NCBI GenBank assembly: GCA_017554325.1 | Contig: JAFZIP010000005.1 | Coordinates: 128,211-192,210, forward strand | DNA: 64,000 nt | Direction of reading: 5' to 3' | Source of the DNA: Bacteroidales bacterium | GTDB lineage: Bacteria; Bacteroidota; Bacteroidia; Bacteroidales; WCHB1-69 | Shown here: one piece after another, positions 1 to 64,000 of the stretch | Numbering within the stretch: position 1 is the stretch's first letter | Layout of the letters: every line of letters starts with the position of its first letter | Translations under genes and position numbers: made by a program | Notes under the pieces: generated by a model | Told to the model about the DNA's origin: nothing | The model's database searches: none | The model's input: the letters and a program-made list of their open reading frames with translations, nothing else

Positions 1-620
1 GTCTCATCGTGCTCCACCTTTCCCATCGATTCAGCGTAGGTCTTGTAAACCTGCATCGCTTCAGTGTTAAGGGTCTTTTTGCGACTGGCTGTGAAGCCTG
101 TGGAAAAATCGCCAGGGCGGACAACAACAACTTGTATTCCAAATTGTTGGATTTCCAATCTCAAAGCTTCGCAATAGCCTTCGATTGCAAACTTGCTGGC
201 AGAATAGAAGCCTTGGAACGGCAGTCCCATCACGCCACCGATGGAACTCAACGCGATAATCTTACCCTTACCTTGCTTGCGCATATAGGGCAACACCGCG
301 GTCACGAAATGCACAAGTCCCATAAAGTTGGCATCCATCTGCTCCCGGATCTCTTCTTCAGTGGCAAACTCCACAGGTCCTCCGATACCCATTCCGGCAT
401 TGTTAACCAAAACGTCAATGCGTCCTTCTTTTTCAAACACCTGTTTTACAGCGCTTTTCACAGCTTCGCGATCACGGACGTCCACCTTCAGGTAATGCAC
501 TCCGGGCAATGGTTCCACCTCACGACGCACAGTACCATATACTATATGGCCTTCTTGCGACAGCAATCGGGCAGTCTCCAAACCGAAACCCGATGAAACA
601 CCTGTAATCAGAACAATCAT
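1..620 (-). CDS. Short-chain dehydrogenase/reductase (SDR); C-terminus lies beyond the window edge
   Basis: Not in the ORF track because there is no stop in the window. The reverse complement from ATG 620-618 reads MIVLITGVSSGFGLETARLL (TGxxxGxG), followed by NNAG and YSASK (YxxxK) motifs. The ATG lies 2 nt after the stop of the upstream SPT-like gene. Confidence 0.85.
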   Translation of the reverse strand, partial: MIVLITGVSSGFGLETARLLSQEGHIVYGTVRREVEPLPGVHYLKVDVRDREAVKSAVKQVFEKEGRIDVLVNNAGMGIGGPVEFATEEEIREQMDANFMGLVHFVTAVLPYMRKQGKGKIIALSSIGGVMGLPFQGFYSASKFAIEGYCEALRLEIQQFGIQVVVVRPGDFSTGFTASRKKTLNTEAMQVYKTYAESMGKVEHDE

Positions 621-622
621 GA

Positions 623-1813
623 CTATAGGATTTCTGCTTTCTTAAATGCTTTTGTAATTTTGTCGATAGCCTCATCCACCTGCTCGTAGGTGTGCGTGGC
701 CATCAGGGCGAAACGGATCAGCACATCGTTTTCGGGCACAGCGGGCGCGATGACTGGCGTGACGAAAACACCGTCTTCCAACAGGCGAGAGCAGAGCCAA
801 AATGCCTTCTCCGAGTTGCGTACAAACAGCGGAATGATAGGCGTTTCGCTGCGGCCCGTGTCGAAACCTCTCTCCTTGAACTGATTGCGAGCGTAGTTGC
901 TCACGTCCCAAAGGTGCTGGATGCGCTCCGGCTCCTCCAACATGATATCGATGGCCTTGTTGACTGCCGCCACATTGGAAGGCGGCATGCTGGCGCTGAA
1001 AATCAGCGACCGGGCATGGTGCTTCAAAAAGTTGATAGTGTCGGCATCAGAAGCGATGAAACCGCCCAACGAACCGAACGACTTGGAGAAAGTGCCCATG
1101 ATAAGACCGACTTTGTCGGTCAAACCGAAATGATTGGCTGTACCTCTGCCCTGATGTCCCAAAACGCCCAAAGAATGGGCATCGTCAAGCATAATCTCGG
1201 CGTCATACTTTTCAGCCAAAGCCACCATTTCAGGTAGCGGGGCAATATCTCCCTCCATGGAAAAGACACCGTCAGCCACAATCAACTTGACGGATTCGGG
1301 TTCGCATTGTTGCAAACATTTTTCCAGGCTATCCATGTCGTTATGGTCGTATTTCAGCACCTTGCCAAACGACAAGCGGCTTCCCTCAATAATGGAGGCG
1401 TGATCAAGACGGTCGAGCAGCAGATAGTCGCTACGGCCACACAGTGCGGAAACCACGCCCAAGTTCACCTGGAAGCCCGTGCTGAAGCACAGCGCATCAT
1501 CCTTGCCCACCAATTGGGCGAGCTTATTTTCCAATTCCACATGGATATCCAATGTGCCGTTAAGGAAACGCGAACCAGAGCAACTGGTACCGTATTTGTC
1601 GATGGCGGCCTTGGCGGCCTCTTTCAGACGCGGGTCGTTCGAAAGACCCAGGTAGCTGTTCGAGCTGAACATCAGCACATCCTTGCCTTCAATCTTCACC
1701 ACCGTACTTTGCTCTGTCTCTATCGCTTTATAATATGGGTAAATCCCTTTTTCTTTTGCTATTTGCGGCGCTCTGTATTGCGCACATTTGTTTCTTAAAA
1801 TCTGTGTTCTCAT
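623..1813 (-). CDS. spt: PLP-dependent alpha-oxoamine synthase, serine palmitoyltransferase-like
   Basis: 396-aa ORF with GSRFLNGT, DDAHS and the PLP-lysine motif GTFSKSFG. The SRxLNGT signature looks like bacterial SPT rather than BioF or Kbl. Confidence 0.75.
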   Translation of the reverse strand: MRTQILRNKCAQYRAPQIAKEKGIYPYYKAIETEQSTVVKIEGKDVLMFSSNSYLGLSNDPRLKEAAKAAIDKYGTSCSGSRFLNGTLDIHVELENKLAQLVGKDDALCFSTGFQVNLGVVSALCGRSDYLLLDRLDHASIIEGSRLSFGKVLKYDHNDMDSLEKCLQQCEPESVKLIVADGVFSMEGDIAPLPEMVALAEKYDAEIMLDDAHSLGVLGHQGRGTANHFGLTDKVGLIMGTFSKSFGSLGGFIASDADTINFLKHHARSLIFSASMPPSNVAAVNKAIDIMLEEPERIQHLWDVSNYARNQFKERGFDTGRSETPIIPLFVRNSEKAFWLCSRLLEDGVFVTPVIAPAVPENDVLIRFALMATHTYEQVDEAIDKITKAFKKAEIL

Positions 1814-2051
1814 CTATTATTAATAAAAAATCCACAAATTTGTCCAGCAAGCTGGGCATGAGCAAAAACAATAATATGTATAAGGACTTGCATATTCAAC
1901 TGACAATCAATTCATTTTTTCAATATCCAACAACAACCTAGCATATCCTTACACGAAGCGGCAAAGATACACAAATATTTGGTACTTTTGCCGCCGTTTT
2001 AAAAATGAGCTTTTTACTCGAAACTATCGCATTTTAACATAAAGATTTGAT

Positions 2052-4472
2052 ATGGTTTTTGTAAGAATTTACCGATTTTTCACCCAACACAAGATATTTT
2101 TATATTCACTTTTGATTATAAGCAGTGTCGTCTTTGCCTTCTTCGCAGCAAAGGCACACTTCGAGGAGGATTTAATCAAGCTTCTGCCGAAGTCTGACGA
2201 ATCGGAGTGTGGAGTGGTATTCGGCAATATCAAGGTCAAAGACAAACTCTTCATGCAGATGACGGGTGCTGAGCCCGAGGTGATGGTAGGCTACGTGGAT
2301 GAACTGATGGACTCCATACTCACCAATGACGAAGGCATCGCCAACACGCTCTACCGTTTGGAACCCGACATGGCGCTCAACGCGCTCGATTACGCCATGA
2401 TGCACGTGCCCTCGTTCGTGGACTCGACCCTGTACTCCCGTTTTGACTCGGCCATCGCACACGCCGACGAAACGATGGCGCACAACTATGAAATGATCAT
2501 GAACGACGAGACCGGCATGGCTAGCGAGTTGGTCTCCACCGATCCGCTATGCCTGCGCGAATGCCTGATGCCCGACCTCTCCAGTGGCATGGGCTTCACC
2601 CTCATCGACGGCCATCTGTTCTGCGCCGACAGCACCGTGGCACTGATCTTCATTTCCCCTGATTTCCAGACGTTTGATTCACAAGCCAGTCATAAACTCG
2701 TCAGCCATCTCAACCATTGCATAGAGCAATTCCATCAGGCGCATCCGGATGTGGAGGTGCTCATGCATGGCGGCGCGGTGGAGGCGGTCGGCAACGCCAG
2801 CACCATGAAGCGCGACATCTTCATCACCATCGGAATCTCCTTGGTGCTGATTCTCCTCTATTTGTGCATCAGTTTCAAGAGCTACAATATTATATGGCAG
2901 AATGTGCTGCCGATTGTTTACGGTACGATCTTCGCGTTGGCCTGCATGTATTGGATCAAAGGTGGAATGTCGTTGATGGCTTTGGGCGTGGGGGCCGTGA
3001 TTTTGGGCGTTGCGCTCAGCTATTGCTTACATATAATTGTGCATCAACGCTTCGTTGGCGATGTGGAGCAGATGTTGAAAGATGAGGCCATTCCCGTTTG
3101 CCTCGGCTGCCTCACCACCATCGGTGCATTCCTCGGTCTGATGTTTACGCAGAGCGAATTATTGAAAGACTTCGGTCTGTTCGCCACCTTCGCGCTCCTC
3201 GGCAGCACCTTCTTCACATTGATCTTCCTGCCTCACTTCCTTAATGTAAAAGATGCCAAACACAGCAAAAGGGCATTCAAGTTGATAGACAAAATCAACA
3301 ATTATCCTTACGACCGCAATCCATTTATTATCATTACATTGTGCATTGTTATCCTGATAGGATTCATCTTTTCCGGCAAGGTGCAGTTTGACAATGACTT
3401 GAAGCATATCGGTTTCGAGAGTGAGGCTTTCAAAAAATCTCAAAAATTGTATGCCGAGAAAAACGACCATGGCGGTTTGCAAAAGTATTATGCCGTAACT
3501 GCTTCCGATCTGGATGAAGCTTTGGATGCCAATGTAGTGATTTCCAATACCCTGGATTCCTTGTATAAGGCAGGTGATCTGTTCACTTACACGCCGGTCG
3601 TGTCCATGTTGTTCCAGTCTCAGGCGGAGCAGGAGCGTCGCATTGCCGCATGGCAGCGTTATTGGACTCCTGAGAAGGTGGCGCAAGCCATGGCATCCGT
3701 GAAAGCTGCCGCAGTGAAAAACGACATCTCACCCGACATCTTCATTCCGTTCCAAGCGATGGTGGAAGCGGAGTATGAACCCGGGAACCTTTATGAGTCC
3801 GGCGTTGTCCCCGAAGGCCTGCTCTGTAACTTCATTGAGGAGACAGATGGCAAGTATTTGATTTTCAATGCCACACAGTTATCCAAAGATAAAGCGGGCG
3901 AAGTCAGCGACATCATAGCATCCAAACCGCATGCCGTGGTGGTGGATCCTTTATACTACACAGGTGGCATGATTTCCCTGATTCACAAGGACTTCAATCT
4001 GGCATTGCTCATCTCGTCCATTTTTGTGTTTGTTGTGCTTCTTTTCTCATTCAGAAATATTTTGATCTCAATTCTTGCCTTTATGCCGATGTTCATCAGC
4101 TGGTACGTGGTTCAGGGCTGGATGGCCATCCTCGGTTTGTCATTCAACATGATCAACATTGTGATCTCCACCTTCATATTCGGTATTGGCGTGGACTACA
4201 GTATTTTTGTCATGAAGGGATTGATTGAGAAGCAGACTCTGGAGAGCAGCAAATTGCTGGAGTACCACAAGGTAGCCATCTTCTTCTCGGCCCTGGTGTT
4301 GATTATCGTGATGGGGGCGATGTTGTTCGCCAAGCACCCTACCATCGTCTCAATCGGCGAGTGCGCATTAATCGGCATGATCTCCACCATCCTGATCACC
4401 TACACGTTACAACCGTTAATCTTCCGCTGGCTGATGAAGATTCCGTTCATGAAACGGAGAATGGAGAAATAA
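2052..4472 (+). CDS. MMPL/RND-superfamily predicted (lipid) exporter
   Basis: 806 aa with an N-terminal TM and two multi-TM bundles (about aa 255-400 and 650-800), each preceded by a large soluble domain. This is the typical MMPL/COG4258 layout. Confidence 0.7.
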   Translation: MVFVRIYRFFTQHKIFLYSLLIISSVVFAFFAAKAHFEEDLIKLLPKSDESECGVVFGNIKVKDKLFMQMTGAEPEVMVGYVDELMDSILTNDEGIANTLYRLEPDMALNALDYAMMHVPSFVDSTLYSRFDSAIAHADETMAHNYEMIMNDETGMASELVSTDPLCLRECLMPDLSSGMGFTLIDGHLFCADSTVALIFISPDFQTFDSQASHKLVSHLNHCIEQFHQAHPDVEVLMHGGAVEAVGNASTMKRDIFITIGISLVLILLYLCISFKSYNIIWQNVLPIVYGTIFALACMYWIKGGMSLMALGVGAVILGVALSYCLHIIVHQRFVGDVEQMLKDEAIPVCLGCLTTIGAFLGLMFTQSELLKDFGLFATFALLGSTFFTLIFLPHFLNVKDAKHSKRAFKLIDKINNYPYDRNPFIIITLCIVILIGFIFSGKVQFDNDLKHIGFESEAFKKSQKLYAEKNDHGGLQKYYAVTASDLDEALDANVVISNTLDSLYKAGDLFTYTPVVSMLFQSQAEQERRIAAWQRYWTPEKVAQAMASVKAAAVKNDISPDIFIPFQAMVEAEYEPGNLYESGVVPEGLLCNFIEETDGKYLIFNATQLSKDKAGEVSDIIASKPHAVVVDPLYYTGGMISLIHKDFNLALLISSIFVFVVLLFSFRNILISILAFMPMFISWYVVQGWMAILGLSFNMINIVISTFIFGIGVDYSIFVMKGLIEKQTLESSKLLEYHKVAIFFSALVLIIVMGAMLFAKHPTIVSIGECALIGMISTILITYTLQPLIFRWLMKIPFMKRRMEK

Positions 4473-4521
4473 AAATTATACTTTTGCCGCCCATTTTTCT
4501 CAAGACAACTATATTATAAGA

Positions 4522-5052
4522 ATGAAAAAATTACTGACCATTATCCTTGCAGTGTTGACCTTTGCTGCTTCAGCGCAGAAGGTTGAGACCCATTTCACAG
4601 AATCTAAATTCATCAAAGCATCCGGCAAGACCCTCGAAGCCGAAGGCACGTTCAAGCTCTTCTCCGCCGACAAAATGGAGATGCGCTATACCAAGCCCGC
4701 TGGCGACTATTTCATCATCGATGGCAGGACGGTGAACATGAACATGCGCGGTAAGAAGTCGGTGGTGGACACCGACAAAAATGCCGCCATCCGCTCGCAG
4801 CGCAACACCTTGATGAACTGCATCAACGGCAATTGGAAACAGGCTGCCACCGACAACAACGCCGAGAGTTCCGTGGTGGAGAAGGGCGCCAACAAGATCG
4901 TGACATTGAGTGCCAAGAAAGCGGCGCCGAGGGGCTATTCCAAGATCATCATCACCTATCGGAAGTCCGACAACCTGCCCACGGAGATGGTGCTTGAGGA
5001 GTTTAACGGCACGGTGACCACCATCAAATTGTCCAACATCATAAAAAAATAG
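4522..5052 (+). CDS. Small secreted LolA-fold carrier-like protein
   Basis: 176 aa with signal peptide MKKLLTIILAVLTFAASAQ. It has a beta-rich LolA-like pattern and lies 49 nt downstream of the exporter. Confidence 0.55.
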   Translation: MKKLLTIILAVLTFAASAQKVETHFTESKFIKASGKTLEAEGTFKLFSADKMEMRYTKPAGDYFIIDGRTVNMNMRGKKSVVDTDKNAAIRSQRNTLMNCINGNWKQAATDNNAESSVVEKGANKIVTLSAKKAAPRGYSKIIITYRKSDNLPTEMVLEEFNGTVTTIKLSNIIKK

Positions 5053-5126
5053 CATCCGGCGAGGTTGTTGATAACCCCTGTTGAAAATATTTTTTCTGCC
5101 TGATACCGAGCATATTATAAAAAATG

Positions 5127-5134
5127 TATATTTG
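5127..5134 (+). promoter_or_regulatory. Candidate Bacteroidota -7 promoter box (TATATTTG) for the rplC unit
   Basis: Matches TAnnTTTG and lies about 120 nt upstream of the rplC ATG. The leader contains small hairpins, for example TTGCTT-ATTCA-AAGCAA at 5170-5186. Confidence 0.4.
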
Positions 5135-5254
5135 CAGGCTCGAATTTTAAACCGCGAAGTGTTGATAAGTTGCTTATTCAAAGCAATTTATCACAAATGA
5201 ATGGCTTAACTTCGATGCGTAAAAGACACTAAATTTTTTATAAATCAATTTAAA

Positions 5255-5884
5255 ATGTCAGGATTAATAGGAAAAAAAATTGGTATGACTAGCATCTACG
5301 ATGCCTCCGGCAAGATCGTGCCGTGCACAGTGATAGAGGCTGGTCCTTGCGTGGTTACGCAAGTCAAGACCGTCGAGAAAGACGGCTACAGTGCAATCCA
5401 ATTGGGTTACGACGAAAAGAAAGAGAAAAACACGACGAAGCCTTTGAAGGGCCACTTCGCCAAGGCAGGCACCACGCCGAAGAAAATCTTACACGAGTTC
5501 ACCCGTTTCGAGGAAGGACACAAGAAGAATTTCGGTGAGGTTCTGGACGTAACCGTCTTCGAGGAAGGCGAGTTCGTGGACGTGAGCGGAACTTCCAAGG
5601 GTAAAGGTTTCCAGGGCGTTGTGAAACGTCACGGATTCGGCGGTGTAGGCGATGCCACACACGGTCAGCACAACCGTCTGAGAGCTCCCGGTTCAATGGG
5701 TGCTTCCTCCTACCCTTCCCGCGTGTTCAAGGGCATGCGCATGGCCGGCCAAATGGGTAACGCAAAGGTCAAGGTCATCAACATTCAGATTCTGAAGATT
5801 GTCAAGGAAAAGAATTTATTAGTAGTTAAAGGTTCTGTACCCGGAGCCAACGGATCATATTTAATTATTGAAAGATGGAGCTAA
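5255..5884 (+). CDS. rplC: 50S ribosomal protein L3
   Basis: 209 aa with conserved blocks [36 protein letters not shown] and [11 protein letters not shown]. Confidence 0.97.
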
Positions 5885-6504
5885 CAGTATATAAAATAGA
5901 CGGCAGTTCAACTGCAAGAACGGTTACCCTGAATGATCAGATCTTCAATGTGGAACCCAACGATCATGCCATCTGGCTTGACGTGAAACAATATTTGGCC
6001 AACCAAAGACAAGGCACACACGACACGCTGGAACGCTCCACCGTCTCCGGTAGCACCCGCAAGCTGAAACGCCAGAAAGGTACTGGCGGCGCACGTGCCG
6101 GTAGCATCAAGAGCCCCACGATCCGTGGCGGTGCAACCGTTTTCGGACCTCACCCGAGAGACTACTCTTTCAAGCTGAACAAGAAAGTGAAGAGACTCGC
6201 CCGTTTCTCCGCCTTCACCTACAAGCAGAAAGATGGTAAAATCACGGTGGTGGAAGACTTCAACTTCGAGGCTCCCAAGACCAAAGCTTACAGCGAGATG
6301 CTGAAAAACCTCAAGCTCGACGGTCAGAAGACACTTCTTATCACGGCTGAAAGCAACAAGAACGTGTTCCTGTCCGCACGCAACCTGCAACGCACCAACG
6401 TGATGTGCGCCCAGAACGCCAACACCTACCACGTGTTGAACGCCGGCCATATCATCCTCTGCGAGAGCAGCCTCAAAGAGCTGGAGAAAATGTTAGGCGA
6501 ATAA
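5875..6504 (+). CDS. rplD: 50S ribosomal protein L4
   Basis: 209 aa with [13 protein letters not shown] and other L4 blocks. The ATG overlaps the rplC stop by 10 nt. Confidence 0.95.
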
Positions 6505-6529
6505 TTATAAACCTTAAAAAAGAAAAACA

Positions 6530-6820
6530 ATGAGTATCATTATAAAACCCATCATCAGCGAAAAAATGACGCAGACGGCTGAGAAATACAACCGCTACGG
6601 TTTCATGGTGACCCGCGAGGCCACCAAGCCTGAAATCAAACGCGAAATAGAGGCCGTTTATGGTGTTAAAGTAGTCCGCGTAAATACCTTGATCCAACGC
6701 GGTAAAGTCACGAACCGCAATACTAAGGCTGGCGTCATCACGGGTCAGAAGAACAACTTCAAAAAGGCCTACGTGTTCGTGGACAAGGATCAAAAAATCG
6801 ATTTTTATAGTAATATTTAA
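6530..6820 (+). CDS. rplW: 50S ribosomal protein L23
   Basis: 96 aa with the L23 pattern IIKPIISEK...AYVF, in the canonical position between L4 and L2. Confidence 0.93.
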
Positions 6821-6825
6821 AAGAG

Positions 6826-7650
6826 ATGGCACTTAAAAAGTACAAACCAGTAACGCCGGGTCAGCGCTTCAAAGTGATCAGCGCATTTGATGACATTACC
6901 ACCAACACACCCGAAAAGAGTTTGTTGAGTCCGATTCACCGGACAGGCGGAAGAAACAACAGTGGTAAAATGACGGTACGGTACCGCGGTGGCGGTCACA
7001 AAAGGATGTACCGTATGATTGATTTTAAAAGAGAAAAAGATGGCGTTCCCGCTATCGTGAAAACGATTGAATACGATCCGAACCGTTCGGCCCGTATCGC
7101 CCTCGTTTATTACGCTGACGGTGAGAAACGCTACATCGTGGCTCCTCACGGTATCAAGGTGGGCCAGGAAATCCTCAGCGGCGCAGGCGTGTCCCCCGAT
7201 TTGGGCAACTGCCTCCCTGTTGGCGAAATTCCTTTCGGTTCCATCATCCACAACATCGAGATGCGTCCGGGCCAGGGTGCCAAAATCGCCCGTAGTGCCG
7301 GTTCTTACGCACAACTCATGTCCCGCGAAGGCAAATACGCCATCATCAGAATGCCTTCTGGTGAAACCCGTATGATCCTCTGCGCCTGCAAGGCCACCAT
7401 CGGCATCGTGTCCAATGGCGACCACAGCCTCGAGGTTTCCGGTAAGGCCGGTAGATCCCGTTGGTTGGGCAGACGTCCTCGCAACCGTGGTGTGGTTATG
7501 AATCCTGTCGATCACCCGATGGGTGGTGGTGAAGGTCGTGCATCCGGTGGACACCCGCGCTCTCGCAAGGGTATTCCTGCTAAGGGTTATAAGACCAGAC
7601 ACCCGAAGAAGAATTCCAGCCAGTATATCATCGAAAGAAGAAAGAAATAA
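6826..7650 (+). CDS. rplB: 50S ribosomal protein L2
   Basis: 274 aa with [15 protein letters not shown] and [23 protein letters not shown]. Confidence 0.97.
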
Positions 7651-7667
7651 TCTAAAAGCTTAATATT

Positions 7668-7946
7668 ATGAGTCGTTCATTAAAAAAAGGTCCGTATATA
7701 CATTACAAATTGGAACAACGTGTGATCGCCGCTCAGGAATCTGGCAAGAAGACCACCATCAAGACCTGGTCGCGCGCCTCTATGATTTCCCCTGACTTCG
7801 TAGGCCTTACCATCGCTGTTCACAATGGCAACAAATTCATCCCCGTGTATGTTACCGAAAACATGGTCGGCCACAAACTCGGCGAATTTGCTCCCACCCG
7901 TATTTTCCGCGGACACGCAGGCCAAAAAGACAAAGGTTCCAAATAG
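7668..7946 (+). CDS. rpsS: 30S ribosomal protein S19
   Basis: 92 aa with SLKKGPY and [28 protein letters not shown]. Confidence 0.97.
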
Positions 7947-8003
7947 TTTTCTGTTTCGGAAACCCGCTTCCTTCCTTCGATATTCATTTATCTCACTATA
8001 CCA

Positions 8004-8036
8004 AAATCCCTTTTCAAACGGAAAGGGATTTTTTAT
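8004..8036 (+). terminator. Intrinsic terminator directly after rpsS
   Basis: AAATCCCTTT (8004-8013) pairs with AAAGGGATTT (8022-8031) around an 8-nt loop, followed by a T-run. Confidence 0.8.
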
Positions 8037-8108
8037 TTCAACAAACTGACAATACTCTCCCTAAACACACAAATATTCCTTATTTTTGCACCCTAAAAAT
8101 CACCTCTG

Positions 8109-9530
8109 ATGCTGTTCAATTCGCTGGAATTCGCCATTTTTCTACCCATAGTATTCCTGCTGTACTGGTTCGTGTTCAACCGGAACGTGAAATGGCAGAA
8201 TCTATTTGTCGTGGTGGCTTCCTATATCTTTTACGGATGGTGGGACTGGCGATTCCTCTTTCTTATCGCCTTCACATCCCTCTGCAGCTGGGGAAGCGGC
8301 CTGCTGATTGACAAATATCGACAAAGTCGTACCGCTACCGTAATCCATATTTTAAACATCGTATTGAACTTGGGTGTTCTGGCCCTTTTCAAGTACTACG
8401 ATTTCTTTGCCGACTCTTTTGCAAGACTGTTTCTTCATGGGAACAGCGACAAACTGCTGCTGCACCTCATCCTACCTGTCGGGATCAGTTTCTACACCTT
8501 CCAGGCGCTGAGCTACAGCATTGACGTTTACCGGAAAAAAATGGAGCCCACCCGCGACATCATCCAGTTCTTCGCCTTCGTGAGTTTCTTCCCACAACTT
8601 GTGGCCGGTCCTATCGAGCGCGCCACCAACCTGCTCCCCCAGTTTGAGAAACCCAGAACCTTCGACTATGCGCAAGGTGTGGATGGCATGAGACAGATTC
8701 TATGGGGCCTTTTCAAAAAAGTGGCAGTGGCAGACACTTGCGCAGTATATGTAGATCAGGTCTTCGGAAACTACCTGAATCAGAACGGAACAACCCTCAT
8801 CATTGCCGCCATTCTGTTCGCCATCCAAATATACGGAGACTTCTCCGGCTACTCCGACATCGCCATCGGCACCGCCAAGCTATTCGGAATCCGATTGATG
8901 CGCAACTTCCGGAACCCCTATTTCAGCCGCGACATCGCTGAGTTCTGGCGCAGGTGGCACATTTCGCTGACCACCTGGTTTCGCGACTACGTCTATATCC
9001 CCCTCGGCGGGAGCCGTGTGTCAAAAGGCAAGATTATCCGTAACACCTTCATCATCTTCTTGTTAAGCGGCTTCTGGCATGGTGCCAACTGGACATTCAT
9101 CGCTTGGGGCGCCTACCACGGCATCCTGTTCCTGCCGTTGATTCTGACCGGGAAAAACCGGAAATATCTGAATGAAGTGGCCGAAAACAAAATGCTGCCC
9201 TCCCTGAAAGAAACCGGACAAATCATACTCACCTTCATGCTGGTCACCATCGGTTGGATCATTTTCCGTTCCGACTCCATTTCACAAGCATGGCAGTATA
9301 TTACACTTATTCCTCATTTAGGTATCCCATATACTGAAGGACTGTTAACCACCGCACTGCTAGTAATTGGAATGTTCATCGTGGAATGGCTGCAACGCAC
9401 ACGAGAACATGGTCTTGACCTACAAATTCTTAATTCTCACATACTTAAATTCTCTATTTACTACATTATTATCATTATCCTCTTCCTTGTCCAAAAAGGG
9501 GCCGAATCGTTTATCTATTTCCAGTTTTAA
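8109..9530 (+). CDS. MBOAT-family membrane O-acyltransferase (AlgI/DltB-like)
   Basis: 473 aa and polytopic. It carries the conserved His region FWRRWHISLTTWFRDYVYIPLGGSR and SGFWHGANW. Confidence 0.85.
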   Translation: MLFNSLEFAIFLPIVFLLYWFVFNRNVKWQNLFVVVASYIFYGWWDWRFLFLIAFTSLCSWGSGLLIDKYRQSRTATVIHILNIVLNLGVLALFKYYDFFADSFARLFLHGNSDKLLLHLILPVGISFYTFQALSYSIDVYRKKMEPTRDIIQFFAFVSFFPQLVAGPIERATNLLPQFEKPRTFDYAQGVDGMRQILWGLFKKVAVADTCAVYVDQVFGNYLNQNGTTLIIAAILFAIQIYGDFSGYSDIAIGTAKLFGIRLMRNFRNPYFSRDIAEFWRRWHISLTTWFRDYVYIPLGGSRVSKGKIIRNTFIIFLLSGFWHGANWTFIAWGAYHGILFLPLILTGKNRKYLNEVAENKMLPSLKETGQIILTFMLVTIGWIIFRSDSISQAWQYITLIPHLGIPYTEGLLTTALLVIGMFIVEWLQRTREHGLDLQILNSHILKFSIYYIIIIILFLVQKGAESFIYFQF

Positions 9531-10520
9531 ATGAAAAAATTCCTGTTACGAACCATATTATTCTTCGGCATTCTGCTTCTTCTGGCGTGGTCAGCGGATA
9601 TTTGGATTACGCACCAATTCAAGAAGCTGGAATCCTCCCCTTTCGGCAATTGGAATGACATTTACAGTTCCGATATCCAAAGTGATGTGCTCATCATTGG
9701 TAGTTCGAGAGCCTACGTACAGTTCAACCCTCGCATTTTAGACAGTGTTCTGCATATCAACAGCTACAATTTGGGCATGAACGGGCGGGCAGTGGAATCG
9801 CAAGTCATCAAATACCACACGTATCGGCGCAAGCACAATGCCAAGCCGAAGCTCATTCTTTTTGAAATATATCAGGGTACGTTAGACACCAGCAACGGTT
9901 TCGACCGCCTGCAATTCGTGCCTTATCTCAAGGATCCCGTGCTGTGGAACGATATTCGCAAGGTGGACGGATTCTCGTGGGCCGACTGCTTCATTCCATG
10001 CTGGCGATACAGCCATTACAAAAAAGACGTGAAGGATATCATCCTCGGAAAATCTTTTTATTACTGCGATCCGAAGAACAAATTGTATAAGGGATTTTGC
10101 GACTTTGACAAGCCTTGGGATGGCAGCAGACTGGCCAAAATCGATACCATCCATTACAGCAGGATTCCCTCCGCCATTCATGAATTAGATCAGTTCTTAC
10201 GGGAATGCCAGAATGAAGGAATCCGCGTGGTCTTCGTCATTGCGCCCTACTATATCGGTGCCACTCAGAAGATCGATGACATTGACGGCATGTACGAGCT
10301 GTTCTATTCCATTACAGAGCCCTATCAAATACCGATTATGGACTACACCTATAATCCCATTTCTTGCGACACCAACTATTTTTACAACAATACGCACCTG
10401 AATCGCAAGGGTGCGACCTTGTTCTCATTGAAGTTGGCGCACGATTTGGACTCTTTGCACCTGATACCAGGCAAAGAGCATAATGAACCACCTAAATATG
10501 TTCGGAAATATGACCTATAG
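9531..10520 (+). CDS. Membrane-anchored partner of the MBOAT enzyme (DltD/AlgJ/SGNH-like, tentative)
   Basis: 329 aa with an N-terminal signal-anchor and an IIGSSRA motif shortly after it. The ATG abuts the MBOAT stop (TAA-ATG). Confidence 0.4.
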   Translation: MKKFLLRTILFFGILLLLAWSADIWITHQFKKLESSPFGNWNDIYSSDIQSDVLIIGSSRAYVQFNPRILDSVLHINSYNLGMNGRAVESQVIKYHTYRRKHNAKPKLILFEIYQGTLDTSNGFDRLQFVPYLKDPVLWNDIRKVDGFSWADCFIPCWRYSHYKKDVKDIILGKSFYYCDPKNKLYKGFCDFDKPWDGSRLAKIDTIHYSRIPSAIHELDQFLRECQNEGIRVVFVIAPYYIGATQKIDDIDGMYELFYSITEPYQIPIMDYTYNPISCDTNYFYNNTHLNRKGATLFSLKLAHDLDSLHLIPGKEHNEPPKYVRKYDL

Positions 10521-11465
10521 GTTCGTCAGTACATTCAAAGTCTGCGGTACCAGCTCCACCCGATAGTCTCCAGTGCTCAGCAATTCACCCTCCACCTCGC
10601 TCCGGAGCAAAGTGTCAGAATTTACCTTCAGTCTGTCGGTTTGATACGTGAGGATGCCTTTGATAGACTGAATATGCGTACCCTTGAAAATCCTGCCGAC
10701 ATTGGCCACCACTGTGATACCGCGTACATTGGGAACCACCACCACATCCAACTTACGGTCGTCGGGCACCGCCATGGGCACTTGGCGCATACCACCTCCA
10801 TTGTACTGACAAATGCCAGCCACCATCAGGAAAGATTTGTCCTTGAAATGAAAATCAGACCCGTTGATATCCACCTGCTGGCTTTTATAACGAAACAGGC
10901 ATCTTATAAGACTCAGTACATATACAGAAATACCTAAAAAATGGGGTTTGTTATGGGTAACGTCATGAATCACTTCCGCATCAAAGCCGAAGCCTGCAAT
11001 GTTGATGAAATAGCGATGAGCCTTTTCCACATCATGTTCCAACGTCTTCACCACACCGATATCGTGCTGCATGAAATTGCCTTTGAGAAAAATCTCCAAA
11101 TTCTGGCCGATTTCAGTGGAAAAATTATGTGTACGCGCCCAGTCGTTGCCACGACCCACAGGCATGACGGCGAGATATACCTCGTTCAAGGCCACTCCCG
11201 ACTCGCAGATGCCGTTGACCACCTCGTTGAGTGTGCCATCACCACCGAGCACCATCAGATGCCGGTGCCCATCCATACAAAGCTGGCGGGCAGTCTCAAT
11301 ACCCTTCAGCGGAGCATCTGCAAAATGTATGACATACTGGATATTCTTTTCCCGAAGCAGTTTCTCTATATCTTTCCAAATTTTCAGGCAGTTATGCTCT
11401 CTCGCATTCGGGTTCAGGATCACCTGCCATGTGAACTGAGTTACATTTAAGTTATTAGTAGCCAT
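10515..11465 (-). CDS. Diacylglycerol-kinase-family lipid kinase (YegS/BmrU-like)
   Basis: 316 aa with the DAGK catalytic motif MVLGGDGTLNEVVNG. Confidence 0.8.
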   Translation of the reverse strand: MATNNLNVTQFTWQVILNPNAREHNCLKIWKDIEKLLREKNIQYVIHFADAPLKGIETARQLCMDGHRHLMVLGGDGTLNEVVNGICESGVALNEVYLAVMPVGRGNDWARTHNFSTEIGQNLEIFLKGNFMQHDIGVVKTLEHDVEKAHRYFINIAGFGFDAEVIHDVTHNKPHFLGISVYVLSLIRCLFRYKSQQVDINGSDFHFKDKSFLMVAGICQYNGGGMRQVPMAVPDDRKLDVVVVPNVRGITVVANVGRIFKGTHIQSIKGILTYQTDRLKVNSDTLLRSEVEGELLSTGDYRVELVPQTLNVLTNL

Positions 11466-11474
11466 ATTCAGATA

Positions 11475-12161
11475 TCACTTATTTTCATACAAAGCCAACG
11501 CTTTCTCAGCCGCAGCCTGTTCTGATTTCTTCACCGCAAAGCCCAATCCTTCCGACACTTCCTCTCCATCCAGCAGCACAATAGTCTTGTAAATGTGCCC
11601 ACGGCCATCTGGGACGGATTTGCTGTTAAACTGCACCTTGTGCTTGTTTTTCTGCGCCCAGATCAGGAGGCGGCTCTTGTAGTCATCATCCTCTTCATAA
11701 ACCGTTTCCATATCCAGATGGGTCAGGAAGATATGGTTGATGATAACGTCGTAGGTCCTCTTGTATCCCAGATCCAGGTAAATAGCTCCGACCACAGCTT
11801 CGAAGGCATTGCCGTTGACACTGTCGCCGTTGAGTTTGCATCCCTTTTTGATCATGTCGTGCAAGCCGAGTTTTACAGCCAGAGCATTGAGCCGGGCACG
11901 GTTAACCAGTTTGGAGCGCATGCGCGTGAGTACACCTTCTGATTCCATAGGATATTTATGGAAAAGAAAATCCGCTGTGACTGCACTCAACATGGCATCG
12001 CCCAAGTACTCCAACCTTTCGTTGTTCACCTTGCCAACAATAGCATTGTTTTCGGAACTTGACCGATGAGTAAGGGCTATCTTATAGAGGTCCACATGCC
12101 GGATACGTAAGCCAAAGACATTGCGAAAATAGGCACGAAACTCCTTGTTGGTCAGCTCCAT
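11475..12161 (-). CDS. rnc: Ribonuclease III
   Basis: 228 aa with the RNase III signature ERLEYLGDAML and a C-terminal dsRBD-like segment. It lies downstream of fabF, as is usual. Confidence 0.9.
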   Translation of the reverse strand: MELTNKEFRAYFRNVFGLRIRHVDLYKIALTHRSSSENNAIVGKVNNERLEYLGDAMLSAVTADFLFHKYPMESEGVLTRMRSKLVNRARLNALAVKLGLHDMIKKGCKLNGDSVNGNAFEAVVGAIYLDLGYKRTYDVIINHIFLTHLDMETVYEEDDDYKSRLLIWAQKNKHKVQFNSKSVPDGRGHIYKTIVLLDGEEVSEGLGFAVKKSEQAAAEKALALYENK

Positions 12162-12163
12162 GG

Positions 12164-13417
12164 CTATTTCTCAAACTTCTTGTAAATGAGCGTAACATTG
12201 TGGCCGCCAAACCCGAACGAGTTGGTAAGGCCCACACGCACGTCGCGGTGAACGGGACCGTTGAGCGCATAATTCCAGTTCTGTGGCAATTTGGGATCCA
12301 AGTGCTCCACATTGATGGTGGGATGGATCAGGCTGTCGCGCATGGAGAGCAGAATGGCCAGGCTTTCCACTGCAGCACCGGCACCCATGAGGTGGCCGAT
12401 CATGGATTTGGTCGAGTTCATAACCATCTTTTCAGCATGGTCACCAAACACCTGCTGAATGGCGAGACATTCGGAGAGATCGCCTAACGGGGTGGAGGTG
12501 CCGTGCATATTGATGTAGTCGATGTCTTCGGGGCGCAATTCCGCATCCTCCAGGGCTTGCGTCATGGATTCCACCGCACCGAGGCCACTGGGATTGGGGG
12601 CGGTGGCGTTGTATGCGTCTGCGGACATGCCGATACCGGCAACTTCAGCATAGATTTTCGCGCCGCGCGCAAGGGCATGGTCCAGTTCCTCCAGCATCAG
12701 CGTGGCTGCACCCTCACCCATCACAAAGCCATCGCGGTCCACGTCATAGGGACGGGACGCGTGCTTGGGATCGTCATTGCGGGTGGAGAGCGCTCTCATG
12801 GAGTTGAATCCGCCGATGGCGGTCTCCACGATGCTAGCTTCCGTGCCGCCAGTGAATATAATGTCAGCCTTGCCCAGCTGGATGAGCCGGAGCGCGTCGC
12901 CGATGGCATTGCCGGCAGAGGCGCAGGCAGAGCTGGTCACGTAAGCGGGTCCGCGCAGGCCGAATTTGAGGGATATGTAGCCTGTCACCATGTCGGCGAG
13001 CACCTTCAGCAGAAGGTAGGGGCTGAATCTCGGCGTGTAGTCGTTGGAGAAGAACGCATACGCGGACTCCATCATAGCGGTGAAGCCGCCCACGCCCGTG
13101 CCAAAGATGACACCTACGCGCCGCTTGTCAACACTATCCAGATCGAGGCCCGAGTCGCGCAACGCTTCCATCACAGTAATCATCGCATACTGCGCGCAAG
13201 GATCCATGCGCTGGGCTTCCTTTCCGGGCAAGTAATCCAATACATTAAATCCCTTGAGCTCACAGGCGAACTTCGTCTGGAACTTCTCGGGATTGAAATG
13301 TGTTATAATATCTGCACCGGAAACACCCTTCAACAAGGAATTCCAGTAAGTATTGACATCGTTACCGATTGGAGTTAATGCACCCAAACCGGTAACGACA
13401 ACTCGTTTGAGTTCCAT
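12164..13417 (-). CDS. fabF: 3-oxoacyl-ACP synthase II
   Basis: 417 aa with the active-site Cys context SSACASAGNAIG and His motifs NMHGTSTPLGD and GHLMGAGAA. Confidence 0.93.
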   Translation of the reverse strand: MELKRVVVTGLGALTPIGNDVNTYWNSLLKGVSGADIITHFNPEKFQTKFACELKGFNVLDYLPGKEAQRMDPCAQYAMITVMEALRDSGLDLDSVDKRRVGVIFGTGVGGFTAMMESAYAFFSNDYTPRFSPYLLLKVLADMVTGYISLKFGLRGPAYVTSSACASAGNAIGDALRLIQLGKADIIFTGGTEASIVETAIGGFNSMRALSTRNDDPKHASRPYDVDRDGFVMGEGAATLMLEELDHALARGAKIYAEVAGIGMSADAYNATAPNPSGLGAVESMTQALEDAELRPEDIDYINMHGTSTPLGDLSECLAIQQVFGDHAEKMVMNSTKSMIGHLMGAGAAVESLAILLSMRDSLIHPTINVEHLDPKLPQNWNYALNGPVHRDVRVGLTNSFGFGGHNVTLIYKKFEK

Positions 13418-13450
13418 AACTCAAAGGTATAATATTAGTATATCTTGATA

Positions 13451-13693
13451 TTACTTGGGAGCTACTTTACTTTCAATGTAGGCAACCGCATCACCGACTG
13501 TCATGATTTTCTCTGTCTCCTCATCGGGAATCTTAATGCCAAACACGTTTTCGAATTCCATAATCAGTTCTACGGTATCCAAGGAATCAGCACCGAGATC
13601 GTTGGTGAAGCTCTTTTCAGGAGTTACATCGGCAGCGTCAACGCTGAGTTTCTCTGCAATGATGGACTGTACTTTCTCTAAAATTTCTGACAT
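13451..13693 (-). CDS. acpP: Acyl carrier protein
   Basis: Carries the DSLDTVEL phosphopantetheine-Ser motif. I placed the start at MSEILEK (ATG 13693-13691) rather than at the track start 13720. Confidence 0.92.
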
Positions 13694-14031
13694 AATAATG
13701 AATTTTAAAACAGACTGCAAAAATACACTTTTTTTAATAACTCACTTTTTTTTTGTTTTTTTCATAAAAACAGCAACGGCAAGAAACACCCAGATTATAC
13801 AATATTTGTCGTCTTCATGCCATTTTCACGCCAAAAAACCAACCTGATCTTCTTTACCGCAAGCATCCGTACTGTTTTTCTCAGCCTTCATCAAAAAAAT
13901 ATCGTATTGATAATTAGTATCTTGATTAAAAAAATCAAAAAATAACGTCCAAACTATTGGATGGAATGAAAAAAAGACTATTTTTGCGGCCTCAAAACAG
14001 AGACAAGTTCTTTGAAAAAAAAAATTGCAGT

Positions 14032-14104
14032 GCCGATATAGCTCAGTTGGTAGAGCAGCTGATTTGTAATCAGCCGGTCGTGGGTTCAAGTCCCTCTATC
14101 GGCT
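14032..14104 (+). tRNA. tRNA-Thr (anticodon TGT)
   Basis: Cloverleaf read by eye: acceptor GCCGATA/TATCGGC, D-arm GCTC-AGTTGGTA-GAGC, anticodon arm GCTGA-TTTGTAA-TCAGC, T-loop TTCAAGT. Confidence 0.9.
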
Positions 14105-14126
14105 CTAAGGCACAAAGAAATATGAT

Positions 14127-14208
14127 GGGAGAGTTCCAGAGCGGTCAAATGGGACAGACTGTAAATCTGCTGGCTAAGCCTTCGGAGGTTCGAATCCTTC
14201 CTCTCCCA
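14127..14208 (+). tRNA. tRNA-Tyr (anticodon GTA), long variable arm
   Basis: Acceptor GGGAGAG/CTCTCCC, anticodon loop CTGTAAA, T-arm GGAGG-TTCGAAT-CCTTC, class II variable arm. Confidence 0.9.
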
Positions 14209-14215
14209 CTCAATT

Positions 14216-14288
14216 GCGGAAGTAGCTCATTTGGCAGAGCGACAGCCTTCCAAGCTGTAGGTGGCGGGTTCGAGCCCCGTTTTCCGCT
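14216..14288 (+). tRNA. tRNA-Gly (anticodon TCC)
   Basis: Acceptor GCGGAAG/TTTCCGC, anticodon arm CAGC-CTTCCAA-GCTG, T-loop TTCGAGC. Confidence 0.88.
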
Positions 14289-14311
14289 CATCTTACAACA
14301 TTTACGCATAG

Positions 14312-14341
14312 AGCCGTCACGATGTGACGGCTTATTTTTTT
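14312..14341 (+). terminator. Intrinsic terminator after the tRNA cluster
   Basis: AGCCGTCAC (14312-14320) pairs with GTGACGGCT (14324-14332) around a 3-nt loop, followed by a T-run. Confidence 0.8.
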
Positions 14342-14346
14342 GTCGG

Positions 14347-14378
14347 AGCCGCCACGTTGGGACGGCTTTACTTTTTTT
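14347..14378 (+). terminator. Second, degenerate copy of the same terminator hairpin
   Basis: AGCCGCCAC-GTT-GGGACGGCT pairs at 7 of 9 positions and is followed by a T-run. It looks like a tandem duplicate of the 14312 hairpin. Confidence 0.5.
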
Positions 14379-14449
14379 GTACCTTTGCCGCCTTGAACTA
14401 CTAATAATAGTCTCTAATCTCTAATCTATCATCTCTAATCCAATCAAGC

Positions 14450-15844
14450 ATGGTTGCTCCCGATTACATACTACATAAGATACAAGGCAAAAAGATTGTG
14501 ATTCTCGGTTTCGGCAAGGAGGGCATCTCCACCTACCGTTTCATCCGCAAGCATTTCCCCGACATGCCGCTCACCATTGCCGACGGCAACGCCAACTTGC
14601 GCACCGACGAGTTTGAGGACCCCAACATCCGGTTTGTCACAGGCGAGGGTTACGACCAGAACCTCAACGACTACGATCTCATCTTCAAAACCCCGGGCAT
14701 CAGTTTCAACAAGGTGAACTACTGGATCGAGACCGAGCGCATCACCTCACAGACCAACCTGTTCCTGGAGGCTTACCACCAGCGGGTAATCGGCATCACG
14801 GGCACCAAAGGCAAAAGCACCACCTCGTCGCTCATTTACCACATCTTGCACGAAGCTGGGCGCGATGTGCTGCTGGCGGGCAACATCGGCGTACCTTTCT
14901 TCGATATCATCGAACAGATGACGGACAAAACCCTTGTGGTGGCCGAACTTTCCGCCCACCAGCTGGAGTTTGTGCAATGCTCGCCCGACTATGCCGTATT
15001 GCTGAATCTCTATCAAGAACACCTTGACCATTTCAACTCCTTCAACAACTACCAAATCGCGAAGATGAACATCACCAAATTCCAGGAATACGAGAATTTC
15101 TTTGTTTACAACGGTGATGACGAGCACATTCCGGAGTTGATGAAACGGTTTGACTACAACCGCACGCGCTGCATTTTCGGCACCAAGCCATACAACGGTC
15201 TCTACGCCTGCTGCACCGACCGTGTCATCCACTTTGCCACAAACGGACATGTGGAAGATGAATACGACCTGCGCTACTATCAAAACCTGCCCGGCACGCA
15301 CAACTACTACAACATCATGGCAGCCATCGCCATCTGCCGGCAAGTAGGGCTTTCGCACGACGACATCATGGGCGGCTTGCGCACCTTCAAAGGGCTGCCC
15401 AACCGCATTGAGTTCGTGGGCCGGTTCAACGGCATCAGCTTCTACAACGACAGCATCTCCACCATCCCGGAAGCCACTATTGCAGCCGTGAAAGCCCTGC
15501 GCAAGGTGGATACGCTCATCATCGGAGGCTACGACCGCGGAATTGAATACGGCATTCTCATCGACTTTTTGCGCGAGAATCCCGTCCCCAACATTGCATT
15601 CACCGGGCCAGCCGGCAAACGCATCTTCAACGAATGGAAACCTCAGGGCAACCTGCCTGAACAGTACATTCTGGAAGACGATTTCAGCAGAATTGTTGAT
15701 TTCGCCTTCGAAAAAACGGAAGAGGGTCGCATCGTACTGCTCTCCCCTGCTGCCGCCTCCTACGACCAGTTCAAGAATTTCGAAGAACGTGGCCGCGTTT
15801 TCAAGCAACTCATCTTTGAAAAAAGCAAAACAATCCAACAATGA
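14450..15844 (+). CDS. Mur-ligase family enzyme, MurD-like (UDP-MurNAc-L-Ala:glutamate ligase-like), outside any dcw cluster
   Basis: 464 aa with an N-terminal Rossmann segment KIVILGFGKEG and the Mur ligase P-loop GITGTKGKSTT. The C-terminal domain has NDSISTIPEA. Confidence 0.8.
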   Translation: MVAPDYILHKIQGKKIVILGFGKEGISTYRFIRKHFPDMPLTIADGNANLRTDEFEDPNIRFVTGEGYDQNLNDYDLIFKTPGISFNKVNYWIETERITSQTNLFLEAYHQRVIGITGTKGKSTTSSLIYHILHEAGRDVLLAGNIGVPFFDIIEQMTDKTLVVAELSAHQLEFVQCSPDYAVLLNLYQEHLDHFNSFNNYQIAKMNITKFQEYENFFVYNGDDEHIPELMKRFDYNRTRCIFGTKPYNGLYACCTDRVIHFATNGHVEDEYDLRYYQNLPGTHNYYNIMAAIAICRQVGLSHDDIMGGLRTFKGLPNRIEFVGRFNGISFYNDSISTIPEATIAAVKALRKVDTLIIGGYDRGIEYGILIDFLRENPVPNIAFTGPAGKRIFNEWKPQGNLPEQYILEDDFSRIVDFAFEKTEEGRIVLLSPAAASYDQFKNFEERGRVFKQLIFEKSKTIQQ

Positions 15845-16377
15845 AAAAAATCATTCTGCTCACAGCCATTGCACTCCCTCTGATTTTCGGGAGTTGCTTC
15901 AACAGAACCGACAAAACGGAAGAACCTGCCACTGAAGAACAGACGGGCAATGGTTCCAACCCCTACGTTTCCGACCTGGAAGCCGACAACGCCTCAGGCT
16001 CAATTGATGAAAACCTCTCAGGCAACGTCATCACACTCACCTCTTCCGAATTCATCGAAAAGGTTTGTGACATTAACAATCCCAAAGGTTTTGGCTACAA
16101 GGGCAAAACGCCCTGCCTGGTGGACTTTTATGCGGGCTGGTGCAGGCCCTGCATGCAGCTCAAACCGATTGTGCATGAGTTGGCTAAAGAATACAAAGGC
16201 AATCTGATCGTCTATTCGGTTGATGTGGACCGTGCGCCAGATGTATGCGAAGCTTTCGGCATTGAGAGCATCCCCACCCTTATCTTCTTCAGCCGCACCA
16301 AGCAACCCGCAAAATTGGTGGGATATATGGAGAAAGAGGAATTACAAACCGCCATCAACGACTATATTCAGGAATAA
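15841..16377 (+). CDS. Thioredoxin-fold lipoprotein
   Basis: 178 aa with a lipoprotein-type signal (LIFGSC) and a WCRPC redox motif. The ATG overlaps the MurD-like stop (ATGA). Confidence 0.8.
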   Translation: MKKIILLTAIALPLIFGSCFNRTDKTEEPATEEQTGNGSNPYVSDLEADNASGSIDENLSGNVITLTSSEFIEKVCDINNPKGFGYKGKTPCLVDFYAGWCRPCMQLKPIVHELAKEYKGNLIVYSVDVDRAPDVCEAFGIESIPTLIFFSRTKQPAKLVGYMEKEELQTAINDYIQE

Positions 16378-16380
16378 TCC

Positions 16381-17226
16381 TTGCGAAAAGTCCTTCTTTT
16401 TATCGGCTGCTGCTGTGCGTTTTGCAGCTCACGGGCGCAGATAGCCTGCGACTCCGTGACATCCGTTTTCCGTCACTGGGAGGAGCGCATTGCCAGCCTC
16501 AATTATGAGGATCCGGAGCTCATCAACCTGCATTATCTTTTTTTGCAAGACATCCAAAAGGAGATTCATCGTTTCCAGGAACGGGATCTGCCCAAATTGC
16601 ATTATTGTTTGCAATTGGACTATTACGGCACCAAAGCCGATTTCCAGAAAGTGCAATACAAGGCCAATCGGGCCGAAGCCGTCCTGTCGGAGCGCAAAGC
16701 GCTCGTTGACCGAATGTTTTACGAAAGGGCAAAGGAGGATTTGGCCTTCCTCGACACCATCAACGCCCTGTACAACCTGGACCGGGCACTACAATTCAAC
16801 AAATACCAGCCGGAGGCTCTGCTCATGAAAGCCCGCCTCAAATTGGCACAGAAATCCTATCAGGAGAGCGTCGATCTTATCCATCTGCTCTACACTCAGG
16901 CTGAACTGAATGATGAAATGGAGATGGCCGTCTCGGATTTCACCTTGGAACTCTACGAAGAATTGTATCAGGTGGGTGACAATCTGGTGAAGAATAACCG
17001 TTCAGCGGAAGCTCTGGAAGTATTTCTGGCTTTGGAGCAATTCTGCACCAACATGCCGTCGGGCTACTGCAACGACGACTATTACCGCGGCATCCTGCGC
17101 TCGCGCGAAGGAGTCTATGAGTCTTACATCGCCATCGCGCGCGAGGCGGAGCTCAGACACAACCATGAAATGGCTCGAAAATTCTATCAATACGCTGAAG
17201 AATGGAAACAACGCGGTAAACAATAA
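16381..17226 (+). CDS. Hypothetical secreted helical-repeat protein
   Basis: 281 aa with a TTG start in the track and a Cys-rich signal peptide. I recognise no catalytic motif. It lies 3 nt after the thioredoxin stop. Confidence 0.45.
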   Translation: MRKVLLFIGCCCAFCSSRAQIACDSVTSVFRHWEERIASLNYEDPELINLHYLFLQDIQKEIHRFQERDLPKLHYCLQLDYYGTKADFQKVQYKANRAEAVLSERKALVDRMFYERAKEDLAFLDTINALYNLDRALQFNKYQPEALLMKARLKLAQKSYQESVDLIHLLYTQAELNDEMEMAVSDFTLELYEELYQVGDNLVKNNRSAEALEVFLALEQFCTNMPSGYCNDDYYRGILRSREGVYESYIAIAREAELRHNHEMARKFYQYAEEWKQRGKQ

Positions 17227-17269
17227 GCTTCCGCTTTCTTCCGTTACATATTTCGTAAAAAAATCTATC

Positions 17270-20200
17270 ATGAAAAAAACATTTATTATTCTTTCCGGGA
17301 TAATTCTCCTCACTATGAACCTATCAGCACAGCAATCTCCGAAAGAGATCAAATCATTATTGGATAAATATGAGCAGCAACTCATGCGTCTTGATAATGG
17401 ATATGATACTGTCTATCAAGAAATTTATTACCAAATTAAGCAGCAATACAACCCCGCCAACCGAGCCATTTGGCACAGTTGCATGGCCCAGTTTCTCAAC
17501 AACTATTACCAGGAGAACCGCTGGCGCATTCTGGAACGCACGCCCGTGGAAGGTGGAATACCCGACGATCTCAAATTATGGGACATCCAGACTTTGGTAA
17601 AACAGATTGTCTTCCATTACCAGCAGTCGCTGCGCGATGAGGACCTCCTGATCCAAATCTCCATCCGGGAATACGCTCCACTGCTCGACTCTGTGTACGC
17701 TGACGAGTATCGTCCTACGCTATACGACCTTCTGGCTTTCCGTGCGCTGGATTTTCTGAGCCGTCGCATCAGCGAGATGCCCATCCCCGCTACGCCTTTT
17801 GATGTAAACAACGGCAAATACTGGTCGGAGAACAGTGTTTTCACCAACATGAACATTAGCTCACCCGACGAATTTTCGTTCTCCTATCATTCCTTGAAAA
17901 TCATGCAGACCCTCACGCAGCTGCATCTGAACGACATCGACCCGCACGCGTTGTTGGATGTGACGCTGCGGAGGTACGAGTATCTTTCTTCCAACTGCAC
18001 CCTGGAGAACGCTTCCGAAACTCATTTGAAAGAATTGCTGAAGCTGGAACAGCAGTATCGCAACCGGACGGGGCATGAAATGGTGGCTTACCAGTTAGGA
18101 GAATACTACCAAAAGCGTGGAAGTTCCTACGATAAAAACACACATCCGGAATATGCCAACGACTACGTAACTGCCATTGAATGGTTCCAAAAGGCCATTG
18201 ATGACGATCCCAAGTCCCTTGAAGGACGCAATTCTCAAGTGGAGATCAATCAAATACAGCAATCCAGCATCGGTTTCTCTGTGGTCAACATCATGCCGGT
18301 TGGCAAATCCAACCTTATCAATTTCAACTACAAAAACAGCCGGTACATCTATTTCCGAATCATCCCCATCACAGATGCTGAATATACCCAGTTGATGAGA
18401 AGCAATCGTTTCTATCAGGATCTGATTGCCAAAAAGAATATCTATGAAACCAGCTTTGCCGCACCCGATGAAAAAGATTACAGGATGAAGAGCGGTCATT
18501 TCCTGCTGCCTGCTATGAAGCAAGGTCTCTATATCTTGCTGGCATCCAATGCTCCCTTCAGCAGCAACAGTATGGGCGACTACGCTTACACCAAAGTCCG
18601 CATCTCGAATCTGGCGGTCAACTACCGCTCCAACGGCACACTGTATGAGTTCTTCGCCACCGACCGTTCCACCGGGCGCCCCATTGAGGGGGTGAACGTC
18701 TCTGTACAAACATTTTCAGACTACCAACACAAAAAACAACTCTCTCATTATAAGCTCACCACCGACAAAAATGGCCGTTGTGAGTACCGATTTGCAGACA
18801 AAGAAATTGGCCGTCTGCGCGTCACAGTGAGCAAGAGCGGTGAAGAGTTTACCCTCATTGAAAACAATTGGATGGAGAAGCCCTATTCTGGAAGCCGTGA
18901 TGATTTACGCACTTACATTTTCACTGACCGCACCATTTACCGTCCGGGCCAGACCGTCTATTACAAAGGCATTGTGGTGAAGGAAACGTCCGAATCCGGT
19001 CACTATCGAACGGTCAGCAAGGATGTGGCCATCGCTGAGATTGAGAATGTTATTTTGAAAGATGCCAACTGGCAGGACATTGAAAAGGTTGATGTGACCA
19101 CTAACGAATATGGTTCCTTCTCCGGCAGTTTTGTTTTGCCCACTTCGGGATTGAACGGCACCTTCCATATCCACTGCAACCATGGTTCAGCCGACATTCA
19201 GGTGGAAGAGTACAAGCGCCCCACCTTTGAGGTGGAGATGGAGCAGCCCAAAGAGCAATTCAAAATCGACCAAGAGGTGAAGGTAAGCGGCACTGTGAAG
19301 GCCTACGCCGGTTACGCGTTGGAAGGTGCTACGGTCAAGTACAATGTCGTGCGCGAGGCCAGTTTCCCGTGGTGGCGCTGGTGGTGGTATTCGCCCAGCA
19401 GTCCTTCGCAACAGATAGCTTCCGGCGAGGTGACGACCGATGCCGATGGCAAGTTCCTCATCCAGTTCACCGCACTGCCCGATTTGGAATCGCAACGCTA
19501 CAACCCGCTGTACCGCTACAAAATCACCGTTGATGTAACCGACATCACAGGCGAGACGCACTCCGCAAACACCTCCGTGCTGGTCAGCAAAAACAGTCTG
19601 ATGATCAACAGTGACCTGCCCGAGCATCTGTTCACCAGCGACAAGAACGCCTTTGCCGTGAAGGCCACCAACCTAGCCGGCGAGCCGCAAAAGGCCGTGC
19701 TGCACTATGAGATTGCCGCCTTACAAACTCCTGCGGAATACCTCAACGAGTGCCCCAGCCACGACTTCTACCTCTCCGACTCCACGGCCATGAAAAAGGC
19801 TCTGCCTTATCTTGACTTCCAGAATAAGCGCCGTATGGAGAATTGGGAGGGGGACATTGTCTGCGGCGGCGAATTTGAAGCCGACGGCAAGCGAATTTTC
19901 TCCATTCCGAATCTGGAAAAACTTGCTGAAGGCACCTACAAAATCACTTTCACCACCCGCGACCAAGACAGGAATGAGATTACCCAAGAAAATTTCTTCA
20001 CCCTCCATAACGAGAAAAGCAAGAAATCCGTCGCCTACAAGCCGCTGTGGATTCATCAGCAGAATGGGGAAACCAGCGAGGTGGGCGAAACCATCCACGT
20101 GACCATCGAAACGTACTTGAAGGACGCTTCTGTGCTTTGCGAAATATTCTCCAACGACAAACTGATAGAATCCAAATGGGTGAATCTGGATCGTGGCAAG

Positions 20201-23200
20201 GCAACCTTCACCTACCTGCTCACGGAGCGCGACCTCGGTACGGTGGTGTTCAGGGCATACACGGCACAAAACAACCGGCAGTACGAGGATGCTTTGAGCG
20301 TCTATGTGCCCTATTCCCACAAAAAGATCGATTTCGACTTCCTCACCTTCCGTGATAAAACCGAACCCGGCAGTGCCGAGCAGTATCAAATACGGCTGAA
20401 AGACAAAAACGGCGACAAGGTGGCCGCCGAGCTGCTTTGTTCCATGTATGATGCCTCGTTGGACGCTTTTGCCTCGCCCAACTCATTCAACCGCTCCATC
20501 TTCAGCCGCTGGCACAGTCTTTACGACTATTCTTTCTCCGGTAGTATCAATAGAAATGGATTTTCAACATCTTACGGTGGATCCTTGTCCAATGCCAACA
20601 TAGGCGGAATCCGGGAACGCATTTACCCACAGTTGCAATTCCTGAACAGAGGCTACTATAGCTACGGCAGAGGAGGCGGAAGACTATACAAGACCGCTGC
20701 CGCCGCTCTCGATGGGGTGGTTTTGAATATGGTAGAAGATAATATCAGTGTAAATTCAGCCCTTGACTTTACCGCAGATGTAATGGAAGAAGCAAAAGAA
20801 ACGGGTCTCGCTGAAATGGCAGACGAGGGCGTTCACACGGAAGGCTCTCGCCAAGAAGAGCCGGAACAAAACCAAGTACGCACCAATTTCAACGAAACCG
20901 CCTTCTTCTATCCTCACCTGCGCACCGACAAAGACGGCAATGTGCTGATATCCTTCACCATGCCAGAGTCGCTGACGCGCTGGAAGCTGTTGGGATTTGC
21001 CCACAACACGGACTTGATGTCCGGCTATTTCGAGAAATATGTGCAGACCAGCAAGAAGCTGATGGTAGTGCCCAATGTACCGCGTTTCCTGCGCGAGGGC
21101 GATACGCTAATTCTGTCGGCCAAGGTGGTCAACATGGACAGCGTGACGCAATGCGGCAACGTGACGTTGCAATTTTACAACGCGATTGACGGCCAACCGG
21201 TGGATATGATATTAAATAATTCCGTAGAGACGGTGCATGCACCGTCTCTACCGGAAAACACACAACCGTTTGATGTGAAACCCGGTGCATCGCAAGAGGT
21301 CCGTTTCCGCGTGCTGGTGCCGCAGAACCTCGGAGCCGTCACCTGCCGCATCGTGGCCCGCAATCTGGAAACCCCGGCCTTTGCCGATGGCGAGGAGCGC
21401 ACCCTGCCCATCCTTACCAACCGCATTCTGGTGACCGAGAGCCTGCCGTTGCATATCTCTGGCAAGGGCAGTAAGAGCTTCACTTTCGAGCGGCTGAAGA
21501 ACAGCTTCGCCGCCAGTGCAAGTTCTACCCTCTCCACCCAGTCGCTGACACTGGAATTCACTCCCAACCCCATCTGGTACGCCATCCAAGCCATGCCTTA
21601 TTTGATGGAATATCCGTACGAATGCAACGAGCAGATTTTCAGCCGTTACTATGCCAACACCCTGGCCACCAACATCGTGAACAGTCACCCGCGCGTGAAG
21701 CAGGTGTTCGACGAATGGCTCAACACCAGTCCGGATGCTTTCTGTTCGCAGTTGGAGAAAAATCAGGAACTCAAGAGCGTCTTGTTGGAAGAGACTCCGT
21801 GGGTGCTGGATGCACAAAAAGAGTCCACGCGCAAACAGAACATCGCGTTGCTCTTTGACCTGCAGCGCATGGCCAAGGAGAACAAGAGTGCCTGCAAGAA
21901 ACTGGAAGAGCGACAGAACAGCGACGGCGGCTGGTCGTGGTTCTCCGGCGGTCAAAGCAGCGCCTACATCACCGAGCATATCGTGGCGGGCTGCGGCCAC
22001 CTCAACGCACTGGGCGTCAAGTCGGAGCTGAAATCCGCCACACTCAGAAAGGCCATCAACTACATAGACCGCGAGATGTACGACTTCTACCAGCGTTGGC
22101 AGAAGAAAGAGCACTCCTGCTCCTGGGGCGACATCCACTACCTCTACGCCCGCAGTTTCTTCCTGGATCAGAAGGTCAGCCTCACCCACCAAGAAGCGTA
22201 CAATTACAACTACAACAATATCAAGAAGAACTGGAAGAGCCAGTCCATCTACATGCAGGGCATGATTGCGCTCGTGTGTTATCGCAACGGTGACACGCAA
22301 CTGGCAAAACAGATCATCGCGAACATCAAATCCATGGCGCAGTACAGCGAGGAGATGGGCATGTTCTGGAAGAAGGCAGGCTACGGCTATTTTTGGTACG
22401 AGGCGCCGATTGAGCGGCAGGCGTTGCTCATCGAGGCTTTCAACACCATCACGCACGACACGGAGTCGGTGGAGAAGATGCAGTTGTGGCTGCTCAAGCA
22501 GAAGCAGACGCAAAGCTGGCCCACCACCAAATCGACTACGGAGGCCATCTACGCCCTGCTGCTCAACAACACGCAACTGGAGAACACCAACGGCGTGCAA
22601 CTGACCATGGGCAATTGGACCTATACCGAAGGTGCTGACACCGAGCAAGCGGAGGCCGGGACCGGATACATCAAAAAATGCTGGAAGGGCGACGAGGTGA
22701 CTGCCGACATGAGCACGATAAAGATCGAGAAGCAGACCTCCGGTCCCGCGTGGGGCGGCCTTTACTGGCAATATTTGGAGAATCTCGACAAGGTAGAGCA
22801 CAGTATGGATGGCAACTTCGGCATCCAGAAGCAACTGTACAAAGTGGAGATTGGCGAGCGCGGCGAAGTGCTCACGGCCATCACGGAGCAGTCGCCGTTG
22901 AAAGCGGGCGACAAAGTGCGCGTGCGCGTGGAAATCCGCACGGACCGCGACATGGAGTATGTGCACCTGAAAGACATGCGTGCAGCCTGCTTCGAGCCCA
23001 CGAATGTCTTGTCGGGCTACCGCCACCAGGACGGCCTGTGGTATTACGAATGTACGAAAGACGCCTCCACCAACTTCTTCATCGACTACCTGCCCAAGGG
23101 CACCTACGTGTTCGAGTACACGCTGGTGGCCACCATGACGGGCACCTACAGCAACGGACTCACCACCATCCAGTGCATGTACGCACCGGAGTTCACCTCG

Positions 23201-23233
23201 CACAGCGAAGGGATCCGGGTGAGCGTGAAGTGA
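17270..23233 (+). CDS. Alpha-2-macroglobulin family protein (thioester-containing)
   Basis: About 1987 aa from ATG 17270, with signal peptide MKKTFIILSGIILLTMNLSAQQ. The track ORF starts at 17117 and overlaps the previous gene. The thioester motif YECNEQ is present (CNEQ at 21623-21634). Confidence 0.9.
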   Translation: MKKTFIILSGIILLTMNLSAQQSPKEIKSLLDKYEQQLMRLDNGYDTVYQEIYYQIKQQYNPANRAIWHSCMAQFLNNYYQENRWRILERTPVEGGIPDDLKLWDIQTLVKQIVFHYQQSLRDEDLLIQISIREYAPLLDSVYADEYRPTLYDLLAFRALDFLSRRISEMPIPATPFDVNNGKYWSENSVFTNMNISSPDEFSFSYHSLKIMQTLTQLHLNDIDPHALLDVTLRRYEYLSSNCTLENASETHLKELLKLEQQYRNRTGHEMVAYQLGEYYQKRGSSYDKNTHPEYANDYVTAIEWFQKAIDDDPKSLEGRNSQVEINQIQQSSIGFSVVNIMPVGKSNLINFNYKNSRYIYFRIIPITDAEYTQLMRSNRFYQDLIAKKNIYETSFAAPDEKDYRMKSGHFLLPAMKQGLYILLASNAPFSSNSMGDYAYTKVRISNLAVNYRSNGTLYEFFATDRSTGRPIEGVNVSVQTFSDYQHKKQLSHYKLTTDKNGRCEYRFADKEIGRLRVTVSKSGEEFTLIENNWMEKPYSGSRDDLRTYIFTDRTIYRPGQTVYYKGIVVKETSESGHYRTVSKDVAIAEIENVILKDANWQDIEKVDVTTNEYGSFSGSFVLPTSGLNGTFHIHCNHGSADIQVEEYKRPTFEVEMEQPKEQFKIDQEVKVSGTVKAYAGYALEGATVKYNVVREASFPWWRWWWYSPSSPSQQIASGEVTTDADGKFLIQFTALPDLESQRYNPLYRYKITVDVTDITGETHSANTSVLVSKNSLMINSDLPEHLFTSDKNAFAVKATNLAGEPQKAVLHYEIAALQTPAEYLNECPSHDFYLSDSTAMKKALPYLDFQNKRRMENWEGDIVCGGEFEADGKRIFSIPNLEKLAEGTYKITFTTRDQDRNEITQENFFTLHNEKSKKSVAYKPLWIHQQNGETSEVGETIHVTIETYLKDASVLCEIFSNDKLIESKWVNLDRGKATFTYLLTERDLGTVVFRAYTAQNNRQYEDALSVYVPYSHKKIDFDFLTFRDKTEPGSAEQYQIRLKDKNGDKVAAELLCSMYDASLDAFASPNSFNRSIFSRWHSLYDYSFSGSINRNGFSTSYGGSLSNANIGGIRERIYPQLQFLNRGYYSYGRGGGRLYKTAAAALDGVVLNMVEDNISVNSALDFTADVMEEAKETGLAEMADEGVHTEGSRQEEPEQNQVRTNFNETAFFYPHLRTDKDGNVLISFTMPESLTRWKLLGFAHNTDLMSGYFEKYVQTSKKLMVVPNVPRFLREGDTLILSAKVVNMDSVTQCGNVTLQFYNAIDGQPVDMILNNSVETVHAPSLPENTQPFDVKPGASQEVRFRVLVPQNLGAVTCRIVARNLETPAFADGEERTLPILTNRILVTESLPLHISGKGSKSFTFERLKNSFAASASSTLSTQSLTLEFTPNPIWYAIQAMPYLMEYPYECNEQIFSRYYANTLATNIVNSHPRVKQVFDEWLNTSPDAFCSQLEKNQELKSVLLEETPWVLDAQKESTRKQNIALLFDLQRMAKENKSACKKLEERQNSDGGWSWFSGGQSSAYITEHIVAGCGHLNALGVKSELKSATLRKAINYIDREMYDFYQRWQKKEHSCSWGDIHYLYARSFFLDQKVSLTHQEAYNYNYNNIKKNWKSQSIYMQGMIALVCYRNGDTQLAKQIIANIKSMAQYSEEMGMFWKKAGYGYFWYEAPIERQALLIEAFNTITHDTESVEKMQLWLLKQKQTQSWPTTKSTTEAIYALLLNNTQLENTNGVQLTMGNWTYTEGADTEQAEAGTGYIKKCWKGDEVTADMSTIKIEKQTSGPAWGGLYWQYLENLDKVEHSMDGNFGIQKQLYKVEIGERGEVLTAITEQSPLKAGDKVRVRVEIRTDRDMEYVHLKDMRAACFEPTNVLSGYRHQDGLWYYECTKDASTNFFIDYLPKGTYVFEYTLVATMTGTYSNGLTTIQCMYAPEFTSHSEGIRVSVK

Positions 23234-23358
23234 TGGACATCGAGGTCCCATCTCTTCGAGATGATTATTGCGTGTGAGCATCAGCATTGCCACACCGCAT
23301 CTGCCGGCTCACTCACTGCACTACACGGCGGTAGCACCACACTGCCCTCCGCTTGTAT

Positions 23359-23401
23359 GGTGTTATTTGCACTGCGTGCGTGTCGCCTCTCCGAGGCGAT
23401 G
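23359..23401. promoter_or_regulatory. Conserved non-coding block, copy A (GGTGTTATTTGCACTGCGTGCGTGTCGCCTCTCCGAGGCGATG)
   Basis: Nearly identical to 32595-32637. Contains mini-hairpins GCAC-TGC-GTGC and CGCCTC-TCC-GAGGCG. Confidence 0.5.
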
Positions 23402-23487
23402 CACACCGTCACGAAACTGCTTACGGAACATCGGGCTTGTTTTGTCGCAATTATTTCTATTTTTGCGGAAATATTTCTGCAACGATT

Positions 23488-23600
23488 ATGCCCACCCTCA
23501 CCATCCGACACAAACGACACTGGTACGAGCCGAAGCTACCGCACGCGGTCTTCCTCAACGGCTACTATGCCGGCACGCTGAAGGGTGGCCAACTGCATAT
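23488..23600 (+). pseudogene. 5' stub (first ~36 codons) of a paralog of the small membrane protein gene at 32737-33204
   Basis: MPTLTIRHKRHWYEPKLPHAVFLNGYYAGTLKGGQL matches MPTLTIRHKRHWYEPKLLHAVFLNGYYAGTLKDGRL. The promoter block TTGTTTTGTCGCAATTATTTCTATTTTTGC is also shared. Homology ends about 26 nt before the convergent TamB-like stop. Confidence 0.7.
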
Positions 23601-23625
23601 GTGTAGGATATTCAAGTTTTTTTCA

Positions 23626-26600
23626 TCAGAACGGATAGCCTATGCTGAAGTTGAGGCGCAGGGCATCCAAGACAGATGGTATATTGTAATAGGTATTGAT
23701 CGGTTTAGAGAGATCAGGTGTGCCTTCCTTGGTATATTTGTATGTCTGGTATGGTGCGTGGATACCAACACCTAAGTCCAAACGGATAACAAGACCGTCG
23801 ATGTCGAGGCGGAGTCCAGCGCCGGTGCCCAAGGCTATCTGTTTCGCAAAATTGGGATTTCCGATAATCCCGTCCTGCAGATCTTCAGTCAATTCCAAAG
23901 CCTCGACAAGTAACGCATATTCCTCGCTACTGAGGATGTCGGAGGTGTTATGCCACTCCCATACATTGCCAGCATCAAGAAAAAGGGCACCATAGAGTTT
24001 CCAAACGATGGGGAAACGCAGCTCGAAGTTGGCTTCCAGTTTTACATCTCCAGCATGGTAAACATTCTGGTTATGTTGAGCACTATGGAAATTTCCCGGT
24101 CCATAGGCGTAGGGTTCGGACGCGCGCAAGCTGTTGGGACCGCCGGCATAGAAGGCTTCGGAAAGCGGAGCATAGTTGGAGGAGTTACCCAGCGGAATAT
24201 TAGCGCCTGCAAAAAGACGCGTTGCAATACACACTCTATCCGTCAGGTTGAACTTATTCCACAGTTCGGCCGTCAACCTGACAAACTGGTCGAAGGGGAT
24301 TTTGCCAATCGATTTGCTCTGCTCGCCCCACCCATGTCCAAAAATGCAATAAATGGCGTTAGTCAGGTTACCTGCTTCTTTGACTTCACAGTCGAACATG
24401 GTATTGACTCGACGTTTGGAGCGGTAATCGCTATAGGTAAACCCATAGCCAACTGAAGGGACAAACTCGTTTCCGGCAAGCAGCTTGATAAGTTCCGACT
24501 GGTCAACTGCATTATTAATAAGATCTGGTGACTCGACCTTCACTCTGACTATAGAGAGCGATGCCGGCGTGAAGACATGCGTGACACGGCTAGACGAGCG
24601 GATAAAATACGAAAAGGCTCCGGAGAACTTGTGAACACCGTATCCACCTGCTATGTTCTCGTACTTGTATCCTATTCGGTAGCGAGTATCACCGTCAGGG
24701 TTGTTGTCACCCACCCAGTGCAGATATGGGAAAATGAGTGCGGCATCCACTCCGAATTTATAGGTGTCGTTTTCTTTCGGGTCTCCCGGTTGTCGTTCGC
24801 GCAGCGACCAATAGTACGCCCCATAGCCTTTGACCAGGAATGTCTCTCCGCGGCCCAAGAGGTTCCGCATTGAATGGGCGAGGGTGAGGTTAGGGCCGAT
24901 GCTGTTGTTGGAACGATAAGCAATATCCGCATCTGCTTTGAGGTTGTATGTACGCGTGATAGAATCGCCCAATGAAGGTGAGAATCGGTTGCGCTTCCAT
25001 TGCTTGGTAGCCACCACACCTATACCGGACTTAGTGAGTTCGCCTTCAAAGATATTGTCATAATCGCGCTGGGAGAACATGCGCAGACAAACATTACCGG
25101 ACTGTGTCAGTTTATAGTCTGCGGATATAAGGCTGAACAACCCATTGGCTTTATTGACCTCCGGATTGTCGGAGATGGTGGAGCCGACCGTGATGCGCAG
25201 TTTATCATTGAACAGGGATTTGCTGATGGCTATGTTCATGTCCTTGGTCTTGCCAGAGGCATGCACGGTTTCCCCGCTACTGATATCGACATCTACTATC
25301 TTCCCCATCTTGGAATTAGCCATAGCAGCATTGAGACGGCTGTTGATGATGCTGGACAGGGTATATCCTTCCTTTTGCGCAGCCACATTGCTTTCGCCCA
25401 TATACATTCCGGTAGTCAGCAATACGGCTGCCATACCTTCCCGCGTGTCCTCATCCATAGATGCGAGTTCTCGCGTGATGGTCTCGTCTTCGGGCGCTTC
25501 GAGGAAGAAGCCTATGGCGTTAAGACCTAAAGAATCAAGCATTCCGTTCACACGCACGCCTGTGTTGAAAAGCACACGACGGGTCTCTTCGCCCTCCGAT
25601 TGCACATCCGCTTTCACCTGCTGCGAAGCAGAGGCGTTTACCATCGCCTGTCCTAAAGGGCCATTGAAGGCGACATGGCTTCCTGAATCCACATAGAAGG
25701 GCATGATGGGATATAAATCGGGAGAATAGCGAACAATTCCTTCGTCTATGTTGATCTGTCCTCCCAGATTAAGTTCCCCTTCAGCAGTATTATACTTCAC
25801 GTTGACCGTACCTTGCGGTTTGACTTGCGCCAGATTCTTTTTATCTATCGGATAGGTGAGATCGGTGGAGGGCAGGATGGTGATATCCAAGTCAGCGAGG
25901 ATACTGTCAAGCGGTCCGGACACCCGTCCACGGATATCAGTGGCCAGGTCGCCATAGACGGGTAAAACGCCTTGCGGTTCCAGCGTCAACGGGGAGAAAT
26001 TGTCGGCAGCTAAATCGATATTCAAGCGCATCGTATTGAGATCAAACCCACCGTTGACAGTCACAAAGGAACTATCGGCGCAATAGAAGTGCAAATCGTT
26101 AAATTCACAATTGTTGTGTTTCATTACGATGGGCGTCTCAGCCATATTCAACAACACTTCGTATGGTTTGTAATAGACCGTCACATCTAACGGGAGCACT
26201 TCGGCGGAGAGGTCCAGTTGTGCAGGCAAACCGTCTGCGGTAGCCTTCGCCCGAGCGATACCGTCGAGGTCGATGTCCTCCATGTCAAGGATGTTGTCCA
26301 CCAGTTCAAGCGGGATATCGTCTAACCGCAAATCTGCCCTGATAGCATTTTCATACTGTTCCGATGGGGAAATCCTGATGTCTGCCGTTCGGCTTCCGAG
26401 ATCCATTTCATCGTATTTGAGGCTGTCCAGCGCAATGTGTCCCGTTCCTTTCAGCTCACGCCCGTTCCGTTCCAGATTCAATTGCAGCGCTGCATCGGTG
26501 CAGAGATCATTTACACTCATCACGCCATCTGTAATGGTGGAATTGGCTGTGAGCGAGGCGGTGGTCCTGCCTTCCGTCATGTTTACCCGCATCGATGCCA

Positions 26601-28428
26601 TGGCAGCGGGCAGACGCAATCCCGCACTATCGTCCGAATGGTCAATATACGGAATGGAAGCATCCAACGCCAGGTCTGATTGGAGAGAATCTGATTTCAA
26701 CGAGAGATTCAACTCTGTGATATCCATCCCTATTCGCTCGATGAAAGCTTGAACGGGACTACCTTTCTTCAGCTCTATTTCCGCCTGCAGATCTGGTATA
26801 AGCCTGCGGAGCGTATCCAGCATCGTCAGGTCCTGCAGCGAGGTAATAGTCTGAACAAACGTTGTGTCGGCAACGGCCGCCAGCAGCGGCTGCACTTCAT
26901 CCACCAGCTGGAGAACTTGCATCGGGCTTTGCGCATCAATGGTAAGTCCACGCGTAGCCAAATACAACGTTGTGGTGCTATCCGTGGTAAAATCAAGATT
27001 CAGCGCGTCAACATCAAAAATCTCGCCCGCCACATGTGCCACCACATTCTTCATCTGCGTATGGTAGTCCACATTCATCCGCTCGGGCGTGAAGAAGTCT
27101 GACACACGGAACTGATGCTCCGTCTCTGCATTCAGACGAAGATCATGGTCGGTCATCTTAACGGGCAAATGCAGGTTCCCGACCACTGTTTTATTGGCCA
27201 GTTCGGCGTCCAGCATGAGGCCGGAAGCATTGATCTGATTATAGATGCAATTGGTCAGGTTCATGGCCACCTTGCACTTCATCGCAGAGGAATGAATATC
27301 TATACCTTTCCCCTGCGCATGTATTATGCCTGCCATTTCCACATGGGTACTGTCTTTGAGGAATGGATTCAGATTCACTTGACTGACATTCACCAGCAAA
27401 TCATACATCTCATCATCAATATCATAGAATCCTCTCAAATTTGCCTTATTGCCGAGATAATCGGCATTGCCAGCCAAATCCACCCGCATCGTCTCCAGAT
27501 TCAGCAACGTGCCCGTCAGGTCTGCTTTTGCTCCAAACGAGTTGGAGCGGGCGTATAATCGGTTCGAGCTAATCAGGTCGGTGTTCAGATCCACTAAAGC
27601 ATCTCCATAGATTGTATCAAAAGGCAGATACAGTGTCCCGAGCGTAAGCGAAGCATTCCCGATATTCAGGCGACGTGCATCGTAGCGGTCGCCACCCACA
27701 TCTGCCAAAACATTCGTAGTCAGCGTGCCGGCACGTAAATCCAGTCCCATCGGATTGAGCAGGAACCGCACGTTGCGCAACTCACCATCCTGCACATCGA
27801 AAGCCATCGGAGTAGATGTGGTGTCATCTGGATCGGAGGATGTGTCGCGCAGCTCTATACCCACAAACGCATCCGCCATCTTCAAGCCGTGTAGCGGGTA
27901 ATCACCCTTCGCGATATTGAGTCCCGGACTTTTAACATTCAGATGTCTCAAAATTACATCAACACCTACTGCGTCTATCATGGTGTCGGAATGGAGGGTC
28001 GTCTGTTCCAGCAGCAGTTGGTCCACCACGATGTTGCGGGCAGTCAGGTCTGTATTCGAAATTCCGCTCTCAGGCTTCTTCACATTGCCTTGCAGGCGCA
28101 AGGTATGCACGTAGATCAGTGTATCCTGACCGCGATGACCTATATAGAGGCTGTCTATTTCGACACGCAACGGCAGGTCTTCTTTGCCCTTATAGGCACG
28201 GTAGAGAATCATCGGAGAATGATGGAATGGCGACAAGTAGAGCCGTCCCAGATCCACATCCCAGTCGGTCCGCTCATTGACCACCTCCACGCATTTATGC
28301 AGGACAGCCGTGCGGGCCTTGGGCGTCACCAGAATAACCGTTACCGTAATCAACAGCAACAGCACTATTCCCAAGATGACACCTAAAACGATGCAGGGTA
28401 TTTTCCAGATCAGTCTCTTCTTGCTCAC
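23626..28428 (-). CDS. TamB/AsmA-like protein fused to a C-terminal Omp85-family beta-barrel (single 1600-aa ORF)
   Basis: GTG start and an N-terminal signal-anchor (IPCIVLGVILGIVLLLLITVTVILV). A long beta-rich body ends in a DUF490-like tail (KLRITVGSTISD...ADYKLTQSGNVCLRMFSQRD). The last ~454 aa (encoded at about 23629-24990) carry Omp85 barrel motifs RNLLGRGETF, FYAGGPNSLRA, LEANFELRFPI..GALFLDAGNVW and GTGAGLRLD, plus a terminal aromatic (GYPF). Confidence 0.8.
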   Translation of the reverse strand: MSKKRLIWKIPCIVLGVILGIVLLLLITVTVILVTPKARTAVLHKCVEVVNERTDWDVDLGRLYLSPFHHSPMILYRAYKGKEDLPLRVEIDSLYIGHRGQDTLIYVHTLRLQGNVKKPESGISNTDLTARNIVVDQLLLEQTTLHSDTMIDAVGVDVILRHLNVKSPGLNIAKGDYPLHGLKMADAFVGIELRDTSSDPDDTTSTPMAFDVQDGELRNVRFLLNPMGLDLRAGTLTTNVLADVGGDRYDARRLNIGNASLTLGTLYLPFDTIYGDALVDLNTDLISSNRLYARSNSFGAKADLTGTLLNLETMRVDLAGNADYLGNKANLRGFYDIDDEMYDLLVNVSQVNLNPFLKDSTHVEMAGIIHAQGKGIDIHSSAMKCKVAMNLTNCIYNQINASGLMLDAELANKTVVGNLHLPVKMTDHDLRLNAETEHQFRVSDFFTPERMNVDYHTQMKNVVAHVAGEIFDVDALNLDFTTDSTTTLYLATRGLTIDAQSPMQVLQLVDEVQPLLAAVADTTFVQTITSLQDLTMLDTLRRLIPDLQAEIELKKGSPVQAFIERIGMDITELNLSLKSDSLQSDLALDASIPYIDHSDDSAGLRLPAAMASMRVNMTEGRTTASLTANSTITDGVMSVNDLCTDAALQLNLERNGRELKGTGHIALDSLKYDEMDLGSRTADIRISPSEQYENAIRADLRLDDIPLELVDNILDMEDIDLDGIARAKATADGLPAQLDLSAEVLPLDVTVYYKPYEVLLNMAETPIVMKHNNCEFNDLHFYCADSSFVTVNGGFDLNTMRLNIDLAADNFSPLTLEPQGVLPVYGDLATDIRGRVSGPLDSILADLDITILPSTDLTYPIDKKNLAQVKPQGTVNVKYNTAEGELNLGGQINIDEGIVRYSPDLYPIMPFYVDSGSHVAFNGPLGQAMVNASASQQVKADVQSEGEETRRVLFNTGVRVNGMLDSLGLNAIGFFLEAPEDETITRELASMDEDTREGMAAVLLTTGMYMGESNVAAQKEGYTLSSIINSRLNAAMANSKMGKIVDVDISSGETVHASGKTKDMNIAISKSLFNDKLRITVGSTISDNPEVNKANGLFSLISADYKLTQSGNVCLRMFSQRDYDNIFEGELTKSGIGVVATKQWKRNRFSPSLGDSITRTYNLKADADIAYRSNNSIGPNLTLAHSMRNLLGRGETFLVKGYGAYYWSLRERQPGDPKENDTYKFGVDAALIFPYLHWVGDNNPDGDTRYRIGYKYENIAGGYGVHKFSGAFSYFIRSSSRVTHVFTPASLSIVRVKVESPDLINNAVDQSELIKLLAGNEFVPSVGYGFTYSDYRSKRRVNTMFDCEVKEAGNLTNAIYCIFGHGWGEQSKSIGKIPFDQFVRLTAELWNKFNLTDRVCIATRLFAGANIPLGNSSNYAPLSEAFYAGGPNSLRASEPYAYGPGNFHSAQHNQNVYHAGDVKLEANFELRFPIVWKLYGALFLDAGNVWEWHNTSDILSSEEYALLVEALELTEDLQDGIIGNPNFAKQIALGTGAGLRLDIDGLVIRLDLGVGIHAPYQTYKYTKEGTPDLSKPINTYYNIPSVLDALRLNFSIGYPF

Positions 28429-28548
28429 GCTTTATTCTTCTCCTTTTATGGCTTGATTTAGTATTCGGGACAACGACCGTTTTCCCAATCGAATCCGTTA
28501 AATGCAATAATACTTGGTCAGGAAATAAGTCAACACTTTCCTATCACC

Positions 28549-30156
28549 TTAGTTTACACGTCTCAAAACGATACGGAAGCCTAAAGTAGCGTCGCGGCCG
28601 TTGTGTTCAATCTCGCGGCCGTGGTAGGAATATCTGCAAGTTAAAGGCTCGCTGCCGTAGCAACCGCCACAACCTACAATACGATTGCCTGACACAGGAC
28701 CGGTATAGTCGGTGCCCTGGTTAGCAGGAAGGTCGGCCAGATCGGCATACCAATCGTTGCAGTATTCCCAGACGTTGCCGCTTAGGTCGTAGATGCCGAG
28801 CTCGTTGGGCTGCTTGGAGGCCACGAAGTGGGATGCATGGTCGGCGTTGGCGGAATACCAAGCCACATTGCCTATTGTGTTTGAACCAGCGTAGATGTAG
28901 CCATGCGACTTACGTCCGCCGTGGGCGGCATAGTGCCATTCGGCCTCCGTTGCGAGGGCAAACTGCATCCCAGAGGGCAACTGGTCGGCACACATTGCGT
29001 TCAACTTGTCGAGGAAGCCGCCGCTCTTGGTGAGGTCCTCATAGTTAACCATCGTAACAGGATAGAGGCCTTCGCTCTCGGTTTGGCCTTGGGGTTTCGA
29101 ACCCATGACAGTTTCCCAGATATAGTTCATCGTTTCGGTTTGGCACATATAGAAATCGGAAAGTGTTCCACTGACGGTTTTCTGTTCGCCGTCGCGCTCG
29201 TAAACGAGCTCATAGTTGCCGCCCTTCACTTCAACCATCGGGAGATAGTAACCGACAGTACCGTTGTTCACAGCGATGGTAAGGACGTTGTCGGGCCGGG
29301 TAGGTTCCACGAGCTTTTCTTCGTTGAAGTCATCCACAAGGACAAGTCGCAGGCCGCGGTTTTTATAGGCCTGGTGCATTCCCAGCCATGTGTGATAGGA
29401 GGTTTCGAGACCCGTCCCTCTAGTGCCGAAACTGCCGCCGCGGTTGACGCGGTAGTTGTTGTTGGCGTTGCAGACGTAGTTGAAACCTTGGTTGAGTGTG
29501 AGTTTGTCGAAATAGACAAAGTTGTCGCGGGTCCACTCCCAGACGTTGCCGGTCATGTCGTAGAGACCGAGCTCATTGGGTTGCTTCAAGCCAACGGGTT
29601 GGGTTGTGCCGTCCGAGTTGCTGGCGTACCAAGCCACTTCATCTAACGTGTTGGATCCGGCATATTGGTAGCCCTTCGACTTTTGTCCGCCGCGGGCTGC
29701 ATATTCCCACTGGGCTTCGGTGGGCAGCGCGAAGCGCTTGCCAGATGGCAGCTGGTCGGCGCACATCGCGTTCAACCTGTCGATGAAGCCACCTTCCTTG
29801 ACGATGTCGTAATAGTTCACATTGCTGACGGGGTATGAGTCGCCATTGTTTGTCTGTCCTTCGGGTCTCCATCCCATAACAGCAGCCCAAAGCCTGTTGG
29901 TCACCTCGACGGGACAGATGTAAAAGTCGGAGAGCCTTCCGGTGACGGTGGTCACTTGGTTTTCGTACATATACTCCATAGAGTAATCCCCACCTTCCAC
30001 TTTTTTCATAATAATGTCAGTGGAATTATTCACCTTGAAGGTGAGCGTCTCTTCGCCCCACTGGTTGTTGTTTAAATTGTCCTTGTCGCAGCCGGTGAGG
30101 GTCGCAGCACCGCAGATAAGGGTAGCGGCGAGCACCCAAAACTTCATTCTTTTCAT
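28549..30156 (-). CDS. Lipoprotein with two tandem FGE/SUMF1-type (sulfatase-modifying-factor-like) domains
   Basis: 535 aa with a lipobox (LTGC). Two ~260-aa repeats share LNAMCADQLPSG, the (T/A)EA(Q/E)WEYAA(R/H)GG consensus block, and NELG(L/I)YD(M/L)(T/S)GNVWE(W/Y). Confidence 0.8.
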   Translation of the reverse strand: MKRMKFWVLAATLICGAATLTGCDKDNLNNNQWGEETLTFKVNNSTDIIMKKVEGGDYSMEYMYENQVTTVTGRLSDFYICPVEVTNRLWAAVMGWRPEGQTNNGDSYPVSNVNYYDIVKEGGFIDRLNAMCADQLPSGKRFALPTEAQWEYAARGGQKSKGYQYAGSNTLDEVAWYASNSDGTTQPVGLKQPNELGLYDMTGNVWEWTRDNFVYFDKLTLNQGFNYVCNANNNYRVNRGGSFGTRGTGLETSYHTWLGMHQAYKNRGLRLVLVDDFNEEKLVEPTRPDNVLTIAVNNGTVGYYLPMVEVKGGNYELVYERDGEQKTVSGTLSDFYMCQTETMNYIWETVMGSKPQGQTESEGLYPVTMVNYEDLTKSGGFLDKLNAMCADQLPSGMQFALATEAEWHYAAHGGRKSHGYIYAGSNTIGNVAWYSANADHASHFVASKQPNELGIYDLSGNVWEYCNDWYADLADLPANQGTDYTGPVSGNRIVGCGGCYGSEPLTCRYSYHGREIEHNGRDATLGFRIVLRRVN

Positions 30157-30223
30157 TGTGCTTTTAATTTATTTACTTGTAATGAACTAAATATTCTCTT
30201 CGTAAGCAAATCTTTTTTTATAG

Positions 30224-30628
30224 TTACGTTAAGGTTATCTCTGGATGTTGCACCGACAATGGCAGGCCTTCCTGCGAGAGGTAGAACATGTAGAGGATGA
30301 CCGGCTTGGTGCCGCGGTTTTCTCCGTGGTGGACGGTGCCGACCATCTCCACAACGACCTCGCCCTCGTGCACCACCTTCTCCTTGCCGTCCTCGCTGAC
30401 GATAGTCAGCTCGCCCTGCACCAATATGCCATGGTTCATCACGGGATGGTGGTGCCAGCTTAATTTTTGGCCGGCAGGAATCTCATACTTCACGGCCACC
30501 AGTTCGGGGCGGCCTTGCAGGTAATCGGGCAGCTCCACGCCATCCCAGCTCTGGCTGGTGCGTATCAGTTCAGTAGTCTGCACTTGCTGCATGTTTTTTT
30601 CTTCTTGAGCGTCATGCGTCCAGTTCAT
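30224..30628 (-). CDS. Cupin-domain protein
   Basis: 134 aa with a cupin pattern (SWHHHPVMNHG ... GTVHHGEN). An alternative start is MQQVQ at 30592. Confidence 0.7.
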   Translation of the reverse strand: MNWTHDAQEEKNMQQVQTTELIRTSQSWDGVELPDYLQGRPELVAVKYEIPAGQKLSWHHHPVMNHGILVQGELTIVSEDGKEKVVHEGEVVVEMVGTVHHGENRGTKPVILYMFYLSQEGLPLSVQHPEITLT

Positions 30629-30771
30629 AATTATTCAACCTAATTAACACCAAATTTAAAAAACTTGCAAAAATACTCGTTTTTTCCAAAAAAATCAAGT
30701 CGGCAGGGGTTTTGCAACGCACCACCGTCTGACTGAGATTTTGGCGTCCCTTGCGGGGCTAAATTTAATTT

Positions 30772-30894
30772 ATGAACATCCTTTCAAAACGCTTCGCCCG
30801 CTACGCCCCCATCGACCTCGGCATCGCCAAAAGCCACTTCGAGATTGGCGCCGAGGAAGGGAGTTTTGAGTGGGTGAAAAAGGTGATGAGGTAA
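30772..30894 (+). pseudogene. 3' fragment of a nitroreductase paralog (copy of the end of 35430-36122)
   Basis: KRFARYAPIDLGIAKSHFEIGAEEGSFEWV matches KRFAFFASYAPIDLGIAKCHFEISAGERSFEWV. The core TACGCCCCCATCGACCTCGGCATCGCCAAA is identical at the DNA level. Confidence 0.75.
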
Positions 30895-30985
30895 TCTGCT
30901 CCAAATAATCGCCGTAGATCACGCCATCGTCGCGAAGGACGTTGGCCATATTCCAAATTTTCGATATGATGGTGGATTCGGTCAT
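30890..30985 (-). pseudogene. N-terminal stub (~32 codons) of a type I R-M methyltransferase gene (hsdM)
   Basis: MTESTIISKIWNMANVLRDDGVIYGDYLEQIT fits the HsdM N-terminal pattern (K-L/I-W...LRD-D/G-GV.Y..Y). The frame then runs into the antisense of the nitroreductase fragment. Confidence 0.65.
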
Positions 30986-31000
30986 AAAAACCTATCTATT

Positions 31001-31705
31001 TTACAATCCATAATACAATTTAATGGCAACACCGACAAATATTGCTATTGAAAAGCTCAACAATGTACCTATCAATACATATTCCGACTTCGCCTTGTCG
31101 CCTTCGGCAAAACGCAGAAGTGATTTTGCAGCTATGATAAATCCAACAGCTTCATATTGTCCTAAAAGCACAAACACTAACGATAAAAGTCGTTCCACAA
31201 CACCTATCAGTTTTCCCGCATTGGGTAAATCTTCTGAATCATTATCCTCACTTCCTTTGTTCACTTTGATATTGGTAACCTTGAAAATTTCTTTGATTAT
31301 TATATTTGAGGGTTTTACACAAATAAGAACGCCCAACGACAGGGCTATAGACTTTTCTTCCACACCACTCACCCATTCAGGCAAGTTGCCTTTCCACAGA
31401 TAGCAAGCCGCCACAATCACAATCAAATGTAACAACTGATCGATAAAGAAAATAGATTTACATTTGGATGCATAACATTTCATGGCATCGACAAGCAAAT
31501 GAGTGGCGGCAACAATCAGCGCCACCCACCAAAAATTGAATGAAAATGACAAAAGCCAAGCGCACAAAAAGGTTATCAAGACATGTATATAAAGTTTCGG
31601 TGACTTAAAGCCTCTTTGTGCTTTATCCGCACACGACTTGTCATTCTGCAAATAGAAATCGCTGATGGTATGAGCTATTATTTGTAATAATAATAATCGT
31701 ATCAT
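31001..31705 (-). CDS. Polytopic membrane protein, DUF3307-like
   Basis: About 234 aa from MIRLLLLQIIAHTISDFYLQ (ATG 31705; the track start is 31759). It has multiple TM helices with His/Asp motifs (AHTISDFYLQ, ATHLLVDAMK). The ATG lies 2 nt after the upstream stop. Confidence 0.65.
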   Translation of the reverse strand: MIRLLLLQIIAHTISDFYLQNDKSCADKAQRGFKSPKLYIHVLITFLCAWLLSFSFNFWWVALIVAATHLLVDAMKCYASKCKSIFFIDQLLHLIVIVAACYLWKGNLPEWVSGVEEKSIALSLGVLICVKPSNIIIKEIFKVTNIKVNKGSEDNDSEDLPNAGKLIGVVERLLSLVFVLLGQYEAVGFIIAAKSLLRFAEGDKAKSEYVLIGTLLSFSIAIFVGVAIKLYYGL

Positions 31706-31707
31706 GG

Positions 31708-32400
31708 CTAAAAATTTATTTGTTCGAAATACTTCAACAACTGCTCGACCGCATTCCAACCAAACAATGTTGAGTGTTGATTCACAGCAGATTGCTTGAT
31801 TCCCAACTTTTCGGATATTTCGTTCTCGTTGTTTCCTAACAGACGATAGTATATGACTTCACATTGACGCCCCGTTGCTCGTTTAAACAGCACATCCAAG
31901 AATCCCAGATATGCATTTATCTGTTGCGATAATTTTGCATCTGAAGACTCAAAAAACAAGGTGTTTTTTATCACTATTTTTGATTTGTTCGAAGTTCTCT
32001 GGTGTTCTATTGCTCTTCCGGAAGCATAAATAGCCTCACCATCAAGCATATTGGTCCGTTTGTTGACAACACGCATTTCTCCTACGGCAATGGCGATTCT
32101 CACACCGTATGTCTTAAACATGCCCAAACGCTTCTTATCCGAATCCTGTCCCACACTCTCCGCATCAACCTTGAACTTCTTTATCAATGTTTTTAAAAGC
32201 AAGGCTATTCGCAATGAATCTTGCGGGTTGTCAATATAAATCTCCACGCTATCACCTTTACTCAAGCGCCCCCAAGTGCCTTTGTACTCATTTCCCAATT
32301 GCTTGACAAAGGCTTTGATTTCGCTCTGCAATTGATTTAACGCACTGGTTTTAAGTTCTGTAGAAGACACTATATCCGCTGAAATTGTCGCTTTATTCAT
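31708..32400 (-). CDS. SatD-like protein: nucleotide-cyclase-fold domain plus C-terminal sigma70-r4/LuxR-type HTH
   Basis: About 230 aa from MNKATISADIVSSTEL (ATG 32400; the track start 32442 would fall inside the operator repeats). Cyclase-like blocks are ISADIVSST, KGDSVEIYI, VRIAIAVGEM and LDGEAIYASGRAIE. The HTH is CEVIYYRLLGNNENEISEKLGIKQSAVNQH. Confidence 0.6.
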   Translation of the reverse strand: MNKATISADIVSSTELKTSALNQLQSEIKAFVKQLGNEYKGTWGRLSKGDSVEIYIDNPQDSLRIALLLKTLIKKFKVDAESVGQDSDKKRLGMFKTYGVRIAIAVGEMRVVNKRTNMLDGEAIYASGRAIEHQRTSNKSKIVIKNTLFFESSDAKLSQQINAYLGFLDVLFKRATGRQCEVIYYRLLGNNENEISEKLGIKQSAVNQHSTLFGWNAVEQLLKYFEQINF

Positions 32401-32416
32401 AGATTTTATTTTTTTG

Positions 32417-32424
32417 CAAAAATA
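32417..32424 (-). promoter_or_regulatory. Candidate -7 promoter box (TATTTTTG on the minus strand) for the SatD-like operon
   Basis: Matches TAnnTTTG and lies 16 nt upstream of ATG 32400. Confidence 0.4.
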
Positions 32425-32430
32425 CAAAAA

Positions 32431-32512
32431 TTTATAAGCCAAACAACTTATAAATGGTATTTATAAGCCAAATAACTTATAAATAGTGTTTATAAGCCAA
32501 ACAGCTTATAAA
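32431..32512. repeat. Three tandem 24-bp palindromes TTTATAAG-N8-CTTATAAA with a 29-bp period (candidate operator or iterons)
   Basis: Copies lie at 32431-32454, 32460-32483 and 32489-32512. The half-sites are perfect reverse complements. Only the spacers differ (CCAAACAA, CCAAATAA, CCAAACAG). Confidence 0.85.
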
Positions 32513-32594
32513 TACTACGGTGGCTTCGACAGGCGTAGCGTGGTGTGACACGAGCGCGATAGCACGTCATGCAGTGGCAAGCAATGCGCAGTCT

Positions 32595-32637
32595 GGTGCT
32601 ATTTGCACTGCGTGCGTGCCGCCTCTCCAAGGCGATG
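32595..32637. promoter_or_regulatory. Conserved non-coding block, copy B
   Basis: GGTGCTATTTGCACTGCGTGCGTGCCGCCTCTCCAAGGCGATG is nearly identical to 23359-23401. Confidence 0.5.
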
Positions 32638-32736
32638 TGCCTGAAAGCAAGTTTTTTTTTGCAATGTGAAAGGCAATAACACAAACTTGTTTTGTCGCAA
32701 TTATTTCTATTTTTGCAACAAATTTGAATCACGATT

Positions 32737-33204
32737 ATGCCCACCCTCACTATCCGCCACAAACGACACTGGTATGAGCCGAAGCTGCTGCATGCAGTCT
32801 TCCTGAACGGCTACTATGCCGGTACGCTGAAGGATGGCCGACTGCAGGGCGAGGTGCCGCCGGGCAGCTACGCACTTCGGGTGCAGTTCGGCGGAATCAT
32901 CCCGATTGGCAAGAAAGGCAAGCGCATCGACCTGTCGGTGTCATCGACAGAGCAGGTGGAGGTTCCTCTAACTGGCGAGATGGTCTGCGAGTTTCACGAC
33001 CGCGAACGGCTGTGGAACATCCTTTTCGACATCGACCTCATACTTTGGATCGTGTCTTGGTTCGTGCAGATGCCGCCACTCTACAAAATCCTCTCCAATG
33101 CCTTCTTCGCCATTTGGCTGGTTCGGCTGGTGATTATCCGGAAGCAGTATTACAAGATTGTGACGACCTATACTTCTCCCGCAAAGAATATAGAGAATCC
33201 GTAA
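32737..33204 (+). CDS. Small membrane protein of unknown function (soluble N-domain plus 2 C-terminal TM helices)
   Basis: 155 aa with the TM region LILWIVSWFVQMPPLYKILSNAFFAIWLVRLVII. A TATTTTTG box lies at 32708-32715. This is the full-length member of a family with stubs at 23488 and 36205. Confidence 0.6.
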   Translation: MPTLTIRHKRHWYEPKLLHAVFLNGYYAGTLKDGRLQGEVPPGSYALRVQFGGIIPIGKKGKRIDLSVSSTEQVEVPLTGEMVCEFHDRERLWNILFDIDLILWIVSWFVQMPPLYKILSNAFFAIWLVRLVIIRKQYYKIVTTYTSPAKNIENP

Positions 33205-33237
33205 AATGAAATCATCAAATAACAAAAACAAGAAGTT

Positions 33238-34131
33238 ATGAAACACACCATTATTTTGCTGGCCGCGATAATACTGATGGCCACCTCATGCCGCAACGGC
33301 AATACACAAGCCCAAACGACGGACACCCCTCATGATCCCGTCATCACCATAACCACAAAGGACGGTGTCTCGTTGCTCATAAAGGACAATCAACCCTTGA
33401 TTTTCGGACTGGTGGATAAGGAGAACGAGATGCCGAAAGAGCTCTTTCTCGGCTCCTACAACGATACTTTGCTCACCTCCCTGATGCCCACAGGAGCCTC
33501 GCGTTCGGCCATCAACGCCTTCATAGCCGTCGATTCATTAAATACAATCCTCTTTGACGCCGGACTGGGCGCCGACAATGGCGGTCATTTGCTGGAAAAA
33601 ATGAAAAATGCTGAGTTTGACCCTGCAAAGGTGACCGCGGTGTGTCTCACGCACCTGCACTTCGACCATATCGGTGGCCTGCTGCTCAATGGCCACGCAG
33701 CGTTCCCCAACGCAACCCTCTACCTCTCACAAGAGGAGTATGACGCATGGAGCGATGGCGGTCCGTTAGCGAAAAACAACGGTATGTGGAAAAAAGTGAT
33801 GGAGGCTTACAGAGGACATATCAAGACCATCCACGATGGCGAGGAACTCTTCAACGGCATGGTCGTCGCCAAGCTTGCGCCTGGCCACACCCCGGGCCAT
33901 ACCGTTTATGAAGTGGCTGGAATCTGTCTCATCGCCGGCGACCTGCTCCACGCCCAAGACCTCCAATTGGATCATCCGCAATTCTGTGCCCGCTATGACA
34001 CAGATCCGGCACAGGCCGTCGCCACACGCACACGCATCTTCAAGAGCGTACGCGAAAACGGCCAATATCTTGCGGGAGCCCACTGCTACGAGCATTTCAT
34101 CAATCTCCGCGACCGCAGCAAGAAACAATAA
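33238..34131 (+). CDS. MBL-fold metallo-hydrolase lipoprotein
   Basis: 297 aa with a lipobox (MATSC) and the HxHxDH motif LTHLHFDHIGG. Confidence 0.85.
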   Translation: MKHTIILLAAIILMATSCRNGNTQAQTTDTPHDPVITITTKDGVSLLIKDNQPLIFGLVDKENEMPKELFLGSYNDTLLTSLMPTGASRSAINAFIAVDSLNTILFDAGLGADNGGHLLEKMKNAEFDPAKVTAVCLTHLHFDHIGGLLLNGHAAFPNATLYLSQEEYDAWSDGGPLAKNNGMWKKVMEAYRGHIKTIHDGEELFNGMVVAKLAPGHTPGHTVYEVAGICLIAGDLLHAQDLQLDHPQFCARYDTDPAQAVATRTRIFKSVRENGQYLAGAHCYEHFINLRDRSKKQ

Positions 34132-34158
34132 TTTCTCGTTTAATTTATTTGTCCCAAC

Positions 34159-35364
34159 ATGAAGAAACTCTCTCTTACCGCTCAAATCGGCATCGCCCTC
34201 GTGTTGGCGGTAATCGCCGGCATCATACTGCGCAATCAAGCCAGCTTTGTCAGCACCTACATCCAACCTATCGGCATCATCTTCCTCAACCTGCTGAAAT
34301 TCATCGTAGTGCCGCTGGTGCTCTTCTCCATCATGGCGGGCATCCTCTCAATGAACGACATCTCCAAAGTGGGCAAATTAGGGCTCCGCGCCCTGATCTA
34401 TTTCATGACGACAACCCTCTTCGCTGTATCGCTAGGACTGGTGGTGCCGTCCCTGCTGAAGGGCATACTCCCGCTCATCCGTATCAATACGGAGGCGGCG
34501 GAGACTATCGAAACGCCGCATCTGTCGGTGATGGACCAGCTAGTCAATATGTTCCCGAAGAACATCCTCGAGCCCGTAAGCTCGATGGCGATGATGCAAA
34601 TCATTGTGATCGCCCTGTTTTTCGGCATTGCAATGGTGCATGTGGGCGAGAAGGGTGAGATGGCCCGCAAGGTGACCCTCAGTTTCAACGACGTGGTGGG
34701 CAAAATCTTGGAGTACATCATGGCGTTGGCGCCCATCGGCGTGTTCTGTATGCTCACGCCCGTGGTGGTGGAAAACGGGCCGGCGGTGCTCGGCTCTTAT
34801 GCAGCTCTGTTAGCCTTGGCCTACTTTTGCTTCGCCATCCATGCGGGCGTGGTCTATGCCTCTGCAGTGGGATTGCTGGGCAAGATTTCCCCGCTGAAAT
34901 TCTTCAAAGAGATGCAGCCGGCCATGCTGTTCGCCTTCTCCAGCGACTCGTCGGTGGCCACGCTGCCCTACACGATGCAGTGTACGGAAAAGATGGGTGT
35001 CAACAAGGACATCGGTCGTTTTGTACTCTCGTTGGGCGCGACCATCAACATGGACGGAGTGGCCATCTATTTGGGAGTGGCCTCGGTATTCATGGCTGCC
35101 TGCTGCGGCATCGACCTCACGATGAGCCAGTACATGGCTATAGCATTTGCTTCTACCGTGGCCTCCATCGGCACACCGGGCATCCCGGGCGGCAGTTTGG
35201 CCCTGATGGCAATGGTGTTCGCCTCGGCGGGCATTCCGGTGGAGTGCGTGGCCGTGGCCGCCGGCATCGACCGCATCATTGACATGGGCCGTACGGTCAT
35301 GTCCGTCACCGGCGACGCCTCCTGCGCAGTGGTGATGCAAAGGATTGTGGGAAAGAAGTTGTGA
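34159..35364 (+). CDS. Dicarboxylate/amino acid:cation symporter (DAACS family)
   Basis: 401 aa and polytopic, with SSDSSVATLP and NMDG motifs typical of GltP/SstT-type carriers. Confidence 0.85.
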   Translation: MKKLSLTAQIGIALVLAVIAGIILRNQASFVSTYIQPIGIIFLNLLKFIVVPLVLFSIMAGILSMNDISKVGKLGLRALIYFMTTTLFAVSLGLVVPSLLKGILPLIRINTEAAETIETPHLSVMDQLVNMFPKNILEPVSSMAMMQIIVIALFFGIAMVHVGEKGEMARKVTLSFNDVVGKILEYIMALAPIGVFCMLTPVVVENGPAVLGSYAALLALAYFCFAIHAGVVYASAVGLLGKISPLKFFKEMQPAMLFAFSSDSSVATLPYTMQCTEKMGVNKDIGRFVLSLGATINMDGVAIYLGVASVFMAACCGIDLTMSQYMAIAFASTVASIGTPGIPGGSLALMAMVFASAGIPVECVAVAAGIDRIIDMGRTVMSVTGDASCAVVMQRIVGKKL

Positions 35365-35429
35365 TGTACCCCAAGCATAGAGCGTTAATTGAACGGAATT
35401 GTACGAAATAACCATTAAATACCCTCATA

Positions 35430-36122
35430 ATGACCTTACAAGAAGCCATTGTTGCCCGCCACAGTGTGCGGCAATACATCGAACAGCCCATCGAGGCGGA
35501 GAAAATCCAGCAGTTGCAAGAGTTTATCGACCAATGCAACCTCGACGGGAACCTGCACATCCAGCTGGTGACCGATGAACCGAATGCCTTTTCCAGCATT
35601 ATCGCCCATTACAGCAAGTTCCGCGGCGTGCGCAACTACATCGCCATGGTCTGCAAGAAGGGCGACGACGTGAACCTTGGCTACTACGGCGAGAAGGTGG
35701 TGCTGTTGGCTCAGACGCTCGGGTTGAACACCTGCTGGGTGGGTGCCTCCTACCGCAAACAGCCCGACCGATACAAAGTGGAATGCGACGAGACGTTAGT
35801 CTGTGTGGTGTCGCTCGGCTACGGCGTCACGCAAGGGGTGCCGCACCCGCTGAAACGAACCGTCGCCGACGTGACGGAAGACCGCCGCACGACCGACCAC
35901 GGCAAGGCCTTCCCCGAGTGGTTCGTGCGTGGCGTGGATGCCGCCCTGATGGCCCCCACCGCCGTCAACCAGCAGAAGTTCACCTTCATCCTCCACGACG
36001 GAAACAAGGTGGAGGCGCAAAAACGCTTCGCCTTCTTCGCCAGCTACGCCCCCATCGACCTCGGCATCGCCAAATGCCACTTCGAAATCAGCGCTGGGGA
36101 AAGGAGTTTTGAGTGGGTGTAG
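35430..36122 (+). CDS. Nitroreductase-family protein
   Basis: 230 aa with the N-terminal RHSVRQY motif and an overall nitroreductase pattern. Confidence 0.8.
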   Translation: MTLQEAIVARHSVRQYIEQPIEAEKIQQLQEFIDQCNLDGNLHIQLVTDEPNAFSSIIAHYSKFRGVRNYIAMVCKKGDDVNLGYYGEKVVLLAQTLGLNTCWVGASYRKQPDRYKVECDETLVCVVSLGYGVTQGVPHPLKRTVADVTEDRRTTDHGKAFPEWFVRGVDAALMAPTAVNQQKFTFILHDGNKVEAQKRFAFFASYAPIDLGIAKCHFEISAGERSFEWV

Positions 36123-36204
36123 GATTGTCGCATCACTCTGAGATGTTTATGACAAACAATGATTGACCAAATTATATCTTTCAGCAAGACATTCGTGGCA
36201 TAAG

Positions 36205-36265
36205 ATGTCTTTTTCGTCATTTGGCTGGTGCGGCTGATATTGATTCGAAAAAGTATTACAAATAA
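36205..36265 (+). pseudogene. 3' stub of another paralog of the 32737-33204 gene family (frameshifted)
   Basis: MSFFVIWLVRLILIRK matches AFFAIWLVRLVIIRK. The DNA aligns to 33105-33155 with a 1-nt deletion before GTATTACAA. Confidence 0.55.
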
Positions 36266-36281
36266 CAACAGTTAACCCAAC

Positions 36282-36617
36282 ATGCAAATCACCAACCTGC
36301 TAGAATATTCCAACCGCGCCCAACTTCGGCAGTGGCTCACCGAAAACCACCTGACCGCCAAGGAATGCTGGGTGACGACCAGTCGCAGCAAAACGCCGCG
36401 CAAGGATGCGGTGCCGTATGTCGATGCAGTGGAAGAAGCCCTCTGCTTCGGATGGATTGACAGCACCTGCAAACGGCTGCCCGACGGCCGGTTGGCCCAA
36501 CGCCTGTCGCCCCGCCGCAAAGGCAGTCACTGGACGGAACGGAACATCGACCGCTGCCACCGTCTCATGTCAGCTGGCTTCATGACGGAAGCCGGAATAC
36601 AGGCACTACCCAAATAA
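36282..36617 (+). CDS. YdeI/OmpD-associated-family protein (short form)
   Basis: 111 aa with the pattern WL..N......CW......PYVDAVEEALCFGWIDS. Confidence 0.55.
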   Translation: MQITNLLEYSNRAQLRQWLTENHLTAKECWVTTSRSKTPRKDAVPYVDAVEEALCFGWIDSTCKRLPDGRLAQRLSPRRKGSHWTERNIDRCHRLMSAGFMTEAGIQALPK

Positions 36618-36623
36618 ACCACT

Positions 36624-36917
36624 ATGAGCAATCCGTTCTTTCTTCATATTGCCCTCATCTATCTCGCCGCCATCAATGTAGTATCATTCCTCATGTACGG
36701 CATCGACAAATTCAAAGCACAACATGCGAGATGGCGCATACCCGAATCTGTTTTGATCGGGCTTGCTATTATCGGCGGCAGTATCGGAGCTTGGTTAGGA
36801 ATGATGATTTGGCGCCACAAAACCCAGCACAAGAAATTCAAGTACGGGGTCCCATTGATACTGGTAGCCCAGATTGCCATTCTGATCCTGTGGTGGCGCA
36901 AAACCATGAGCCTGTAG
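36624..36917 (+). CDS. DUF1294 small membrane protein
   Basis: 97 aa with the YGIDKFKAQHARWRIPE motif and 3 TM segments. Confidence 0.7.
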   Translation: MSNPFFLHIALIYLAAINVVSFLMYGIDKFKAQHARWRIPESVLIGLAIIGGSIGAWLGMMIWRHKTQHKKFKYGVPLILVAQIAILILWWRKTMSL

Positions 36918-37065
36918 GGCAATAATTATTCCTTTATCCCATTAACTCAACAAAAAGATTCTGCGAAGTATCATAGCAGGATTTTTTTTTGTACTTTCGC
37001 GCTTTGTTAATATTTGCTGAAATATATTATTCTTTAAAATATAAATAACTAAATACCAATATCTT

Positions 37066-38625
37066 ATGACAATGCAAGATAAAATCAACGAGTTGCTCGC
37101 GCTGCGCGAGAAGGCTCGTTTAGGCGGAGGTCAGGATAGAATTGAGAAGCAGCATGCCAAAGGCAAGTATTCTGCTCGCGAACGTATCCTGATGTTCCTC
37201 GATGAAGGCAGCTTCGAAGAATTCGACATGTTTGTGCAGCACCGCTGCCAGAACTTCGGCCTCGAGAAAGAGAAATACCTCTCCGACGGTGTAGTCACCG
37301 GCTACGGTACCGTGAACGGCCGTCTGGTCTATGTTTTCTCCCAGGATTTCACCGTGTTCGGCGGTTCTCTGTCCGAGACATTCGCTTTGAAGATTTGCAA
37401 GGTGATGGACCAAGCCATGAAGGTCGGTGCTCCGGTGGTCGGCTTCAACGACTCTGGCGGTGCCCGTATCCAAGAGGGCGTGAACAGTCTGGCCGGCTAT
37501 GCCGAGATTTTCCAGCGCAACATTCTCGCCTCCGGCGTGATTCCGCAAATCTCCGCCATCTTCGGCCCCTGCGCCGGCGGTGCGGTTTACTCCCCTGCCC
37601 TCACTGATTTTATCATGATGACGAAAAACACGAGCTACATGTTCGTGACCGGTCCGAAGGTGGTGAAAACCGTCACCAACGAGGACGTGACCACCGAAGA
37701 TCTGGGCGGTGCCTCCGTGCACTCCAAGAAGTCCGGTGTGGCCCATTTCGCCGTGGACACTGAGGAAGAGGGTATCGCCATGCTGCGCGAACTCATCCAG
37801 TACATCCCCTCCAACAACATGGAGGAACCTCCCTACGAGCCCACTCAGGATCCGATCAACCGTCTGGAAGACAGCCTCAACTCCATCATCCCCGACAACC
37901 CGAACATGCCTTACGACGTGAAGGATGTGATCAACGGCATTGTGGATGACGGCAAGTTCCTGGAAATCCAACCGCTGTATGCCCCCAACATTGTCATCGG
38001 TTTCGCCCGTTTCAACGGAATGTCCGTAGGTATCGTAGCCAACCAGCCCAAGTATCTGGCCGGTGTGCTCGACATCAACGCTTCCCGCAAGGGTGCCCGT
38101 TTCGTGCGCTTCTGCGACGCCTTCAACATCCCCATCGTGACGTTGGTGGACGTTCCCGGCTTCCTGCCTGGCACTGGCCAAGAGTACGGCGGTATCATCC
38201 TGCACGGCGCCAAGTTGCTTTACGCATACGGAGAATGTACGGTTCCCAAGGTTACCGTCACCCTGCGCAAGAACTACGGCGGTGCATACTGCGTGATGAG
38301 CTCCAAGCACCTGCGCGGCGACATCAACTACGCATGGCCCACGGCTGAAATCGCCGTCATGGGTGGTAGCGGCGCCGCTGAAATCCTCTACGGTTCCCAG
38401 ATGAAGAAGATCGAGAATCCGGAAGAGAAGGCTGCTTTCCTCAACGAGAAGGTGGAAGATTATCGCAACAAGTTCTCCAACCCATACGTGGCCGCCCAAT
38501 ACGGCTACATGGACGATGTGATCGAGCCGCGCAACACCCGTTTCCGCGTTATCCGCGCCCTCGAATCCCTCAAGAACAAACGTCTGGAGAACCCGGCCAA
38601 AAAGCACGATAACCTGCCGTTATAG
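37066..38625 (+). CDS. mmdA: Methylmalonyl-CoA decarboxylase alpha subunit (carboxyltransferase)
   Basis: 519 aa with acyl-CoA carboxyltransferase domains. It is the first gene of a four-gene Na+-decarboxylase operon. Confidence 0.88.
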
Positions 38626-38681
38626 TCAATTGGTAAAGACGGTACATGCACCGTCTCAACAATAAATCAATCAAAAAGAAT

Positions 38682-39644
38682 ATGAAATCATTTACCAAAT
38701 ATCTGGTCTTGTTGGCCGCCCTGTTCCTCACCACTGCCACATTCGGGCAGTCGGTGCGCGACCTGCGCTTCAACGAGATCCTGATTAAGAATACGGACAA
38801 TTTTGACGATGAATATGGTCGTCATGTGCCTTGGATTGAGATTTTCAATACAGCCTACAACACGGTGAATATCGCCGGCTGTTATCTTACCGATGACACG
38901 ACGGGATTTGCCGCAGGAAAGAAAAAGGGAGGTGTGGAGCCGGAGCACTGGTACCGCATCCCCAAGACGGACATCAACACCAACATGCCGCAGCGCACCT
39001 TTTTGGTATTCTATCTTGATGCCCAACCGTTGTATGGCACTTTCCACGTAAATTTCGATCCTCGTACTTCCAAAACCAACTACATCGCCCTCATCTCTGC
39101 CGATGGCAAGGACTTGATTGACATCATGTATTATCCTAAGGATGAGTTGGTTGATTCCACAGTCTCCTACGGTTTGCTGGTGGACGGTCAAAACGACAAT
39201 GCCGGATTCCTCCATCAGTTCACACCGGGTTCCACTAACGAGGTAACTGCCAAAGTATCCAAACAGGAGCGTCTGAAAAGGGATGACCCCTACGGTATCG
39301 GCTTGGCTATCATCTCCATGTCAGTGGTGTTCACCGCTTTGATTCTGATTTTTGTGATGCTAAAGCTGTTCGGATATTCTTCCAAGAAGATTTCCCAGCG
39401 AAATGCCAAGAAGTCGGAGCCTGCCACTGCAGCTAAAGTTGCGGATGTGGCCAAAACTGAGGTTGACGAGTTCCAGATTACCGGCGAAGAGGCTGCCGCC
39501 ATTGCCACGGCCCTGCATCTGCATTTCAACAGCATGCACGACGAGGAGAGCGAAGTGATTACCATCAACATGCCATCCAAGCATTATTCCCCGTGGGCAC
39601 AGAAGGAACTCACCATGAAGAGAACCCCGATAATTAGAAAATAA
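38682..39644 (+). CDS. Lamin-tail-domain protein fused to an OadG-like membrane anchor (decarboxylase small subunit-like)
   Basis: Start placed at MKSFTKYL. It has an LTD-like N-region (LRFNEILIKN...WIEIFN...IAGCYLTDD), the TM helix IGLAIISMSVVFTALILIFVMLKLFG, and an acidic tail. Confidence 0.55.
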   Translation: MKSFTKYLVLLAALFLTTATFGQSVRDLRFNEILIKNTDNFDDEYGRHVPWIEIFNTAYNTVNIAGCYLTDDTTGFAAGKKKGGVEPEHWYRIPKTDINTNMPQRTFLVFYLDAQPLYGTFHVNFDPRTSKTNYIALISADGKDLIDIMYYPKDELVDSTVSYGLLVDGQNDNAGFLHQFTPGSTNEVTAKVSKQERLKRDDPYGIGLAIISMSVVFTALILIFVMLKLFGYSSKKISQRNAKKSEPATAAKVADVAKTEVDEFQITGEEAAAIATALHLHFNSMHDEESEVITINMPSKHYSPWAQKELTMKRTPIIRK

Positions 39645-39662
39645 TTTTAAAGATTTTGAAGT

Positions 39663-40115
39663 ATGAAAAACTATAAATTTACGATAAACGGCAACAAATA
39701 TTCCGTAGAAGTTGGTGATATTGAGAACAATGCCGTCAATGTTGAGGTCAACGGAACACCTTACACGGTGGAGTTGGACACTGAAATCAAAGCTCCCGTG
39801 AAGGTGAAGCCCGTGGTTATGGTGAACACCAGTGCCCCGAAGAGTGCGCCTGCCGCTGCTCCTGCCAGCGTGAAGAGTGCCCCAGCCGCCGCCACTGCCG
39901 CCGGAGCCACGCTCAAATCACCGCTGCCCGGCACCATCCTGGATGTCTTCTGCAAGGAAGGCGACAGCGTGAAGGCCGGTCAACGCCTCTTCCTCCTCGA
40001 AGCTATGAAGATGGAGAACAACATCGACGCTGAAAAGGATGGCGTGATAAAGGAAGTGCGTGTACACCGCAGCGACTCCGTGATGGAGGGCGATGTGCTC
40101 GTCGTATTCGAATAA
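39663..40115 (+). CDS. mmdC: Biotin carboxyl carrier subunit
   Basis: 150 aa with an Ala/Pro-rich linker and the biotinyl-lysine motif EAMKMEN. Confidence 0.88.
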   Translation: MKNYKFTINGNKYSVEVGDIENNAVNVEVNGTPYTVELDTEIKAPVKVKPVVMVNTSAPKSAPAAAPASVKSAPAAATAAGATLKSPLPGTILDVFCKEGDSVKAGQRLFLLEAMKMENNIDAEKDGVIKEVRVHRSDSVMEGDVLVVFE

Positions 40116-40159
40116 TCCAACGTTAAAAACAAGTTTCATAATTAAATTGTCACAAAGAA

Positions 40160-41305
40160 ATGTTTGATTTTTTTAAAGAAGGTCTCATCCAGTTCTTCGG
40201 CTATTCCGGTTTCGGAAACTGCACGTGGGGCCATATCATCATGATTTGTATCGGCTTGTTCTTTATCGCGTTGGGTGTGATCAAAGAATTTGAGCCGATG
40301 CTGCTCGTGCCCATCGGTTTCGGCATGATTGTCGGTAACATCCCGTTTACCGACGGCTTGCAGATCGGTGTGTATGAGAACGGCGCCGTGCTGAATTACC
40401 TGTACTTCGGCGTCATCAAGGGCTTCTATCCGCCATTAATATTCCTCGGTATCGGGGCCATGACGGACTTTTCGGCCCTGATATCGAATCCCAAGTTGAT
40501 TCTGGTGGGTGCAGCTGCGCAGTTCGGCATCTTCGCCGCCTACGCCACCGCTTTGCTGTTAGGCTTCACGCCTATGGAGGCTGGTGCTATCGGTATCATC
40601 GGTGGTGCTGACGGTCCTACCGCCATCTTCTTGTCCTCCAAGCTGGCTCCGAGTTTGATGGGTGCCATCGCCGTGTCTGCATACTCCTACATGGCCCTGG
40701 TGCCGGTGATCCAACCGCCCATCATGCGCCTGTTCACCAACGAGAAGGAACGCCTCATCCGCATGCGTCCGCCGAGAGCCGTCTCCCACCGCGAGAAAGT
40801 GCTCTTCCCGCTGTTCTGCATTTTGCTCACCGCTTTCCTCGTGCCGTCCGGTATCCCATTGCTGGGTATGCTGTTCTTCGGCAACCTGCTGAAAGAGTGC
40901 GGCGTGACCAAACGTCTGGCCAACACGGCTTCCGGTCCGCTGATCGACATCGTGACCATCCTTATCGGTCTCACGGTCGGTGCTTCCACGCAGGCTACGA
41001 ACTTCCTGACTCCTAAGTCCATCCTGATCTTCGTGTTGGGTGCATTCTCCTTCGTGGTGGCTACTGCCACGGGCGTGCTCTTCGTGAAGTTCCTGAACCT
41101 CTTCTTGAAGGAAGGTAACAAGATTAACCCGTTGATCGGTAACGCCGGTGTGTCCGCCGTGCCCGATGCCGCGCGCGTCTCGTACGTGGAAGGCATGAAG
41201 TACGACAAGACCAACTACCTGCTGATGCACGCCATGGGCCCCAACGTGGCCGGTGTGATCGGTAGCGCAGTCGCCGCAGGTATCCTGCTGAGCTTCCTGT
41301 ACTAG
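40160..41305 (+). CDS. mmdB: Na+-translocating decarboxylase beta subunit
   Basis: 381 aa and polytopic, with an OadB/MmdB-type pattern (GIIGGADGPTAIF, NAGVSAVP). Confidence 0.88.
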   Translation: MFDFFKEGLIQFFGYSGFGNCTWGHIIMICIGLFFIALGVIKEFEPMLLVPIGFGMIVGNIPFTDGLQIGVYENGAVLNYLYFGVIKGFYPPLIFLGIGAMTDFSALISNPKLILVGAAAQFGIFAAYATALLLGFTPMEAGAIGIIGGADGPTAIFLSSKLAPSLMGAIAVSAYSYMALVPVIQPPIMRLFTNEKERLIRMRPPRAVSHREKVLFPLFCILLTAFLVPSGIPLLGMLFFGNLLKECGVTKRLANTASGPLIDIVTILIGLTVGASTQATNFLTPKSILIFVLGAFSFVVATATGVLFVKFLNLFLKEGNKINPLIGNAGVSAVPDAARVSYVEGMKYDKTNYLLMHAMGPNVAGVIGSAVAAGILLSFLY

Positions 41306-41332
41306 AATTTAAGAATGCTATATAAAAGAAAA

Positions 41333-41358
41333 GGTCGGCAAGAAGCCGACCTTTTTTT
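41333..41358. terminator. Bidirectional intrinsic terminator between mmdB and lolA
   Basis: GGTCGGC (41333-41339) pairs with GCCGACC (41345-41351), followed by a T-run and preceded by an A-run. Confidence 0.8.
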
Positions 41359-41363
41359 ATTAT

Positions 41364-42011
41364 CTATCTCATATCATTCACTTCAACACCAGGATATTTG
41401 CTCTTGTCAAAAACAAAATAGCTATCTGCTAGGGTTACATTGGTTTTGAACTGTTCGATGTGGTAGGTATATATAGTGTTGTCTTTCTCATACAATGCAA
41501 TTCGCAGTATCTGATTGTTGGCTTTGTTAATGAATAGCCGGATACGGTAATAGGATTGCGTGGTTTTCGGAGTGAGGTCGATGAGTGCGGTGGAAATATT
41601 GTTGTTGAACTCATCGCGGATATATTTGGCCCGGAACTGTTTCTCCCAATTTTTCAGAATAATCTGCGGATTCATCATGTTCTCGTCGTCGCTGGGATCA
41701 TATTCATACACAGAAACCTCATTGGAAGACTTCTGGTAGTTCCAAATGGATGTACCGTCGCAGAAATAGGTCTGATCGCTGAATGTGGTGCGATACTTGT
41801 TCCCTTTCAGCGCGAAATCTCCTTGCGAAGTACTTAATGTTTTGCCATCTTTGGTGGTTTTTAACGTGTAATGGAATTGCATGGAGGCGTAAGCCTGATA
41901 TTTGGCCGATACCTTTTTCAGCATTTCATTAGCTCCCCCGTCAGTATTCTGAGCATAACCGGAAACCACGACGAAAAACGCGGCAATGGTGAATAAGATT
42001 TTGCGTGTCAT
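41364..42011 (-). CDS. lolA: Outer-membrane lipoprotein carrier protein LolA
   Basis: Start placed at MTRKILFTIAAFFVVVSGYAQ (ATG 42011). It shows the LolA pattern and the conserved ftsK-lolA adjacency. Confidence 0.8.
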   Translation of the reverse strand: MTRKILFTIAAFFVVVSGYAQNTDGGANEMLKKVSAKYQAYASMQFHYTLKTTKDGKTLSTSQGDFALKGNKYRTTFSDQTYFCDGTSIWNYQKSSNEVSVYEYDPSDDENMMNPQIILKNWEKQFRAKYIRDEFNNNISTALIDLTPKTTQSYYRIRLFINKANNQILRIALYEKDNTIYTYHIEQFKTNVTLADSYFVFDKSKYPGVEVNDMR

Positions 42012-42128
42012 TATAGTATATTTTGAAACGGTGTTATGGATATTATAGAATGAATCAGGTTTAATCAACATTATGTCTTATGATTCCGTTTTTAATTCCC
42101 AATTCCTAATTTCCAATTTAAAATTCGA

Positions 42129-44750
42129 CTACAGCATCCCTTTGCTGGCCAGCAGTTCGCGGAGTTGTGCATCGGACTTCACGAGCACGTCGCGGGGTTT
42201 GCTGCCGTTGGCGGGACCCACGATGTTGAAATCCTCGAGCTGGTCCATGATGCGACCGGCACGGTTGTAGCCCAATTTCATGCGACGCTGGATGTAGGAA
42301 GTTGAACCTTGCTGCGACTGCACCACCAGCACGGCGGCATCCACAAACAGCGGGTCGATTTCTCCGGAGGCTGGCTCATCGTCAAAGTTGGTGTCGGGCT
42401 CGCTGCCAGGTTCGGGCACATCGGGCAAAGCGTAGGGCTCAAGCAACGGCTTCAACTCGGACTGTTGCTCGATGAATTCCGCAATCTTCTCCACCTCTGG
42501 CGTATCCACGAAAGCGCATTGCAGGCGCACGAGATCGCTGCCGGTGGAAATGAGCATGTCGCCCTTGCCGATGAGCTGATTGGCACCTGTAGTGTCGAGG
42601 ATAGTTCTGGAATCCACACTTGACTGCACACGGAAAGCGATACGCGCGGGGAAGTTGGCCTTGATACTACCCGTAATGATGTTGACGGAAGGACGCTGTG
42701 TGGCGATAACCAAATGTATGCCGATGGCACGCGCCAGTTGGGCCAGACGGGCGAGCGGCTGCTCCACCTCGCGCCCCGCTGTCATGATAAGGTCACCGAA
42801 CTCGTCAATCACCAGCACAATGTAGGGCAGGTAGCGGTGGCCCATGGCCGGCGACAACTCGCGAGCGCAGAACTTGGCATTGTACTCCTTGATGTTGCGC
42901 ATCTTGGCTAATTTCAACAGATCGTAACGCTGATCCATCTCCACGCAAAGGGAGTTAAGCGTGCGCACCACCTTCTTCGTATCCGTGATGATAGCCTCGT
43001 TGTTGTCGGGCAATTTGGCCAGATAGTAATTCTCGATGACAGAATAAAGCGTAAACTCCACTTTTTTCGGGTCAATCAGCACGAACTTCATCTCGCACGG
43101 ATGCTTGGTGTAAAGCAAGGAGGTAATGATTGCGTTCAAACCTACGGATTTGCCCTGTCCGGTAGCGCCAGCCACCAACAAGTGCGGCATCTTGGCCAAA
43201 TCCACCACAAAAGGCTCGTTGCTAATTGTACGGCCCAAACCGATCGGTAGCGCAAAGTTGTTGTTCTGGAACTTGTCGGAAGTGATGATCTCCTTCATGG
43301 AGACGATGTTGGCATTCTTGTTGGGCACTTCAATACCGATGGTACCGCGACCCGGGATGGGTGCTATGATACGGATACCCAACGCAGCCAAACTCAGTGC
43401 GATGTCGTCCTCCAGATTCTTGATCTTGCTGATGCGCACGCCCTCAGCGGGTACAATCTCGTACAAGGTGACAGTTGGGCCCACGGTGGCGCTGATTTTG
43501 CGGATGGGAATGCCGAAGCTGTTCAACGTGGCTTCAATACGTTTTTTATTGTCCAACAACTCACGTTTCATGAGTTCTTCGTTGGCCTCTTTGGCTGGAT
43601 AATCCAGCAGCAAGTCCACACTTGGAAATTCGTAGGTGGAAAGCTCGGCCCGTGGGTCGTATGGGGGCAGATTGCGGACATCCTCGGCGGTAAGTCGCGC
43701 ATTCTCATCAGTTTCTGTTTCTTCAAATTCCGCATCTTGTTCTTCTTCCGCCATCAAACTTTCTGTTGATGTCTGGTGATTCACCAACTCAAAGGGAACT
43801 TCTTCCGGCTCTTGCGACTGCTGTGAGAGTTTTTCCAGAACTTCCTGTTTGTTTTTCTGGGCGGCAAGCTGCTCTGGTGTCGGTTCAATATCCCAAGAGG
43901 CTGTAGTGCCCGAATACTCTTTGCTCAGGCAGCCATGGTCAGAGATATACAAATCGTCTAAATCTTCATAGTGGTTGGAATTATTGTCCGGCTCCGCATC
44001 CTCTTTGGACTTTCTGGAACGACCCGTTTTGGGTTTGCTTTCTTTTTGCGGCCTGCTGGCGTATGCTTCTTGCATACGTTCAACCATGGTTTTCAAAGAG
44101 AGATCATAACACAGGATCAAGATTATGAAGAAGAGTATTATCGTGATAATAGCAGCTACCACTTTGCCCAAAGAAAGGAGTGCATTGCCGGCAAAGACAC
44201 CGAAAAATCCGCAAATGAATGTATTGTCTCCTTTGGAAAAGAACAATCCAAGCGTCGCGGAAAACCATGCCATGGTCAGGATGGTGGCGATGGTGGTGCG
44301 GCCAAGCGGAAGCAGGTTTTTGCCGGAAAGAATACGGACGCCATAGAGAAAGAACAAAAACGGGAAAGCGATGGAGACCACACCGAACGTATCCTGCACG
44401 AAGAAATAGGCGATATGCGCACCCACGCTCCGGGCAACATTCTGGGCAGTGGACTCAAGTCCCTCAACGTAGAACAGATTGTTATGAGCATGGAAATAGA
44501 AGGAGATGATGGAAATGAACACCAGCAACGCCATTGCCAGCAAAAGCACACCGTACACTTGTATCATGCCTTTGCTGGAAAAAGCCGAGAAAAAATTGCC
44601 GCTTGAGCTCTTGCTCTTTGTTGTTTTTGATCCCTTTTGGGGTGCGGATTTCTTGGCCGACTTCTGGACAGCCTTGGCGTGACGGGATATAACGGACCTT
44701 CCCGACTGGGCACGAGAGGGCTTCTGAACTACGTGGTTGATGACCTTCAT
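42129..44750 (-). CDS. ftsK: DNA translocase FtsK
   Basis: 873 aa with N-terminal TM helices, an acidic linker, Walker A VAGATGQGKS, and a C-terminal gamma wHTH (YIQRRMKLGYNRAGRIMDQLE). Confidence 0.95.
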   Translation of the reverse strand: MKVINHVVQKPSRAQSGRSVISRHAKAVQKSAKKSAPQKGSKTTKSKSSSGNFFSAFSSKGMIQVYGVLLLAMALLVFISIISFYFHAHNNLFYVEGLESTAQNVARSVGAHIAYFFVQDTFGVVSIAFPFLFFLYGVRILSGKNLLPLGRTTIATILTMAWFSATLGLFFSKGDNTFICGFFGVFAGNALLSLGKVVAAIITIILFFIILILCYDLSLKTMVERMQEAYASRPQKESKPKTGRSRKSKEDAEPDNNSNHYEDLDDLYISDHGCLSKEYSGTTASWDIEPTPEQLAAQKNKQEVLEKLSQQSQEPEEVPFELVNHQTSTESLMAEEEQDAEFEETETDENARLTAEDVRNLPPYDPRAELSTYEFPSVDLLLDYPAKEANEELMKRELLDNKKRIEATLNSFGIPIRKISATVGPTVTLYEIVPAEGVRISKIKNLEDDIALSLAALGIRIIAPIPGRGTIGIEVPNKNANIVSMKEIITSDKFQNNNFALPIGLGRTISNEPFVVDLAKMPHLLVAGATGQGKSVGLNAIITSLLYTKHPCEMKFVLIDPKKVEFTLYSVIENYYLAKLPDNNEAIITDTKKVVRTLNSLCVEMDQRYDLLKLAKMRNIKEYNAKFCARELSPAMGHRYLPYIVLVIDEFGDLIMTAGREVEQPLARLAQLARAIGIHLVIATQRPSVNIITGSIKANFPARIAFRVQSSVDSRTILDTTGANQLIGKGDMLISTGSDLVRLQCAFVDTPEVEKIAEFIEQQSELKPLLEPYALPDVPEPGSEPDTNFDDEPASGEIDPLFVDAAVLVVQSQQGSTSYIQRRMKLGYNRAGRIMDQLEDFNIVGPANGSKPRDVLVKSDAQLRELLASKGML

Positions 44751-44926
44751 TGCTGAAACTTAATGATTTAACCCTGTTTTCCTATGAAAGGACAAAAGTA
44801 GCATAATTTTACAGACCCTTTTTCGTTAACAAAAAAGAATATGAACAACCCCGTGTTAGAAAAAACAGCAAACTCTGATAAGTAAATCTTCTAATTGGTA
44901 GTATTTTTGCTAAAATTTTTGAAAAT

Positions 44927-45628
44927 ATGAGACATTTATTGTTAATGCAGGCTGCAAACGCCGAAGTTGCGCAAACGGTAGCCCAACAGACACCCCAAGT
45001 TCAAGAGACTTCCTATTTCAAATTAGTGTTCGCCACCAACAGTTTGTGGATCATGATCCCTTTATTTCTGATGCTGGGATTCGCCATTTATCTTTTCGTC
45101 AAGAAGCTCATAGTACTCAACCGGGCTTCCAAAGAAGAGTACAATTTCATGAACAACATCCGCGATTTCATTCACGACGGCAAGTTAGACTCGGCCAAAC
45201 AGCTGTGCAAGAGCAATGACAACCCGTCGGCACGTCTGATTGACAAGGGACTCTCCCGTATCGGCCGCCCGCTGGACGACATTCGCACGGCCGTGGAGAA
45301 CGAAGGCAACATCGAGGTCGGACGTCTCGAAAAGGGCGTATCCGCCTTGGCCACCATCGCCGCCATTTCCCCGATGCTCGGTTTCTTGGGCACAGTGGTC
45401 GGTATGGTTTCCGCATTCCACAACATGGCCGCCGATCCTAACAATTTCAACATCGGCACGCTCTCATCCGGTATCTACACCGCTATGATTACCACTGTGG
45501 CGGGTTTGATCGTGGGTGTGATTGCTTTGGTATTCCACAACCTGATCGTGTCTAAAATCTCCAACGTGGTGTATCAACTCGAGGTGCGCACCACCGAATT
45601 CATGGATCTCCTTCACGAAAACGTCTAA
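44927..45628 (+). CDS. exbB: MotA/TolQ/ExbB proton-channel protein
   Basis: 233 aa with 3 TM segments and an ExbB pattern. It is followed by exbD and tonB. Confidence 0.85.
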   Translation: MRHLLLMQAANAEVAQTVAQQTPQVQETSYFKLVFATNSLWIMIPLFLMLGFAIYLFVKKLIVLNRASKEEYNFMNNIRDFIHDGKLDSAKQLCKSNDNPSARLIDKGLSRIGRPLDDIRTAVENEGNIEVGRLEKGVSALATIAAISPMLGFLGTVVGMVSAFHNMAADPNNFNIGTLSSGIYTAMITTVAGLIVGVIALVFHNLIVSKISNVVYQLEVRTTEFMDLLHENV

Positions 45629-45640
45629 AAGTCTGCGGCT

Positions 45641-46081
45641 ATGGCAATCAAAATGCAAAACAAGATTGATACGACATTCAGCGCCACGTCCATGTCGGAC
45701 TTGGTGTTCTTGTTGTTGATTTTCTTCATGCTGACCTCCACCATGGTGTCTCCGAACGCCATTAACCTGGTGCTGCCGAAGAGCGACTCGGACAAGCAGC
45801 TGGTTTCCAAGAATGTGGAAGTCTATATTAACGAAGACCTGCAATATTTCGTAAACCCGGAAGGCTCTAATGCACTGCCGGTGGCTTACGAAGAACTGCT
45901 GCCCGTGCTGCAGAATGCTGTGGCACAGGACAACTCCGGCATGAAGTCCATCATCCTCCGCGCCGACAAAACCGTGCCGGTGGAGAATGTGGTCGCCCTG
46001 ATGGACGTGCTGAACCAACTGAACGAACAATTTCCGGAAGAGGAAAGATATAAAATGGTATTAGCCACTGAAGGAAAATGA
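45641..46081 (+). CDS. exbD: Biopolymer transport protein ExbD/TolR
   Basis: 146 aa with the single TM MSDLVFLLLIFFMLT. Confidence 0.85.
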   Translation: MAIKMQNKIDTTFSATSMSDLVFLLLIFFMLTSTMVSPNAINLVLPKSDSDKQLVSKNVEVYINEDLQYFVNPEGSNALPVAYEELLPVLQNAVAQDNSGMKSIILRADKTVPVENVVALMDVLNQLNEQFPEEERYKMVLATEGK

Positions 46082-46785
46082 GAACGAGAGACGAACATAA
46101 CAAAGAGACTCAGGACAACCTGACCTCCGGCGGCATCTCTGTCGCGGCAATGGTACTCATTATTGTGCTGTTGTTGTCGTTTGGCCTGAAGTCCATGATT
46201 CCTCCCCCACCTCCCAAAAAGACATTCTACGTTGAACTGGATACTAAGGTCGGCGGTGGCGGCGGTGGCGGTATGGATGCTCCCACCCAGCAGAAAGTCA
46301 AGAGTACAGCTGCCCCGAACTACGCCACACAAAACGCACAAAAGGCTCCGGCAGTTGCCCATTCTGAAAAGACGAGCACAACAGCTACGCAGCCGGCGCA
46401 GCCTAAGGTTGACCAAAGCGCCATCTTCAAGGGTGGCAAGGGCGGTAGCGGCTCCGGCGGCGGTTCAGGCTCTGGCATCGGCACCGGCACTGGCTCCGGC
46501 CTCGGACCTGGCGAGGGCAGCGGATCCGGCGGCGGCATTGGATATGGCACAGGTAGTCGTGGATTGGTCCAACAAATCAACACAGCTGTGAATGAGGAAG
46601 GTCAAGTTTGCGTGGAAGTACACGTAATGGCGGACGGAACGGTGTCAGAAGCACGTGTCATCAACAACAACAAACATAAAACTACTATCACGAACCGCAA
46701 CATCCAACAGCAGTGCGTGCAGGAGGCGAAACGGGCCAAATACAAACCCGGCAAAGAGGAGTTGAGAATTATCGTGTTCCATTGA
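46078..46785 (+). CDS. tonB: TonB-family energy transducer
   Basis: 235 aa with an N-terminal TM, a Pro/Gly/Ser-rich linker and a C-terminal TonB-like domain. The ATG overlaps the exbD stop (ATGA). Confidence 0.75.
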   Translation: MRTRDEHNKETQDNLTSGGISVAAMVLIIVLLLSFGLKSMIPPPPPKKTFYVELDTKVGGGGGGGMDAPTQQKVKSTAAPNYATQNAQKAPAVAHSEKTSTTATQPAQPKVDQSAIFKGGKGGSGSGGGSGSGIGTGTGSGLGPGEGSGSGGGIGYGTGSRGLVQQINTAVNEEGQVCVEVHVMADGTVSEARVINNNKHKTTITNRNIQQQCVQEAKRAKYKPGKEELRIIVFH

Positions 46786-46819
46786 TAGTTTTGCGTCCTT
46801 TGCGCCCTTTGCGTTAACT

Positions 46820-48097
46820 ATGTACCAATCTCTTCTCGAAGAAATATTCCACGCTTACCCGATGTACCACAAGATCGGGTCGGCAGCCTACAAGGAAGGC
46901 CTTGAAAACATCGAGGCCCTACTTGCTATTGTGGGCAACCCTGAAAAAAAACTGAAAGCCATCCACATCGCCGGCACCAACGGCAAGGGCTCCGTGGCAC
47001 ATTTCACCGCTTCCTATTGTCAGGAGCGCGGCCTCAAAACGGGTCTGTTCACCTCTCCGCATCTCGTTGATTTCCGCGAGCGTATCCGCATCAACGGGCA
47101 GATAATCACCGAAGAGCAGGTTCTGGACTTCTTCCAACGATTCAAACCCGAATTCGACAAACTGGAGCCATCGTTCTTCGAGATGACCACCGCGCTGGCG
47201 TTCTGGTTCTTTGCAGAACAAAAAGTGGATATTGCCGTCATTGAAGTGGGCCTCGGCGGCCGACTTGACGCCACAAATGTATTGCTACCTCTTTTGTCCG
47301 TCATTACCAACATCTCTTTGGAGCACACTCAATTGCTGGGAGACACAATTGCCAAAATAGCCTTCGAAAAGGCCGGCATCATCAAAAAAGACACGCCTGT
47401 CGTCATTGGAGAATTTCATCCAGAGAGTTATCCTGTATTTACCGACATTGCGGAGAAAAACAATGCGCCGCTCTTCTTGGCCGAAGACAACTTCACAATT
47501 GAGGGTGATTTGTCAGACTGCCTCATAATTGACGTGATGGGCAGGACTTTGTACGAGCACGTGCGGGTGCCTGTGCAAGGGGAATACCAACGCAAGAACC
47601 TGTGCACTTTCCTACAAGTGGCGGATGTGCTCGACCAGCTGATGCCGCCCGACAAGGACGTGACGGTAGCAGCGATTGAAAATGTAGTAGATAACACCCA
47701 CCTAACGGGTCGCTGGCAAGTGCTCCGGCGCGAACCATTGACCATCTGCGATGTAGGGCACAATGTTGGCGGTCTCTCATTGACCATGACGCAACTCGGC
47801 AACATGCCCTGTCGCGCGCTGCGCATCGTATTCGGGATGGTGGCCGACAAGGACATTGAACACGTATTGCCCCTATTGCCCAAGAATGCCGTTTATTACG
47901 TCAGCCAAGCCCATATCGAGCGTGCCCTTCAGGGCGATACACTGGCAGGAATTTTGTCCTCCGCAGGACTGAACACACGCACGTTCCCGACCATAGAAAC
48001 CGCTTTCCGTGCGGCACAAGGCGATGCAGCACCGGACGACATCGTGTTCGTGGGAGGCAGCTGCTTTGTGGTGGGCGAGCTGTTGGCGACCTTGTAA
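46820..48097 (+). CDS. folC: Folylpolyglutamate synthase/dihydrofolate synthase
   Basis: 425 aa with the P-loop HIAGTNGKGS and a Mur-ligase fold pattern. Confidence 0.9.
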   Translation: MYQSLLEEIFHAYPMYHKIGSAAYKEGLENIEALLAIVGNPEKKLKAIHIAGTNGKGSVAHFTASYCQERGLKTGLFTSPHLVDFRERIRINGQIITEEQVLDFFQRFKPEFDKLEPSFFEMTTALAFWFFAEQKVDIAVIEVGLGGRLDATNVLLPLLSVITNISLEHTQLLGDTIAKIAFEKAGIIKKDTPVVIGEFHPESYPVFTDIAEKNNAPLFLAEDNFTIEGDLSDCLIIDVMGRTLYEHVRVPVQGEYQRKNLCTFLQVADVLDQLMPPDKDVTVAAIENVVDNTHLTGRWQVLRREPLTICDVGHNVGGLSLTMTQLGNMPCRALRIVFGMVADKDIEHVLPLLPKNAVYYVSQAHIERALQGDTLAGILSSAGLNTRTFPTIETAFRAAQGDAAPDDIVFVGGSCFVVGELLATL

Positions 48098-48264
48098 AAC
48101 ATCAGCAAACATTCTTTCATATTACCTGTTTTTTTCGTATTAAATTTCCAAGAAAAACATTTATTTTTTCCACTTGGAAATATGAATAAATTTTATACCT
48201 TTGCACCGCTTTTCAAAGCAACTAAAAAGTTTTACAACTATCCATTTTTTTAAATTTCAATAAT

Positions 48265-49608
48265 ATGAAAGTAAATGAAATCATGGCTAACCTGGAGGCC
48301 AAACATCCTGGTGAGAATGAGTATTTGCAGGCCGTTCGCGAAGTCCTGGAAACGATTGAAGAAGAATACAACAAGCACCCCGAATTCGAGGCTGCCAAGA
48401 TCGTTGAGCGTATCGTTGAGCCCGATCGTATCTTCACATTCCGCGTGACCTGGGTTAACGACAAGGGTGAGGTTTGCACAAACCTCGGCTACCGCGTCCA
48501 ATTCAACGCCGCTCTCGGCGCATACAAGGGCGGTCTCCGTTTCCACAAGGCTGTTAACGTCTCCATGTTGAAGTTCTTAGGTTTCGAACAGATCTTCAAA
48601 AACTCTCTGACCAATCTGCCTCTCGGCGGTGGCAAGGGTGGCTCCGATTTCGATCCCGTTGGCAAGAGCGACGCTGAAATCATGCGTTTCTGCCAGGCCT
48701 TCATGTATGAACTGTGGCGCAACATCGGTCCTGATCAGGACAGCCCTGCAGGCGACGTGGGTGTTGGCGGTCGTGAGATCGGCTACCTCTACGGTGCTTA
48801 CAAGAAACTCGCTCGCGAGCACTCTACCGGTGCCCTCACTGGCAAGAGCTATGGCTGGGGTGGTTCCCTCATCCGTCCGGAAGCTACCGGCTTCGGCGCT
48901 ATCTACTATGTGGAGCGCATGGTAAAACAACAGAATGACACAATGGAAGGCAAACGCATCGCCCTCTCCGGCTTCGGCAACGTGGCTTGGGGTGCTGCTA
49001 TCAAGGCTACCGAACTCGGTGCTAAGGTTGTCGCCCTCTCCGGTCCTGACGGCGTGTGCGAACTTCCTGAAGGTATCACCAAGGAAATGATCGACTATAT
49101 GCTCGAAATGCGTGCTTCCAACCGCAACAAAGTTGAGGATATGGCCACCAAGTTCCCTGGCAAAGCCATCTTCACTCCTGGCAAGAAGGCTTGGATGGTG
49201 AAGTGCGACATCGCTTGTCCTTGCGCTTTCCAGAACGAGCTTGCTGAAGAAGATGCCAAAGAACTGATCGCCAATGGCGTGAAGTATGTGGCTGAAGTTT
49301 CCAACATGGGTTGCCAACCTGGTGCTATCGCTGCATTCCAGGCTGCCAAGATCCCGTTCGGACCTGGTAAGGCTGTCAACGCCGGTGGTGTTGCTACCTC
49401 TGGTCTCGAGATCTGCCAGAACGCCGGCCACATCAACTGGACGGCTCCTGAGGTTGACGCTAAGCTGCACAAGATCATGAACGACATCTATGACATGTGC
49501 GTTGAGCACGGTCGTCAGGCTGACGGTACCATCAACTATGTGAAGGGTGCCAACATTGCCGGTTTCATGCGCGTGGCAAATGCTATGTTAGCTCAAGGTA
49601 TCATCTAA
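48265..49608 (+). CDS. gdhA: NAD(P)-specific glutamate dehydrogenase
   Basis: 447 aa with the catalytic-Lys region LPLGGGKGGSDFDP and the dinucleotide motif GFGNVAWG. Confidence 0.95.
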   Translation: MKVNEIMANLEAKHPGENEYLQAVREVLETIEEEYNKHPEFEAAKIVERIVEPDRIFTFRVTWVNDKGEVCTNLGYRVQFNAALGAYKGGLRFHKAVNVSMLKFLGFEQIFKNSLTNLPLGGGKGGSDFDPVGKSDAEIMRFCQAFMYELWRNIGPDQDSPAGDVGVGGREIGYLYGAYKKLAREHSTGALTGKSYGWGGSLIRPEATGFGAIYYVERMVKQQNDTMEGKRIALSGFGNVAWGAAIKATELGAKVVALSGPDGVCELPEGITKEMIDYMLEMRASNRNKVEDMATKFPGKAIFTPGKKAWMVKCDIACPCAFQNELAEEDAKELIANGVKYVAEVSNMGCQPGAIAAFQAAKIPFGPGKAVNAGGVATSGLEICQNAGHINWTAPEVDAKLHKIMNDIYDMCVEHGRQADGTINYVKGANIAGFMRVANAMLAQGII

Positions 49609-49634
49609 TCTTTGAGAGTTTTTCAATGAGAAAA

Positions 49635-49662
49635 GGTCGCTCATAAAAGCGACCTTTTTTTT
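49635..49662 (+). terminator. Intrinsic terminator after gdhA
   Basis: GGTCGCT (49635-49641) pairs with AGCGACC (49648-49654), followed by a T8 run. Confidence 0.8.
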
Positions 49663-49690
49663 ATCTTTGCAGTCGTAAACAAAACGCATA

Positions 49691-49981
49691 ATGAAAAACA
49701 GCAACGAACACTCTATCCGGGAACTGGCCCTGCAATTCGTGAACAAGTCGGGCAAGCAGCAACTTTACGCTGAGCGCACGGTTCTGGACAAATGGCCGGA
49801 ATACATCGGCGAGCTTTGCGCCGGGCAAACCGAGTGCGTCTCCATCCACAGTGGCGTGCTGAAGGTGAAAGTGCGCAATGCAGCTCTGCGATTCGAACTG
49901 ATCGGAAGAAAAAGCATGATTATCGATAAAATCAATGCCGACTATGCCGTACCAGTGGTGAAGGACATCCTGTTTTACTAG
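49691..49981 (+). CDS. DUF721 (DciA-like) small protein
   Basis: 96 aa with the pattern VSIHSGVLKVKVRNAALRFELIGRKSMIIDKIN, typical of DUF721. Confidence 0.55.
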   Translation: MKNSNEHSIRELALQFVNKSGKQQLYAERTVLDKWPEYIGELCAGQTECVSIHSGVLKVKVRNAALRFELIGRKSMIIDKINADYAVPVVKDILFY

Positions 49982-50715
49982 CGGTTCCAAATCCGCCACG
50001 CCGCTTCCGCCTGCAAGTGTAGCATCCTCAATCCGTTTTGCACGCGCGCACCGCGCCGCATCCCCTCCCGCAGGAATGGAGTAACATCAGGGTTATACAC
50101 CAAATCGTACAGAAAATGCTGTGAGGTCAACGCCTCGTATGGAAGTTCCAATCGTTGGTCCACATTGCCCAAGGTTCCCACAGGCGTACAGTTGATGATA
50201 AACGGGTGCTCTTCAATGTCTTTGGCAGAGACCTGCGACAACAAAAGCTGCCCTGCCCCACCCTGTCGCGAGACTTGCACATACGGCACTCGCATTCCGC
50301 GCAAAGCGTGCATCACGGCAGCCGCCGCGCCCCCAGAGCCAATCACCATGGCAGGGCCTGGCACTTGCACACCGGCAAGCGACTTCGAGAAACCTTCCGA
50401 ATCGGTGTTATAGCCTTTTAAGACGACCTGTTTGCCAGTGCGGTCAACACGTACCACATTCAAAGCCCCGATTTCTGCAGCCTCCGGTGAGAATTCGTCC
50501 AAATAATCCATGATGGATTGCTTATAAGGGATAGTGACATTAAAGCCGCATAAAGTCGGCTCAGAGGCAATGAAATCAGGCAATTGCGCTATGGTAGGCA
50601 GCTCGAACAAACGATAGCAGCATTCTGTGATGCCTTCACGCGCAAACTTTTCTTCAAAAAAAGATTTTGAATAACTGTGCGTCAGCGATTTCCCAATTAA
50701 TCCGTATGTTTTCAT
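49978..50715 (-). CDS. aroE: Shikimate dehydrogenase
   Basis: 245 aa with the N-terminal GKSLTHSYSKSFF motif and a GSGGAA Rossmann motif. Confidence 0.85.
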   Translation of the reverse strand: MKTYGLIGKSLTHSYSKSFFEEKFAREGITECCYRLFELPTIAQLPDFIASEPTLCGFNVTIPYKQSIMDYLDEFSPEAAEIGALNVVRVDRTGKQVVLKGYNTDSEGFSKSLAGVQVPGPAMVIGSGGAAAAVMHALRGMRVPYVQVSRQGGAGQLLLSQVSAKDIEEHPFIINCTPVGTLGNVDQRLELPYEALTSQHFLYDLVYNPDVTPFLREGMRRGARVQNGLRMLHLQAEAAWRIWNR

Positions 50716-51497
50716 TGGGCATTATCCTGTCCATCTGTCGGGACCACTTTCTCTGCACGGGAGGCTTTCACACCCTTGTAAATAAGATATAGGACAAACA
50801 AAATGCACAGTCCCCACAGCGCAATCTTCAGTTCACTGTTGTATTTTTCAATCAGATCCTGCTGGCCATGGGCAAAATAACCCAAAAACGCCAAGATGGT
50901 ATTCCAGAGCGTAGCACCGATAGCAGTGAAGAGAGCAAACACCCCAATGTTCATCTTCGCCAAGCCTGCGGGTATGGAAATCAGCTGACGGACAGCCGGA
51001 ATCAAACGGCCGATGAGCGTAGAACTCTTGCCGTTTTCGATGAAAAAGTCCTCTGCCTTTTTGACTTTTGCGCTGTTCAGCAGGAGCAAGTGTCCCACTT
51101 TGCTATCGGCAAACCAATAGACGATGGGACGTCCCAGTATCATAGCAAGGAAATAGTTGACCAGAGCACCAATCATAGCGCCCAATGAGGCAAACAGAAT
51201 GACAAGCAGCACGTTTACGATTTTGGAGTCTGTTTTGTACAATGATGGATTATCGCTGTTGCATGCTTGGTAAGCGGCGGGCGGTACAATCACCTCCGAA
51301 GGAAACGGGATGAAGGAGCTCTCAACTGCCATCAGCATAGTAACAGTTCCATAATTCAGATGGTTATTATACCAGGAGATCACTCTGTCGGTGACGGATG
51401 CCTTGGCGGCAGTCGTGTCAGTTGCAGCCTGAAGCGAGCCGCCGAAGGATAAGGCGAGCATCATCAACAGGACAATCACACAGGAAAACTTCTTCAT
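50712..51497 (-). CDS. DedA-family membrane protein
   Basis: Start placed at MKKFSCVIVLL (ATG 51497). It has the DedA motif ESSFIPFPSEV. The stop overlaps the aroE ATG (ATGA). Confidence 0.75.
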   Translation of the reverse strand: MKKFSCVIVLLMMLALSFGGSLQAATDTTAAKASVTDRVISWYNNHLNYGTVTMLMAVESSFIPFPSEVIVPPAAYQACNSDNPSLYKTDSKIVNVLLVILFASLGAMIGALVNYFLAMILGRPIVYWFADSKVGHLLLLNSAKVKKAEDFFIENGKSSTLIGRLIPAVRQLISIPAGLAKMNIGVFALFTAIGATLWNTILAFLGYFAHGQQDLIEKYNSELKIALWGLCILFVLYLIYKGVKASRAEKVVPTDGQDNAQ

Positions 51498-51507
51498 TTC
51501 AAGAATA

Positions 51508-52938
51508 TTATTCGTTAGAATTTTGTGCGGGGAAGCTATCACGAATCAGCCTTTCCACTTCGGGTAAAGTTCTGAGTTTTGGATCGATATCAATAAAACA
51601 AACGCCAATCTTTTCCGCATCCTGCAGTATAGCATCCGCCAGATATTGGCAACCAGTATCCAAATCATCCTTCTTGATGTACATCAGAGAAAGATAATAC
51701 AGCACACAGCCTTTCAGCGAAGGATCTTCAAAATAATTCTGGCACAGTTCTATGCCCAAGTCTGGGCAATCGTTAAAATAACAGAATGGAATGATGAAAT
51801 AAAAAAAGTGTACAATTTCATAATCCATCACAGTGATGGCAGTGTAACACAGTTCTTTCATCTCTTCAATGTCACGGACGGGGTCCAGCAAACCAATCAG
51901 TTCCTCCATGGCAACGAAATCATCCGGCACCCTGCGGAGATGTTCGCGCACATACGCGCGCGCCTCATCCAACCGTCCCTGCACTTTGAACACGTTCACG
52001 ATATCCGGAAGCACGTAAGTGGCATAGATAGTATCCTCATTCTTTGCCTGCAGGAAATAGCGCATAGCCTTGTCGTATTCCTTCAGTTGGAAATAACATC
52101 TGCCAATCTGGATGTTGAATTGCAGCATTTCGTAATGCTCATTGGCAAGATTGAAGTATTCGATGGCGCGTTCATACTCACGCATTCCGAAATAGGACTC
52201 CGCAATATTGACGTATGCAAGCATCTCGTCAGGGTCAACGGAGAGTTGCAATTGGAACGCGTCAATGGCGCTGGCATAGTCGCCGGTGCCGATATAGGCG
52301 AGTCCCAAACCGCTCCACAGACTTCCAAACAGCGGCAGTTCCTCGGTCAGTTCCTTGAAGAATGCCACCAAAAGCTGATCCTTGGGATCCTGCATCTCAG
52401 CAAAATCCACAAAGATATTCTTGATGTCATCGGCGGCATATTGGTCCAGCTGGATGGCGCGGATAGCATGATCGACCGCTTTCTTGCGATTGTCACGCAA
52501 CAGGTATTCGTGCATCAACAGCAAATGGGTCTCCGGAATATCTTCGTTCAGAGCCAGCGATTTTTTCAACAGTTCAATGGCATTGACATCACGATTGCAC
52601 AAGTGGGCCAGGATCACTTTTTCAATATAGAGTTCCGGAATCGGCGCAAAATGTCCTTCCACATAATCCAACTCACGCTCGGCATCTACAAATTTTTGTT
52701 GCAAGGAGAAATACTTGGAACGCAACAAGCGTATGTACGGGTCTTTGGGATAAGTCTGCATGGCGTAAGTTATCGCCTTCTCGCAATAGTTCAGGTTGCC
52801 TGTCTCAAGGAAATAGCCAATGACATCCTGAATATCGGTATTCTCAAAATAGAATGCCTGGCCATGGTCCACCGCACTCTTAAACCGCTGTGCGAGTTCC
52901 TCCATCTCCAAACTATCCATATCATCAAACTGGTCCAT
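51508..52938 (-). CDS. TPR-repeat protein
   Basis: 476 aa with repeated TPR-like A..Y/F...A heptad patterns throughout. Confidence 0.65.
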   Translation of the reverse strand: MDQFDDMDSLEMEELAQRFKSAVDHGQAFYFENTDIQDVIGYFLETGNLNYCEKAITYAMQTYPKDPYIRLLRSKYFSLQQKFVDAERELDYVEGHFAPIPELYIEKVILAHLCNRDVNAIELLKKSLALNEDIPETHLLLMHEYLLRDNRKKAVDHAIRAIQLDQYAADDIKNIFVDFAEMQDPKDQLLVAFFKELTEELPLFGSLWSGLGLAYIGTGDYASAIDAFQLQLSVDPDEMLAYVNIAESYFGMREYERAIEYFNLANEHYEMLQFNIQIGRCYFQLKEYDKAMRYFLQAKNEDTIYATYVLPDIVNVFKVQGRLDEARAYVREHLRRVPDDFVAMEELIGLLDPVRDIEEMKELCYTAITVMDYEIVHFFYFIIPFCYFNDCPDLGIELCQNYFEDPSLKGCVLYYLSLMYIKKDDLDTGCQYLADAILQDAEKIGVCFIDIDPKLRTLPEVERLIRDSFPAQNSNE

Positions 52939-53028
52939 CTTCTATTTTTTTAGGGGTGCAAAGATATAAAAAATAAGCCTCTTGTGAGGCTTATTATAAT
53001 AATATAGTATGATAAATGTCCGACAGTA

Positions 53029-54129
53029 TTATCTTACTTGGACATTGTCAATCACGATTCTGCGGTCCTTGGCAGCATTGAGGCAATACACACCTTGTGT
53101 GGCGTTCGCATCGGAGGAATCTTTAACCTCGCCGGACGGGTTCTTATAGATTGTCAATCCGCTCTTTTCGCCATTGATATAAGGGGCAAGGAAGCCACCT
53201 TCAGCCTGCTTCATGTAGTTGAGCACGCTTTCGATACGACGGGCAGAGAGATGTTGATTGTAATCACTATTTGCCAATGGGCTGGCGAAACCGCTGATAT
53301 TGAAAGAGACGTGTTTACCTTGTTTGATGGCCTCAATGACAAGCTTCGTCATCTTGCTCAAGCGATCTTTGCCGCCGTAAACCTCGTCATCAAAGAAACT
53401 GGCCACAGCAGCTTTGGCATCAGCGTTTGTGGATTTCTGCACATACTCATTTTTCTTGTTCTTGTATGACTCATAGAGATCCATATATTGTTTGTCGGTA
53501 GTTTCTTTCACCGTGCGAGGATCCGGCTGATCATTGTCAAAGTAGAGCGTAATAGGAGTGATTTTGCCAAGTTCATTATAGAGGGATTCGTTTTCAGCCT
53601 CTTCAGTTTGTTTGCCGTCACGTTTATCCTCGTCCTCAATATTGAAGTTGATCGTGAATTGGGAAATAAGGTCCTGGGCCTCGCAGCTTTGAGTGGAGGG
53701 ACACATCTTCGGGAAGGATGTCACAAGGCGGAGGGCTTCGTCGTCAAACTCCTTGTAGCCAGAACTCTTCACCACCTTGATGTCAGTCAACGTGCTGTCG
53801 GCTTTCACTTTAGCTTGTACAGTAGTTGTACCGGAAATGCGCTGGCTTTTAAGATTGGCAGGATAAACCAGATTCTTGCTGATATAACGGCACATGGCCT
53901 TGTTTCCGCCCTTGAAGTGAGGCAAAGTCATGGCAGAAGTCGGGGTGACATGTTGGCCGTTGGAATCGGCAATCACCAATGCAAAGCCGGTTTTACAGGC
54001 GCCACTACCTTTGCCCGGAGAGTAAAGATAGCTGGAATTGCCACCATTACATTGAGCATATCCCATTGTTGCACAAAGAGATAAGACTAATGCACCAAGA
54101 AGACAGAATATTGTACTCGTTCTTTTCAT
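53029..54129 (-). CDS. OmpA-family protein with a TonB-C-like domain
   Basis: 366 aa with a signal peptide, a TonB-C-like segment (PHFKGG...YPANLKSQRISGTTTVQAKV) and an OmpA-like C-terminus (ISGFASPLANSDYNQHLSARRIESV). Confidence 0.65.
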   Translation of the reverse strand: MKRTSTIFCLLGALVLSLCATMGYAQCNGGNSSYLYSPGKGSGACKTGFALVIADSNGQHVTPTSAMTLPHFKGGNKAMCRYISKNLVYPANLKSQRISGTTTVQAKVKADSTLTDIKVVKSSGYKEFDDEALRLVTSFPKMCPSTQSCEAQDLISQFTINFNIEDEDKRDGKQTEEAENESLYNELGKITPITLYFDNDQPDPRTVKETTDKQYMDLYESYKNKKNEYVQKSTNADAKAAVASFFDDEVYGGKDRLSKMTKLVIEAIKQGKHVSFNISGFASPLANSDYNQHLSARRIESVLNYMKQAEGGFLAPYINGEKSGLTIYKNPSGEVKDSSDANATQGVYCLNAAKDRRIVIDNVQVR

Positions 54130-54279
54130 AATATATTTGTGTTAAATTTATTTCAGGCTGCAAATATACATTTTTTTTATTTAGTTGTAATAAGGTATTT
54201 TTTTTATGTTTTCAAATGAAAATTGTTTGTATTTTTGCAACCTAAAAAATAAAAGCAAATTACAAAAGCAAGGAAAAAA

Positions 54280-54627
54280 ATGACTGTTCGAGAAATTGCC
54301 GCACTGGTACAGGGAGACATTCTGGGAGGTGAAGAATACCAAGACCGTCAGGTTGAGCGCATCTTTGCCTCCGATTTGATGAGCGACGTGCTCACACTTA
54401 AAGATTACGATAATTTAATGCTGGTAACAGGGTTGTGCAACCTCCAATCCATACGCACCTGCGAGATGTCGGATATCCAGATGATTCTGGTGGTGCGCGG
54501 CAAGGAGGTCACCCCGGAGATGTTGGAACTGGCAGAGGACAACGAGATGATTGTGGTGCGCACGGCATTCTCCATGTACAAGACGGCCGGAATTCTCTAC
54601 GGAGCCGGCATCCCCCCCGTTTACTAA
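54280..54627 (+). CDS. DRTGG-domain protein
   Basis: 115 aa with SDLMSDVLT...LMLVTGLCN..SIRT, typical of DRTGG. Confidence 0.65.
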   Translation: MTVREIAALVQGDILGGEEYQDRQVERIFASDLMSDVLTLKDYDNLMLVTGLCNLQSIRTCEMSDIQMILVVRGKEVTPEMLELAEDNEMIVVRTAFSMYKTAGILYGAGIPPVY

Positions 54628-54642
54628 CCAAACTAACCGCTT

Positions 54643-55059
54643 ATGGATTTTAATTATCATGTAGAAGGAGGTGATTTCACCAATGCCGGATCCACCTCCA
54701 GCGAGGTCAAGAGAATGCTGAAAAAGCTGGGTGTGACCCCCGAAATCGTGAAACGCACGGTAGTGGCCCTTTATGAAGCAGAGGTGAACATTGTGGCACA
54801 CGCCTACCGTGGCGACATCAACGTCAACCTGGAGGACGACCACGTCCGCATCGTGTTGGCCGACGAAGGTCCCGGCATCCCCAACATCGACTGGGCCATG
54901 CAGAAGGGCAACTCCACGGCATCCCCAAAAGTACGCGAGATGGGCTTCGGCGCCGGCATGGGCCTACCCAACATCCAAAACAACTCCGACGAACTCAACA
55001 TCCAATCCGAAGTGGGCAAAGGCACCACCATCGAGTTCGTCAATTATTTCAACCACTAA
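54643..55059 (+). CDS. HATPase_c anti-sigma-factor-like Ser/Thr kinase
   Basis: 138 aa with the N-box EAEVNIVAHAY, G1 DEGPGI and G2 GFGAGMGL. Confidence 0.75.
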   Translation: MDFNYHVEGGDFTNAGSTSSEVKRMLKKLGVTPEIVKRTVVALYEAEVNIVAHAYRGDINVNLEDDHVRIVLADEGPGIPNIDWAMQKGNSTASPKVREMGFGAGMGLPNIQNNSDELNIQSEVGKGTTIEFVNYFNH

Positions 55060-55072
55060 ACTCTTTTTTACA

Positions 55073-56458
55073 ATGGCTGACGTACAAGATTTCCATCACG
55101 CCCTCAAATTCAAATATGATCTTTGCATCGGATGCGCCCACTGCACCGGCGTGTGTCCTACCGGAGCCATCCACGTGGAGAACGGGCATCCCCAACTCGA
55201 TCCCAACCGCTGCGTGGACTGCGGCAGGTGCTACCAATCCTGCCCGGTGAACGCCATCTATATCGAGCAAGACGACTTCCAGACAGTCTATGACTGCAAA
55301 TACCCAGTTTTGCTGCTCCCGTCTATCTTCATTGCCCAATTTGAGGAAAAAATCAAAGAGAAAACCATTCTGTCAGCCTTGTATCACATTGGTTTCAAAC
55401 ATGTATTTGAAGTGGAGAAAAGCGTGGATTTCATCAAGGAAGAAATGCTGAAAACTGTGCATGAGAACAACGGCTATAAGCCCATCATCTCCACATTCTG
55501 CCCGGCCATCGTGCGCCTCATCCAAGTGAAATTCCCCGTGTTGGTACCTAATCTCTACCTCTCCAAGCCGCCATTGGACCTCACCGCGCTATATATTCGT
55601 AAATTGCTGACCGAAGAAGACCACATTCCCGCCGAGGACATTGGCATCTTCTACGTCACGCCTTGCGCTGCGAAAATTGCGGCTATCAAGAGCCCGGCCA
55701 CAGATGAAGAGTCTCCCGTATCCGAAGTTATCAACATGAACTTCCTGTACAGCAAGGTGATGCGCGTTATCAAGCAGGGCGAATACCAGCTTTGCGAAGA
55801 TTCCCGTACACGCTACCACCGGCTCTCCAAGTCCAGCCTCAACTTCACGCTCACGGGCGGTGAAATCGGACTGCTGAAAGAGGGTCGAAACTTAGCCATC
55901 GACGGCATCCACAACGTGGCGGAGTTTTTGGAAAAGCTGGAAGACGAAGATATCCAGGACATCGACTTCCTGGAGCTTCGCGCCTGCGACGAGAGTTGCG
56001 CCGGAGGTATTCTCTGCGCCAACAACCGTTTTCTCATGGCCGAGCGCCAACGCAAGCGCATGCAGAAGTCGCCCGAAGAGGTAGATGCGGAAGACAACGA
56101 CCTGCTGAACTACACCGACTACCTCGCCCAGCACAAGCGCGTGCTCGGCAAGGTGGAACCGCGCTCCATGGACAAGATGGACGACAATCTCACCGTAGCC
56201 ATGCAAAAGATGCGCAAAGCATTTGAAATCAACCAGAACCTGCCGCAAGTCGATTGCCGTATTTGCGGATACCAGTCGTGCAAAGCCCTCTCGGAGGCTG
56301 TGGTCAACGGGAAAGCCGACGTGGAACAGTGCATCTTCGTGCAACGCGCCCTCGAACACTCCGAGAAGCTGACCCTTCTGGACACGCAGCGCATCAACAC
56401 CAAAATCTGGGGCCTCAAAAAGAACGATCCCTCCATCGCTAAGAACTTGAACCTGTAA
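55073..56458 (+). CDS. [FeFe]-hydrogenase-like Fe-S protein (putative sensory type)
   Basis: Start placed at MADVQDF (the track ORF 54791 overlaps the previous gene). It has two ferredoxin CxxCxxCxxxCP motifs and H-domain-like motifs TFCPA, TPCAAK and ACDESCAGG. A C-terminal Cys cluster (CRICGYQSC...C) is also present. Confidence 0.65.
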   Translation: MADVQDFHHALKFKYDLCIGCAHCTGVCPTGAIHVENGHPQLDPNRCVDCGRCYQSCPVNAIYIEQDDFQTVYDCKYPVLLLPSIFIAQFEEKIKEKTILSALYHIGFKHVFEVEKSVDFIKEEMLKTVHENNGYKPIISTFCPAIVRLIQVKFPVLVPNLYLSKPPLDLTALYIRKLLTEEDHIPAEDIGIFYVTPCAAKIAAIKSPATDEESPVSEVINMNFLYSKVMRVIKQGEYQLCEDSRTRYHRLSKSSLNFTLTGGEIGLLKEGRNLAIDGIHNVAEFLEKLEDEDIQDIDFLELRACDESCAGGILCANNRFLMAERQRKRMQKSPEEVDAEDNDLLNYTDYLAQHKRVLGKVEPRSMDKMDDNLTVAMQKMRKAFEINQNLPQVDCRICGYQSCKALSEAVVNGKADVEQCIFVQRALEHSEKLTLLDTQRINTKIWGLKKNDPSIAKNLNL

Positions 56459-56473
56459 AGCCTCCGTATCGTA

Positions 56474-57367
56474 ATGGATTGCACCGCTTTATTACACGGT
56501 CTTCTGGACGTGTTGAAAGACACGCTGGAAATCACCGGCTGGGTGATATTGATGATGACTCTTATTGAGCTCATCAACGTATCCTCATCAGGAAAGTGGC
56601 TGCAGAAATTCCAGGGCAAGCCGATTCTGCAAGTAATCATCACTGCCTTGTTGGGAGCTATTCCCGGATGCGCCGGCGGTTTTGCCGTAGTCTCCATGTT
56701 CACGCATAATGTAATCTCGTTTGGCGCACTCATTGCCGGCATGGTGGCTACCTTCGGCGACGAAGCTTTCTTTCTGTTTGCAAAAAGTCCGAAATGGGGA
56801 GCAATTCTCACTGTGACACTTTTCGGCCTTGCGGTTGTGGTTGGCCTCCTGCTGACACTCATCTCAAAAAAATGGAAATTCACACTGGAAACCCATGACT
56901 TCGCCATTCACGAGGAGATTGAAGGGGCCGAACATCATCATCACGACGCTCATTCTTCCGGTTTTGGACAAAAAGTGATCCATTTCTTCAAGGAACACAT
57001 CTGGGAACATGTCATCAAACAGCATTTTCTCAAAGTATTCCTTTGGTCGTTCTGTGTCCTGCTTGTGCTCATGGTCATCGGACTTTTTGTGGATGTGGAG
57101 CAACTGTTACAAGCAAACGCCTGGGCCAAATATCTCATGCTGCTGCTGGCCGTTGCCATCGGGTTCATCCCCGAATCGGGCCCCAACCTCATCTTCATCG
57201 TCATGTTCCTCAACGGCTCCATCCCATTCGGCATCCTGCTGGCCAACTCCATCTCGCAAAACGGTCATGCCGGACTGCCATTACTAGCACAATCACGGAA
57301 GAACTTCTTCATTGTCAAGGGGATCACGATGGCGTTGGGATTGATTGTAGGAGCGATATTGATATAA
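56474..57367 (+). CDS. Putative metal-ion permease (ArsP_2 / putative Mn-transporter-like) with a His-rich loop
   Basis: 297 aa and polytopic, with the GAIPGCAGG motif and the loop EGAEHHHHDAHSSG. Confidence 0.5.
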   Translation: MDCTALLHGLLDVLKDTLEITGWVILMMTLIELINVSSSGKWLQKFQGKPILQVIITALLGAIPGCAGGFAVVSMFTHNVISFGALIAGMVATFGDEAFFLFAKSPKWGAILTVTLFGLAVVVGLLLTLISKKWKFTLETHDFAIHEEIEGAEHHHHDAHSSGFGQKVIHFFKEHIWEHVIKQHFLKVFLWSFCVLLVLMVIGLFVDVEQLLQANAWAKYLMLLLAVAIGFIPESGPNLIFIVMFLNGSIPFGILLANSISQNGHAGLPLLAQSRKNFFIVKGITMALGLIVGAILI

Positions 57368-57473
57368 AGAATTGGGGATTGGGACTGTGAACGATGGACT
57401 ATGAACGATGAACGATGAACTGAATTAGAAAAAATATATTATTACTTTTGCAATCTAAAAATTATATCATACA

Positions 57474-59654
57474 ATGAAAAGAATACTTCTTGTAACACTT
57501 TTATTTACTGCTATTTGCAGCTGCTTTGGCCAAGCCAAAGAAATCACCATCGAGAAAATTTGGGACGATTTTTACTTTTACCCGCGCGGCGTGGCCGGCT
57601 ACACCGCCATGCCCAAGAGCGATTATTACACCGTAGTGAAGCGCGCCGGCATTGAGCGCTACAGCTTTGCCACGGGCGACAAACTGGACATGCTGATCTC
57701 CAACGCGGACTTGGACCGTCTAAGCAAAGGACGAGTCAACATTGGCAATTTGAGCAGCTATGAGTTTTCTTCCGACGAGAAGAAAGTGGTACTCGCGATA
57801 GACGAAGAAAGCATCTGGCGCCGCTCCTCTTTGGCATATTACTATGTGTATGATATTGAGAACAAGACACTGACCATGGTGGCCGACACCAACACCAAGC
57901 TGCATTTCGCCTTCTTGTCGGAAGACGGACAGAAGGTGCTGTTTGCCCGCGACTGCGACCTGTTCTATCAGGATTTAGCCACCGGCAAGATTACGCAGAT
58001 AACTCATGATGGTCAAGAGAATGCCATTTTCAACGGCTATGCCGACTGGGTGTACGAGGAGGAGTTGGACATGTCGAGTGCCGCATCCTGGTCGCCAGAC
58101 GGCAGCAAGATCGCCTTTTTGCGCTTCGACCAGCGTCGCGTCAAGGAATACAACTTCGCCCTGTACGACGAGCTCTACCCCACCGACTTCAAATACAAAT
58201 ACCCCAAGGCTGGAGAGGACAACTCTTTGGTGGATGTCTATATTTACGATCTCGCCACCCAGCAGCTCACTCGTGTGGATTTGGGCGACAACACCAACTG
58301 CTACTTTCCACGCGTCTATTGGCTGCCCAACAGCCAGGATGCCGTTATCTTGAAGCTCAACCGCCACCAAGACCAGCTTGACTTCATCCGCTACAATACG
58401 GTTACCAAGCAGCAGGACATCGTCTATACCGACCGCAACGACAAATGGCTGGACGTGACCGACAACTACTATTTCCTGAAAGATGGAAAGACGATGATTG
58501 TCACCTCCGAGCGCGACGGTTTCAACCACATCTACAAAGTGACCTTGGGTGGGGAAATCAAGCAACTCACCTCTGGCAATTGGGAAGTCAATGAAATCCA
58601 GTATGTGAATGAAGATAAAAAGCTCATCTACTATCTCTCCAACGAAAGCGGCGTGCTGAACAGAGACCTGTATGTCATCAACTTTGACGGTAAGAAAAAA
58701 CAGCTTTTGACTCAAGGTGATGGCTGGGCAAGTACGCTGTTCAGTCCGAATGGCAACTATTACCGCCTGCAATACTCCGATCTGAACACCCTGCCCAAAT
58801 ATACCATCCATGAGGCCAAGGGCAAGGAATTGCGCGTGCTCAACGACAACAAGAACGTGAAGGAGACGATGGACAAATACGGCTTCGTGAATCGAGAGAT
58901 CATCCATTTCACCACCGATGACGGCACCGAATTGTACGGCTGGATGATGAAGCCGGCAGACTTCAATCCGAACAAAAAATATCCGGTGATGATGACTTGC
59001 TACGGCGGTCCGGGCAGCCAGCAGGTGATGAACGCCTACAGCAGTGCACAGGATTTGGCCTTCTATCAGATGCTGGCGCAGAAGGGCTACATCTGCGTGT
59101 GTGTGGACGGGCGCGGCACGGCTACCAGAGGCGACGCCTTCAAGAAGGTCATCTACCAGCAAATGGGCAAATACGAGGCCATCGACCAGATTGCCGCGGC
59201 CAACTGGCTGAAGAAGCAATCTTACGTGGATGGCGACCGCATCGGCATCTGGGGTTGGAGCTTCGGCGGCTATCTTTCCGCGTTATCCTTGTTCCGTGGC
59301 GAAGGCGCCTTCAAAATGGCCATCTCCGTGGCACCGGTCACCAACTGGCGCTACTACGACAACATCTACACCGAGCGGTTCATGCGCACCCCGCAAGAGA
59401 ACCCCGACGGCTACGACCTCAACTCGCCCACCACGTATGCCAAGGATTTGAAGGGCAAATACTTGCTCATCCACGGCACCGCCGATGACAATGTGCACTT
59501 CCAGAATGCCATGGAGTTGGTGAAAGCCCTGAACGAGGCCGGCGTGGAGTACGACCAGTTCTTCTTCCCCAACAAGAACCACTTCATCATGGGCGGCAAC
59601 ACCCGCACCTACCTGTACCACAAGTTGGCGAAGTACATTTTAGAGAATTTGTAA
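57474..59654 (+). CDS. Dipeptidyl-peptidase IV (S9B prolyl peptidase)
   Basis: 726 aa with a signal peptide, a beta-propeller N-domain, the nucleophile motif GWSFGGY, and HGTADDNVH. Confidence 0.92.
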   Translation: MKRILLVTLLFTAICSCFGQAKEITIEKIWDDFYFYPRGVAGYTAMPKSDYYTVVKRAGIERYSFATGDKLDMLISNADLDRLSKGRVNIGNLSSYEFSSDEKKVVLAIDEESIWRRSSLAYYYVYDIENKTLTMVADTNTKLHFAFLSEDGQKVLFARDCDLFYQDLATGKITQITHDGQENAIFNGYADWVYEEELDMSSAASWSPDGSKIAFLRFDQRRVKEYNFALYDELYPTDFKYKYPKAGEDNSLVDVYIYDLATQQLTRVDLGDNTNCYFPRVYWLPNSQDAVILKLNRHQDQLDFIRYNTVTKQQDIVYTDRNDKWLDVTDNYYFLKDGKTMIVTSERDGFNHIYKVTLGGEIKQLTSGNWEVNEIQYVNEDKKLIYYLSNESGVLNRDLYVINFDGKKKQLLTQGDGWASTLFSPNGNYYRLQYSDLNTLPKYTIHEAKGKELRVLNDNKNVKETMDKYGFVNREIIHFTTDDGTELYGWMMKPADFNPNKKYPVMMTCYGGPGSQQVMNAYSSAQDLAFYQMLAQKGYICVCVDGRGTATRGDAFKKVIYQQMGKYEAIDQIAAANWLKKQSYVDGDRIGIWGWSFGGYLSALSLFRGEGAFKMAISVAPVTNWRYYDNIYTERFMRTPQENPDGYDLNSPTTYAKDLKGKYLLIHGTADDNVHFQNAMELVKALNEAGVEYDQFFFPNKNHFIMGGNTRTYLYHKLAKYILENL

Positions 59655-59676
59655 AAGTCTATGCAATAATAGAAAG

Positions 59677-59708
59677 AGGAGATGTGGCGCGTCACGTCTC
59701 CTTTTTTT
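59677..59708 (+). terminator. Intrinsic terminator after the DPP-IV gene
   Basis: AGGAGATGTG pairs with CACGTCTCCT (one G-U pair) around a 6-nt loop, followed by a T7 run. Confidence 0.75.
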
Positions 59709-59745
59709 GGTTACGCTTATAGTTTCAGGCACTAGGGTTTTCGGA

Positions 59746-60603
59746 TCAAGTATCGGAAGCCAGGATTTGTGCCATACGTCCAATTGCCCGACGGAATAAC
59801 ATGTACTGTCGGACATCGGAAGCGTCAAGCAAATCGTTGATCAACGCACTGTTTTCCTCTTGATCCATTTCATCTTGGAGCATCATCGCGTAAAACCGGC
59901 GGTGCTCCTTCGACAATATCAAGCACAGGTCTGAGGCAATCCATTCCGCCCCGGCCACAACAACATCAAACTCGCTGGCTTCAATGTTGATTTCGGACGG
60001 CAACGCTTGTCGCGACAGCGCATACGCCACATATACATTCCGTAAAATGTGCACCATGTCCGAAGCATCTTTCTTGGTGAGCGTATGTCGGTCAGACCAC
60101 GCATCCAACTTGATGAGGAACTGCCCGCTCAAAGATGCTAAATGAAACGTGAAATCATTGTCCACCGACACCATGTCGGCGTGAGCCATAACATCTTCAA
60201 AGCAACGGACAGACATGATCGGATGCCCGTCAGGAGGCCAAGCCAAAAGTTCTTGACGTGCAATGGTGCCGAACGGGACAATGTCAACCATATAGCGATA
60301 GTTGCCCGTCGTCCCCACATAGTAAAAGCGTTGTTTTTCGGCGGCTTTCAGAAACTGATGATTCAGCAAAGTCTCGGTGAGTTGTTGGTATTGCTCCCAA
60401 TCTGCTAGTAGTACAGCCACATCCAAGTCCAAGGTTCCACGATAAGAGTCGTTTATTTGGAGCAGGCGTAGTGCGAGATCACGCGCGACAGCACCTACAA
60501 CATACAATTCCATGTTCAAAGCAGCATAACATTCTGCCAGCGCGTGTAGTGTTTCCAGCAGCAAGGGGTTCTTGAGTTCTTCATTAGTAACAGCGTATTC
60601 CAT
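59746..60603 (-). CDS. Nucleotidyltransferase-fold protein, AbiEii-like toxin candidate
   Basis: About 285 aa from ATG 60603 (the track used TTG 60609). The NTase motif is VVGAVARD...TLDLDVAV. The ATG lies 2 nt after the upstream stop. Confidence 0.5.
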   Translation of the reverse strand: MEYAVTNEELKNPLLLETLHALAECYAALNMELYVVGAVARDLALRLLQINDSYRGTLDLDVAVLLADWEQYQQLTETLLNHQFLKAAEKQRFYYVGTTGNYRYMVDIVPFGTIARQELLAWPPDGHPIMSVRCFEDVMAHADMVSVDNDFTFHLASLSGQFLIKLDAWSDRHTLTKKDASDMVHILRNVYVAYALSRQALPSEINIEASEFDVVVAGAEWIASDLCLILSKEHRRFYAMMLQDEMDQEENSALINDLLDASDVRQYMLFRRAIGRMAQILASDT

Positions 60604-60605
60604 AA

Positions 60606-61181
60606 TCAAATGAGGGGTTTTATTCGTTCGGCGGCTTCGCGGCAGCGGTCATCCAGAGTGGACAAAAGGTCGGCGTAGATGATGAGCAGGGGGGTGCCCT
60701 GTTCTTTCCAGAATTTCCGAAACACGATAATGTCACCCTGTGGGTCGGGAATCATCCGTCGGGTGGAAATCAGCGGATTGGCGGTGTCGGCGGTGTAGAT
60801 ATCCCAGCGTTGAGGAGTTAAATACCCGTCCAACAGAGCTACCGCCGGCTCACCGCCCCAACTGAGGGTATCGGGCAAAACGACGTTCTGCCATTGGTCG
60901 GCCACTTCTGGGGTGAGGAATTTGAAACGGCAGAGGAACAGTTTGTCCTTCATGTTCTCTCCGTAAAACATAGCCCAACGGTCAATCAGCGAAGACCGCT
61001 TGCGCAGCACGCGCGTCATGCCGTTGTCGATGAGGTATCCTCGTTCGGTCAAGTCAGTCATCGTGCTATGCACCGACCCGATGGAAGTGCCGGTCTCCGC
61101 CGCAATTTGTCGGAAAGTCTTGCCTGCATTTCGTTTGTCCTGCAGCAAGTGAAAAACGATTTTCAATTCCGCGTTATTCAT
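60606..61181 (-). CDS. wHTH protein, AbiEi-like antitoxin/regulator candidate
   Basis: 191 aa with an N-terminal wHTH (FRQIAAETGTSIGSVHSTMTDLTERGYL) and a C-terminal domain resembling AbiEi-type proteins. Confidence 0.5.
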   Translation of the reverse strand: MNNAELKIVFHLLQDKRNAGKTFRQIAAETGTSIGSVHSTMTDLTERGYLIDNGMTRVLRKRSSLIDRWAMFYGENMKDKLFLCRFKFLTPEVADQWQNVVLPDTLSWGGEPAVALLDGYLTPQRWDIYTADTANPLISTRRMIPDPQGDIIVFRKFWKEQGTPLLIIYADLLSTLDDRCREAAERIKPLI

Positions 61182-61202
61182 AACAAGTTCAGTTTAAATT
61201 AC

Positions 61203-61244
61203 TTGTTCAAAAATATTGAACATATAAAATATTTTGAACAAAAA
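61203..61244. promoter_or_regulatory. TTGAACA-type repeats upstream of the AbiEi-like gene (candidate autoregulatory operator)
   Basis: TTGTTCAA-AAATA-TTGAACA inverted pair at 61203-61222, plus a third TTTTGAACAAAA at 61232-61244. Confidence 0.45.
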
Positions 61245-61327
61245 CGCAGCAAATATATTAAAAATAAATTATATACAAACATTTAAAGTGCAAAAAAGAA
61301 AGGCACTGCTTTAGAAATTGCCATTTC

Positions 61328-64000
61328 CTATGAAGCAAGGACGATGTCTATCGTGCTGCTGGAGGATTGCAGGTTCTGGTTGACCTGAATCTGCACGGGT
61401 ATCTTTTCCTTCACTTCTTCACGATGGCTGATGGCACACACTTGGCGATTATTGCTTGCGTGCAGAGACTCTAACGTATTGATGGCTTTGATGAGCGGTT
61501 CGCCACTCAAAGTGCCGAATCCCTCATCGATGAACAGTGTTTCAACTTTCAAACTCTGTCCAATCTCGCTCAACGCCAATGCCAATGCCAACGAAACGAG
61601 AAAACTTTCACCACCGGATATGGTACTGGCCGGACGCTTCACCCCACCCTGATAGGCGTCCTCCACGAGAATGATCAGTTCCTGTCCGGGCACCGCGTGC
61701 AAGGTGTAGCGGTCGGTGAGGGTACGCATGTGAACATTTGCGGTTTCTATCAGTTTCGCGAGGATGTAACTTTGCGCAATGAGCCGGAATTTGTCGCCTT
61801 TGGCATCTCCTATCAGCTTGTCAAGTCTGTTCCATCGTTCAAAGACAAGTCGTCTCTTTTCGTACTCTTTCTTAAACTCCGCATTCTTTTCTATCCGTTC
61901 GTCATCGTCTTTCAACTGCTGTCCCAGTGCTCCGGATTCACTCCTCAAAGCCCCGATCTGATTTTTCAGCTCATCAATGACCGTTTGCAAAGAATTGATT
62001 GTTTCACCGTCAGCAAACTCAGGTTTAGCCTTCCGATGTTCATCGATTTGTCCATTTATAGTTCCCAAAGCGCCTTGGACCGTTGCCAAAGTATCTTGTA
62101 CCTTATGGACGAATTGTCGATCCAACCCGATCTTATCTTTGAGTTTGAGCAGCTCTTCCAATCTCGAAGCCATGATATTCGGATGCTCTTTCAAAAATTC
62201 GTCAAGGAACTTGCTATTATTCAAGTTTGTGTCCGATGCCGTCTTCTTGTTCGTCAAAGCAGTCGTAATTTTAGTTGACAACGACTGCATTTCAGCCAGT
62301 ATATTGGGAATCTCTTCTACTTTTTGGGCAGCCAGAGACTTCCAATCCGGCACATCCTGACACAGTTGGTTTAACGATGGGTCAATGAGATCCTTGACCT
62401 TCTTCAAATCATCAAAACTGAGTTGTAGGTTGTCACGATTCTTTGCGCGAGCGATCTTCCCTTCAATTGCGGCTTTCTGCAGATTCGCCTCACGTTCCAC
62501 TATCTTCAATGCGTCATCCGCTTGTTCATCCAATTTTTTGATATTACATTTTTCTAACGAAAGCAAAGCGTCATCCTTAGCTTTATCGAGCGAGTGGTCT
62601 TCGTTGAATGTTTGTAAATCTTTATTATACAAAGGTATGTTTTGATTCAACCAAATTGCACAGACGTTTTGCTGTCCATTGAGGTCATCAAATAACTTTT
62701 TCGCATCATCTCGATTCCGTTTCGCATTTTCAACTATTTCCTTTAATTCTTGCTCATGTGGAACGGAGTCAAGGGATTGCACCTGCTGCCCGCAAACCGG
62801 ACATCTTTTCCCCACCCGCAGATTGGCACGCAGTTTTTCCGCCAGTGTATCAACTGCCAAGTTCAAACGTTCATATTGCGATTCTGACACCTCATACTGC
62901 TTCTTCGCATTCTCTACTTGGGGCTTTAAGGCTTCGTACTGGCTCTTTTTATTCCCGATTTCTTTCTTTAATTCATCAAGTTTGGATTGTGTCTCACCCC
63001 TTTTTCTCTCTTTTTCAAAATAGTTTTTTACTTGTAACTTGGCCGTACCGATATTTGCAATCAGGGACAAAACATCGTCTTTTTGCGCATTCAGGACTTC
63101 CAATGAAACAGGTTGTCCTCCTTCCGTTTTGATTTCATCGTCAAGAATCTTGATTTGCCCGACAACAGCATCCATTTTCTGACTAATATATTCCCGACCG
63201 TTAAGCAATCTGATGTATTGCGTCTGTAATTGCCAGATTGTTTGGTTTGCATTATTGATAGTTTCATACGCATCTTTGATGGCGGCAAGGCACTTTCGGG
63301 CATCTTCGGTGTCGTCCCAATCCGTCACATTCCGCTGCTTTGTCTTAAACTCTTCCGTTTTCATTGCTTCCCGGGCCTGCTTCATAGTGGTCTCCGCTAC
63401 AGTGAGATTGTTGAGTAGTTTTTCCTCCGTAGACAACCAGTTCACCTTCTTCTGTCCGATGTCAAGTTGGGTGTTAAAGACATTCAATTTGTCTTCTATT
63501 GCTTTTATACTTGTCTCCAGTTCCTCTCTTTCTTTCGGTGGCAGGGGTTGCTGTTCTTTTTTGGAAGGATCCACTTCGTTCATTTCCTTCTCATACTTAC
63601 GATGGGTCAAATCATACACCTTCGCACCAATCCGTGCATATTTTTCGGTATTGGTAATTTTCTCAAGGATAGCGGCTTTTTCAGACTTGCTGCTCTTGAG
63701 GAAGCGGGTAAACTCGCCTTGGGCCAACATGGTTGTGCGGCAGAACTGGTCAAAACTCAGCCCCACTGCCATTTGTATAGCCTCCATGATTTCATCATCC
63801 TTGCGTTCCCGCTTGCCATTACCCACCTTAGGGGATGCTTCAGGATGGGTCAGGTTTTTCAGCGACCACGTACGGTTCAGGTTCTTTTTCTTTCTCTCCA
63901 CACTCCATTCCGCCTCATACTCATTGCCGTCACTGCCCAGGAACGACAGCCGCGCGTATGCCTCATTGGTGTTTTTCCGCATCAGCTGCATGGTGTCCGT
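61328..64000 (-). CDS. sbcC: SbcC/Rad50-family ATPase; N-terminus (Walker A) lies beyond the window edge
   Basis: More than 887 aa, and the frame stays open to position 64000. It has long coiled coils, a zinc hook CPVCGQ, the signature ISGGESFLVSLALALALS and Walker B LFIDEGFGTLS. Confidence 0.85.
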   Translation of the reverse strand, partial: TDTMQLMRKNTNEAYARLSFLGSDGNEYEAEWSVERKKKNLNRTWSLKNLTHPEASPKVGNGKRERKDDEIMEAIQMAVGLSFDQFCRTTMLAQGEFTRFLKSSKSEKAAILEKITNTEKYARIGAKVYDLTHRKYEKEMNEVDPSKKEQQPLPPKEREELETSIKAIEDKLNVFNTQLDIGQKKVNWLSTEEKLLNNLTVAETTMKQAREAMKTEEFKTKQRNVTDWDDTEDARKCLAAIKDAYETINNANQTIWQLQTQYIRLLNGREYISQKMDAVVGQIKILDDEIKTEGGQPVSLEVLNAQKDDVLSLIANIGTAKLQVKNYFEKERKRGETQSKLDELKKEIGNKKSQYEALKPQVENAKKQYEVSESQYERLNLAVDTLAEKLRANLRVGKRCPVCGQQVQSLDSVPHEQELKEIVENAKRNRDDAKKLFDDLNGQQNVCAIWLNQNIPLYNKDLQTFNEDHSLDKAKDDALLSLEKCNIKKLDEQADDALKIVEREANLQKAAIEGKIARAKNRDNLQLSFDDLKKVKDLIDPSLNQLCQDVPDWKSLAAQKVEEIPNILAEMQSLSTKITTALTNKKTASDTNLNNSKFLDEFLKEHPNIMASRLEELLKLKDKIGLDRQFVHKVQDTLATVQGALGTINGQIDEHRKAKPEFADGETINSLQTVIDELKNQIGALRSESGALGQQLKDDDERIEKNAEFKKEYEKRRLVFERWNRLDKLIGDAKGDKFRLIAQSYILAKLIETANVHMRTLTDRYTLHAVPGQELIILVEDAYQGGVKRPASTISGGESFLVSLALALALSEIGQSLKVETLFIDEGFGTLSGEPLIKAINTLESLHASNNRQVCAISHREEVKEKIPVQIQVNQNLQSSSSTIDIVLAS

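Follow-up and report, generated by a model that had tools for sequence, protein, structure and literature searches.

Sphingolipids of Bacteroidota arrive in the outer membrane and in its vesicles, and they affect the host. By which route they are moved is the question raised by a locus of an uncultured rumen Bacteroidales bacterium, in which the genes of a serine palmitoyltransferase (SPT) and an SDR-family enzyme lie back to back with a pair encoding an MMPL transporter and a LolA-fold protein. In a 2026 preprint the sphingolipid transport route of Bacteroidetes is given as unknown (bioRxiv 10.64898/2026.04.12.717747), and no flippase or transporter is known according to the laboratory behind bacterial ceramide synthesis (PMC11087976). 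Judged from gene content and order, the MMPL-LolA pair is the best available candidate for delivery of Bacteroidota sphingolipids to the outer membrane. The chance that a dihydroceramide biosynthesis core is joined here to a two-gene lipid-export module is put at about even.

The window is the whole stretch of DNA that was analysed, 64,000 nucleotides long. The following features were used.

1..620, minus strand: SDR, candidate 3-ketosphinganine reductase (KdsR-like); N-terminal 206 aa of 264, cut by the window edge
623..1813, minus strand: SPT, 396 aa; NF047600 equivalog passed
1814..2051, no strand: divergent intergenic region, 238 bp, with two back-to-back Bacteroidetes-type -7 boxes
2052..4472, plus strand: MMPL/RND-superfamily inner-membrane transporter, candidate lipid exporter, 806 aa; Pfam PF03176
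4473..4521, plus strand: spacer, 49 nt, with its own -7 box
4522..5052, plus strand: LolA-fold secreted protein, candidate periplasmic lipid carrier, 176 aa; Pfam PF03548 and AlphaFold2 model
10515..11465, minus strand: YegS/DAGK-family lipid kinase; family profile match
41364..42071, minus strand: canonical lolA (LolA1); NF053572 at 176.5
42129..44750, strand not given: ftsK, adjoining canonical lolA

All features that the original prediction had described at 1-5052 are present in the sequence. The SPT stop (TAG, 625-623) and the SDR start (ATG, 620-618) are separated by the two nucleotides 'tc'; the 238-bp intergenic region, the 806-aa exporter, the 49-nt gap behind it and the 176-aa secreted protein were likewise found as described. 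Related loci carry L numbers. One of them, L002, is 100% identical to window positions 1-11813 and supplies the genes past the left window edge. Key locus layouts were checked by tblastn and against database gene calls.

The SPT scored 655.3 bits against NF047600 (SerpalmtaseCFB, cut-off 640) over residues 4-395 and is 59% identical to the crystallised SPT of Sphingobacterium multivorum. Its PLP lysine lies in TFSKS, and an FSAS motif 30 residues on was aligned with FSAS of the S. multivorum enzyme. Enzymes of sulfonolipid synthesis are also SPT-like and acyl-ACP-using, with a reductase step next in the pathway (PMC9304779, PMC11211663), and a dedicated ACP is encoded next door in this genome. 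SPT and SDR could on that basis be a cysteate acyltransferase and a ketocapnine reductase, making the sulfonolipid precursor capnine and not sphinganine. Lys281 of SulA versus Ala separates cysteate acyltransferase from SPT (PMC9304779), however, and the window's enzyme has Ala at this position. Compared with S. multivorum SPT (3A2B/8GUH) it gave 534 bits; with the cysteate acyltransferases 7U7H and 28EH the scores were 243-252 bits. The sulfonolipid reading was rejected on the Ala and the score gap; with the SPT equivalog also passed it is largely refuted, and is regarded as extremely improbable. By these residues and scores the enzyme is classed as a serine palmitoyltransferase proper and not as one of sulfonolipid synthesis.

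The full-length SDR (264 aa) was read from L002. For profile scoring the SDR of L001 was used in place of the window's, to which it is 99% identical over the 206 in-window residues; it gave 335.6 bits against NF049977 (KdsR), which is the best family (next 230) at a score under the equivalog cut-off of 400. Pfam adh_short matched at 160-165 bits, the motifs TGVSSGFG, NNAG and S...YSASK are present, and there is no signal peptide, which indicates a cytoplasmic enzyme. In 41 of the 65 metagenome loci with enough flank, SPT is followed immediately by an SDR homologue (47-89% identity), and in 58 of the 65 the neighbour of SPT is either an SDR or a homologue of a 371-aa GNAT protein (GNAT371). Because KdsR is the best family and the SPT-SDR pair is widely conserved, the proposal of the SDR as a candidate ketosphinganine reductase is upheld and is not a new idea: by sequence it is a member of the enzyme family characterised in Bacteroides thetaiotaomicron (BT_0972, PMC9278070). 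The SPT family is likewise shared with that organism (BT_0870). For cultured Bacteroidota that produce sphingolipids, unclustered pathway genes are reported (PMC11334938), whereas in the window's genome these genes lie tightly together, along with a dedicated ACP and a ligase. Nothing was found in the literature on the neighbours of the B. thetaiotaomicron SPT gene or in the fitness study of that organism.

Past the left edge, adjoining the SDR gene, the window's genome encodes an acyl-ACP-synthetase-like ligase, an 80-aa dedicated ACP and the 371-aa GNAT. Beside SPT and SDR these genes look like a full ceramide cluster. GNAT371, which has a weak Pfam GNAT match and no NCBIfam match, adjoins SPT or SDR in 25 of 66 loci. 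CerR of the bacterial ceramide cluster is a periplasmic NDUFA9-type reductase (PMC11087976); the reductase here is a KdsR-type classical SDR lacking a signal peptide. SPT accompanied by its own ACP and ligase (AcpR/AasR) was until now an arrangement described for Proteobacteria (PMC9386255); the present cluster shows it in some Bacteroidales as well. In the proposed order of reactions, SPT would convert serine and an acyl thioester to 3-ketosphinganine, the co-transcribed cytoplasmic SDR would reduce this to sphinganine, and ligase, ACP and GNAT would most likely provide acyl-ACP and attach the N-acyl chain.

The MMPL protein matched Pfam PF03176 at 62.5 (cut-off 20.5) in two stretches. Twelve TM segments were predicted from hydropathy, arranged as 1+5 and 1+5 in the order TM1, loop 34-255, TM2-6, TM7, loop 443-647, TM8-12; each loop is about 200 aa and periplasmic. 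The motif GIGVDY (711-716) is invariant in 11 homologues. Of the solved structures HpnN (RND/HAE3; 5KHN) comes closest, and it is also the NCBIfam family that matches best; it shares the 12-helix plan and the two periplasmic domains. HpnN carries a non-phospholipid lipid, a hopanoid, from the inner to the outer membrane, and is not known to use a LolA-fold partner. The similarity to HpnN is weak and confined to the C-terminal TM bundle, which alone was matched by 5KHN (E=1e-11); scores against the HpnN models were 124.2 for TIGR03480 (cut-off 751.85) and 50.1 for NF052374 (cut-off 1100), both below cut-off.

The 176-aa protein has a signal peptide, cleaved between ...FAASA and QK, and lacks a lipobox cysteine, so it was taken as a secreted non-lipoprotein. 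It matched Pfam LolA (PF03548) at 38.1 (cut-off 23.6). Its AlphaFold2 model (pLDDT 88.8, pTM 0.81), consistent with the open beta-barrel and internal helices of that fold, was compared with the PDB in Foldseek, and the top 23 matches were LolA structures at probability 1.0 and TM 0.58-0.70; a profile search against PDB sequences gave spurious repeat-protein matches only. Its best NCBIfam match was NF053544 (LolA2_flexi) at 65 bits, below the cut-off of 125, and NF053572 (LolA1, cut-off 100) was absent among its profile matches. The canonical lolA product exceeded that LolA1 cut-off, and BLASTP found no similarity between it and the 176-aa protein. The carrier is thus extra to the housekeeping LolA, as had been claimed, and by its profile matches is a LolA2/ApeL-type paralogue, not LolA1. 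The position of canonical lolA beside ftsK stands; its end, originally put at 42011, was found at 42071.

The MMPL protein would be an RND-type inner-membrane transporter, its energy source probably protons. It would most likely extract the finished lipid from the inner membrane and pass it to the LolA-fold protein, which would carry it across the periplasm to the outer membrane and vesicles. Identities and order of the genes, the folds of their products and the conserved or recurring synteny are observations; the sequence of reactions, the cargo, the hand-off and the energy source are deduced from them.

A gene pair of this kind has a precedent in pigment export. ApeM (RND/MMPL) and ApeL (LolA-like, equal to Flavobacterium LolA2) are proposed to export aryl-polyene lipid (PMC8253772). 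In ApeM/ApeL/ApeN, as in the window, an MMPL-type gene adjoins a gene for a small secreted LolA-fold protein, and the role proposed is to bring a special lipid to the outer membrane (PMC8253772, PMC11885536); an ApeD-like PlsC-type (lysophospholipid) acyltransferase is also often found in the MMPL-LolA unit of relatives. The likeness to ApeL/ApeM and the flexirubin LolA2 as best family would both fit an aryl-polyene or flexirubin exporter. However, the carrier falls short of the LolA2_flexi cut-off, unlike flexirubin LolA2, and in contrast to the pigment clusters no polyene synthase genes accompany the pair, no DUF3261/LolB-like (ApeN-like) partner was seen and the linked genes are those of sphingolipid synthesis. 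When 139 loci were searched by tblastn with FabF and AcpP, only housekeeping fabF (three loci, within 10 kb of MMPL) and the ACP of the sphingolipid module were found near MMPL. Co-occurrence with aryl-polyene genes, which the original prediction had named as counting against it, was thus not seen. With no polyene genes near the pairs, pigment export was rejected; it is largely refuted and hardly to be credited.

The pair was then considered across relatives. The genome collection was scanned with an MMPL alignment (two peptide motifs), which reached relatives of at least 52% identity and missed a second MMPL clade; the homologue searches reached no cultured organism. MMPL and the LolA-fold carrier form a conserved pair among relatives. 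The window's MMPL is orthologous to that of a conserved unit, DUF4249-MMPL-LolA-PlsC-type acyltransferase, whose layout is kept in every clade of the MMPL family, with only about 10 nt between the LolA and acyltransferase genes. The commonest neighbour of the window-type pair is this acyltransferase, not spt. No SPT lay within 10 kb of the unit at any locus of 52-72% identity, nor in L009 and L010 (87-88%), and L016 (86% identical) had none nearby. Conversely, MMPL or LolA of any kind was present at only 3 of 80 SPT loci; among the 33 loci with long flanks there were 2. The three all fall in the band of at least 80% SPT identity. At least 14 species-level genomes and 2 metagenome contigs have the SPT module divergently adjacent to a window-type MMPL, and within the window's clade this adjacency could simply be inherited.

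A different lipid as cargo has to be weighed at this point. The pair might export another acylated lipid, e.g. an acyloxyacyl amino lipid made by the PlsC-type acyltransferase, and the adjacency to SPT would then be a lineage-specific rearrangement of no functional consequence. The conserved unit and its tight LolA-acyltransferase spacing speak for this, as do the lack of MMPL at most SPT loci and the GH3/OlsH-like and HAD genes that recur near the pair; in Bacteroidota, homologues of GH3 are suspected to synthesise N-acyl amino acids (PMC12493201). Yet the window's 64 kb hold no copy of the acyltransferase, and that enzyme could itself use a sphingolipid.

Two loci outside the window's clade bear on the same choice. 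In L059 and L137 a deeply divergent MMPL-LolA pair lies in an operon of the order ligase-ACP-GNAT-MMPL-LolA, within an orthologous cluster. The GNAT, ligase and SPT of these loci share 82-88% identity with the window's counterparts, while the pair itself shares 46% (MMPL) and 41% (LolA) identity with the window's pair and falls into a deep clade of its own, whose identity to the window's family is 41-50%. The MMPL and LolA genes overlap by 4 nt in both loci, as do GNAT and MMPL in L059. A third layout was found in L135 and L136, where a second-clade MMPL and a LolA gene flank the GNAT end of the module. Because a deeply divergent pair sits inside the orthologous cluster in L059 and L137, and another layout occurs in L135/L136, the link between MMPL-LolA and sphingolipid genes is judged from gene order to have arisen at least twice. 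Export of a different acylated lipid would leave both the translational coupling of the second pair to GNAT, ACP and ligase and the abutting pair of L135/L136 unexplained, and is considered possible but rather unlikely. A pump and carrier joined independently at least twice to sphingolipid genes are a concrete candidate for genetic and biochemical tests.

The variety of contexts in which such pairs occur would also fit a general route to the outer membrane, serving several bulk lipids including sphingolipids and placed by whatever lipid genes are near. Besides the acyltransferase and the sphingolipid module, pairs were found near secG/lptE (L139) and a TonB-dependent-receptor-like gene (L134, L135, L138); some genomes have two or more paralogues, and the window's carrier gene has its own promoter box. 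Against a general route, the operon fusion to pathway-specific genes by stop/start overlaps points to a dedicated function, at least in some lineages, and several loci have MMPL with no LolA gene or LolA with no MMPL. A general route is thought to be distinctly improbable.

Sphingolipid as the cargo of the MMPL-LolA pair is plausible on these gene arrangements, with chances near balance. The tie of MMPL and LolA to sphingolipid, as originally predicted, is only partly supported: a paralogous pair is operonic with sphingolipid genes in relatives, but most SPT loci have no MMPL and the usual neighbour is an acyltransferase. Most sampled members of the second MMPL clade (P0134, L134, L138, L139) also lie away from sphingolipid genes, which counts against the sphingolipid reading. 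A wider proposal is that such pairs are the missing sphingolipid route of Bacteroidales generally. The PlsC-type enzyme would then be the O-acyltransferase for the ester-linked (acyloxyacyl) chain of complex dihydroceramides, and the whole DUF4249-MMPL-LolA-acyltransferase unit would be sphingolipid machinery, docked in the window to the biosynthetic genes; this is speculative and seems unlikely.

Other bacteria differ in how the same transport problem is met. Sphingolipid transport in Caulobacter is by LptF2/LptG2/LptC2, Lpt paralogues unrelated to MMPL-LolA (bioRxiv 10.64898/2026.04.12.717747). In Myxococcus xanthus an MmpL gene lies downstream of spt, an arrangement similar to the window's and offered as a hypothesis only; the preprint mentions no LolA-fold partner (bioRxiv 10.64898/2026.04.12.717747).

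The DAG-kinase-family gene, which had been listed as a lipid kinase lying nearby, is present but was not kept as a component. Outside the same species it does not accompany the cluster, and the kinase close to SPT in L059 shares only 35% identity with it; it therefore adds nothing.

Scans of 1-5400 for Rfam families, sigma-70 promoters and terminators gave nothing above chance. In the divergent region a -7 box facing SPT, TATCTTTGCCGC, was found on the minus strand from 1969, and one facing MMPL, TACTTTTGCCGCC, on the plus strand at 1983-1995; the same back-to-back pair is present in six related loci. The box in the spacer before the LolA-like gene, TACTTTTGCCGCC, lies at 4479-4491 and is kept in place in eight loci. 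The motif TAnnTTTGCCGC precedes SPT, MMPL and the LolA-like gene, which accounts for 3 of its 4 copies in the window. It was considered as the mark of a specific regulon and rejected, since in related loci it often stands ahead of unrelated genes too. Because it is common in the lineage and stands, for example, before murD (14380), the extended -7 motif is read as the lineage's strong promoter box, marking promoters generally.

All features named in the original prediction were found in place and are listed here with strand. Related loci (MAGs or metagenome contigs) carry L numbers, and coordinates following such a handle are those of that locus.

620-618, minus strand: ATG of the short-chain dehydrogenase (SDR), 2 nt from the SPT stop; gene cut off by the left window edge
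623..1813, minus strand: serine palmitoyltransferase (SPT)-like ORF, 396 aa
1814-2051: divergent intergenic region, 238 bp
2052..4472, plus strand: MMPL ORF, candidate lipid exporter, 806 aa
between the MMPL and LolA-like ORFs: spacer, 49 nt
4522..5052, plus strand: LolA-like ORF, candidate carrier, 176 aa
10515..11465, minus strand: YegS/DAGK-type kinase
41364..42071, minus strand: housekeeping LolA, beside ftsK

The 176-aa protein was, as proposed, an extra LolA paralog: the canonical lolA lies elsewhere, beside ftsK, and its product passed the LolA1 equivalog (176.5 bits, cut-off 100). No pairwise similarity between the two proteins was detectable. A 456-kb metagenome contig (L002) was 100% identical to window positions 1-11813, and L007 ('ruminal_MAG_113') was 90-93% identical over the same segment. 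Relatives reached by any search were all uncultured Bacteroidales MAGs or metagenome contigs, mostly from ruminants where a source was named.

The SPT passed the curated Bacteroidota SPT model (655.3 bits, cut-off 640) and matched the crystallised Sphingobacterium multivorum SPT at 534 bits (59% identity), against only 243-252 bits for the sulfonolipid enzymes SulA/CFAT. According to Radka et al. (PMC9304779), the active sites differ only at Lys281 of SulA, which is replaced by alanine in SPTs. Because the window SPT carries alanine at this position (FSAS), and given the score gap, a sulfonolipid reading of SPT and SDR was rejected. The full-length SDR (264 aa) carries the motifs of a classical SDR and no signal peptide. 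Its best family, ahead by ~105 bits, was the 3-ketodihydrosphingosine reductase (KdsR) model centred on B. thetaiotaomicron BT_0972 (PMC9278070), at 335.6 bits and below the cut-off of 400. Metagenome contigs were scanned with an SPT alignment, yielding 80 loci at 61-94% identity. An SDR homologue lay directly downstream of SPT at 41 of the 65 loci with sufficient downstream sequence, and SPT-SDR is therefore a widely conserved operon. With this adjacency and the KdsR family match, the predicted role of the SDR as a candidate ketosphinganine reductase, an enzyme kind already characterised, is well supported at the sequence level. The synthesis interpretation of the locus, largely known in kind, is likewise supported.

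Beyond the left edge, three further genes of the same genome follow the SDR convergently:

beyond the edge: GNAT371, 371 aa, weak GNAT signature
beyond the edge: acyl carrier protein (ACP), 80 aa
beyond the edge: AMP-binding ligase, 489 aa

SDR or GNAT adjoined SPT at 58/65 loci, and GNAT371 homologues were immediately beside SPT or SDR at 25/66. Bacterial ceramide synthase reportedly clusters often with spt (PMC11334938); GNAT371, which has only the weak GNAT signature, fits a candidate ceramide synthase by gene neighbourhood. The ACP and ligase resemble AcpR/AasR, a gene pair found at proteobacterial SPT loci (PMC9386255) and described for Proteobacteria and Myxococcus. A dedicated ACP and AMP-binding ligase accompanied SPT in this Bacteroidales lineage in L002 (12037..14988), L007-L020, L036, L044, L054, L059 and L137. 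Since pathway genes have been reported as unclustered in cultured sphingolipid-producing Bacteroidota (PMC11334938), the compact cluster is somewhat unusual. The SDR was missing between GNAT371 (7421..8533) and SPT (8589..9776) in L020, and the LolA-like gene was missing after the SPT-adjacent MMPL in L015 and L017, so the cluster varies even within the close clade.

The 806-aa protein belongs to the MMPL/RND superfamily. Its 12 predicted membrane helices fall into two halves of 1+5, its two periplasmic loops span ~200 residues each, and the tenth helix bears an invariant GIGVDY motif. Its closest solved relative was the HpnN hopanoid transporter, matched weakly and over the C-terminal helix bundle only. 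The 176-aa protein begins with a cleavable signal peptide that lacks a lipobox cysteine. A LolA fold was predicted with high confidence (pLDDT 88.8, pTM 0.81), and the top 23 structural matches were LolA proteins; the best curated family was flexirubin LolA2, with a score below cut-off. The fold of the one protein and the superfamily of the other place the pair in the general class of ApeM/ApeL, proposed to carry aryl-polyene lipids to the outer membrane (PMC8253772).

The 238-bp region contains a pair of back-to-back -7 boxes of the Bacteroidetes type (TAnnTTTG followed by CCGC), facing SPT and MMPL respectively, and the 49-nt spacer ahead of the carrier gene contains a third; relatives have boxes at the same positions. 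The extended box, TAnnTTTGCCGC, recurs in many related loci and occurs in the window at:

1958-1969, minus strand: extended promoter box
1983-1995, plus strand: extended promoter box
4479-4491, plus strand: extended promoter box
14380-14392, plus strand: extended promoter box

In the window, CCGC followed TAnnTTTG more often than any other 4-mer (4/53), and the extended box seems to be a strong -7 element typical of the lineage. It also stands ahead of unrelated genes and is thus a promoter mark, not a dedicated regulon. Over positions 1-5400, neither Rfam nor generic promoter and terminator searches returned anything beyond the chance level.

An MMPL alignment scan using one genome per species yielded 47 loci, all at least 52% identical, which were placed in a tree with gene contexts. 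The conserved layout of the family was a DUF4249 lipoprotein, MMPL, LolA-like gene and 283-aa PlsC-type acyltransferase (Pfam PF01553), often with a HAD hydrolase and sometimes a GH3-family gene nearby. This layout was confirmed by independent database gene calls and was found in every clade at 57-72% identity. L010 has it too, and the short contig L009 has it in part; both are 87-88% identical and together make up the branch sister to the window's sequence. The SPT module (SPT, SDR, GNAT371, ACP and ligase) adjoined MMPL only within the clade of at least 84% identity (at least 14 genomes, plus L054 and L055), yet was absent from L016 within it. Some genomes had two copies; in L019, SPT adjoins MMPL-LolA, and a DUF4249-MMPL-acyltransferase copy lies 5 kb off. 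Any MMPL or LolA gene was found at only 3/80 SPT loci (2/33 with long flanks; tblastn or profile search). Together with the SPT-less MMPL relatives, this means that spt adjacency is not general for either partner. The usual acyltransferase association weakens the case for sphingolipid export and favours a different acyl lipid as cargo with coincidental spt adjacency, the main rival reading, held to be less likely than sphingolipid as cargo. GH3-family genes with a weak match to OlsH (lyso-ornithine-lipid synthetase) and a HAD hydrolase recurred next to the MMPL-LolA-acyltransferase unit in L025, L029, L035 and L050 (and as cluster c10 in L025-L033); these genes hint at an amino-lipid connection.

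L059, the third MMPL-positive SPT locus, falls outside the window's clade. Its SPT, GNAT and ligase were 82-88% identical to the window's (SDR 77%, ACP 72%), and its MMPL (826 aa) and LolA-like protein (174 aa) only 46% and 41%. Ligase, ACP, GNAT, MMPL and LolA form a minus-strand operon convergent with SPT-SDR, with 4-nt overlaps at the GNAT/MMPL and MMPL/LolA junctions. The L059 MMPL falls in a different, deeply branching clade, with 41-50% identity to every window-family member and at least 71% within the clade. L137 (pump 90% identical to that of L059) has the same five-gene operon with SPT-SDR not nearby. L135/L136 (75%) carry a second-clade MMPL whose LolA partner, past an 8-kb insertion, ends against the GNAT gene; the insertion (11875..19214) encodes a Ser/Thr protein kinase, a Fic-domain protein and a 1048-aa leucine-rich-repeat protein. 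Sphingolipid genes were not near the remaining sampled members of this clade. Two paralogous pump-carrier pairs are thus joined to the same synthesis module in three layouts, one a translationally coupled operon. Coincidence does not readily account for such recurrence, which makes the best case for a functional link and counts against the different-lipid reading. No aryl-polyene-type synthase genes were found beside any of these pairs, so the aryl-polyene co-occurrence that was to count against the original prediction was not seen.

The predicted sphingolipid route therefore gained independent operonic linkage and lost ground to the pair's usual PlsC-type partner. Sphingolipid export by the MMPL-LolA pair is a reasonable hypothesis from gene context, and the chances that sphingolipid is the cargo are put at about even. 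A generalist role takes the remaining share, bar small residues for rejected readings. The sphingolipid and other-acyl-lipid readings would merge if, speculatively, sphingolipids were the substrate of the acyltransferase, which might for instance attach the ester-linked fatty acid found in complex dihydroceramides.

In 2024 the Klein laboratory stated that no flippase or transporter had been identified for bacterial sphingolipids (PMC11087976). An April 2026 preprint from the same group reports that Caulobacter uses Lpt paralogues and that Bacteroidetes have only a single lptFG copy; it notes that either the canonical Lpt route or a different one may serve in Bacteroidetes, and that an MmpL gene lies next to spt in Myxococcus (bioRxiv 10.64898/2026.04.12.717747). 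Papers on Bacteroidota LolA paralogues made no mention of MMPL partners or sphingolipids, and a literature search for an MMPL-LolA pair proposed as sphingolipid exporter found nothing.

Several neighbouring features were recorded. Two genes upstream of its SPT, L059 has a YegS/DAGK lipid kinase of a second type (7691..8698) that shares 35% identity with the kinase in the window; it also has an AraC-type regulator (17942..18790) just upstream of its five-gene operon. A cytidylate-kinase-2-like gene lies between the carrier gene and rplC in L001 (6029..6673) and L007, where the window has a 202-bp spacer (5053..5254). Window positions 5255..7946 hold only rplC-rplD-rplW-rplB-rpsS, with the LolA-like gene in the upstream place usual for rpsJ and an MBOAT gene in the place after rpsS usual for rplV; in this lineage the S10 ribosomal operon seems to have been split or broken up. 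Immediately after the gene for the MBOAT/DltB-like membrane acyltransferase (473 aa) comes one for a 329-aa protein that has a hydrophobic N-terminal segment and no match in a family search, and the two (8109..10520) look like a putative two-gene O-acylation unit. An ORF of 2038 aa occupies 17117..23233 on the plus strand. In the same genome, ~4-8 kb beyond the window's left end, an archaeal-type GatD/GatE Glu-tRNA(Gln) amidotransferase pair (L001/L002 15943..19414) passed the NCBIfam equivalog cut-offs (458 vs 324; 461 vs 456) and is kept in L007, L008 and L014; unexpected for a Bacteroidales genome, it may be a transfer from rumen archaea.

Follow-up and report, generated by a model that had tools for sequence, protein, structure and literature searches.

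The gene string from rpsJ to rpsQ belongs to the most strongly conserved gene orders known from bacteria. A common assumption is that it stays intact because its genes have to be co-transcribed and the subunits made in balanced amounts. In the S10 operon of Escherichia coli, the genes are arranged in the order rpsJ-rplC-rplD-rplW-rplB-rpsS-rplV-rpsC-rplP-rpmC-rpsQ behind a leader that responds to L4. Ribosomal proteins can also be encoded by alternative paralogs, such as the C- paralogs of L31, L33, L36, and S14, which are independent of zinc. Lineage-specific breaks in the S10, spc, and alpha clusters have reportedly been described in comparative surveys, among them that of Coenye and Vandamme in FEMS Microbiol Lett in 2005.

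Here we describe a unit of five ribosomal protein genes, rplC-rplD-rplW-rplB-rpsS, from an uncultured member of the Bacteroidales. The unit lies in a 64-kb stretch of DNA, which was analysed as a whole and is referred to as the window. The five genes are very probably the ordinary single-copy uL3, uL4, uL23, uL2, and uS19 genes of the organism, split from the str-S10-spc string and forming an autonomous operon. Like the E. coli S10 operon, the unit has the five genes in the same order, tightly packed, and behind a leader that exceeds 100 nt, but rpsJ at the start of the operon and the five genes at its end are missing. Furthermore, its leader is located before rplC rather than rpsJ, has no detectable similarity to Rfam families, and follows a putative promoter of the Bacteroidetes -7/-33 type. 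The canonical str-S10-spc string of Bacteroidales (rpsL-rpsG-fusA-rpsJ-rplC...rplE...), represented by Segatella copri (locus L050), Alistipes (L077), and the nearest canonical relative (L007), encodes orthologous proteins. The uL2 and uS19 proteins of L007 are 83% and 90% identical to those of the window, and the two loci share a 10-nt overlap of rplC and rplD. In contrast to the canonical string, that of the window is interrupted both before rplC and after rpsS, and the five genes have gained a putative promoter, a leader, and a terminator. The event is of the same kind as the breaks from comparative surveys, in which a conserved cluster is turned into separately transcribed pieces. A full-text literature search, partly swamped by the chromatography sense of RPLC, did not turn up the five-gene piece or its stepwise origin in Bacteroidales.

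Gene content and surroundings of the five-gene unit

The unit is formed by five open reading frames on the forward strand (5255-7946), which encode uL3, uL4, uL23, uL2, and uS19 in the canonical order. A gene was considered identified if the whole-protein score exceeded the curated cut-off of an NCBIfam equivalog model, and all five proteins did so. The first gene, rplC (5255..5884, 209 aa), reaches 272.8 bits against TIGR03625, with a cut-off of 142.9, and rplD (5875..6504, 209 aa) reaches 235.4 bits against TIGR03953, with a cut-off of 130.1. The short rplW (6530..6820, 96 aa) scores 98.2 bits against NF004363 (cut-off 81), and additionally matches Pfam L23 with 89.8 bits. The scores of rplB (6826..7650, 274 aa) and of the last gene of the unit, rpsS (7668..7946, 92 aa), are 399.7 bits against TIGR01171 (cut-off 174.5) and 139.3 bits against TIGR01050 (cut-off 89.35), respectively. 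The uL2 protein matches uL2 from the solved Bacteroidota ribosomes 9i5t (E 1e-133) and 7jil (6e-129) over its full length. The start of rplD at 5875 precedes the end of rplC at 5884, which produces the overlap of 10 nt, and the remaining spacers measure 25, 5, and 17 nt. The canonical order, the tight spacing, and the overlap had all been read from the sequence in a first-pass annotation, and they hold. The five genes would be translated from A-rich starts without Shine-Dalgarno sequences, probably in a coupled manner, as suggested by the overlap and by the spacers of 5-25 nt.

The gene located upstream of the unit is LolA-like (4522-5052; Pfam LolA 38.1 bits, cut-off 23.6) and not rpsJ, and the next gene downstream encodes an MBOAT acyltransferase (8109-9530; Pfam MBOAT 107.3 bits) instead of the rplV-rpsC-rplP genes, both as the first-pass annotation had recognized. 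The MBOAT gene is preceded by a -7 box, TATTTTTG, on the forward strand at 8081..8088, which is located 20 nt before the gene and marks the boundary of the unit. This suggests that the MBOAT gene is a separate transcription unit, which may be expressed from its own -7 box. When the 64-kb window was searched using tblastn with E values up to 1, no rpsJ, rplV, rpsC, rplP, rpsL, or rpsG was found, and likewise no fusA, rpsQ, rplN, rplX, rplE, or tuf. Compared with an operon of the E. coli S10 type, the unit contains rplC-rplD-rplW-rplB-rpsS adjacent and in order. It does not begin with rpsJ behind the operon leader, and in place of the continuation rplV-rpsC-rplP-rpmC-rpsQ, rpsS is followed by a terminator, a -7 box, and the MBOAT gene.

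The sequence comes from metagenome-type data, in which chimeras occur, and the unusual boundaries could be an assembly artefact if unrelated sequences had been joined at about 5.1 kb, at about 8.0 kb, or at both positions. However, an identical uL2 protein is encoded on five contigs, and the four places examined, each from a different ENA assembly and on contigs of 7-456 kb, share the arrangement with both junctions. The arrangement also recurs in many related species, and the junction between rpsS and the MBOAT gene is present in the relatives L105 and L137. The GC content does not change at either junction, and no specific sign of a chimera was seen. Since independent metagenome assemblies contain the same arrangement, the continuity of the contig, which the first-pass annotation had marked for checking, is confirmed at both boundaries, and the probability of a chimera is practically negligible. 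Annotators and genome-quality tools that expect an intact cluster should not call this layout a misassembly.

Predicted promoter, leader RNA, and terminator

The putative promoter region (5095..5134, forward strand) consists of an A-run followed by the Bacteroidetes-type -7 box TATATTTG at 5127-5134, where the first-pass annotation had placed it. The box ends 120 nt before the ATG of rplC and agrees with TAnnTTTG, the -7 element of promoters of the Bacteroidetes sigma-A type. Its core, GTATATTTGC, is present 128-144 nt before the rplC ATG in every lineage examined (about a dozen) from the clade of relatives described below, whereas beyond it the upstream sequences of these lineages are not related to one another. 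In L004, an assembly of the same strain as the window, TATATTTT is present at the position of the -7 box. Most relatives contain a weak TTG-like or degenerate -33 element, identified by eye, about 15-17 nt upstream of the -7 box, whereas the window has CGAG there. The window contains 26 occurrences of the motif TAnnTTTGC, compared with 8.4 expected, an approximately threefold excess, and the occurrences that were checked are located just upstream of genes. Transcription of the unit would be initiated from this sigma-A type promoter, with a predicted start near 5141.

The unit could contain the only copies of the five genes in the genome and still not be autonomous, if its expression depended mainly on transcripts shared with the MMPL and LolA-like genes upstream, TATATTTG being incidental. 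In the window strain, these genes have the same orientation as the unit, and no terminator was detected between the stop codon of the LolA-like gene (5052) and position 5127, which leaves room for some read-through into the unit. In the relatives, however, other genes are present upstream, or the upstream genes have the opposite orientation, and the -7 box is nevertheless retained. In strain L001, the same promoter is directly preceded by an additional gene and by a hairpin with a T-run that, judged by eye, resembles a terminator. Co-transcription as the main mode of expression is therefore quite improbable, and an autonomous operon remains the preferred interpretation.

The transcript is predicted to begin with a 5' leader of about 114 nt (5141..5254, forward strand), which can be divided into a hairpin and an A/U-rich region. 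No Shine-Dalgarno sequence is present in the A/U-rich stretch before the rplC ATG. The first-pass annotation had proposed a leader of approximately 120 nt with small hairpins, one of them at 5170-5186. The leader was retained, but the hairpin proved to be the tip of a 12-bp apical stem (5164-5192), which is part of a long imperfect hairpin predicted to span positions 5142-5213. The folding z-score of the window leader is -2.9. In an alignment of five leaders from close relatives, 26 pairs were predicted, 12 of which are changed on both sides. In the same alignment, 81.5% of the cells are paired, compared with 68.8% in shuffled sequences, and slid controls score lower. Furthermore, the tip of the hairpin varies between strains with identical coding sequences and still pairs.

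Comparisons over greater distances gave a less uniform picture. The z-scores of leaders from 12 lineages range from -4.2 to +1.6, and four of the 12 leaders have no excess folding stability. RNAalifold identified no pairs in a MAFFT alignment of eight leaders from across the clade. A covariance model built from the five close leaders (R1) recovered only those leaders and copies from the same species, and not distant members of the clade. The leader has no convincing match in Rfam, with the best E value of 0.3, and the whole window contains only three tRNAs at the curated Rfam thresholds. The transcript would thus enter the unit through a leader that often, according to the predictions, folds as one long hairpin, which is only suggestive of a functional structure. 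A separate conserved leader of approximately 190 nt, without a match in Rfam, occurs in Prevotella-like lineages. It is conceivable, although in our estimate unlikely, that units led by rplC evolved their own leader RNAs after the break, namely the hairpin of the clade and the ~190-nt leader of the Prevotella-like lineages. These may function as undescribed feedback sites for uL4 or another of the encoded proteins, replacing the control of the ancestral operon.

The predicted intrinsic terminator (8003..8040, forward strand) is formed by a stem-loop at 8003-8032, with 13 base pairs and a four-nucleotide loop, and a T-rich tail (TTATTT). The stable stem-loop directly precedes the U-run, as is characteristic of Rho-independent terminators. 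The first-pass annotation had identified the same structure as a strong terminator with a 10-bp stem at 8004-8031. The folding z-score of the terminator is -3.7, none of 200 shuffled sequences folds as well, and its dG is about -15 kcal/mol. In 15 of 17 loci from the clade, rpsS is followed at a distance of 21-65 nt by a comparably strong hairpin with a T-run, and the sequences of these hairpins are mutually unrelated. Transcription of the unit probably ends at this element.

The break after rpsS and the complementary fragments

None of the relatives found with a mean identity of at least 79% over the five proteins has rplV after rpsS, whereas in all loci of the same table with a mean identity of 73% or less, rplV is the next gene after rpsS. 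The loci with the break form one clade in a neighbour-joining tree of the five proteins, which is nested among canonical lineages. The break after rpsS is shared by the whole monophyletic clade. A split common to sister genomes had been named in the first-pass annotation among the observations that would refute paralogy, and it is present here. Judging by the names of the records, the members of the clade are uncultured Bacteroidales of the gut, sampled from ruminants and from termite guts.

Members of the clade differ in the genes that are attached in front of rplC. The locus L144 contains rpsL-rpsG-fusA-rpsJ-rplC..rpsS followed by the break, L141 contains fusA-rpsJ-rplC..rpsS, and L006 and L143 contain rpsJ-rplC..rpsS, in each case also followed by the break. 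The short contigs L142 and L145 are consistent with this pattern. Unlike these clade members, the subgroup of the window has neither rpsL-rpsG-fusA-rpsJ nor rpsJ alone in front of the unit. The flanking genes differ between species of the clade, even closely related ones, while the -7 motif and the terminator are kept. In the most probable course of events, the str-S10-spc string would have broken between rpsS and rplV in the ancestor of the clade, and a second break, between rpsJ and rplC, would have followed in the subgroup of the window. The other parts of the cluster would be located elsewhere in the genome, with rpsL-rpsG-fusA-rpsJ forming a terminated unit of its own, as in a sister species.

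For two S10 proteins of the clade type, the string rpsL-rpsG-fusA-rpsJ ends in a terminator, beyond which the genes are unrelated. In one sister species, the uL2 of which is 85% identical to that of the window, the rpsJ fragment and the five-gene unit are present in the same three assemblies. The coverages of the two pieces are 9.8x and 8.6x, 18.1x and 19.1x, and 21.0 and 20.0, respectively. The samples listed for the S10 cluster P0161 do not overlap with those of the window, and the link to the rpsJ fragment is provided by the sister species only. A search with the S3 protein of L007 did not identify a fragment led by rplV. Two clusters of S3 matches that were considered as candidates belong to canonical lineages, and none of the 120 S3 matches listed has its closest match, among the loci compared, in the nearest sisters of the clade. 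No third fragment is located within 10 kb of any examined locus.

The changing flanks would also be accounted for if the five genes had been acquired horizontally as a cassette in place of the native ones (xenologous displacement), or if they moved as a mobile module. The unit, together with its promoter and terminator, is positioned in differing neighbourhoods even in L137 and L139, the uL3 proteins of which are 99-100% identical to that of the window. However, the five-protein tree places the clade inside the Bacteroidales beside its canonical sisters, with ordinary branch lengths, and the members with rpsJ or fusA attached are indicative of a stepwise break that occurred in place. The GC content of the five genes matches that of the window, the neighbouring genes, and the host genome, and the codon bias is close, being only marginally stronger in the unit (pooled ENC 46 versus 50). 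No direct or inverted repeats flank the unit, and no adjacent gene resembling an integrase or transposase stood out, except for a tyrosine recombinase (XerC/D-like) about 2 kb upstream in L117. Acquisition of the unit as a cassette is thus extremely improbable. A mosaic or recombinant operon was also considered for L137 and rejected, because the dip in identity corresponds to the variable C-terminal half of rplD and is present in all comparisons.

An entire clade persists with two interruptions in the conserved string, intermediates survive, and the pieces have gained their own putative promoters and terminators. The clade offers a natural series for studying how the balance of ribosomal proteins persists after uncoupling, and whether new leader RNAs take control.

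Copy number and divergence of the encoded proteins

The first-pass annotation had offered two readings of the locus: an S10 operon fragmented into a self-contained unit, or a second, paralogous set of genes for an alternative or antibiotic-insensitive ribosome. Such a set would imply that a canonical S10 operon exists at another place in the genome. Similar to alternative paralogs of ribosomal proteins, the unit is positioned outside the main cluster, away from rpsJ and rplV, and is equipped with control signals of its own. In addition, uL23 has diverged faster throughout the clade, with an identity to the outgroup of 51% compared with 64% for the canonical sisters. However, systems of alternative paralogs contain two diverged copies per genome, whereas here no second copy was seen and the rates of four of the five proteins are unchanged. 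The split clade has mean identities to the outgroup set of 74% for uL3, 61% for uL4, 78% for uL2, and 82% for uS19, and the corresponding values for the canonical sisters, measured against the same outgroup, are 73, 59, 78, and 83%. A paralogous set would be expected to be diverged or accelerated relative to the orthologs, and only uL23 is.

In a GTDB scan of species-representative genomes, no genome occurs twice among the best 80 uL2 loci of the matches listed. The genes are probably present in a single copy in the exact species of the window, although the support for this is indirect. The split is clade-wide and vertically inherited, and the matching rpsJ fragment stops without rplC, in the same assemblies and at equal coverage. 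The normal rates of evolution of four of the proteins, the matching GC content, the clade-wide break, and the rpsJ fragment support fragmentation of the operon and not a paralogous or alternative ribosome. The first of the two readings is further strengthened by the monophyly of the break and by the retention of the -7 box and terminator, and the end-to-end alignment of uL2 with the proteins of Bacteroidota ribosomes speaks against the second. We consider a paralogous set very improbable, which removes the idea of a second, drug-insensitive ribosome encoded at this locus.

Two long uL2 sequences of 361-368 aa (P0001 and P0003) were rejected as candidate fusions; they contain an internal duplication and appear to be artefacts of assembly. 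A special uL2 was also rejected, because the methionine in place of His229 of the E. coli protein is general in Bacteroidota. The motif in question, DHPMGGGEG, differs from the E. coli sequence in this histidine, is common to the solved Bacteroidota ribosomes and the canonical relatives, and represents a trait of the phylum rather than a peculiarity of the window's copy.

Gene content and surroundings of the five-gene unit

The five plus-strand open reading frames at window positions 5255–7946 score above the equivalog thresholds that NCBIfam sets for bacterial L3, L4, L23, L2, and S19, with wide margins for L3, L4, L2, and S19 and a narrower one for L23, and the matching Pfam domains are found in all of them. 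The rplC and rplD genes overlap by 10 nt, and the remaining spacers are 25, 5, and 17 nt long. A gene for a LolA-like protein (4522–5052) is located directly upstream, preceded by an MMPL transporter gene (2052–4472) and, on the minus strand, a serine palmitoyltransferase gene (623–1813). An MBOAT acyltransferase gene (8109–9530) follows the unit. The first-pass annotation, made from the sequence alone, had placed a LolA-fold gene instead of rpsJ upstream and the MBOAT gene instead of rplV downstream, and this is borne out: tblastn searches of the whole 64 kb, using proteins from one canonical relative with an unbroken gene string, gave no match to S12, S7, EF-G, S10, L22, S3, L16, S17, L14, L24, or L5 at E-values up to 1. 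The tuf gene was not found in the window either.

A chimeric contig was considered as a source of the layout. An exact-protein look-up placed the identical uL2 protein on five contigs. The four places shown each belong to a different ENA metagenome assembly, on contigs between 7 and 456 kb long, and the unit is flanked by the same genes on both sides in all four. The GC content is level across the upstream and downstream junctions. The agreement of the four independent assemblies and the even GC content rule out an assembly artefact or chimera at the unit boundaries. The five genes equal their neighbours in GC content, and their codon bias is only slightly higher (pooled ENC of 46, versus 50 for the neighbours).

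The lipid genes directly upstream (window 623–5052, together with positions 1–4988 of the related loci L001, from the window's own species, and L002) encode an AMP-binding enzyme, carrier protein, acyltransferase, short-chain dehydrogenase, serine palmitoyltransferase, MMPL/RND transporter, and LolA-like protein. In make-up, the cluster resembles a locus for synthesising and exporting sphingolipids or sulfonolipids; its serine palmitoyltransferase scores 655 bits with NF047600 (cut-off 640).

Origin of the breaks and number of gene copies

Two explanations had been offered for the isolated unit: a fragmented S10 operon, or a paralogous set of proteins for an alternative or antibiotic-insensitive ribosome. 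About 220 related loci were gathered from one representative genome per species (uL2 query), public metagenomes (uL4 query), and exact-protein look-ups, and all were then screened for neighbouring ribosomal protein genes. The rplV gene is missing after rpsS in every locus with a five-protein mean identity to the window of at least 79%, and follows rpsS in every locus at 73% or below in the same table. In a neighbour-joining tree of the five concatenated proteins, all loci broken after rpsS form a single clade, nested among canonical Bacteroidales lineages and with branches of ordinary length. Within this split clade, the stretch ending at rpsS begins with rpsL-rpsG-fusA-rpsJ-rplC in locus L144, with fusA-rpsJ-rplC in L141, and with rpsJ-rplC in L006 and L143, a pattern that the short contigs L142 and L145 fit. 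Only rplC to rpsS are present in the window, L105, L137, L139, L008, the L113/L117 group, the L107 group, L005, L217, and L218. By these forms, the break after rpsS is ancestral to the clade, and the break before rplC arose afterwards, within the subgroup to which the window belongs.

The complement of the unit was found in relatives. A query with the clade-type S10 from L006 (103–104 aa) matched two abundant S10 clusters. In both, the string rpsL-rpsG-fusA-rpsJ ends at a terminator, with unrelated opposite-strand genes beyond it, which is the exact complement of a unit starting at rplC. In a sister species with uL2 85% identical to that of the window, the rpsJ fragment and the five-gene unit share three assemblies with matching coverage (9.8x and 8.6x, respectively, in ERZ809224; 18.1x and 19.1x in ERZ23880225; 21.0 and 20.0 in ERZ19651133). 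The clade-wide, monophyletic break after rpsS and the complementary rpsJ fragment support the fragmentation of the S10 operon.

Alternative ribosomal protein systems keep two diverged copies per genome, unlike the five-gene unit: no genome is represented twice among the best 80 uL2 loci listed, and sister genomes share the split. Faster drift would be expected of a paralog that was redundant or specialised. In the split clade, uL3, uL4, uL2, and uS19 have mean identities to an outgroup set of 74, 61, 78, and 82%, compared with 73, 59, 78, and 83% in canonical sisters, and this normal rate counts against a second copy. The alternative-ribosome explanation is therefore not supported by the copy counts, the matched coverage, or the rates of these four proteins. 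On this indirect evidence, the five genes are very probably the organism's only copies. In function, the unit is a normal operon for ribosomal proteins. Its five genes are the core of the E. coli S10 operon, but rpsJ at the start, rplV to rpsQ at the end, and the S10 leader are all missing. Breaks of the S10/spc/alpha cluster have been reported in other lineages; a partly uninformative search of full-text literature found nothing on this five-gene split.

Several features of individual proteins were observed. Measured against the same outgroup set, uL23 (window rplW, 6530–6820, and orthologs) is 51% identical across the split clade as a whole, compared to 64% in canonical sisters, and marked extra divergence is limited to this protein. 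The alignment of uL2 with its counterparts in the solved Bacteroidota ribosomes 9i5t and 7jil covers the whole protein. The window uL2 carries Met in place of the well-known His229 of E. coli; a special uL2 was rejected, as Met is also present in 9i5t, 7jil, and canonical relatives. In two uL2 search matches, P0001 (368 aa) and P0003 (361 aa), a stretch of ~90 residues is duplicated in tandem within the protein, most likely because short contigs were misassembled. S10 of the split clade is 103–106 aa long versus 101 aa in canonical relatives (L006:8020–8334; proteins P0121–P0239), and contains a short insertion (..VQAVKDDKVVLVG..) that could mark the clade. The rpsS gene appears frameshifted in L217 (5826–6120) and L218 (5843–6120), where the gene caller missed or split it. 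The L217 frameshift falls in a homopolymer A-run and L218 is a low-coverage assembly; both are probably assembly errors and not pseudogenes. Going by record names, the clade organisms come from ruminant and termite gut. The best uL2 match among the GTDB representatives listed is 86% identical, and the window's species is not among them.

The tRNA-Thr(tgt), tRNA-Tyr, and tRNA-Gly(tcc) genes at 14032–14289 correspond to the first three of the widely conserved thrU-tyrU-glyT-thrT-tufB arrangement, and are followed by a Mur-ligase-family gene in place of tRNA-Thr(ggt) and tuf. In L006, tRNA-Thr(ggt)-tuf-tRNA-Trp adjoins rpsJ. The tRNA-tuf string thus appears to be a second conserved gene string broken in the clade.

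Predicted promoter, terminator, and leader

The coordinates of the predicted control elements all hold: the -7 box TATATTTG at 5127–5134, the leader hairpin tip at 5170–5186, and the terminator stem after rpsS (8003–8032), which is followed by a T-run. Alignment of every clade lineage examined contains one strictly conserved block upstream of rplC, an A-run and then GTATATTTGC, 128–144 nt before the ATG; sequences further upstream are unrelated between lineages. The block includes TAnnTTTG, the consensus of the Bacteroidetes -7 promoter element. TAnnTTTGC occurs 26 times in the window (8.4 expected), and those copies that were checked precede genes at a short distance, as a rule 20–60 nt upstream of the start codon; one is 20 nt before the MBOAT gene. 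Compared with this spacing, the 120-nt rplC leader is unusually long. A strong hairpin (9–17-bp stem) with a T-run is present 21–65 nt past the rpsS stop in 15 of 17 clade loci, and its sequence differs in each lineage. The proposal that the unit has its own promoter and terminator is supported by these predicted elements.

The flanks change among close relatives. L137, with uL3 100% identical to that of the window, has a different upstream neighbourhood, and both flanks differ in L139 (uL3 99%). The rpsS–MBOAT junction is retained in L105 and L137, and no repeats flank the unit. The picture, as read from the sequences, is of a putative promoter-to-terminator module kept intact while the surrounding genome reshuffles. 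L001 has an additional gene, encoding a cytidylate-kinase-like protein of 214 aa, inserted after the LolA-like gene and ahead of the rplC promoter (7552–8300, versus window 5053–5126); a terminator-like hairpin and T-run come after this gene. In L004, an assembly of the window's strain, the -7 box reads TATATTTT (3530–3540), reflecting either genuine variation in the promoter or an error in sequencing.

Folded alone, the window leader is predicted to form one long imperfect hairpin (5142–5213, z-score −2.9) with a 12-bp apical stem (5164–5192). The alignment of five close relatives supports a common predicted structure of 26 pairs, in which 12 pairs are changed on both sides; 81.5% of the alignment cells are paired (68.8% in shuffles), a value clearly above that of slid controls. 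The L001 and window coding sequences are 100% identical over 2.7 kb, but only 65% identical over a 150-nt stretch with the promoter and the 5' half of the leader, where the apical stem is retained via different bases. A covariance model from the five close leaders did not recover the structure in more distant clade members, an eight-leader alignment gave no consensus structure, and comparison with Rfam gave no convincing match (best E 0.3). The single-leader z-scores of 12 lineages range from −4.2 to +1.6, with no excess stability in four. The leader might act as an mRNA-stabilising 5' hairpin or as a feedback site for an encoded protein.

Other rplC-led units

Units led by rplC also occur outside the split clade. 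A separate, monophyletic Rikenellaceae-like clade (L033, L035, L038, L041, L047, L057, and L069, the last being the complete 2.6 Mb chromosome OY762808.1) has the seven-gene unit rplC-rplD-rplW-rplB-rpsS-rplV-rpsC, without rpsJ before or rplP after it; here the string was fragmented independently and in a different pattern. The sequence TACATTTGCAGCCCGCAAAAATGCGGG, which combines a -7 box with a hairpin directly at the start site, is located 63–70 nt before the ATG in most of the loci, and the short contig L067 has the same promoter.

In Prevotella-like lineages (L152, L160, L166, L167, L175, L185, L190, L196, L198, and L066), the ~190–210 nt upstream of rplC (e.g. L166:1415–1622) hold a -7 box specific to this gene, which reads TACCTTTG or, in L066, TAACTTTG, together with a ~190-nt leader that is conserved. 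Five of these leader loci had no match in Rfam 15 at E-values up to 0.1. The leader contains the hairpin TATTGCGCTGGC...GCTAaCAATAC and the long-range pairing CTTTTTAaGTG / CACTTAAAAAG, with 92% of cells paired and four pairs changed on both sides, and is a candidate for an undescribed ribosomal protein leader.

Follow-up and report, generated by a model that had tools for sequence, protein, structure and literature searches.

The window (the whole stretch of DNA that was analyzed, 64 kb) contains a two-gene module on the minus strand, consisting of a gene for a putative regulator followed by a gene for a DUF3307 membrane protein. Upstream of the regulator gene lies an array of three palindromes. 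The features of the locus are listed below, with distances given relative to the ATG of the regulator gene at 32400.

30878 to 30985, minus strand: N-terminal remnant of hsdM, 36 aa, detected by tblastn; 89% identical to the intact HsdM of locus L001.
31001 to 31705, minus strand: gene for a DUF3307 membrane protein, 234 aa from the ATG at 31705 (Pfam DUF3307, 1.2e-25).
31708 to 32400 (stop included), minus strand: regulator gene, 230 aa, with a predicted class III nucleotidyl-cyclase-like N-domain (aa 1 to ~165) and a predicted C-terminal four-helix helix-turn-helix (HTH) domain.
32417 to 32424, minus strand: predicted Bacteroidota-type -7 box TATTTTTG, a motif match to TAnnTTTG.
32431 to 32454, no strand assigned: promoter-proximal palindrome TTTATAAG-CCAAACAA-CTTATAAA, -54 to -31.
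32460 to 32483, no strand assigned: middle palindrome TTTATAAG-CCAAATAA-CTTATAAA, -83 to -60.
32489 to 32512, no strand assigned: distal palindrome TTTATAAG-CCAAACAG-CTTATAAA, -112 to -89.
32513 to 32534, no strand assigned: short flank beyond the array, in which 16 nt (GCCTGTCGAAGCCACC, minus strand), as read by eye, are common to the hairpin that follows hsdS in locus L113.

Reading by eye and pattern search both identified three exact copies of TTTATAAG-N8-CTTATAAA (32431-32454, 32460-32483 and 32489-32512). The palindromes are 24 bp long with 8-bp spacers and are separated by 5-nt linkers, giving a period of 29 bp. Using TRF, the array was detected at 32430-32514 (period 29, 2.9 copies, 91% matches). 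All three copies have the same half-sites, and the spacers CCAAACAA, CCAAATAA and CCAAACAG and the linkers TGGTA and TAGTG differ at few positions, so that the units are both palindromes and near-identical direct repeats. When up to two mismatches were allowed, the sole further match in the 64-kb window was a two-mismatch site at 6816. The chance expectation at this stringency was 0.01 matches, and none of 100 dinucleotide shuffles reached four. The original prediction of three perfectly phased palindromes with invariant half-sites was thus borne out.

At gathering thresholds, Rfam detected only three tRNAs, located elsewhere in the window, and an E-value scan of 32300-32800 returned only a chance miRNA match. 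A CRISPR array was ruled out by the copy number and the lack of unique spacers.

Reading from the array toward the gene (minus strand), the order is TTTTTG, the predicted -7 box TATTTTTG (32424-32417), 16 nt, and the ATG (32400-32398). TAnnTTTG is the -7 consensus of Bacteroides and other Bacteroidota promoters. The proximal copy had been described as ending 7 nt from this box; the box at 32417-32424 was found as described, but the gap consists of 6 intervening nt (32425-32430). We also observed that the proximal palindrome at 32431-32454 covers the region expected for a -33 element.

An alternative start codon of the regulator gene, a TTG at 32442, falls inside a palindrome. The 230-aa ORF starting with the ATG can be aligned from end to end with homologs whose starts coincide with it, and the conserved core ATISADIVSS begins at an equivalent position in the window protein and 15 relatives, which make up the set of 16 aligned proteins. 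Therefore, the earlier preference for the ATG at 32400 over the start at 32442 was right.

The AlphaFold (AF2) model of the regulator (pLDDT 89, pTM 0.89) comprises an alpha/beta N-domain and four C-terminal helices. When the model was compared with the PDB using Foldseek, the top 50 matches were all class III adenylyl or guanylyl cyclases (best E 2e-5). Judging from the predicted structure, we conclude that the N-domain has the class III cyclase-homology fold. All 16 aligned proteins share D9, G49/D50, R101 and R129. By eye, we take D9, D50 and an arginine to correspond to the metal-binding aspartates and the arginine of the cyclase motifs. The transition-state Asn of cyclases is, also by eye, seemingly replaced by Tyr125, which makes catalysis by the regulator uncertain.

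In the C-terminal part, the window protein matched the Pfam GerE model below threshold (17.1 bits; cutoff, 23.5). Among the 16 aligned proteins, 14 match GerE (best 1.1e-5) and 14 match Sigma70_r4_2. The predicted recognition helix spans aa 203-213 (QSAVNQHSTLF), residue 205 (Ala in the window protein) being the third in the helix. In a PDB profile search, this helix was matched weakly (E 0.6) with the KTVKTH helix in a solved LuxR-type response-regulator DNA-binding domain. NCBIfam contained no family for the regulator or the DUF3307 protein, and PADLOC, Pycsar-type cyclase plus transmembrane effector systems included, gave no meaningful match for either protein (best CARF3--CARF, E 0.033).

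A DUF3307 homolog was found downstream of the regulator gene in 87 of 90 sequences searched, and we conclude that the DUF3307 gene is an obligate downstream partner of the regulator gene. The regulator had originally been labeled SatD-like. The Pfam SatD model (PF16264) misses the window protein, for which no match was obtained at E values up to 1, but one of the 16 aligned proteins matches the model at 2e-4. What is left of the label is therefore a remote relationship, as suggested by this sequence match. In Streptococcus pyogenes, satD is an accessory gene and yet essential (PMC11323703). By analogy, and bearing in mind the remoteness of the SatD relationship, this is compatible with a repressor that keeps a harmful partner in check. 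In our literature search, no paper on a SatD operator or on the function of DUF3307 was found.

Homolog loci at 94%, 85% and 57% identity all harbor phased copies of the same palindrome upstream. A scan with one genome per species yielded 79 loci from Bacteroidales, Flavobacteriales and Cytophagales, with protein identities of 42 to 90%, and in most loci TRF revealed a 29-bp period upstream of the regulator gene. For calling individual sites, TAT at positions 3-5, G at 8, C at 17 and ATA at 20-22 of the 24-mer were required with at most one mismatch, together with a partner site at a distance of 29 or 58 ± 1 bp. At least two phased palindromes were present upstream of the regulator gene in 81 of 83 related loci (42 to 94% protein identity). 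As a control, 1798 other 450-bp windows from these loci and 1580 shuffles were examined in the same way, and only 3 windows and 1 shuffle contained two or more phased sites.

Altogether, 287 phased sites were called across the 81 loci. The copy number per locus ranges from 2 to 8, and three copies in the promoter-proximal run are the mode (46/81). The start of the proximal site lies between -52 and -56 relative to the ATG in 35 loci, with a mode of -54, which is also its position in the window. In 37 loci, a TAnnTTTG box is located 4 to 6 bp past the proximal palindrome, and in 7 loci such a box overlaps the right arm of the palindrome. The arrays of Paludibacteraceae and Flavobacterium loci are situated 100 to 350 bp upstream of the promoter and do not match a simple occlusion of the promoter.

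Two other explanations were rejected on the basis of these data. Chance or a generic AT-rich repeat is ruled out by the shuffles and the control windows. Dispersed palindromes of the REP/BIME type are ruled out by the lack of a second exact site in the 64-kb window and by the rarity of arrays in the control windows, which represent ~800 kb of related loci.

The inner half-site differs between lineages, the variants being ATAAG; AT(A/C/T/G)GG with CCGAT; ATTAG with CTAAT or CTTAT; and ATCAG with CTGAT. Residue 205 in the predicted recognition helix is Val where half-site base 7 is G, and mostly Ala, occasionally Ser, Thr, Gly or Asn, where this base is A. When only the promoter-proximal run was counted, loci with Val205 had G at base 7 in 28 cases and another base in 2, while loci without Val205 had G in 2 cases and another base in 49 (Fisher's exact test, 4e-17, uncorrected for phylogeny). 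On a neighbor-joining tree of the N-domain only, parsimony required 10 changes for V/nonV, 12 for G/nonG and only 13 for the combined character, showing that most changes of residue 205 and of base 7 coincide. By inspection, Val and non-Val states are both present in each of three major clades.

Furthermore, a blind check was conducted with 16 proteins that had been found solely via an adjoining array of the AAG type, and Val205 was absent from all 16. In the metagenome-assembled genome JAILLP01, one paralog (L019) has Val205 and GG-type sites, and the other (L024) has Ala205 and AAG-type sites. A further helix variant, QHAVNQLSN, pairs with ATCAG sites (L032, L036 and L039). The covariation could partly reflect co-inheritance of the gene and its upstream region. 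Judged from NarL, residue 205 is presumably not among the canonical base-contacting positions. It is a candidate specificity-determining residue for the module, and an A205V exchange is predicted to switch the site preference.

In plasmid sequences, tblastn detected homologs with 22 to 25% identity, each followed by an annotated DUF3307 gene. Upstream of the Vibrio lentus p1 homolog (25% identity), 2.7 copies of TTAGCC-N6-GGCTAA are arranged with a 28-bp period and end ~30 bp before the start codon. Two Salinivibrio replicons carry two degenerate palindrome copies. Upstream of a Segatella copri plasmid homolog (22% identity), other repeats were found, which do not show the phased-palindrome architecture. 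A different palindrome in the same architecture, as seen in Vibrio, is what co-evolution of the regulator with its operator would predict.

We propose, with a probability of about 0.78, that the array is an operator by which the adjoining cyclase-HTH protein, probably bound as cooperative dimers, controls and probably represses its own two-gene operon. The original prediction of an autoregulatory operator array read by the HTH of the adjoining protein is endorsed at the level of comparative sequence analysis: the array travels with the gene, its position relative to the -7 box is conserved, the half-site covaries with residue 205, and the predicted fold is of a dimeric class. This operator reading has to be weighed against other uses of the repeats, which are suggested by the genomic surroundings of the array and by arrays that lack the gene.

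In the closest relatives, the module is part of a type I restriction-modification (R-M) operon with the order hsdR-hsdS-array-regulator-DUF3307-hsdM (L001, L012-L014 and L018-L022), and an independent lineage, L048, has the same R-M arrangement. Judging from its similarity to the intact HsdM, the hsdM remnant at 30878-30985 marks a decayed type I R-M operon that formerly enclosed the module in the window. The short flank at 32513-32534 probably represents the border of the hsdS side that was deleted. In addition, a 250-bp segment is duplicated (23355-23597 versus 32591-32846, 91%), and a 3' fragment of a nitroreductase gene at 30792-30876 is a duplicate of 36035-36119. The DNA around the locus is rearranged. 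The hsd genes have also decayed in L004-L007, L011, L015-L017 and L043, where the module and the array are intact.

Outside the R-M clade, the neighbors of the sampled loci varied, and the recurring ones were housekeeping genes. Upstream (n = 35), these were the gene for the DUF2764 protein of the V-ATPase operon (5/35) and a chorismate-binding (pabB-like) gene (5/35); downstream (n = 32), they were the gene for the V-ATPase A subunit (3/32) and tilS (5/32). The module, nested as it is in unrelated operons, is thus an autonomous two-gene unit. No Rep family was present among the listed neighbor families.

Metagenomes were scanned for two adjacent exact sites of the AAG type, and 37 stretches were obtained. 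The regulator gene was located 31 to 146 bp downstream of the array in 19 of them and was absent within ~1.8 kb in the other 18. One group of these orphan arrays belongs to R-M loci of the same clade, in which the array follows the hsdS stop codon and other DNA precedes hsdM (L115, L125, L096, L099 and L123). In this clade, the slot between hsdS and hsdM can be empty or occupied by other cargo with the array still in place (L115, L125 and L123). In L048, an hsdS-end-like stretch followed by an array is additionally present ~4 kb downstream of the module. The arrays of the second group have unrelated surroundings, some of them phage-like, and frequently lie between the 3' ends of convergent genes.

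The variable slot between hsdS and hsdM, the additional copy in L048 and the rearranged state of the window locus could mean that the repeats are iterons or recombination sites of a mobile element, and that the array marks the boundary of a cassette that enters and leaves operons. Some viral arrays adjoining tRNA-like 3' ends would also suit such a role. However, no Rep, transposase or integrase accompanies the module, its recurring neighbors in the loci sampled outside the R-M clade are housekeeping genes, and the position of the array relative to the promoter is conserved. Moreover, plasmid iterons are direct repeats of 17 to 22 bp, unlike the palindromic 29-bp units described here. We consider it highly unlikely that the array serves primarily in replication or recombination. 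The original prediction had offered iteron-like sites of a mobile-element remnant as an alternative; as a primary role this was not supported, and the decayed type I R-M operon is a partial echo of it.

In IMG/VR, 19 stretches with two AAG-type sites were found. Freeing the linker to 0 to 30 nt recovered these 19 and no others, all of them with a period of exactly 29 bp. Pairs of the TATCGG type were detected in 30 stretches of viral contigs, with a period of 28 in 18 and of 29 in 9 of them. Arrays of the TAG type (Aequorivita-like) were not detected in viral contigs. In one jumbo-phage lineage, the site pair lies beside a bidirectional terminator, and a BLAST comparison of this neighborhood with cultured phages gave no match. 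Genes for regulator homologs were found neither in IMG/VR nor in INPHARED (50,697 phage records), and no ORF resembling the C-terminal domain was present beside viral or orphan arrays. The original prediction had asked whether the motif is unique to its locus or a generic AT-rich repeat. Generic it is not, according to the shuffles and control windows, but neither is it exclusive to the promoter of the module, as shown by the orphan arrays in R-M loci and phage contigs.

The phage-contig arrays often adjoin an intrinsic terminator, and those of R-M loci come immediately after the hsdS stop codon. In addition, each unit can form a stem of 8 to 11 bp, and the 96-nt array region of the window has a stable predicted fold (-31.6 kcal/mol, z = -6.0). 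The units could accordingly act as RNA hairpins or DNA cruciforms, serving as 3'-end stabilizers, processing sites or termination aids for upstream transcripts such as those of hsdS or phage genes. Such a fold score is, however, a trivial consequence of palindromy. Moreover, the outer TAT/ATA bases keep their sequence in the TRF consensus units of all lineages, and position 6 is complementary in only 68% of the distinct sites, with uncompensated changes such as TTTATTAG...CTTATAAA and TTTATAGG...CCGATAAA. Hairpins would not be expected to show a strict 29-bp register, to keep a constant spacing from the -7 box or to covary with a residue of a protein, and in most loci the array is located upstream of the promoter. 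For these reasons, we give hardly any credence to a function of the units as secondary structures.

The presence of arrays without a nearby gene in 18 of 37 metagenomic stretches and in all viral cases means that the sites are not only autoregulatory or that a second protein uses them. A different protein, either a general host factor or an HTH protein encoded by a phage or another element, might bind the palindromes, with the regulator gene merely lying beside a site cluster. The arrays of identical architecture in phage contigs and other intergenic regions, as well as the lack of SatD-like genes in IMG/VR and INPHARED, are in favor of another binder. Against it, the gene association is near-universal (81/83 versus 3/1798), and the half-site covaries with the recognition helix encoded by the adjoining gene, the blind prediction included. 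Furthermore, paralogs in one genome have distinct sites, and upstream of the Vibrio homolog the architecture is kept with another palindrome. Altogether, another protein as the principal reader of the array seems unlikely.

For the orphan arrays, several roles are conceivable: additional targets of host regulators, decoys, relics, or binding sites of a different protein. Speculatively, and with little expectation that it holds, phage two-site arrays might titrate a low-abundance autorepressor so that the DUF3307 membrane protein would be derepressed, as in an infection sensor or abortive infection; or phages might recruit the host regulator to control or insulate their own transcription units. 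Under both variants, DNA occupancy would be coupled to signaling via a nucleotide that the cyclase-like domain makes or senses. The regulator-less phage contigs with the same two-site arrays hint at an interplay between host and phage, and they are the likeliest place for something new.

Returning to the operator reading, the regulator would dimerize via its cyclase-like domain. Solved class III cyclase-fold members work as dimers, and a fold of this dimer-forming class fits palindromic sites. One dimer would bind per 24-bp palindrome, with half-site centers 16 bp apart. Three dimers would assemble cooperatively into a single nucleoprotein complex, in which contacts between neighboring dimers would account for the fixed 29-bp register. 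With half-site centers 16 bp apart and a period of 29 bp (~2.76 helical turns), neither the half-sites nor neighboring dimers share one face of the DNA. To accommodate this geometry, either the DNA would have to bend at the AT-rich spacers or the proteins would have to form a helical array.

Since the proximal palindrome lies 6 nt from the -7 box and over the promoter spacer and the -33 region, its occupancy should exclude RNA polymerase and thus repress the genes for both the regulator and the DUF3307 protein. Repression rather than activation is suggested by the promoter overlap, and it would also fit the essentiality of S. pyogenes satD. The cyclase-like domain, in which both putative metal-binding aspartates are kept (D9 and D50), presumably binds or turns over a nucleotide that would modulate DNA binding.

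Under this operator reading, the array is a concrete, testable cis-element for an uncharacterized two-gene module. This module occurs widely in Bacteroidota and extends to Vibrionaceae, and its relationship to streptococcal SatD is remote. It is nested in unrelated operons, namely those for type I R-M and V-ATPase, as well as between pabB-like and tilS genes, and it outlives surrounding R-M genes.

Several known systems resemble parts of this arrangement. The control region of Ss-LrpB, with three phased palindromic boxes, and OR1-3 of lambda are regularly spaced multi-box autoregulatory operators. As in these systems, the array consists of palindromes in a fixed register in the control region of the adjoining gene itself, with the proximal one overlapping the core promoter and cooperativity being implied. 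In contrast to them, the regulator is predicted to combine a cyclase-like domain with an HTH of the LuxR or sigma-r4 type, the period is 29 bp (28 bp in Vibrio), the palindromes are 24 bp long with an 8-bp AT-rich spacer, and 2 to 8 copies are present.

Concerning the protein, class III cyclases with a C-terminal LuxR-type HTH, such as Rv0386 of Mycobacterium tuberculosis, are large proteins with ATPase and TPR modules. Like them, the regulator would pair a cyclase-homology domain with a LuxR-type HTH in one polypeptide, but it is a minimal fusion of 230 aa in which the Asn is apparently replaced by Tyr125. The streptococcal sat locus, with SatD (PF16264) and SatC/DUF3307, has the same gene pair of a regulator-like protein beside a DUF3307 protein, but unlike the SatD family, the window protein lacks a match to the Pfam model.

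With plasmid iterons, the array shares short tandem repeats of fixed period beside the gene for a presumed cognate binding protein; it differs from them by the lack of a replication initiator, by its palindromic units, by its chromosomal housekeeping context and by its promoter-tied position. Finally, the operators of R-M controller (C) proteins are likewise tandem palindromes upstream of an autoregulated HTH gene in an R-M operon. The C proteins, however, are small HTH proteins of the Xre type that belong to type II systems, while the module described here is found mostly outside R-M loci and persists after hsd decay. We assign the array to a well-known class, the tandem autoregulatory operator, here predicted for an uncharacterized cyclase-HTH/DUF3307 module.

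We analyzed the DNA flanking the window module, the two-gene unit formed by the cyclase-like/HTH regulator gene and the DUF3307 membrane-protein gene, and detected a remnant of a type I restriction-modification (R-M) gene. It is 89% identical to HsdM of L001, a close relative with the intact operon hsdR-hsdS-array-regulator-DUF3307-hsdM.

30878-30985, minus strand, HsdM N-terminus remnant of 36 amino acids

We conclude that the window module was formerly located inside a type I R-M operon and that hsdR, hsdS and hsdM have since been lost, while the module and its palindrome array remained intact.

The surrounding DNA carries several duplications. A direct duplication of approximately 250 bp (23355-23597 versus 32591-32846; 91% identity) spans a GC-rich leader and a Bacteroidota promoter, together with the initial ~37 codons of the 32737-33204 gene, and the copy near 23.4 kb represents a truncated paralog fragment (MPTLTIRHKRHWYEPKL...). 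Furthermore, a 3' fragment of a TM1586-type nitroreductase gene is duplicated beside the module (30792-30876 versus 36035-36119; 91%), and a piece of the 32737 gene is repeated past the intact nitroreductase gene (33098-33143 versus 36205-36250; 78%). The latter two duplications are signs of rearrangement near the cassette. Elsewhere in the window, a terminator-like 35-bp unit (GAGCCGCCACGATGGGACGGCTTTACTTTTTTTG...) is present in 1.9 copies at 14311-14380, directly past a tRNA-Thr/Tyr/Gly cluster (14032-14289).

In five related type I R-M loci, an array with the AAG-type half-site follows immediately 3' of the hsdS stop codon, and the regulator/DUF3307 module is absent.

L115, 5058-5168, module-less AAG-type array after hsdS
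L125, 4443-4495, module-less AAG-type array after hsdS
L096, 645-726, module-less AAG-type array after hsdS
L099, 3298-3350, module-less AAG-type array after hsdS
L123, 4941-4993, module-less AAG-type array after hsdS

The slot ahead of hsdM is filled by other DNA, which in L123 comprises two unannotated ORFs, and the cargo near these arrays includes RelA/SpoT-like, AAA_13 and AAA_15/AAA_21 genes. Just 5' of the hsdM promoter we observed three ATAT(A/G)(A/G)TGCAT motifs with a 28-bp period (L115, 5538-5605; L125, ~4590-4660), which form a second, operator-like triple repeat. L115 also contains a GC-rich insert of ~240 bp (5240-5480) between the inverted repeats ATTTTAATAACCCCACA and TGTGGGGTTATTAAAAT; this MITE-like insert was found in L096 too and is missing from L125.

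Outside the R-M clade (L029-L049 and L062-L089), the module, read in the same direction as its neighbors, is embedded in a V-ATPase operon (DUF2764 ... ATP-synt_ab) or has a chorismate-binding/pabB-like gene on one side and tilS on the other.

Some loci harbor two neighboring arrays of unlike half-site type, with a distal AAG pair and a proximal GG run (L012, L013 and L020) or a distal CGG run and a proximal run (L036, L039, L044 and L049). In these loci, the pairing of regulator Val205 with G at half-site base 7, and of other residues with A, fits the promoter-proximal array only. The distal array may have been left behind by cassette replacement or may serve as a site for a paralog. In L048, a second, two-copy array (10662-10714) lies ~4 kb downstream of the module. 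Since a short sequence resembling the hsdS 3' end (...GGAGTTGGTGTA) precedes this array, it is probably a relic junction.

Pairs of AAG-type palindromes with a period of exactly 29 bp were also detected in viral contigs from IMG/VR (L127-L145; e.g., L134, 4391-4441). Their carriers include a jumbo-phage lineage (170-330 kb), and the pairs often adjoin a bidirectional terminator. TATCGG-N8-CCGATA pairs occur in 30 IMG/VR stretches (L146-L174 and L131), with a period of 28 in 18 and of 29 in 9 of them; the L131 contig carries a GG-type and an AAG-type pair together (5079-5127 and 7178-7228). Some viral pairs (L137, L147 and L155) adjoin tRNA-like 3' ends. No SatD-like gene was found in IMG/VR or INPHARED.

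Beyond Bacteroidota, an array was found on Vibrio lentus plasmid p1, 5' of a gene for a 25% identical regulator homolog, with a DUF3307 gene downstream of that gene.

L175, 2371-2445, TTAGCC-N6-GGCTAA, 2.7 copies, 28-bp period

This array shares the architecture of the Bacteroidota arrays but differs from them in its half-site.
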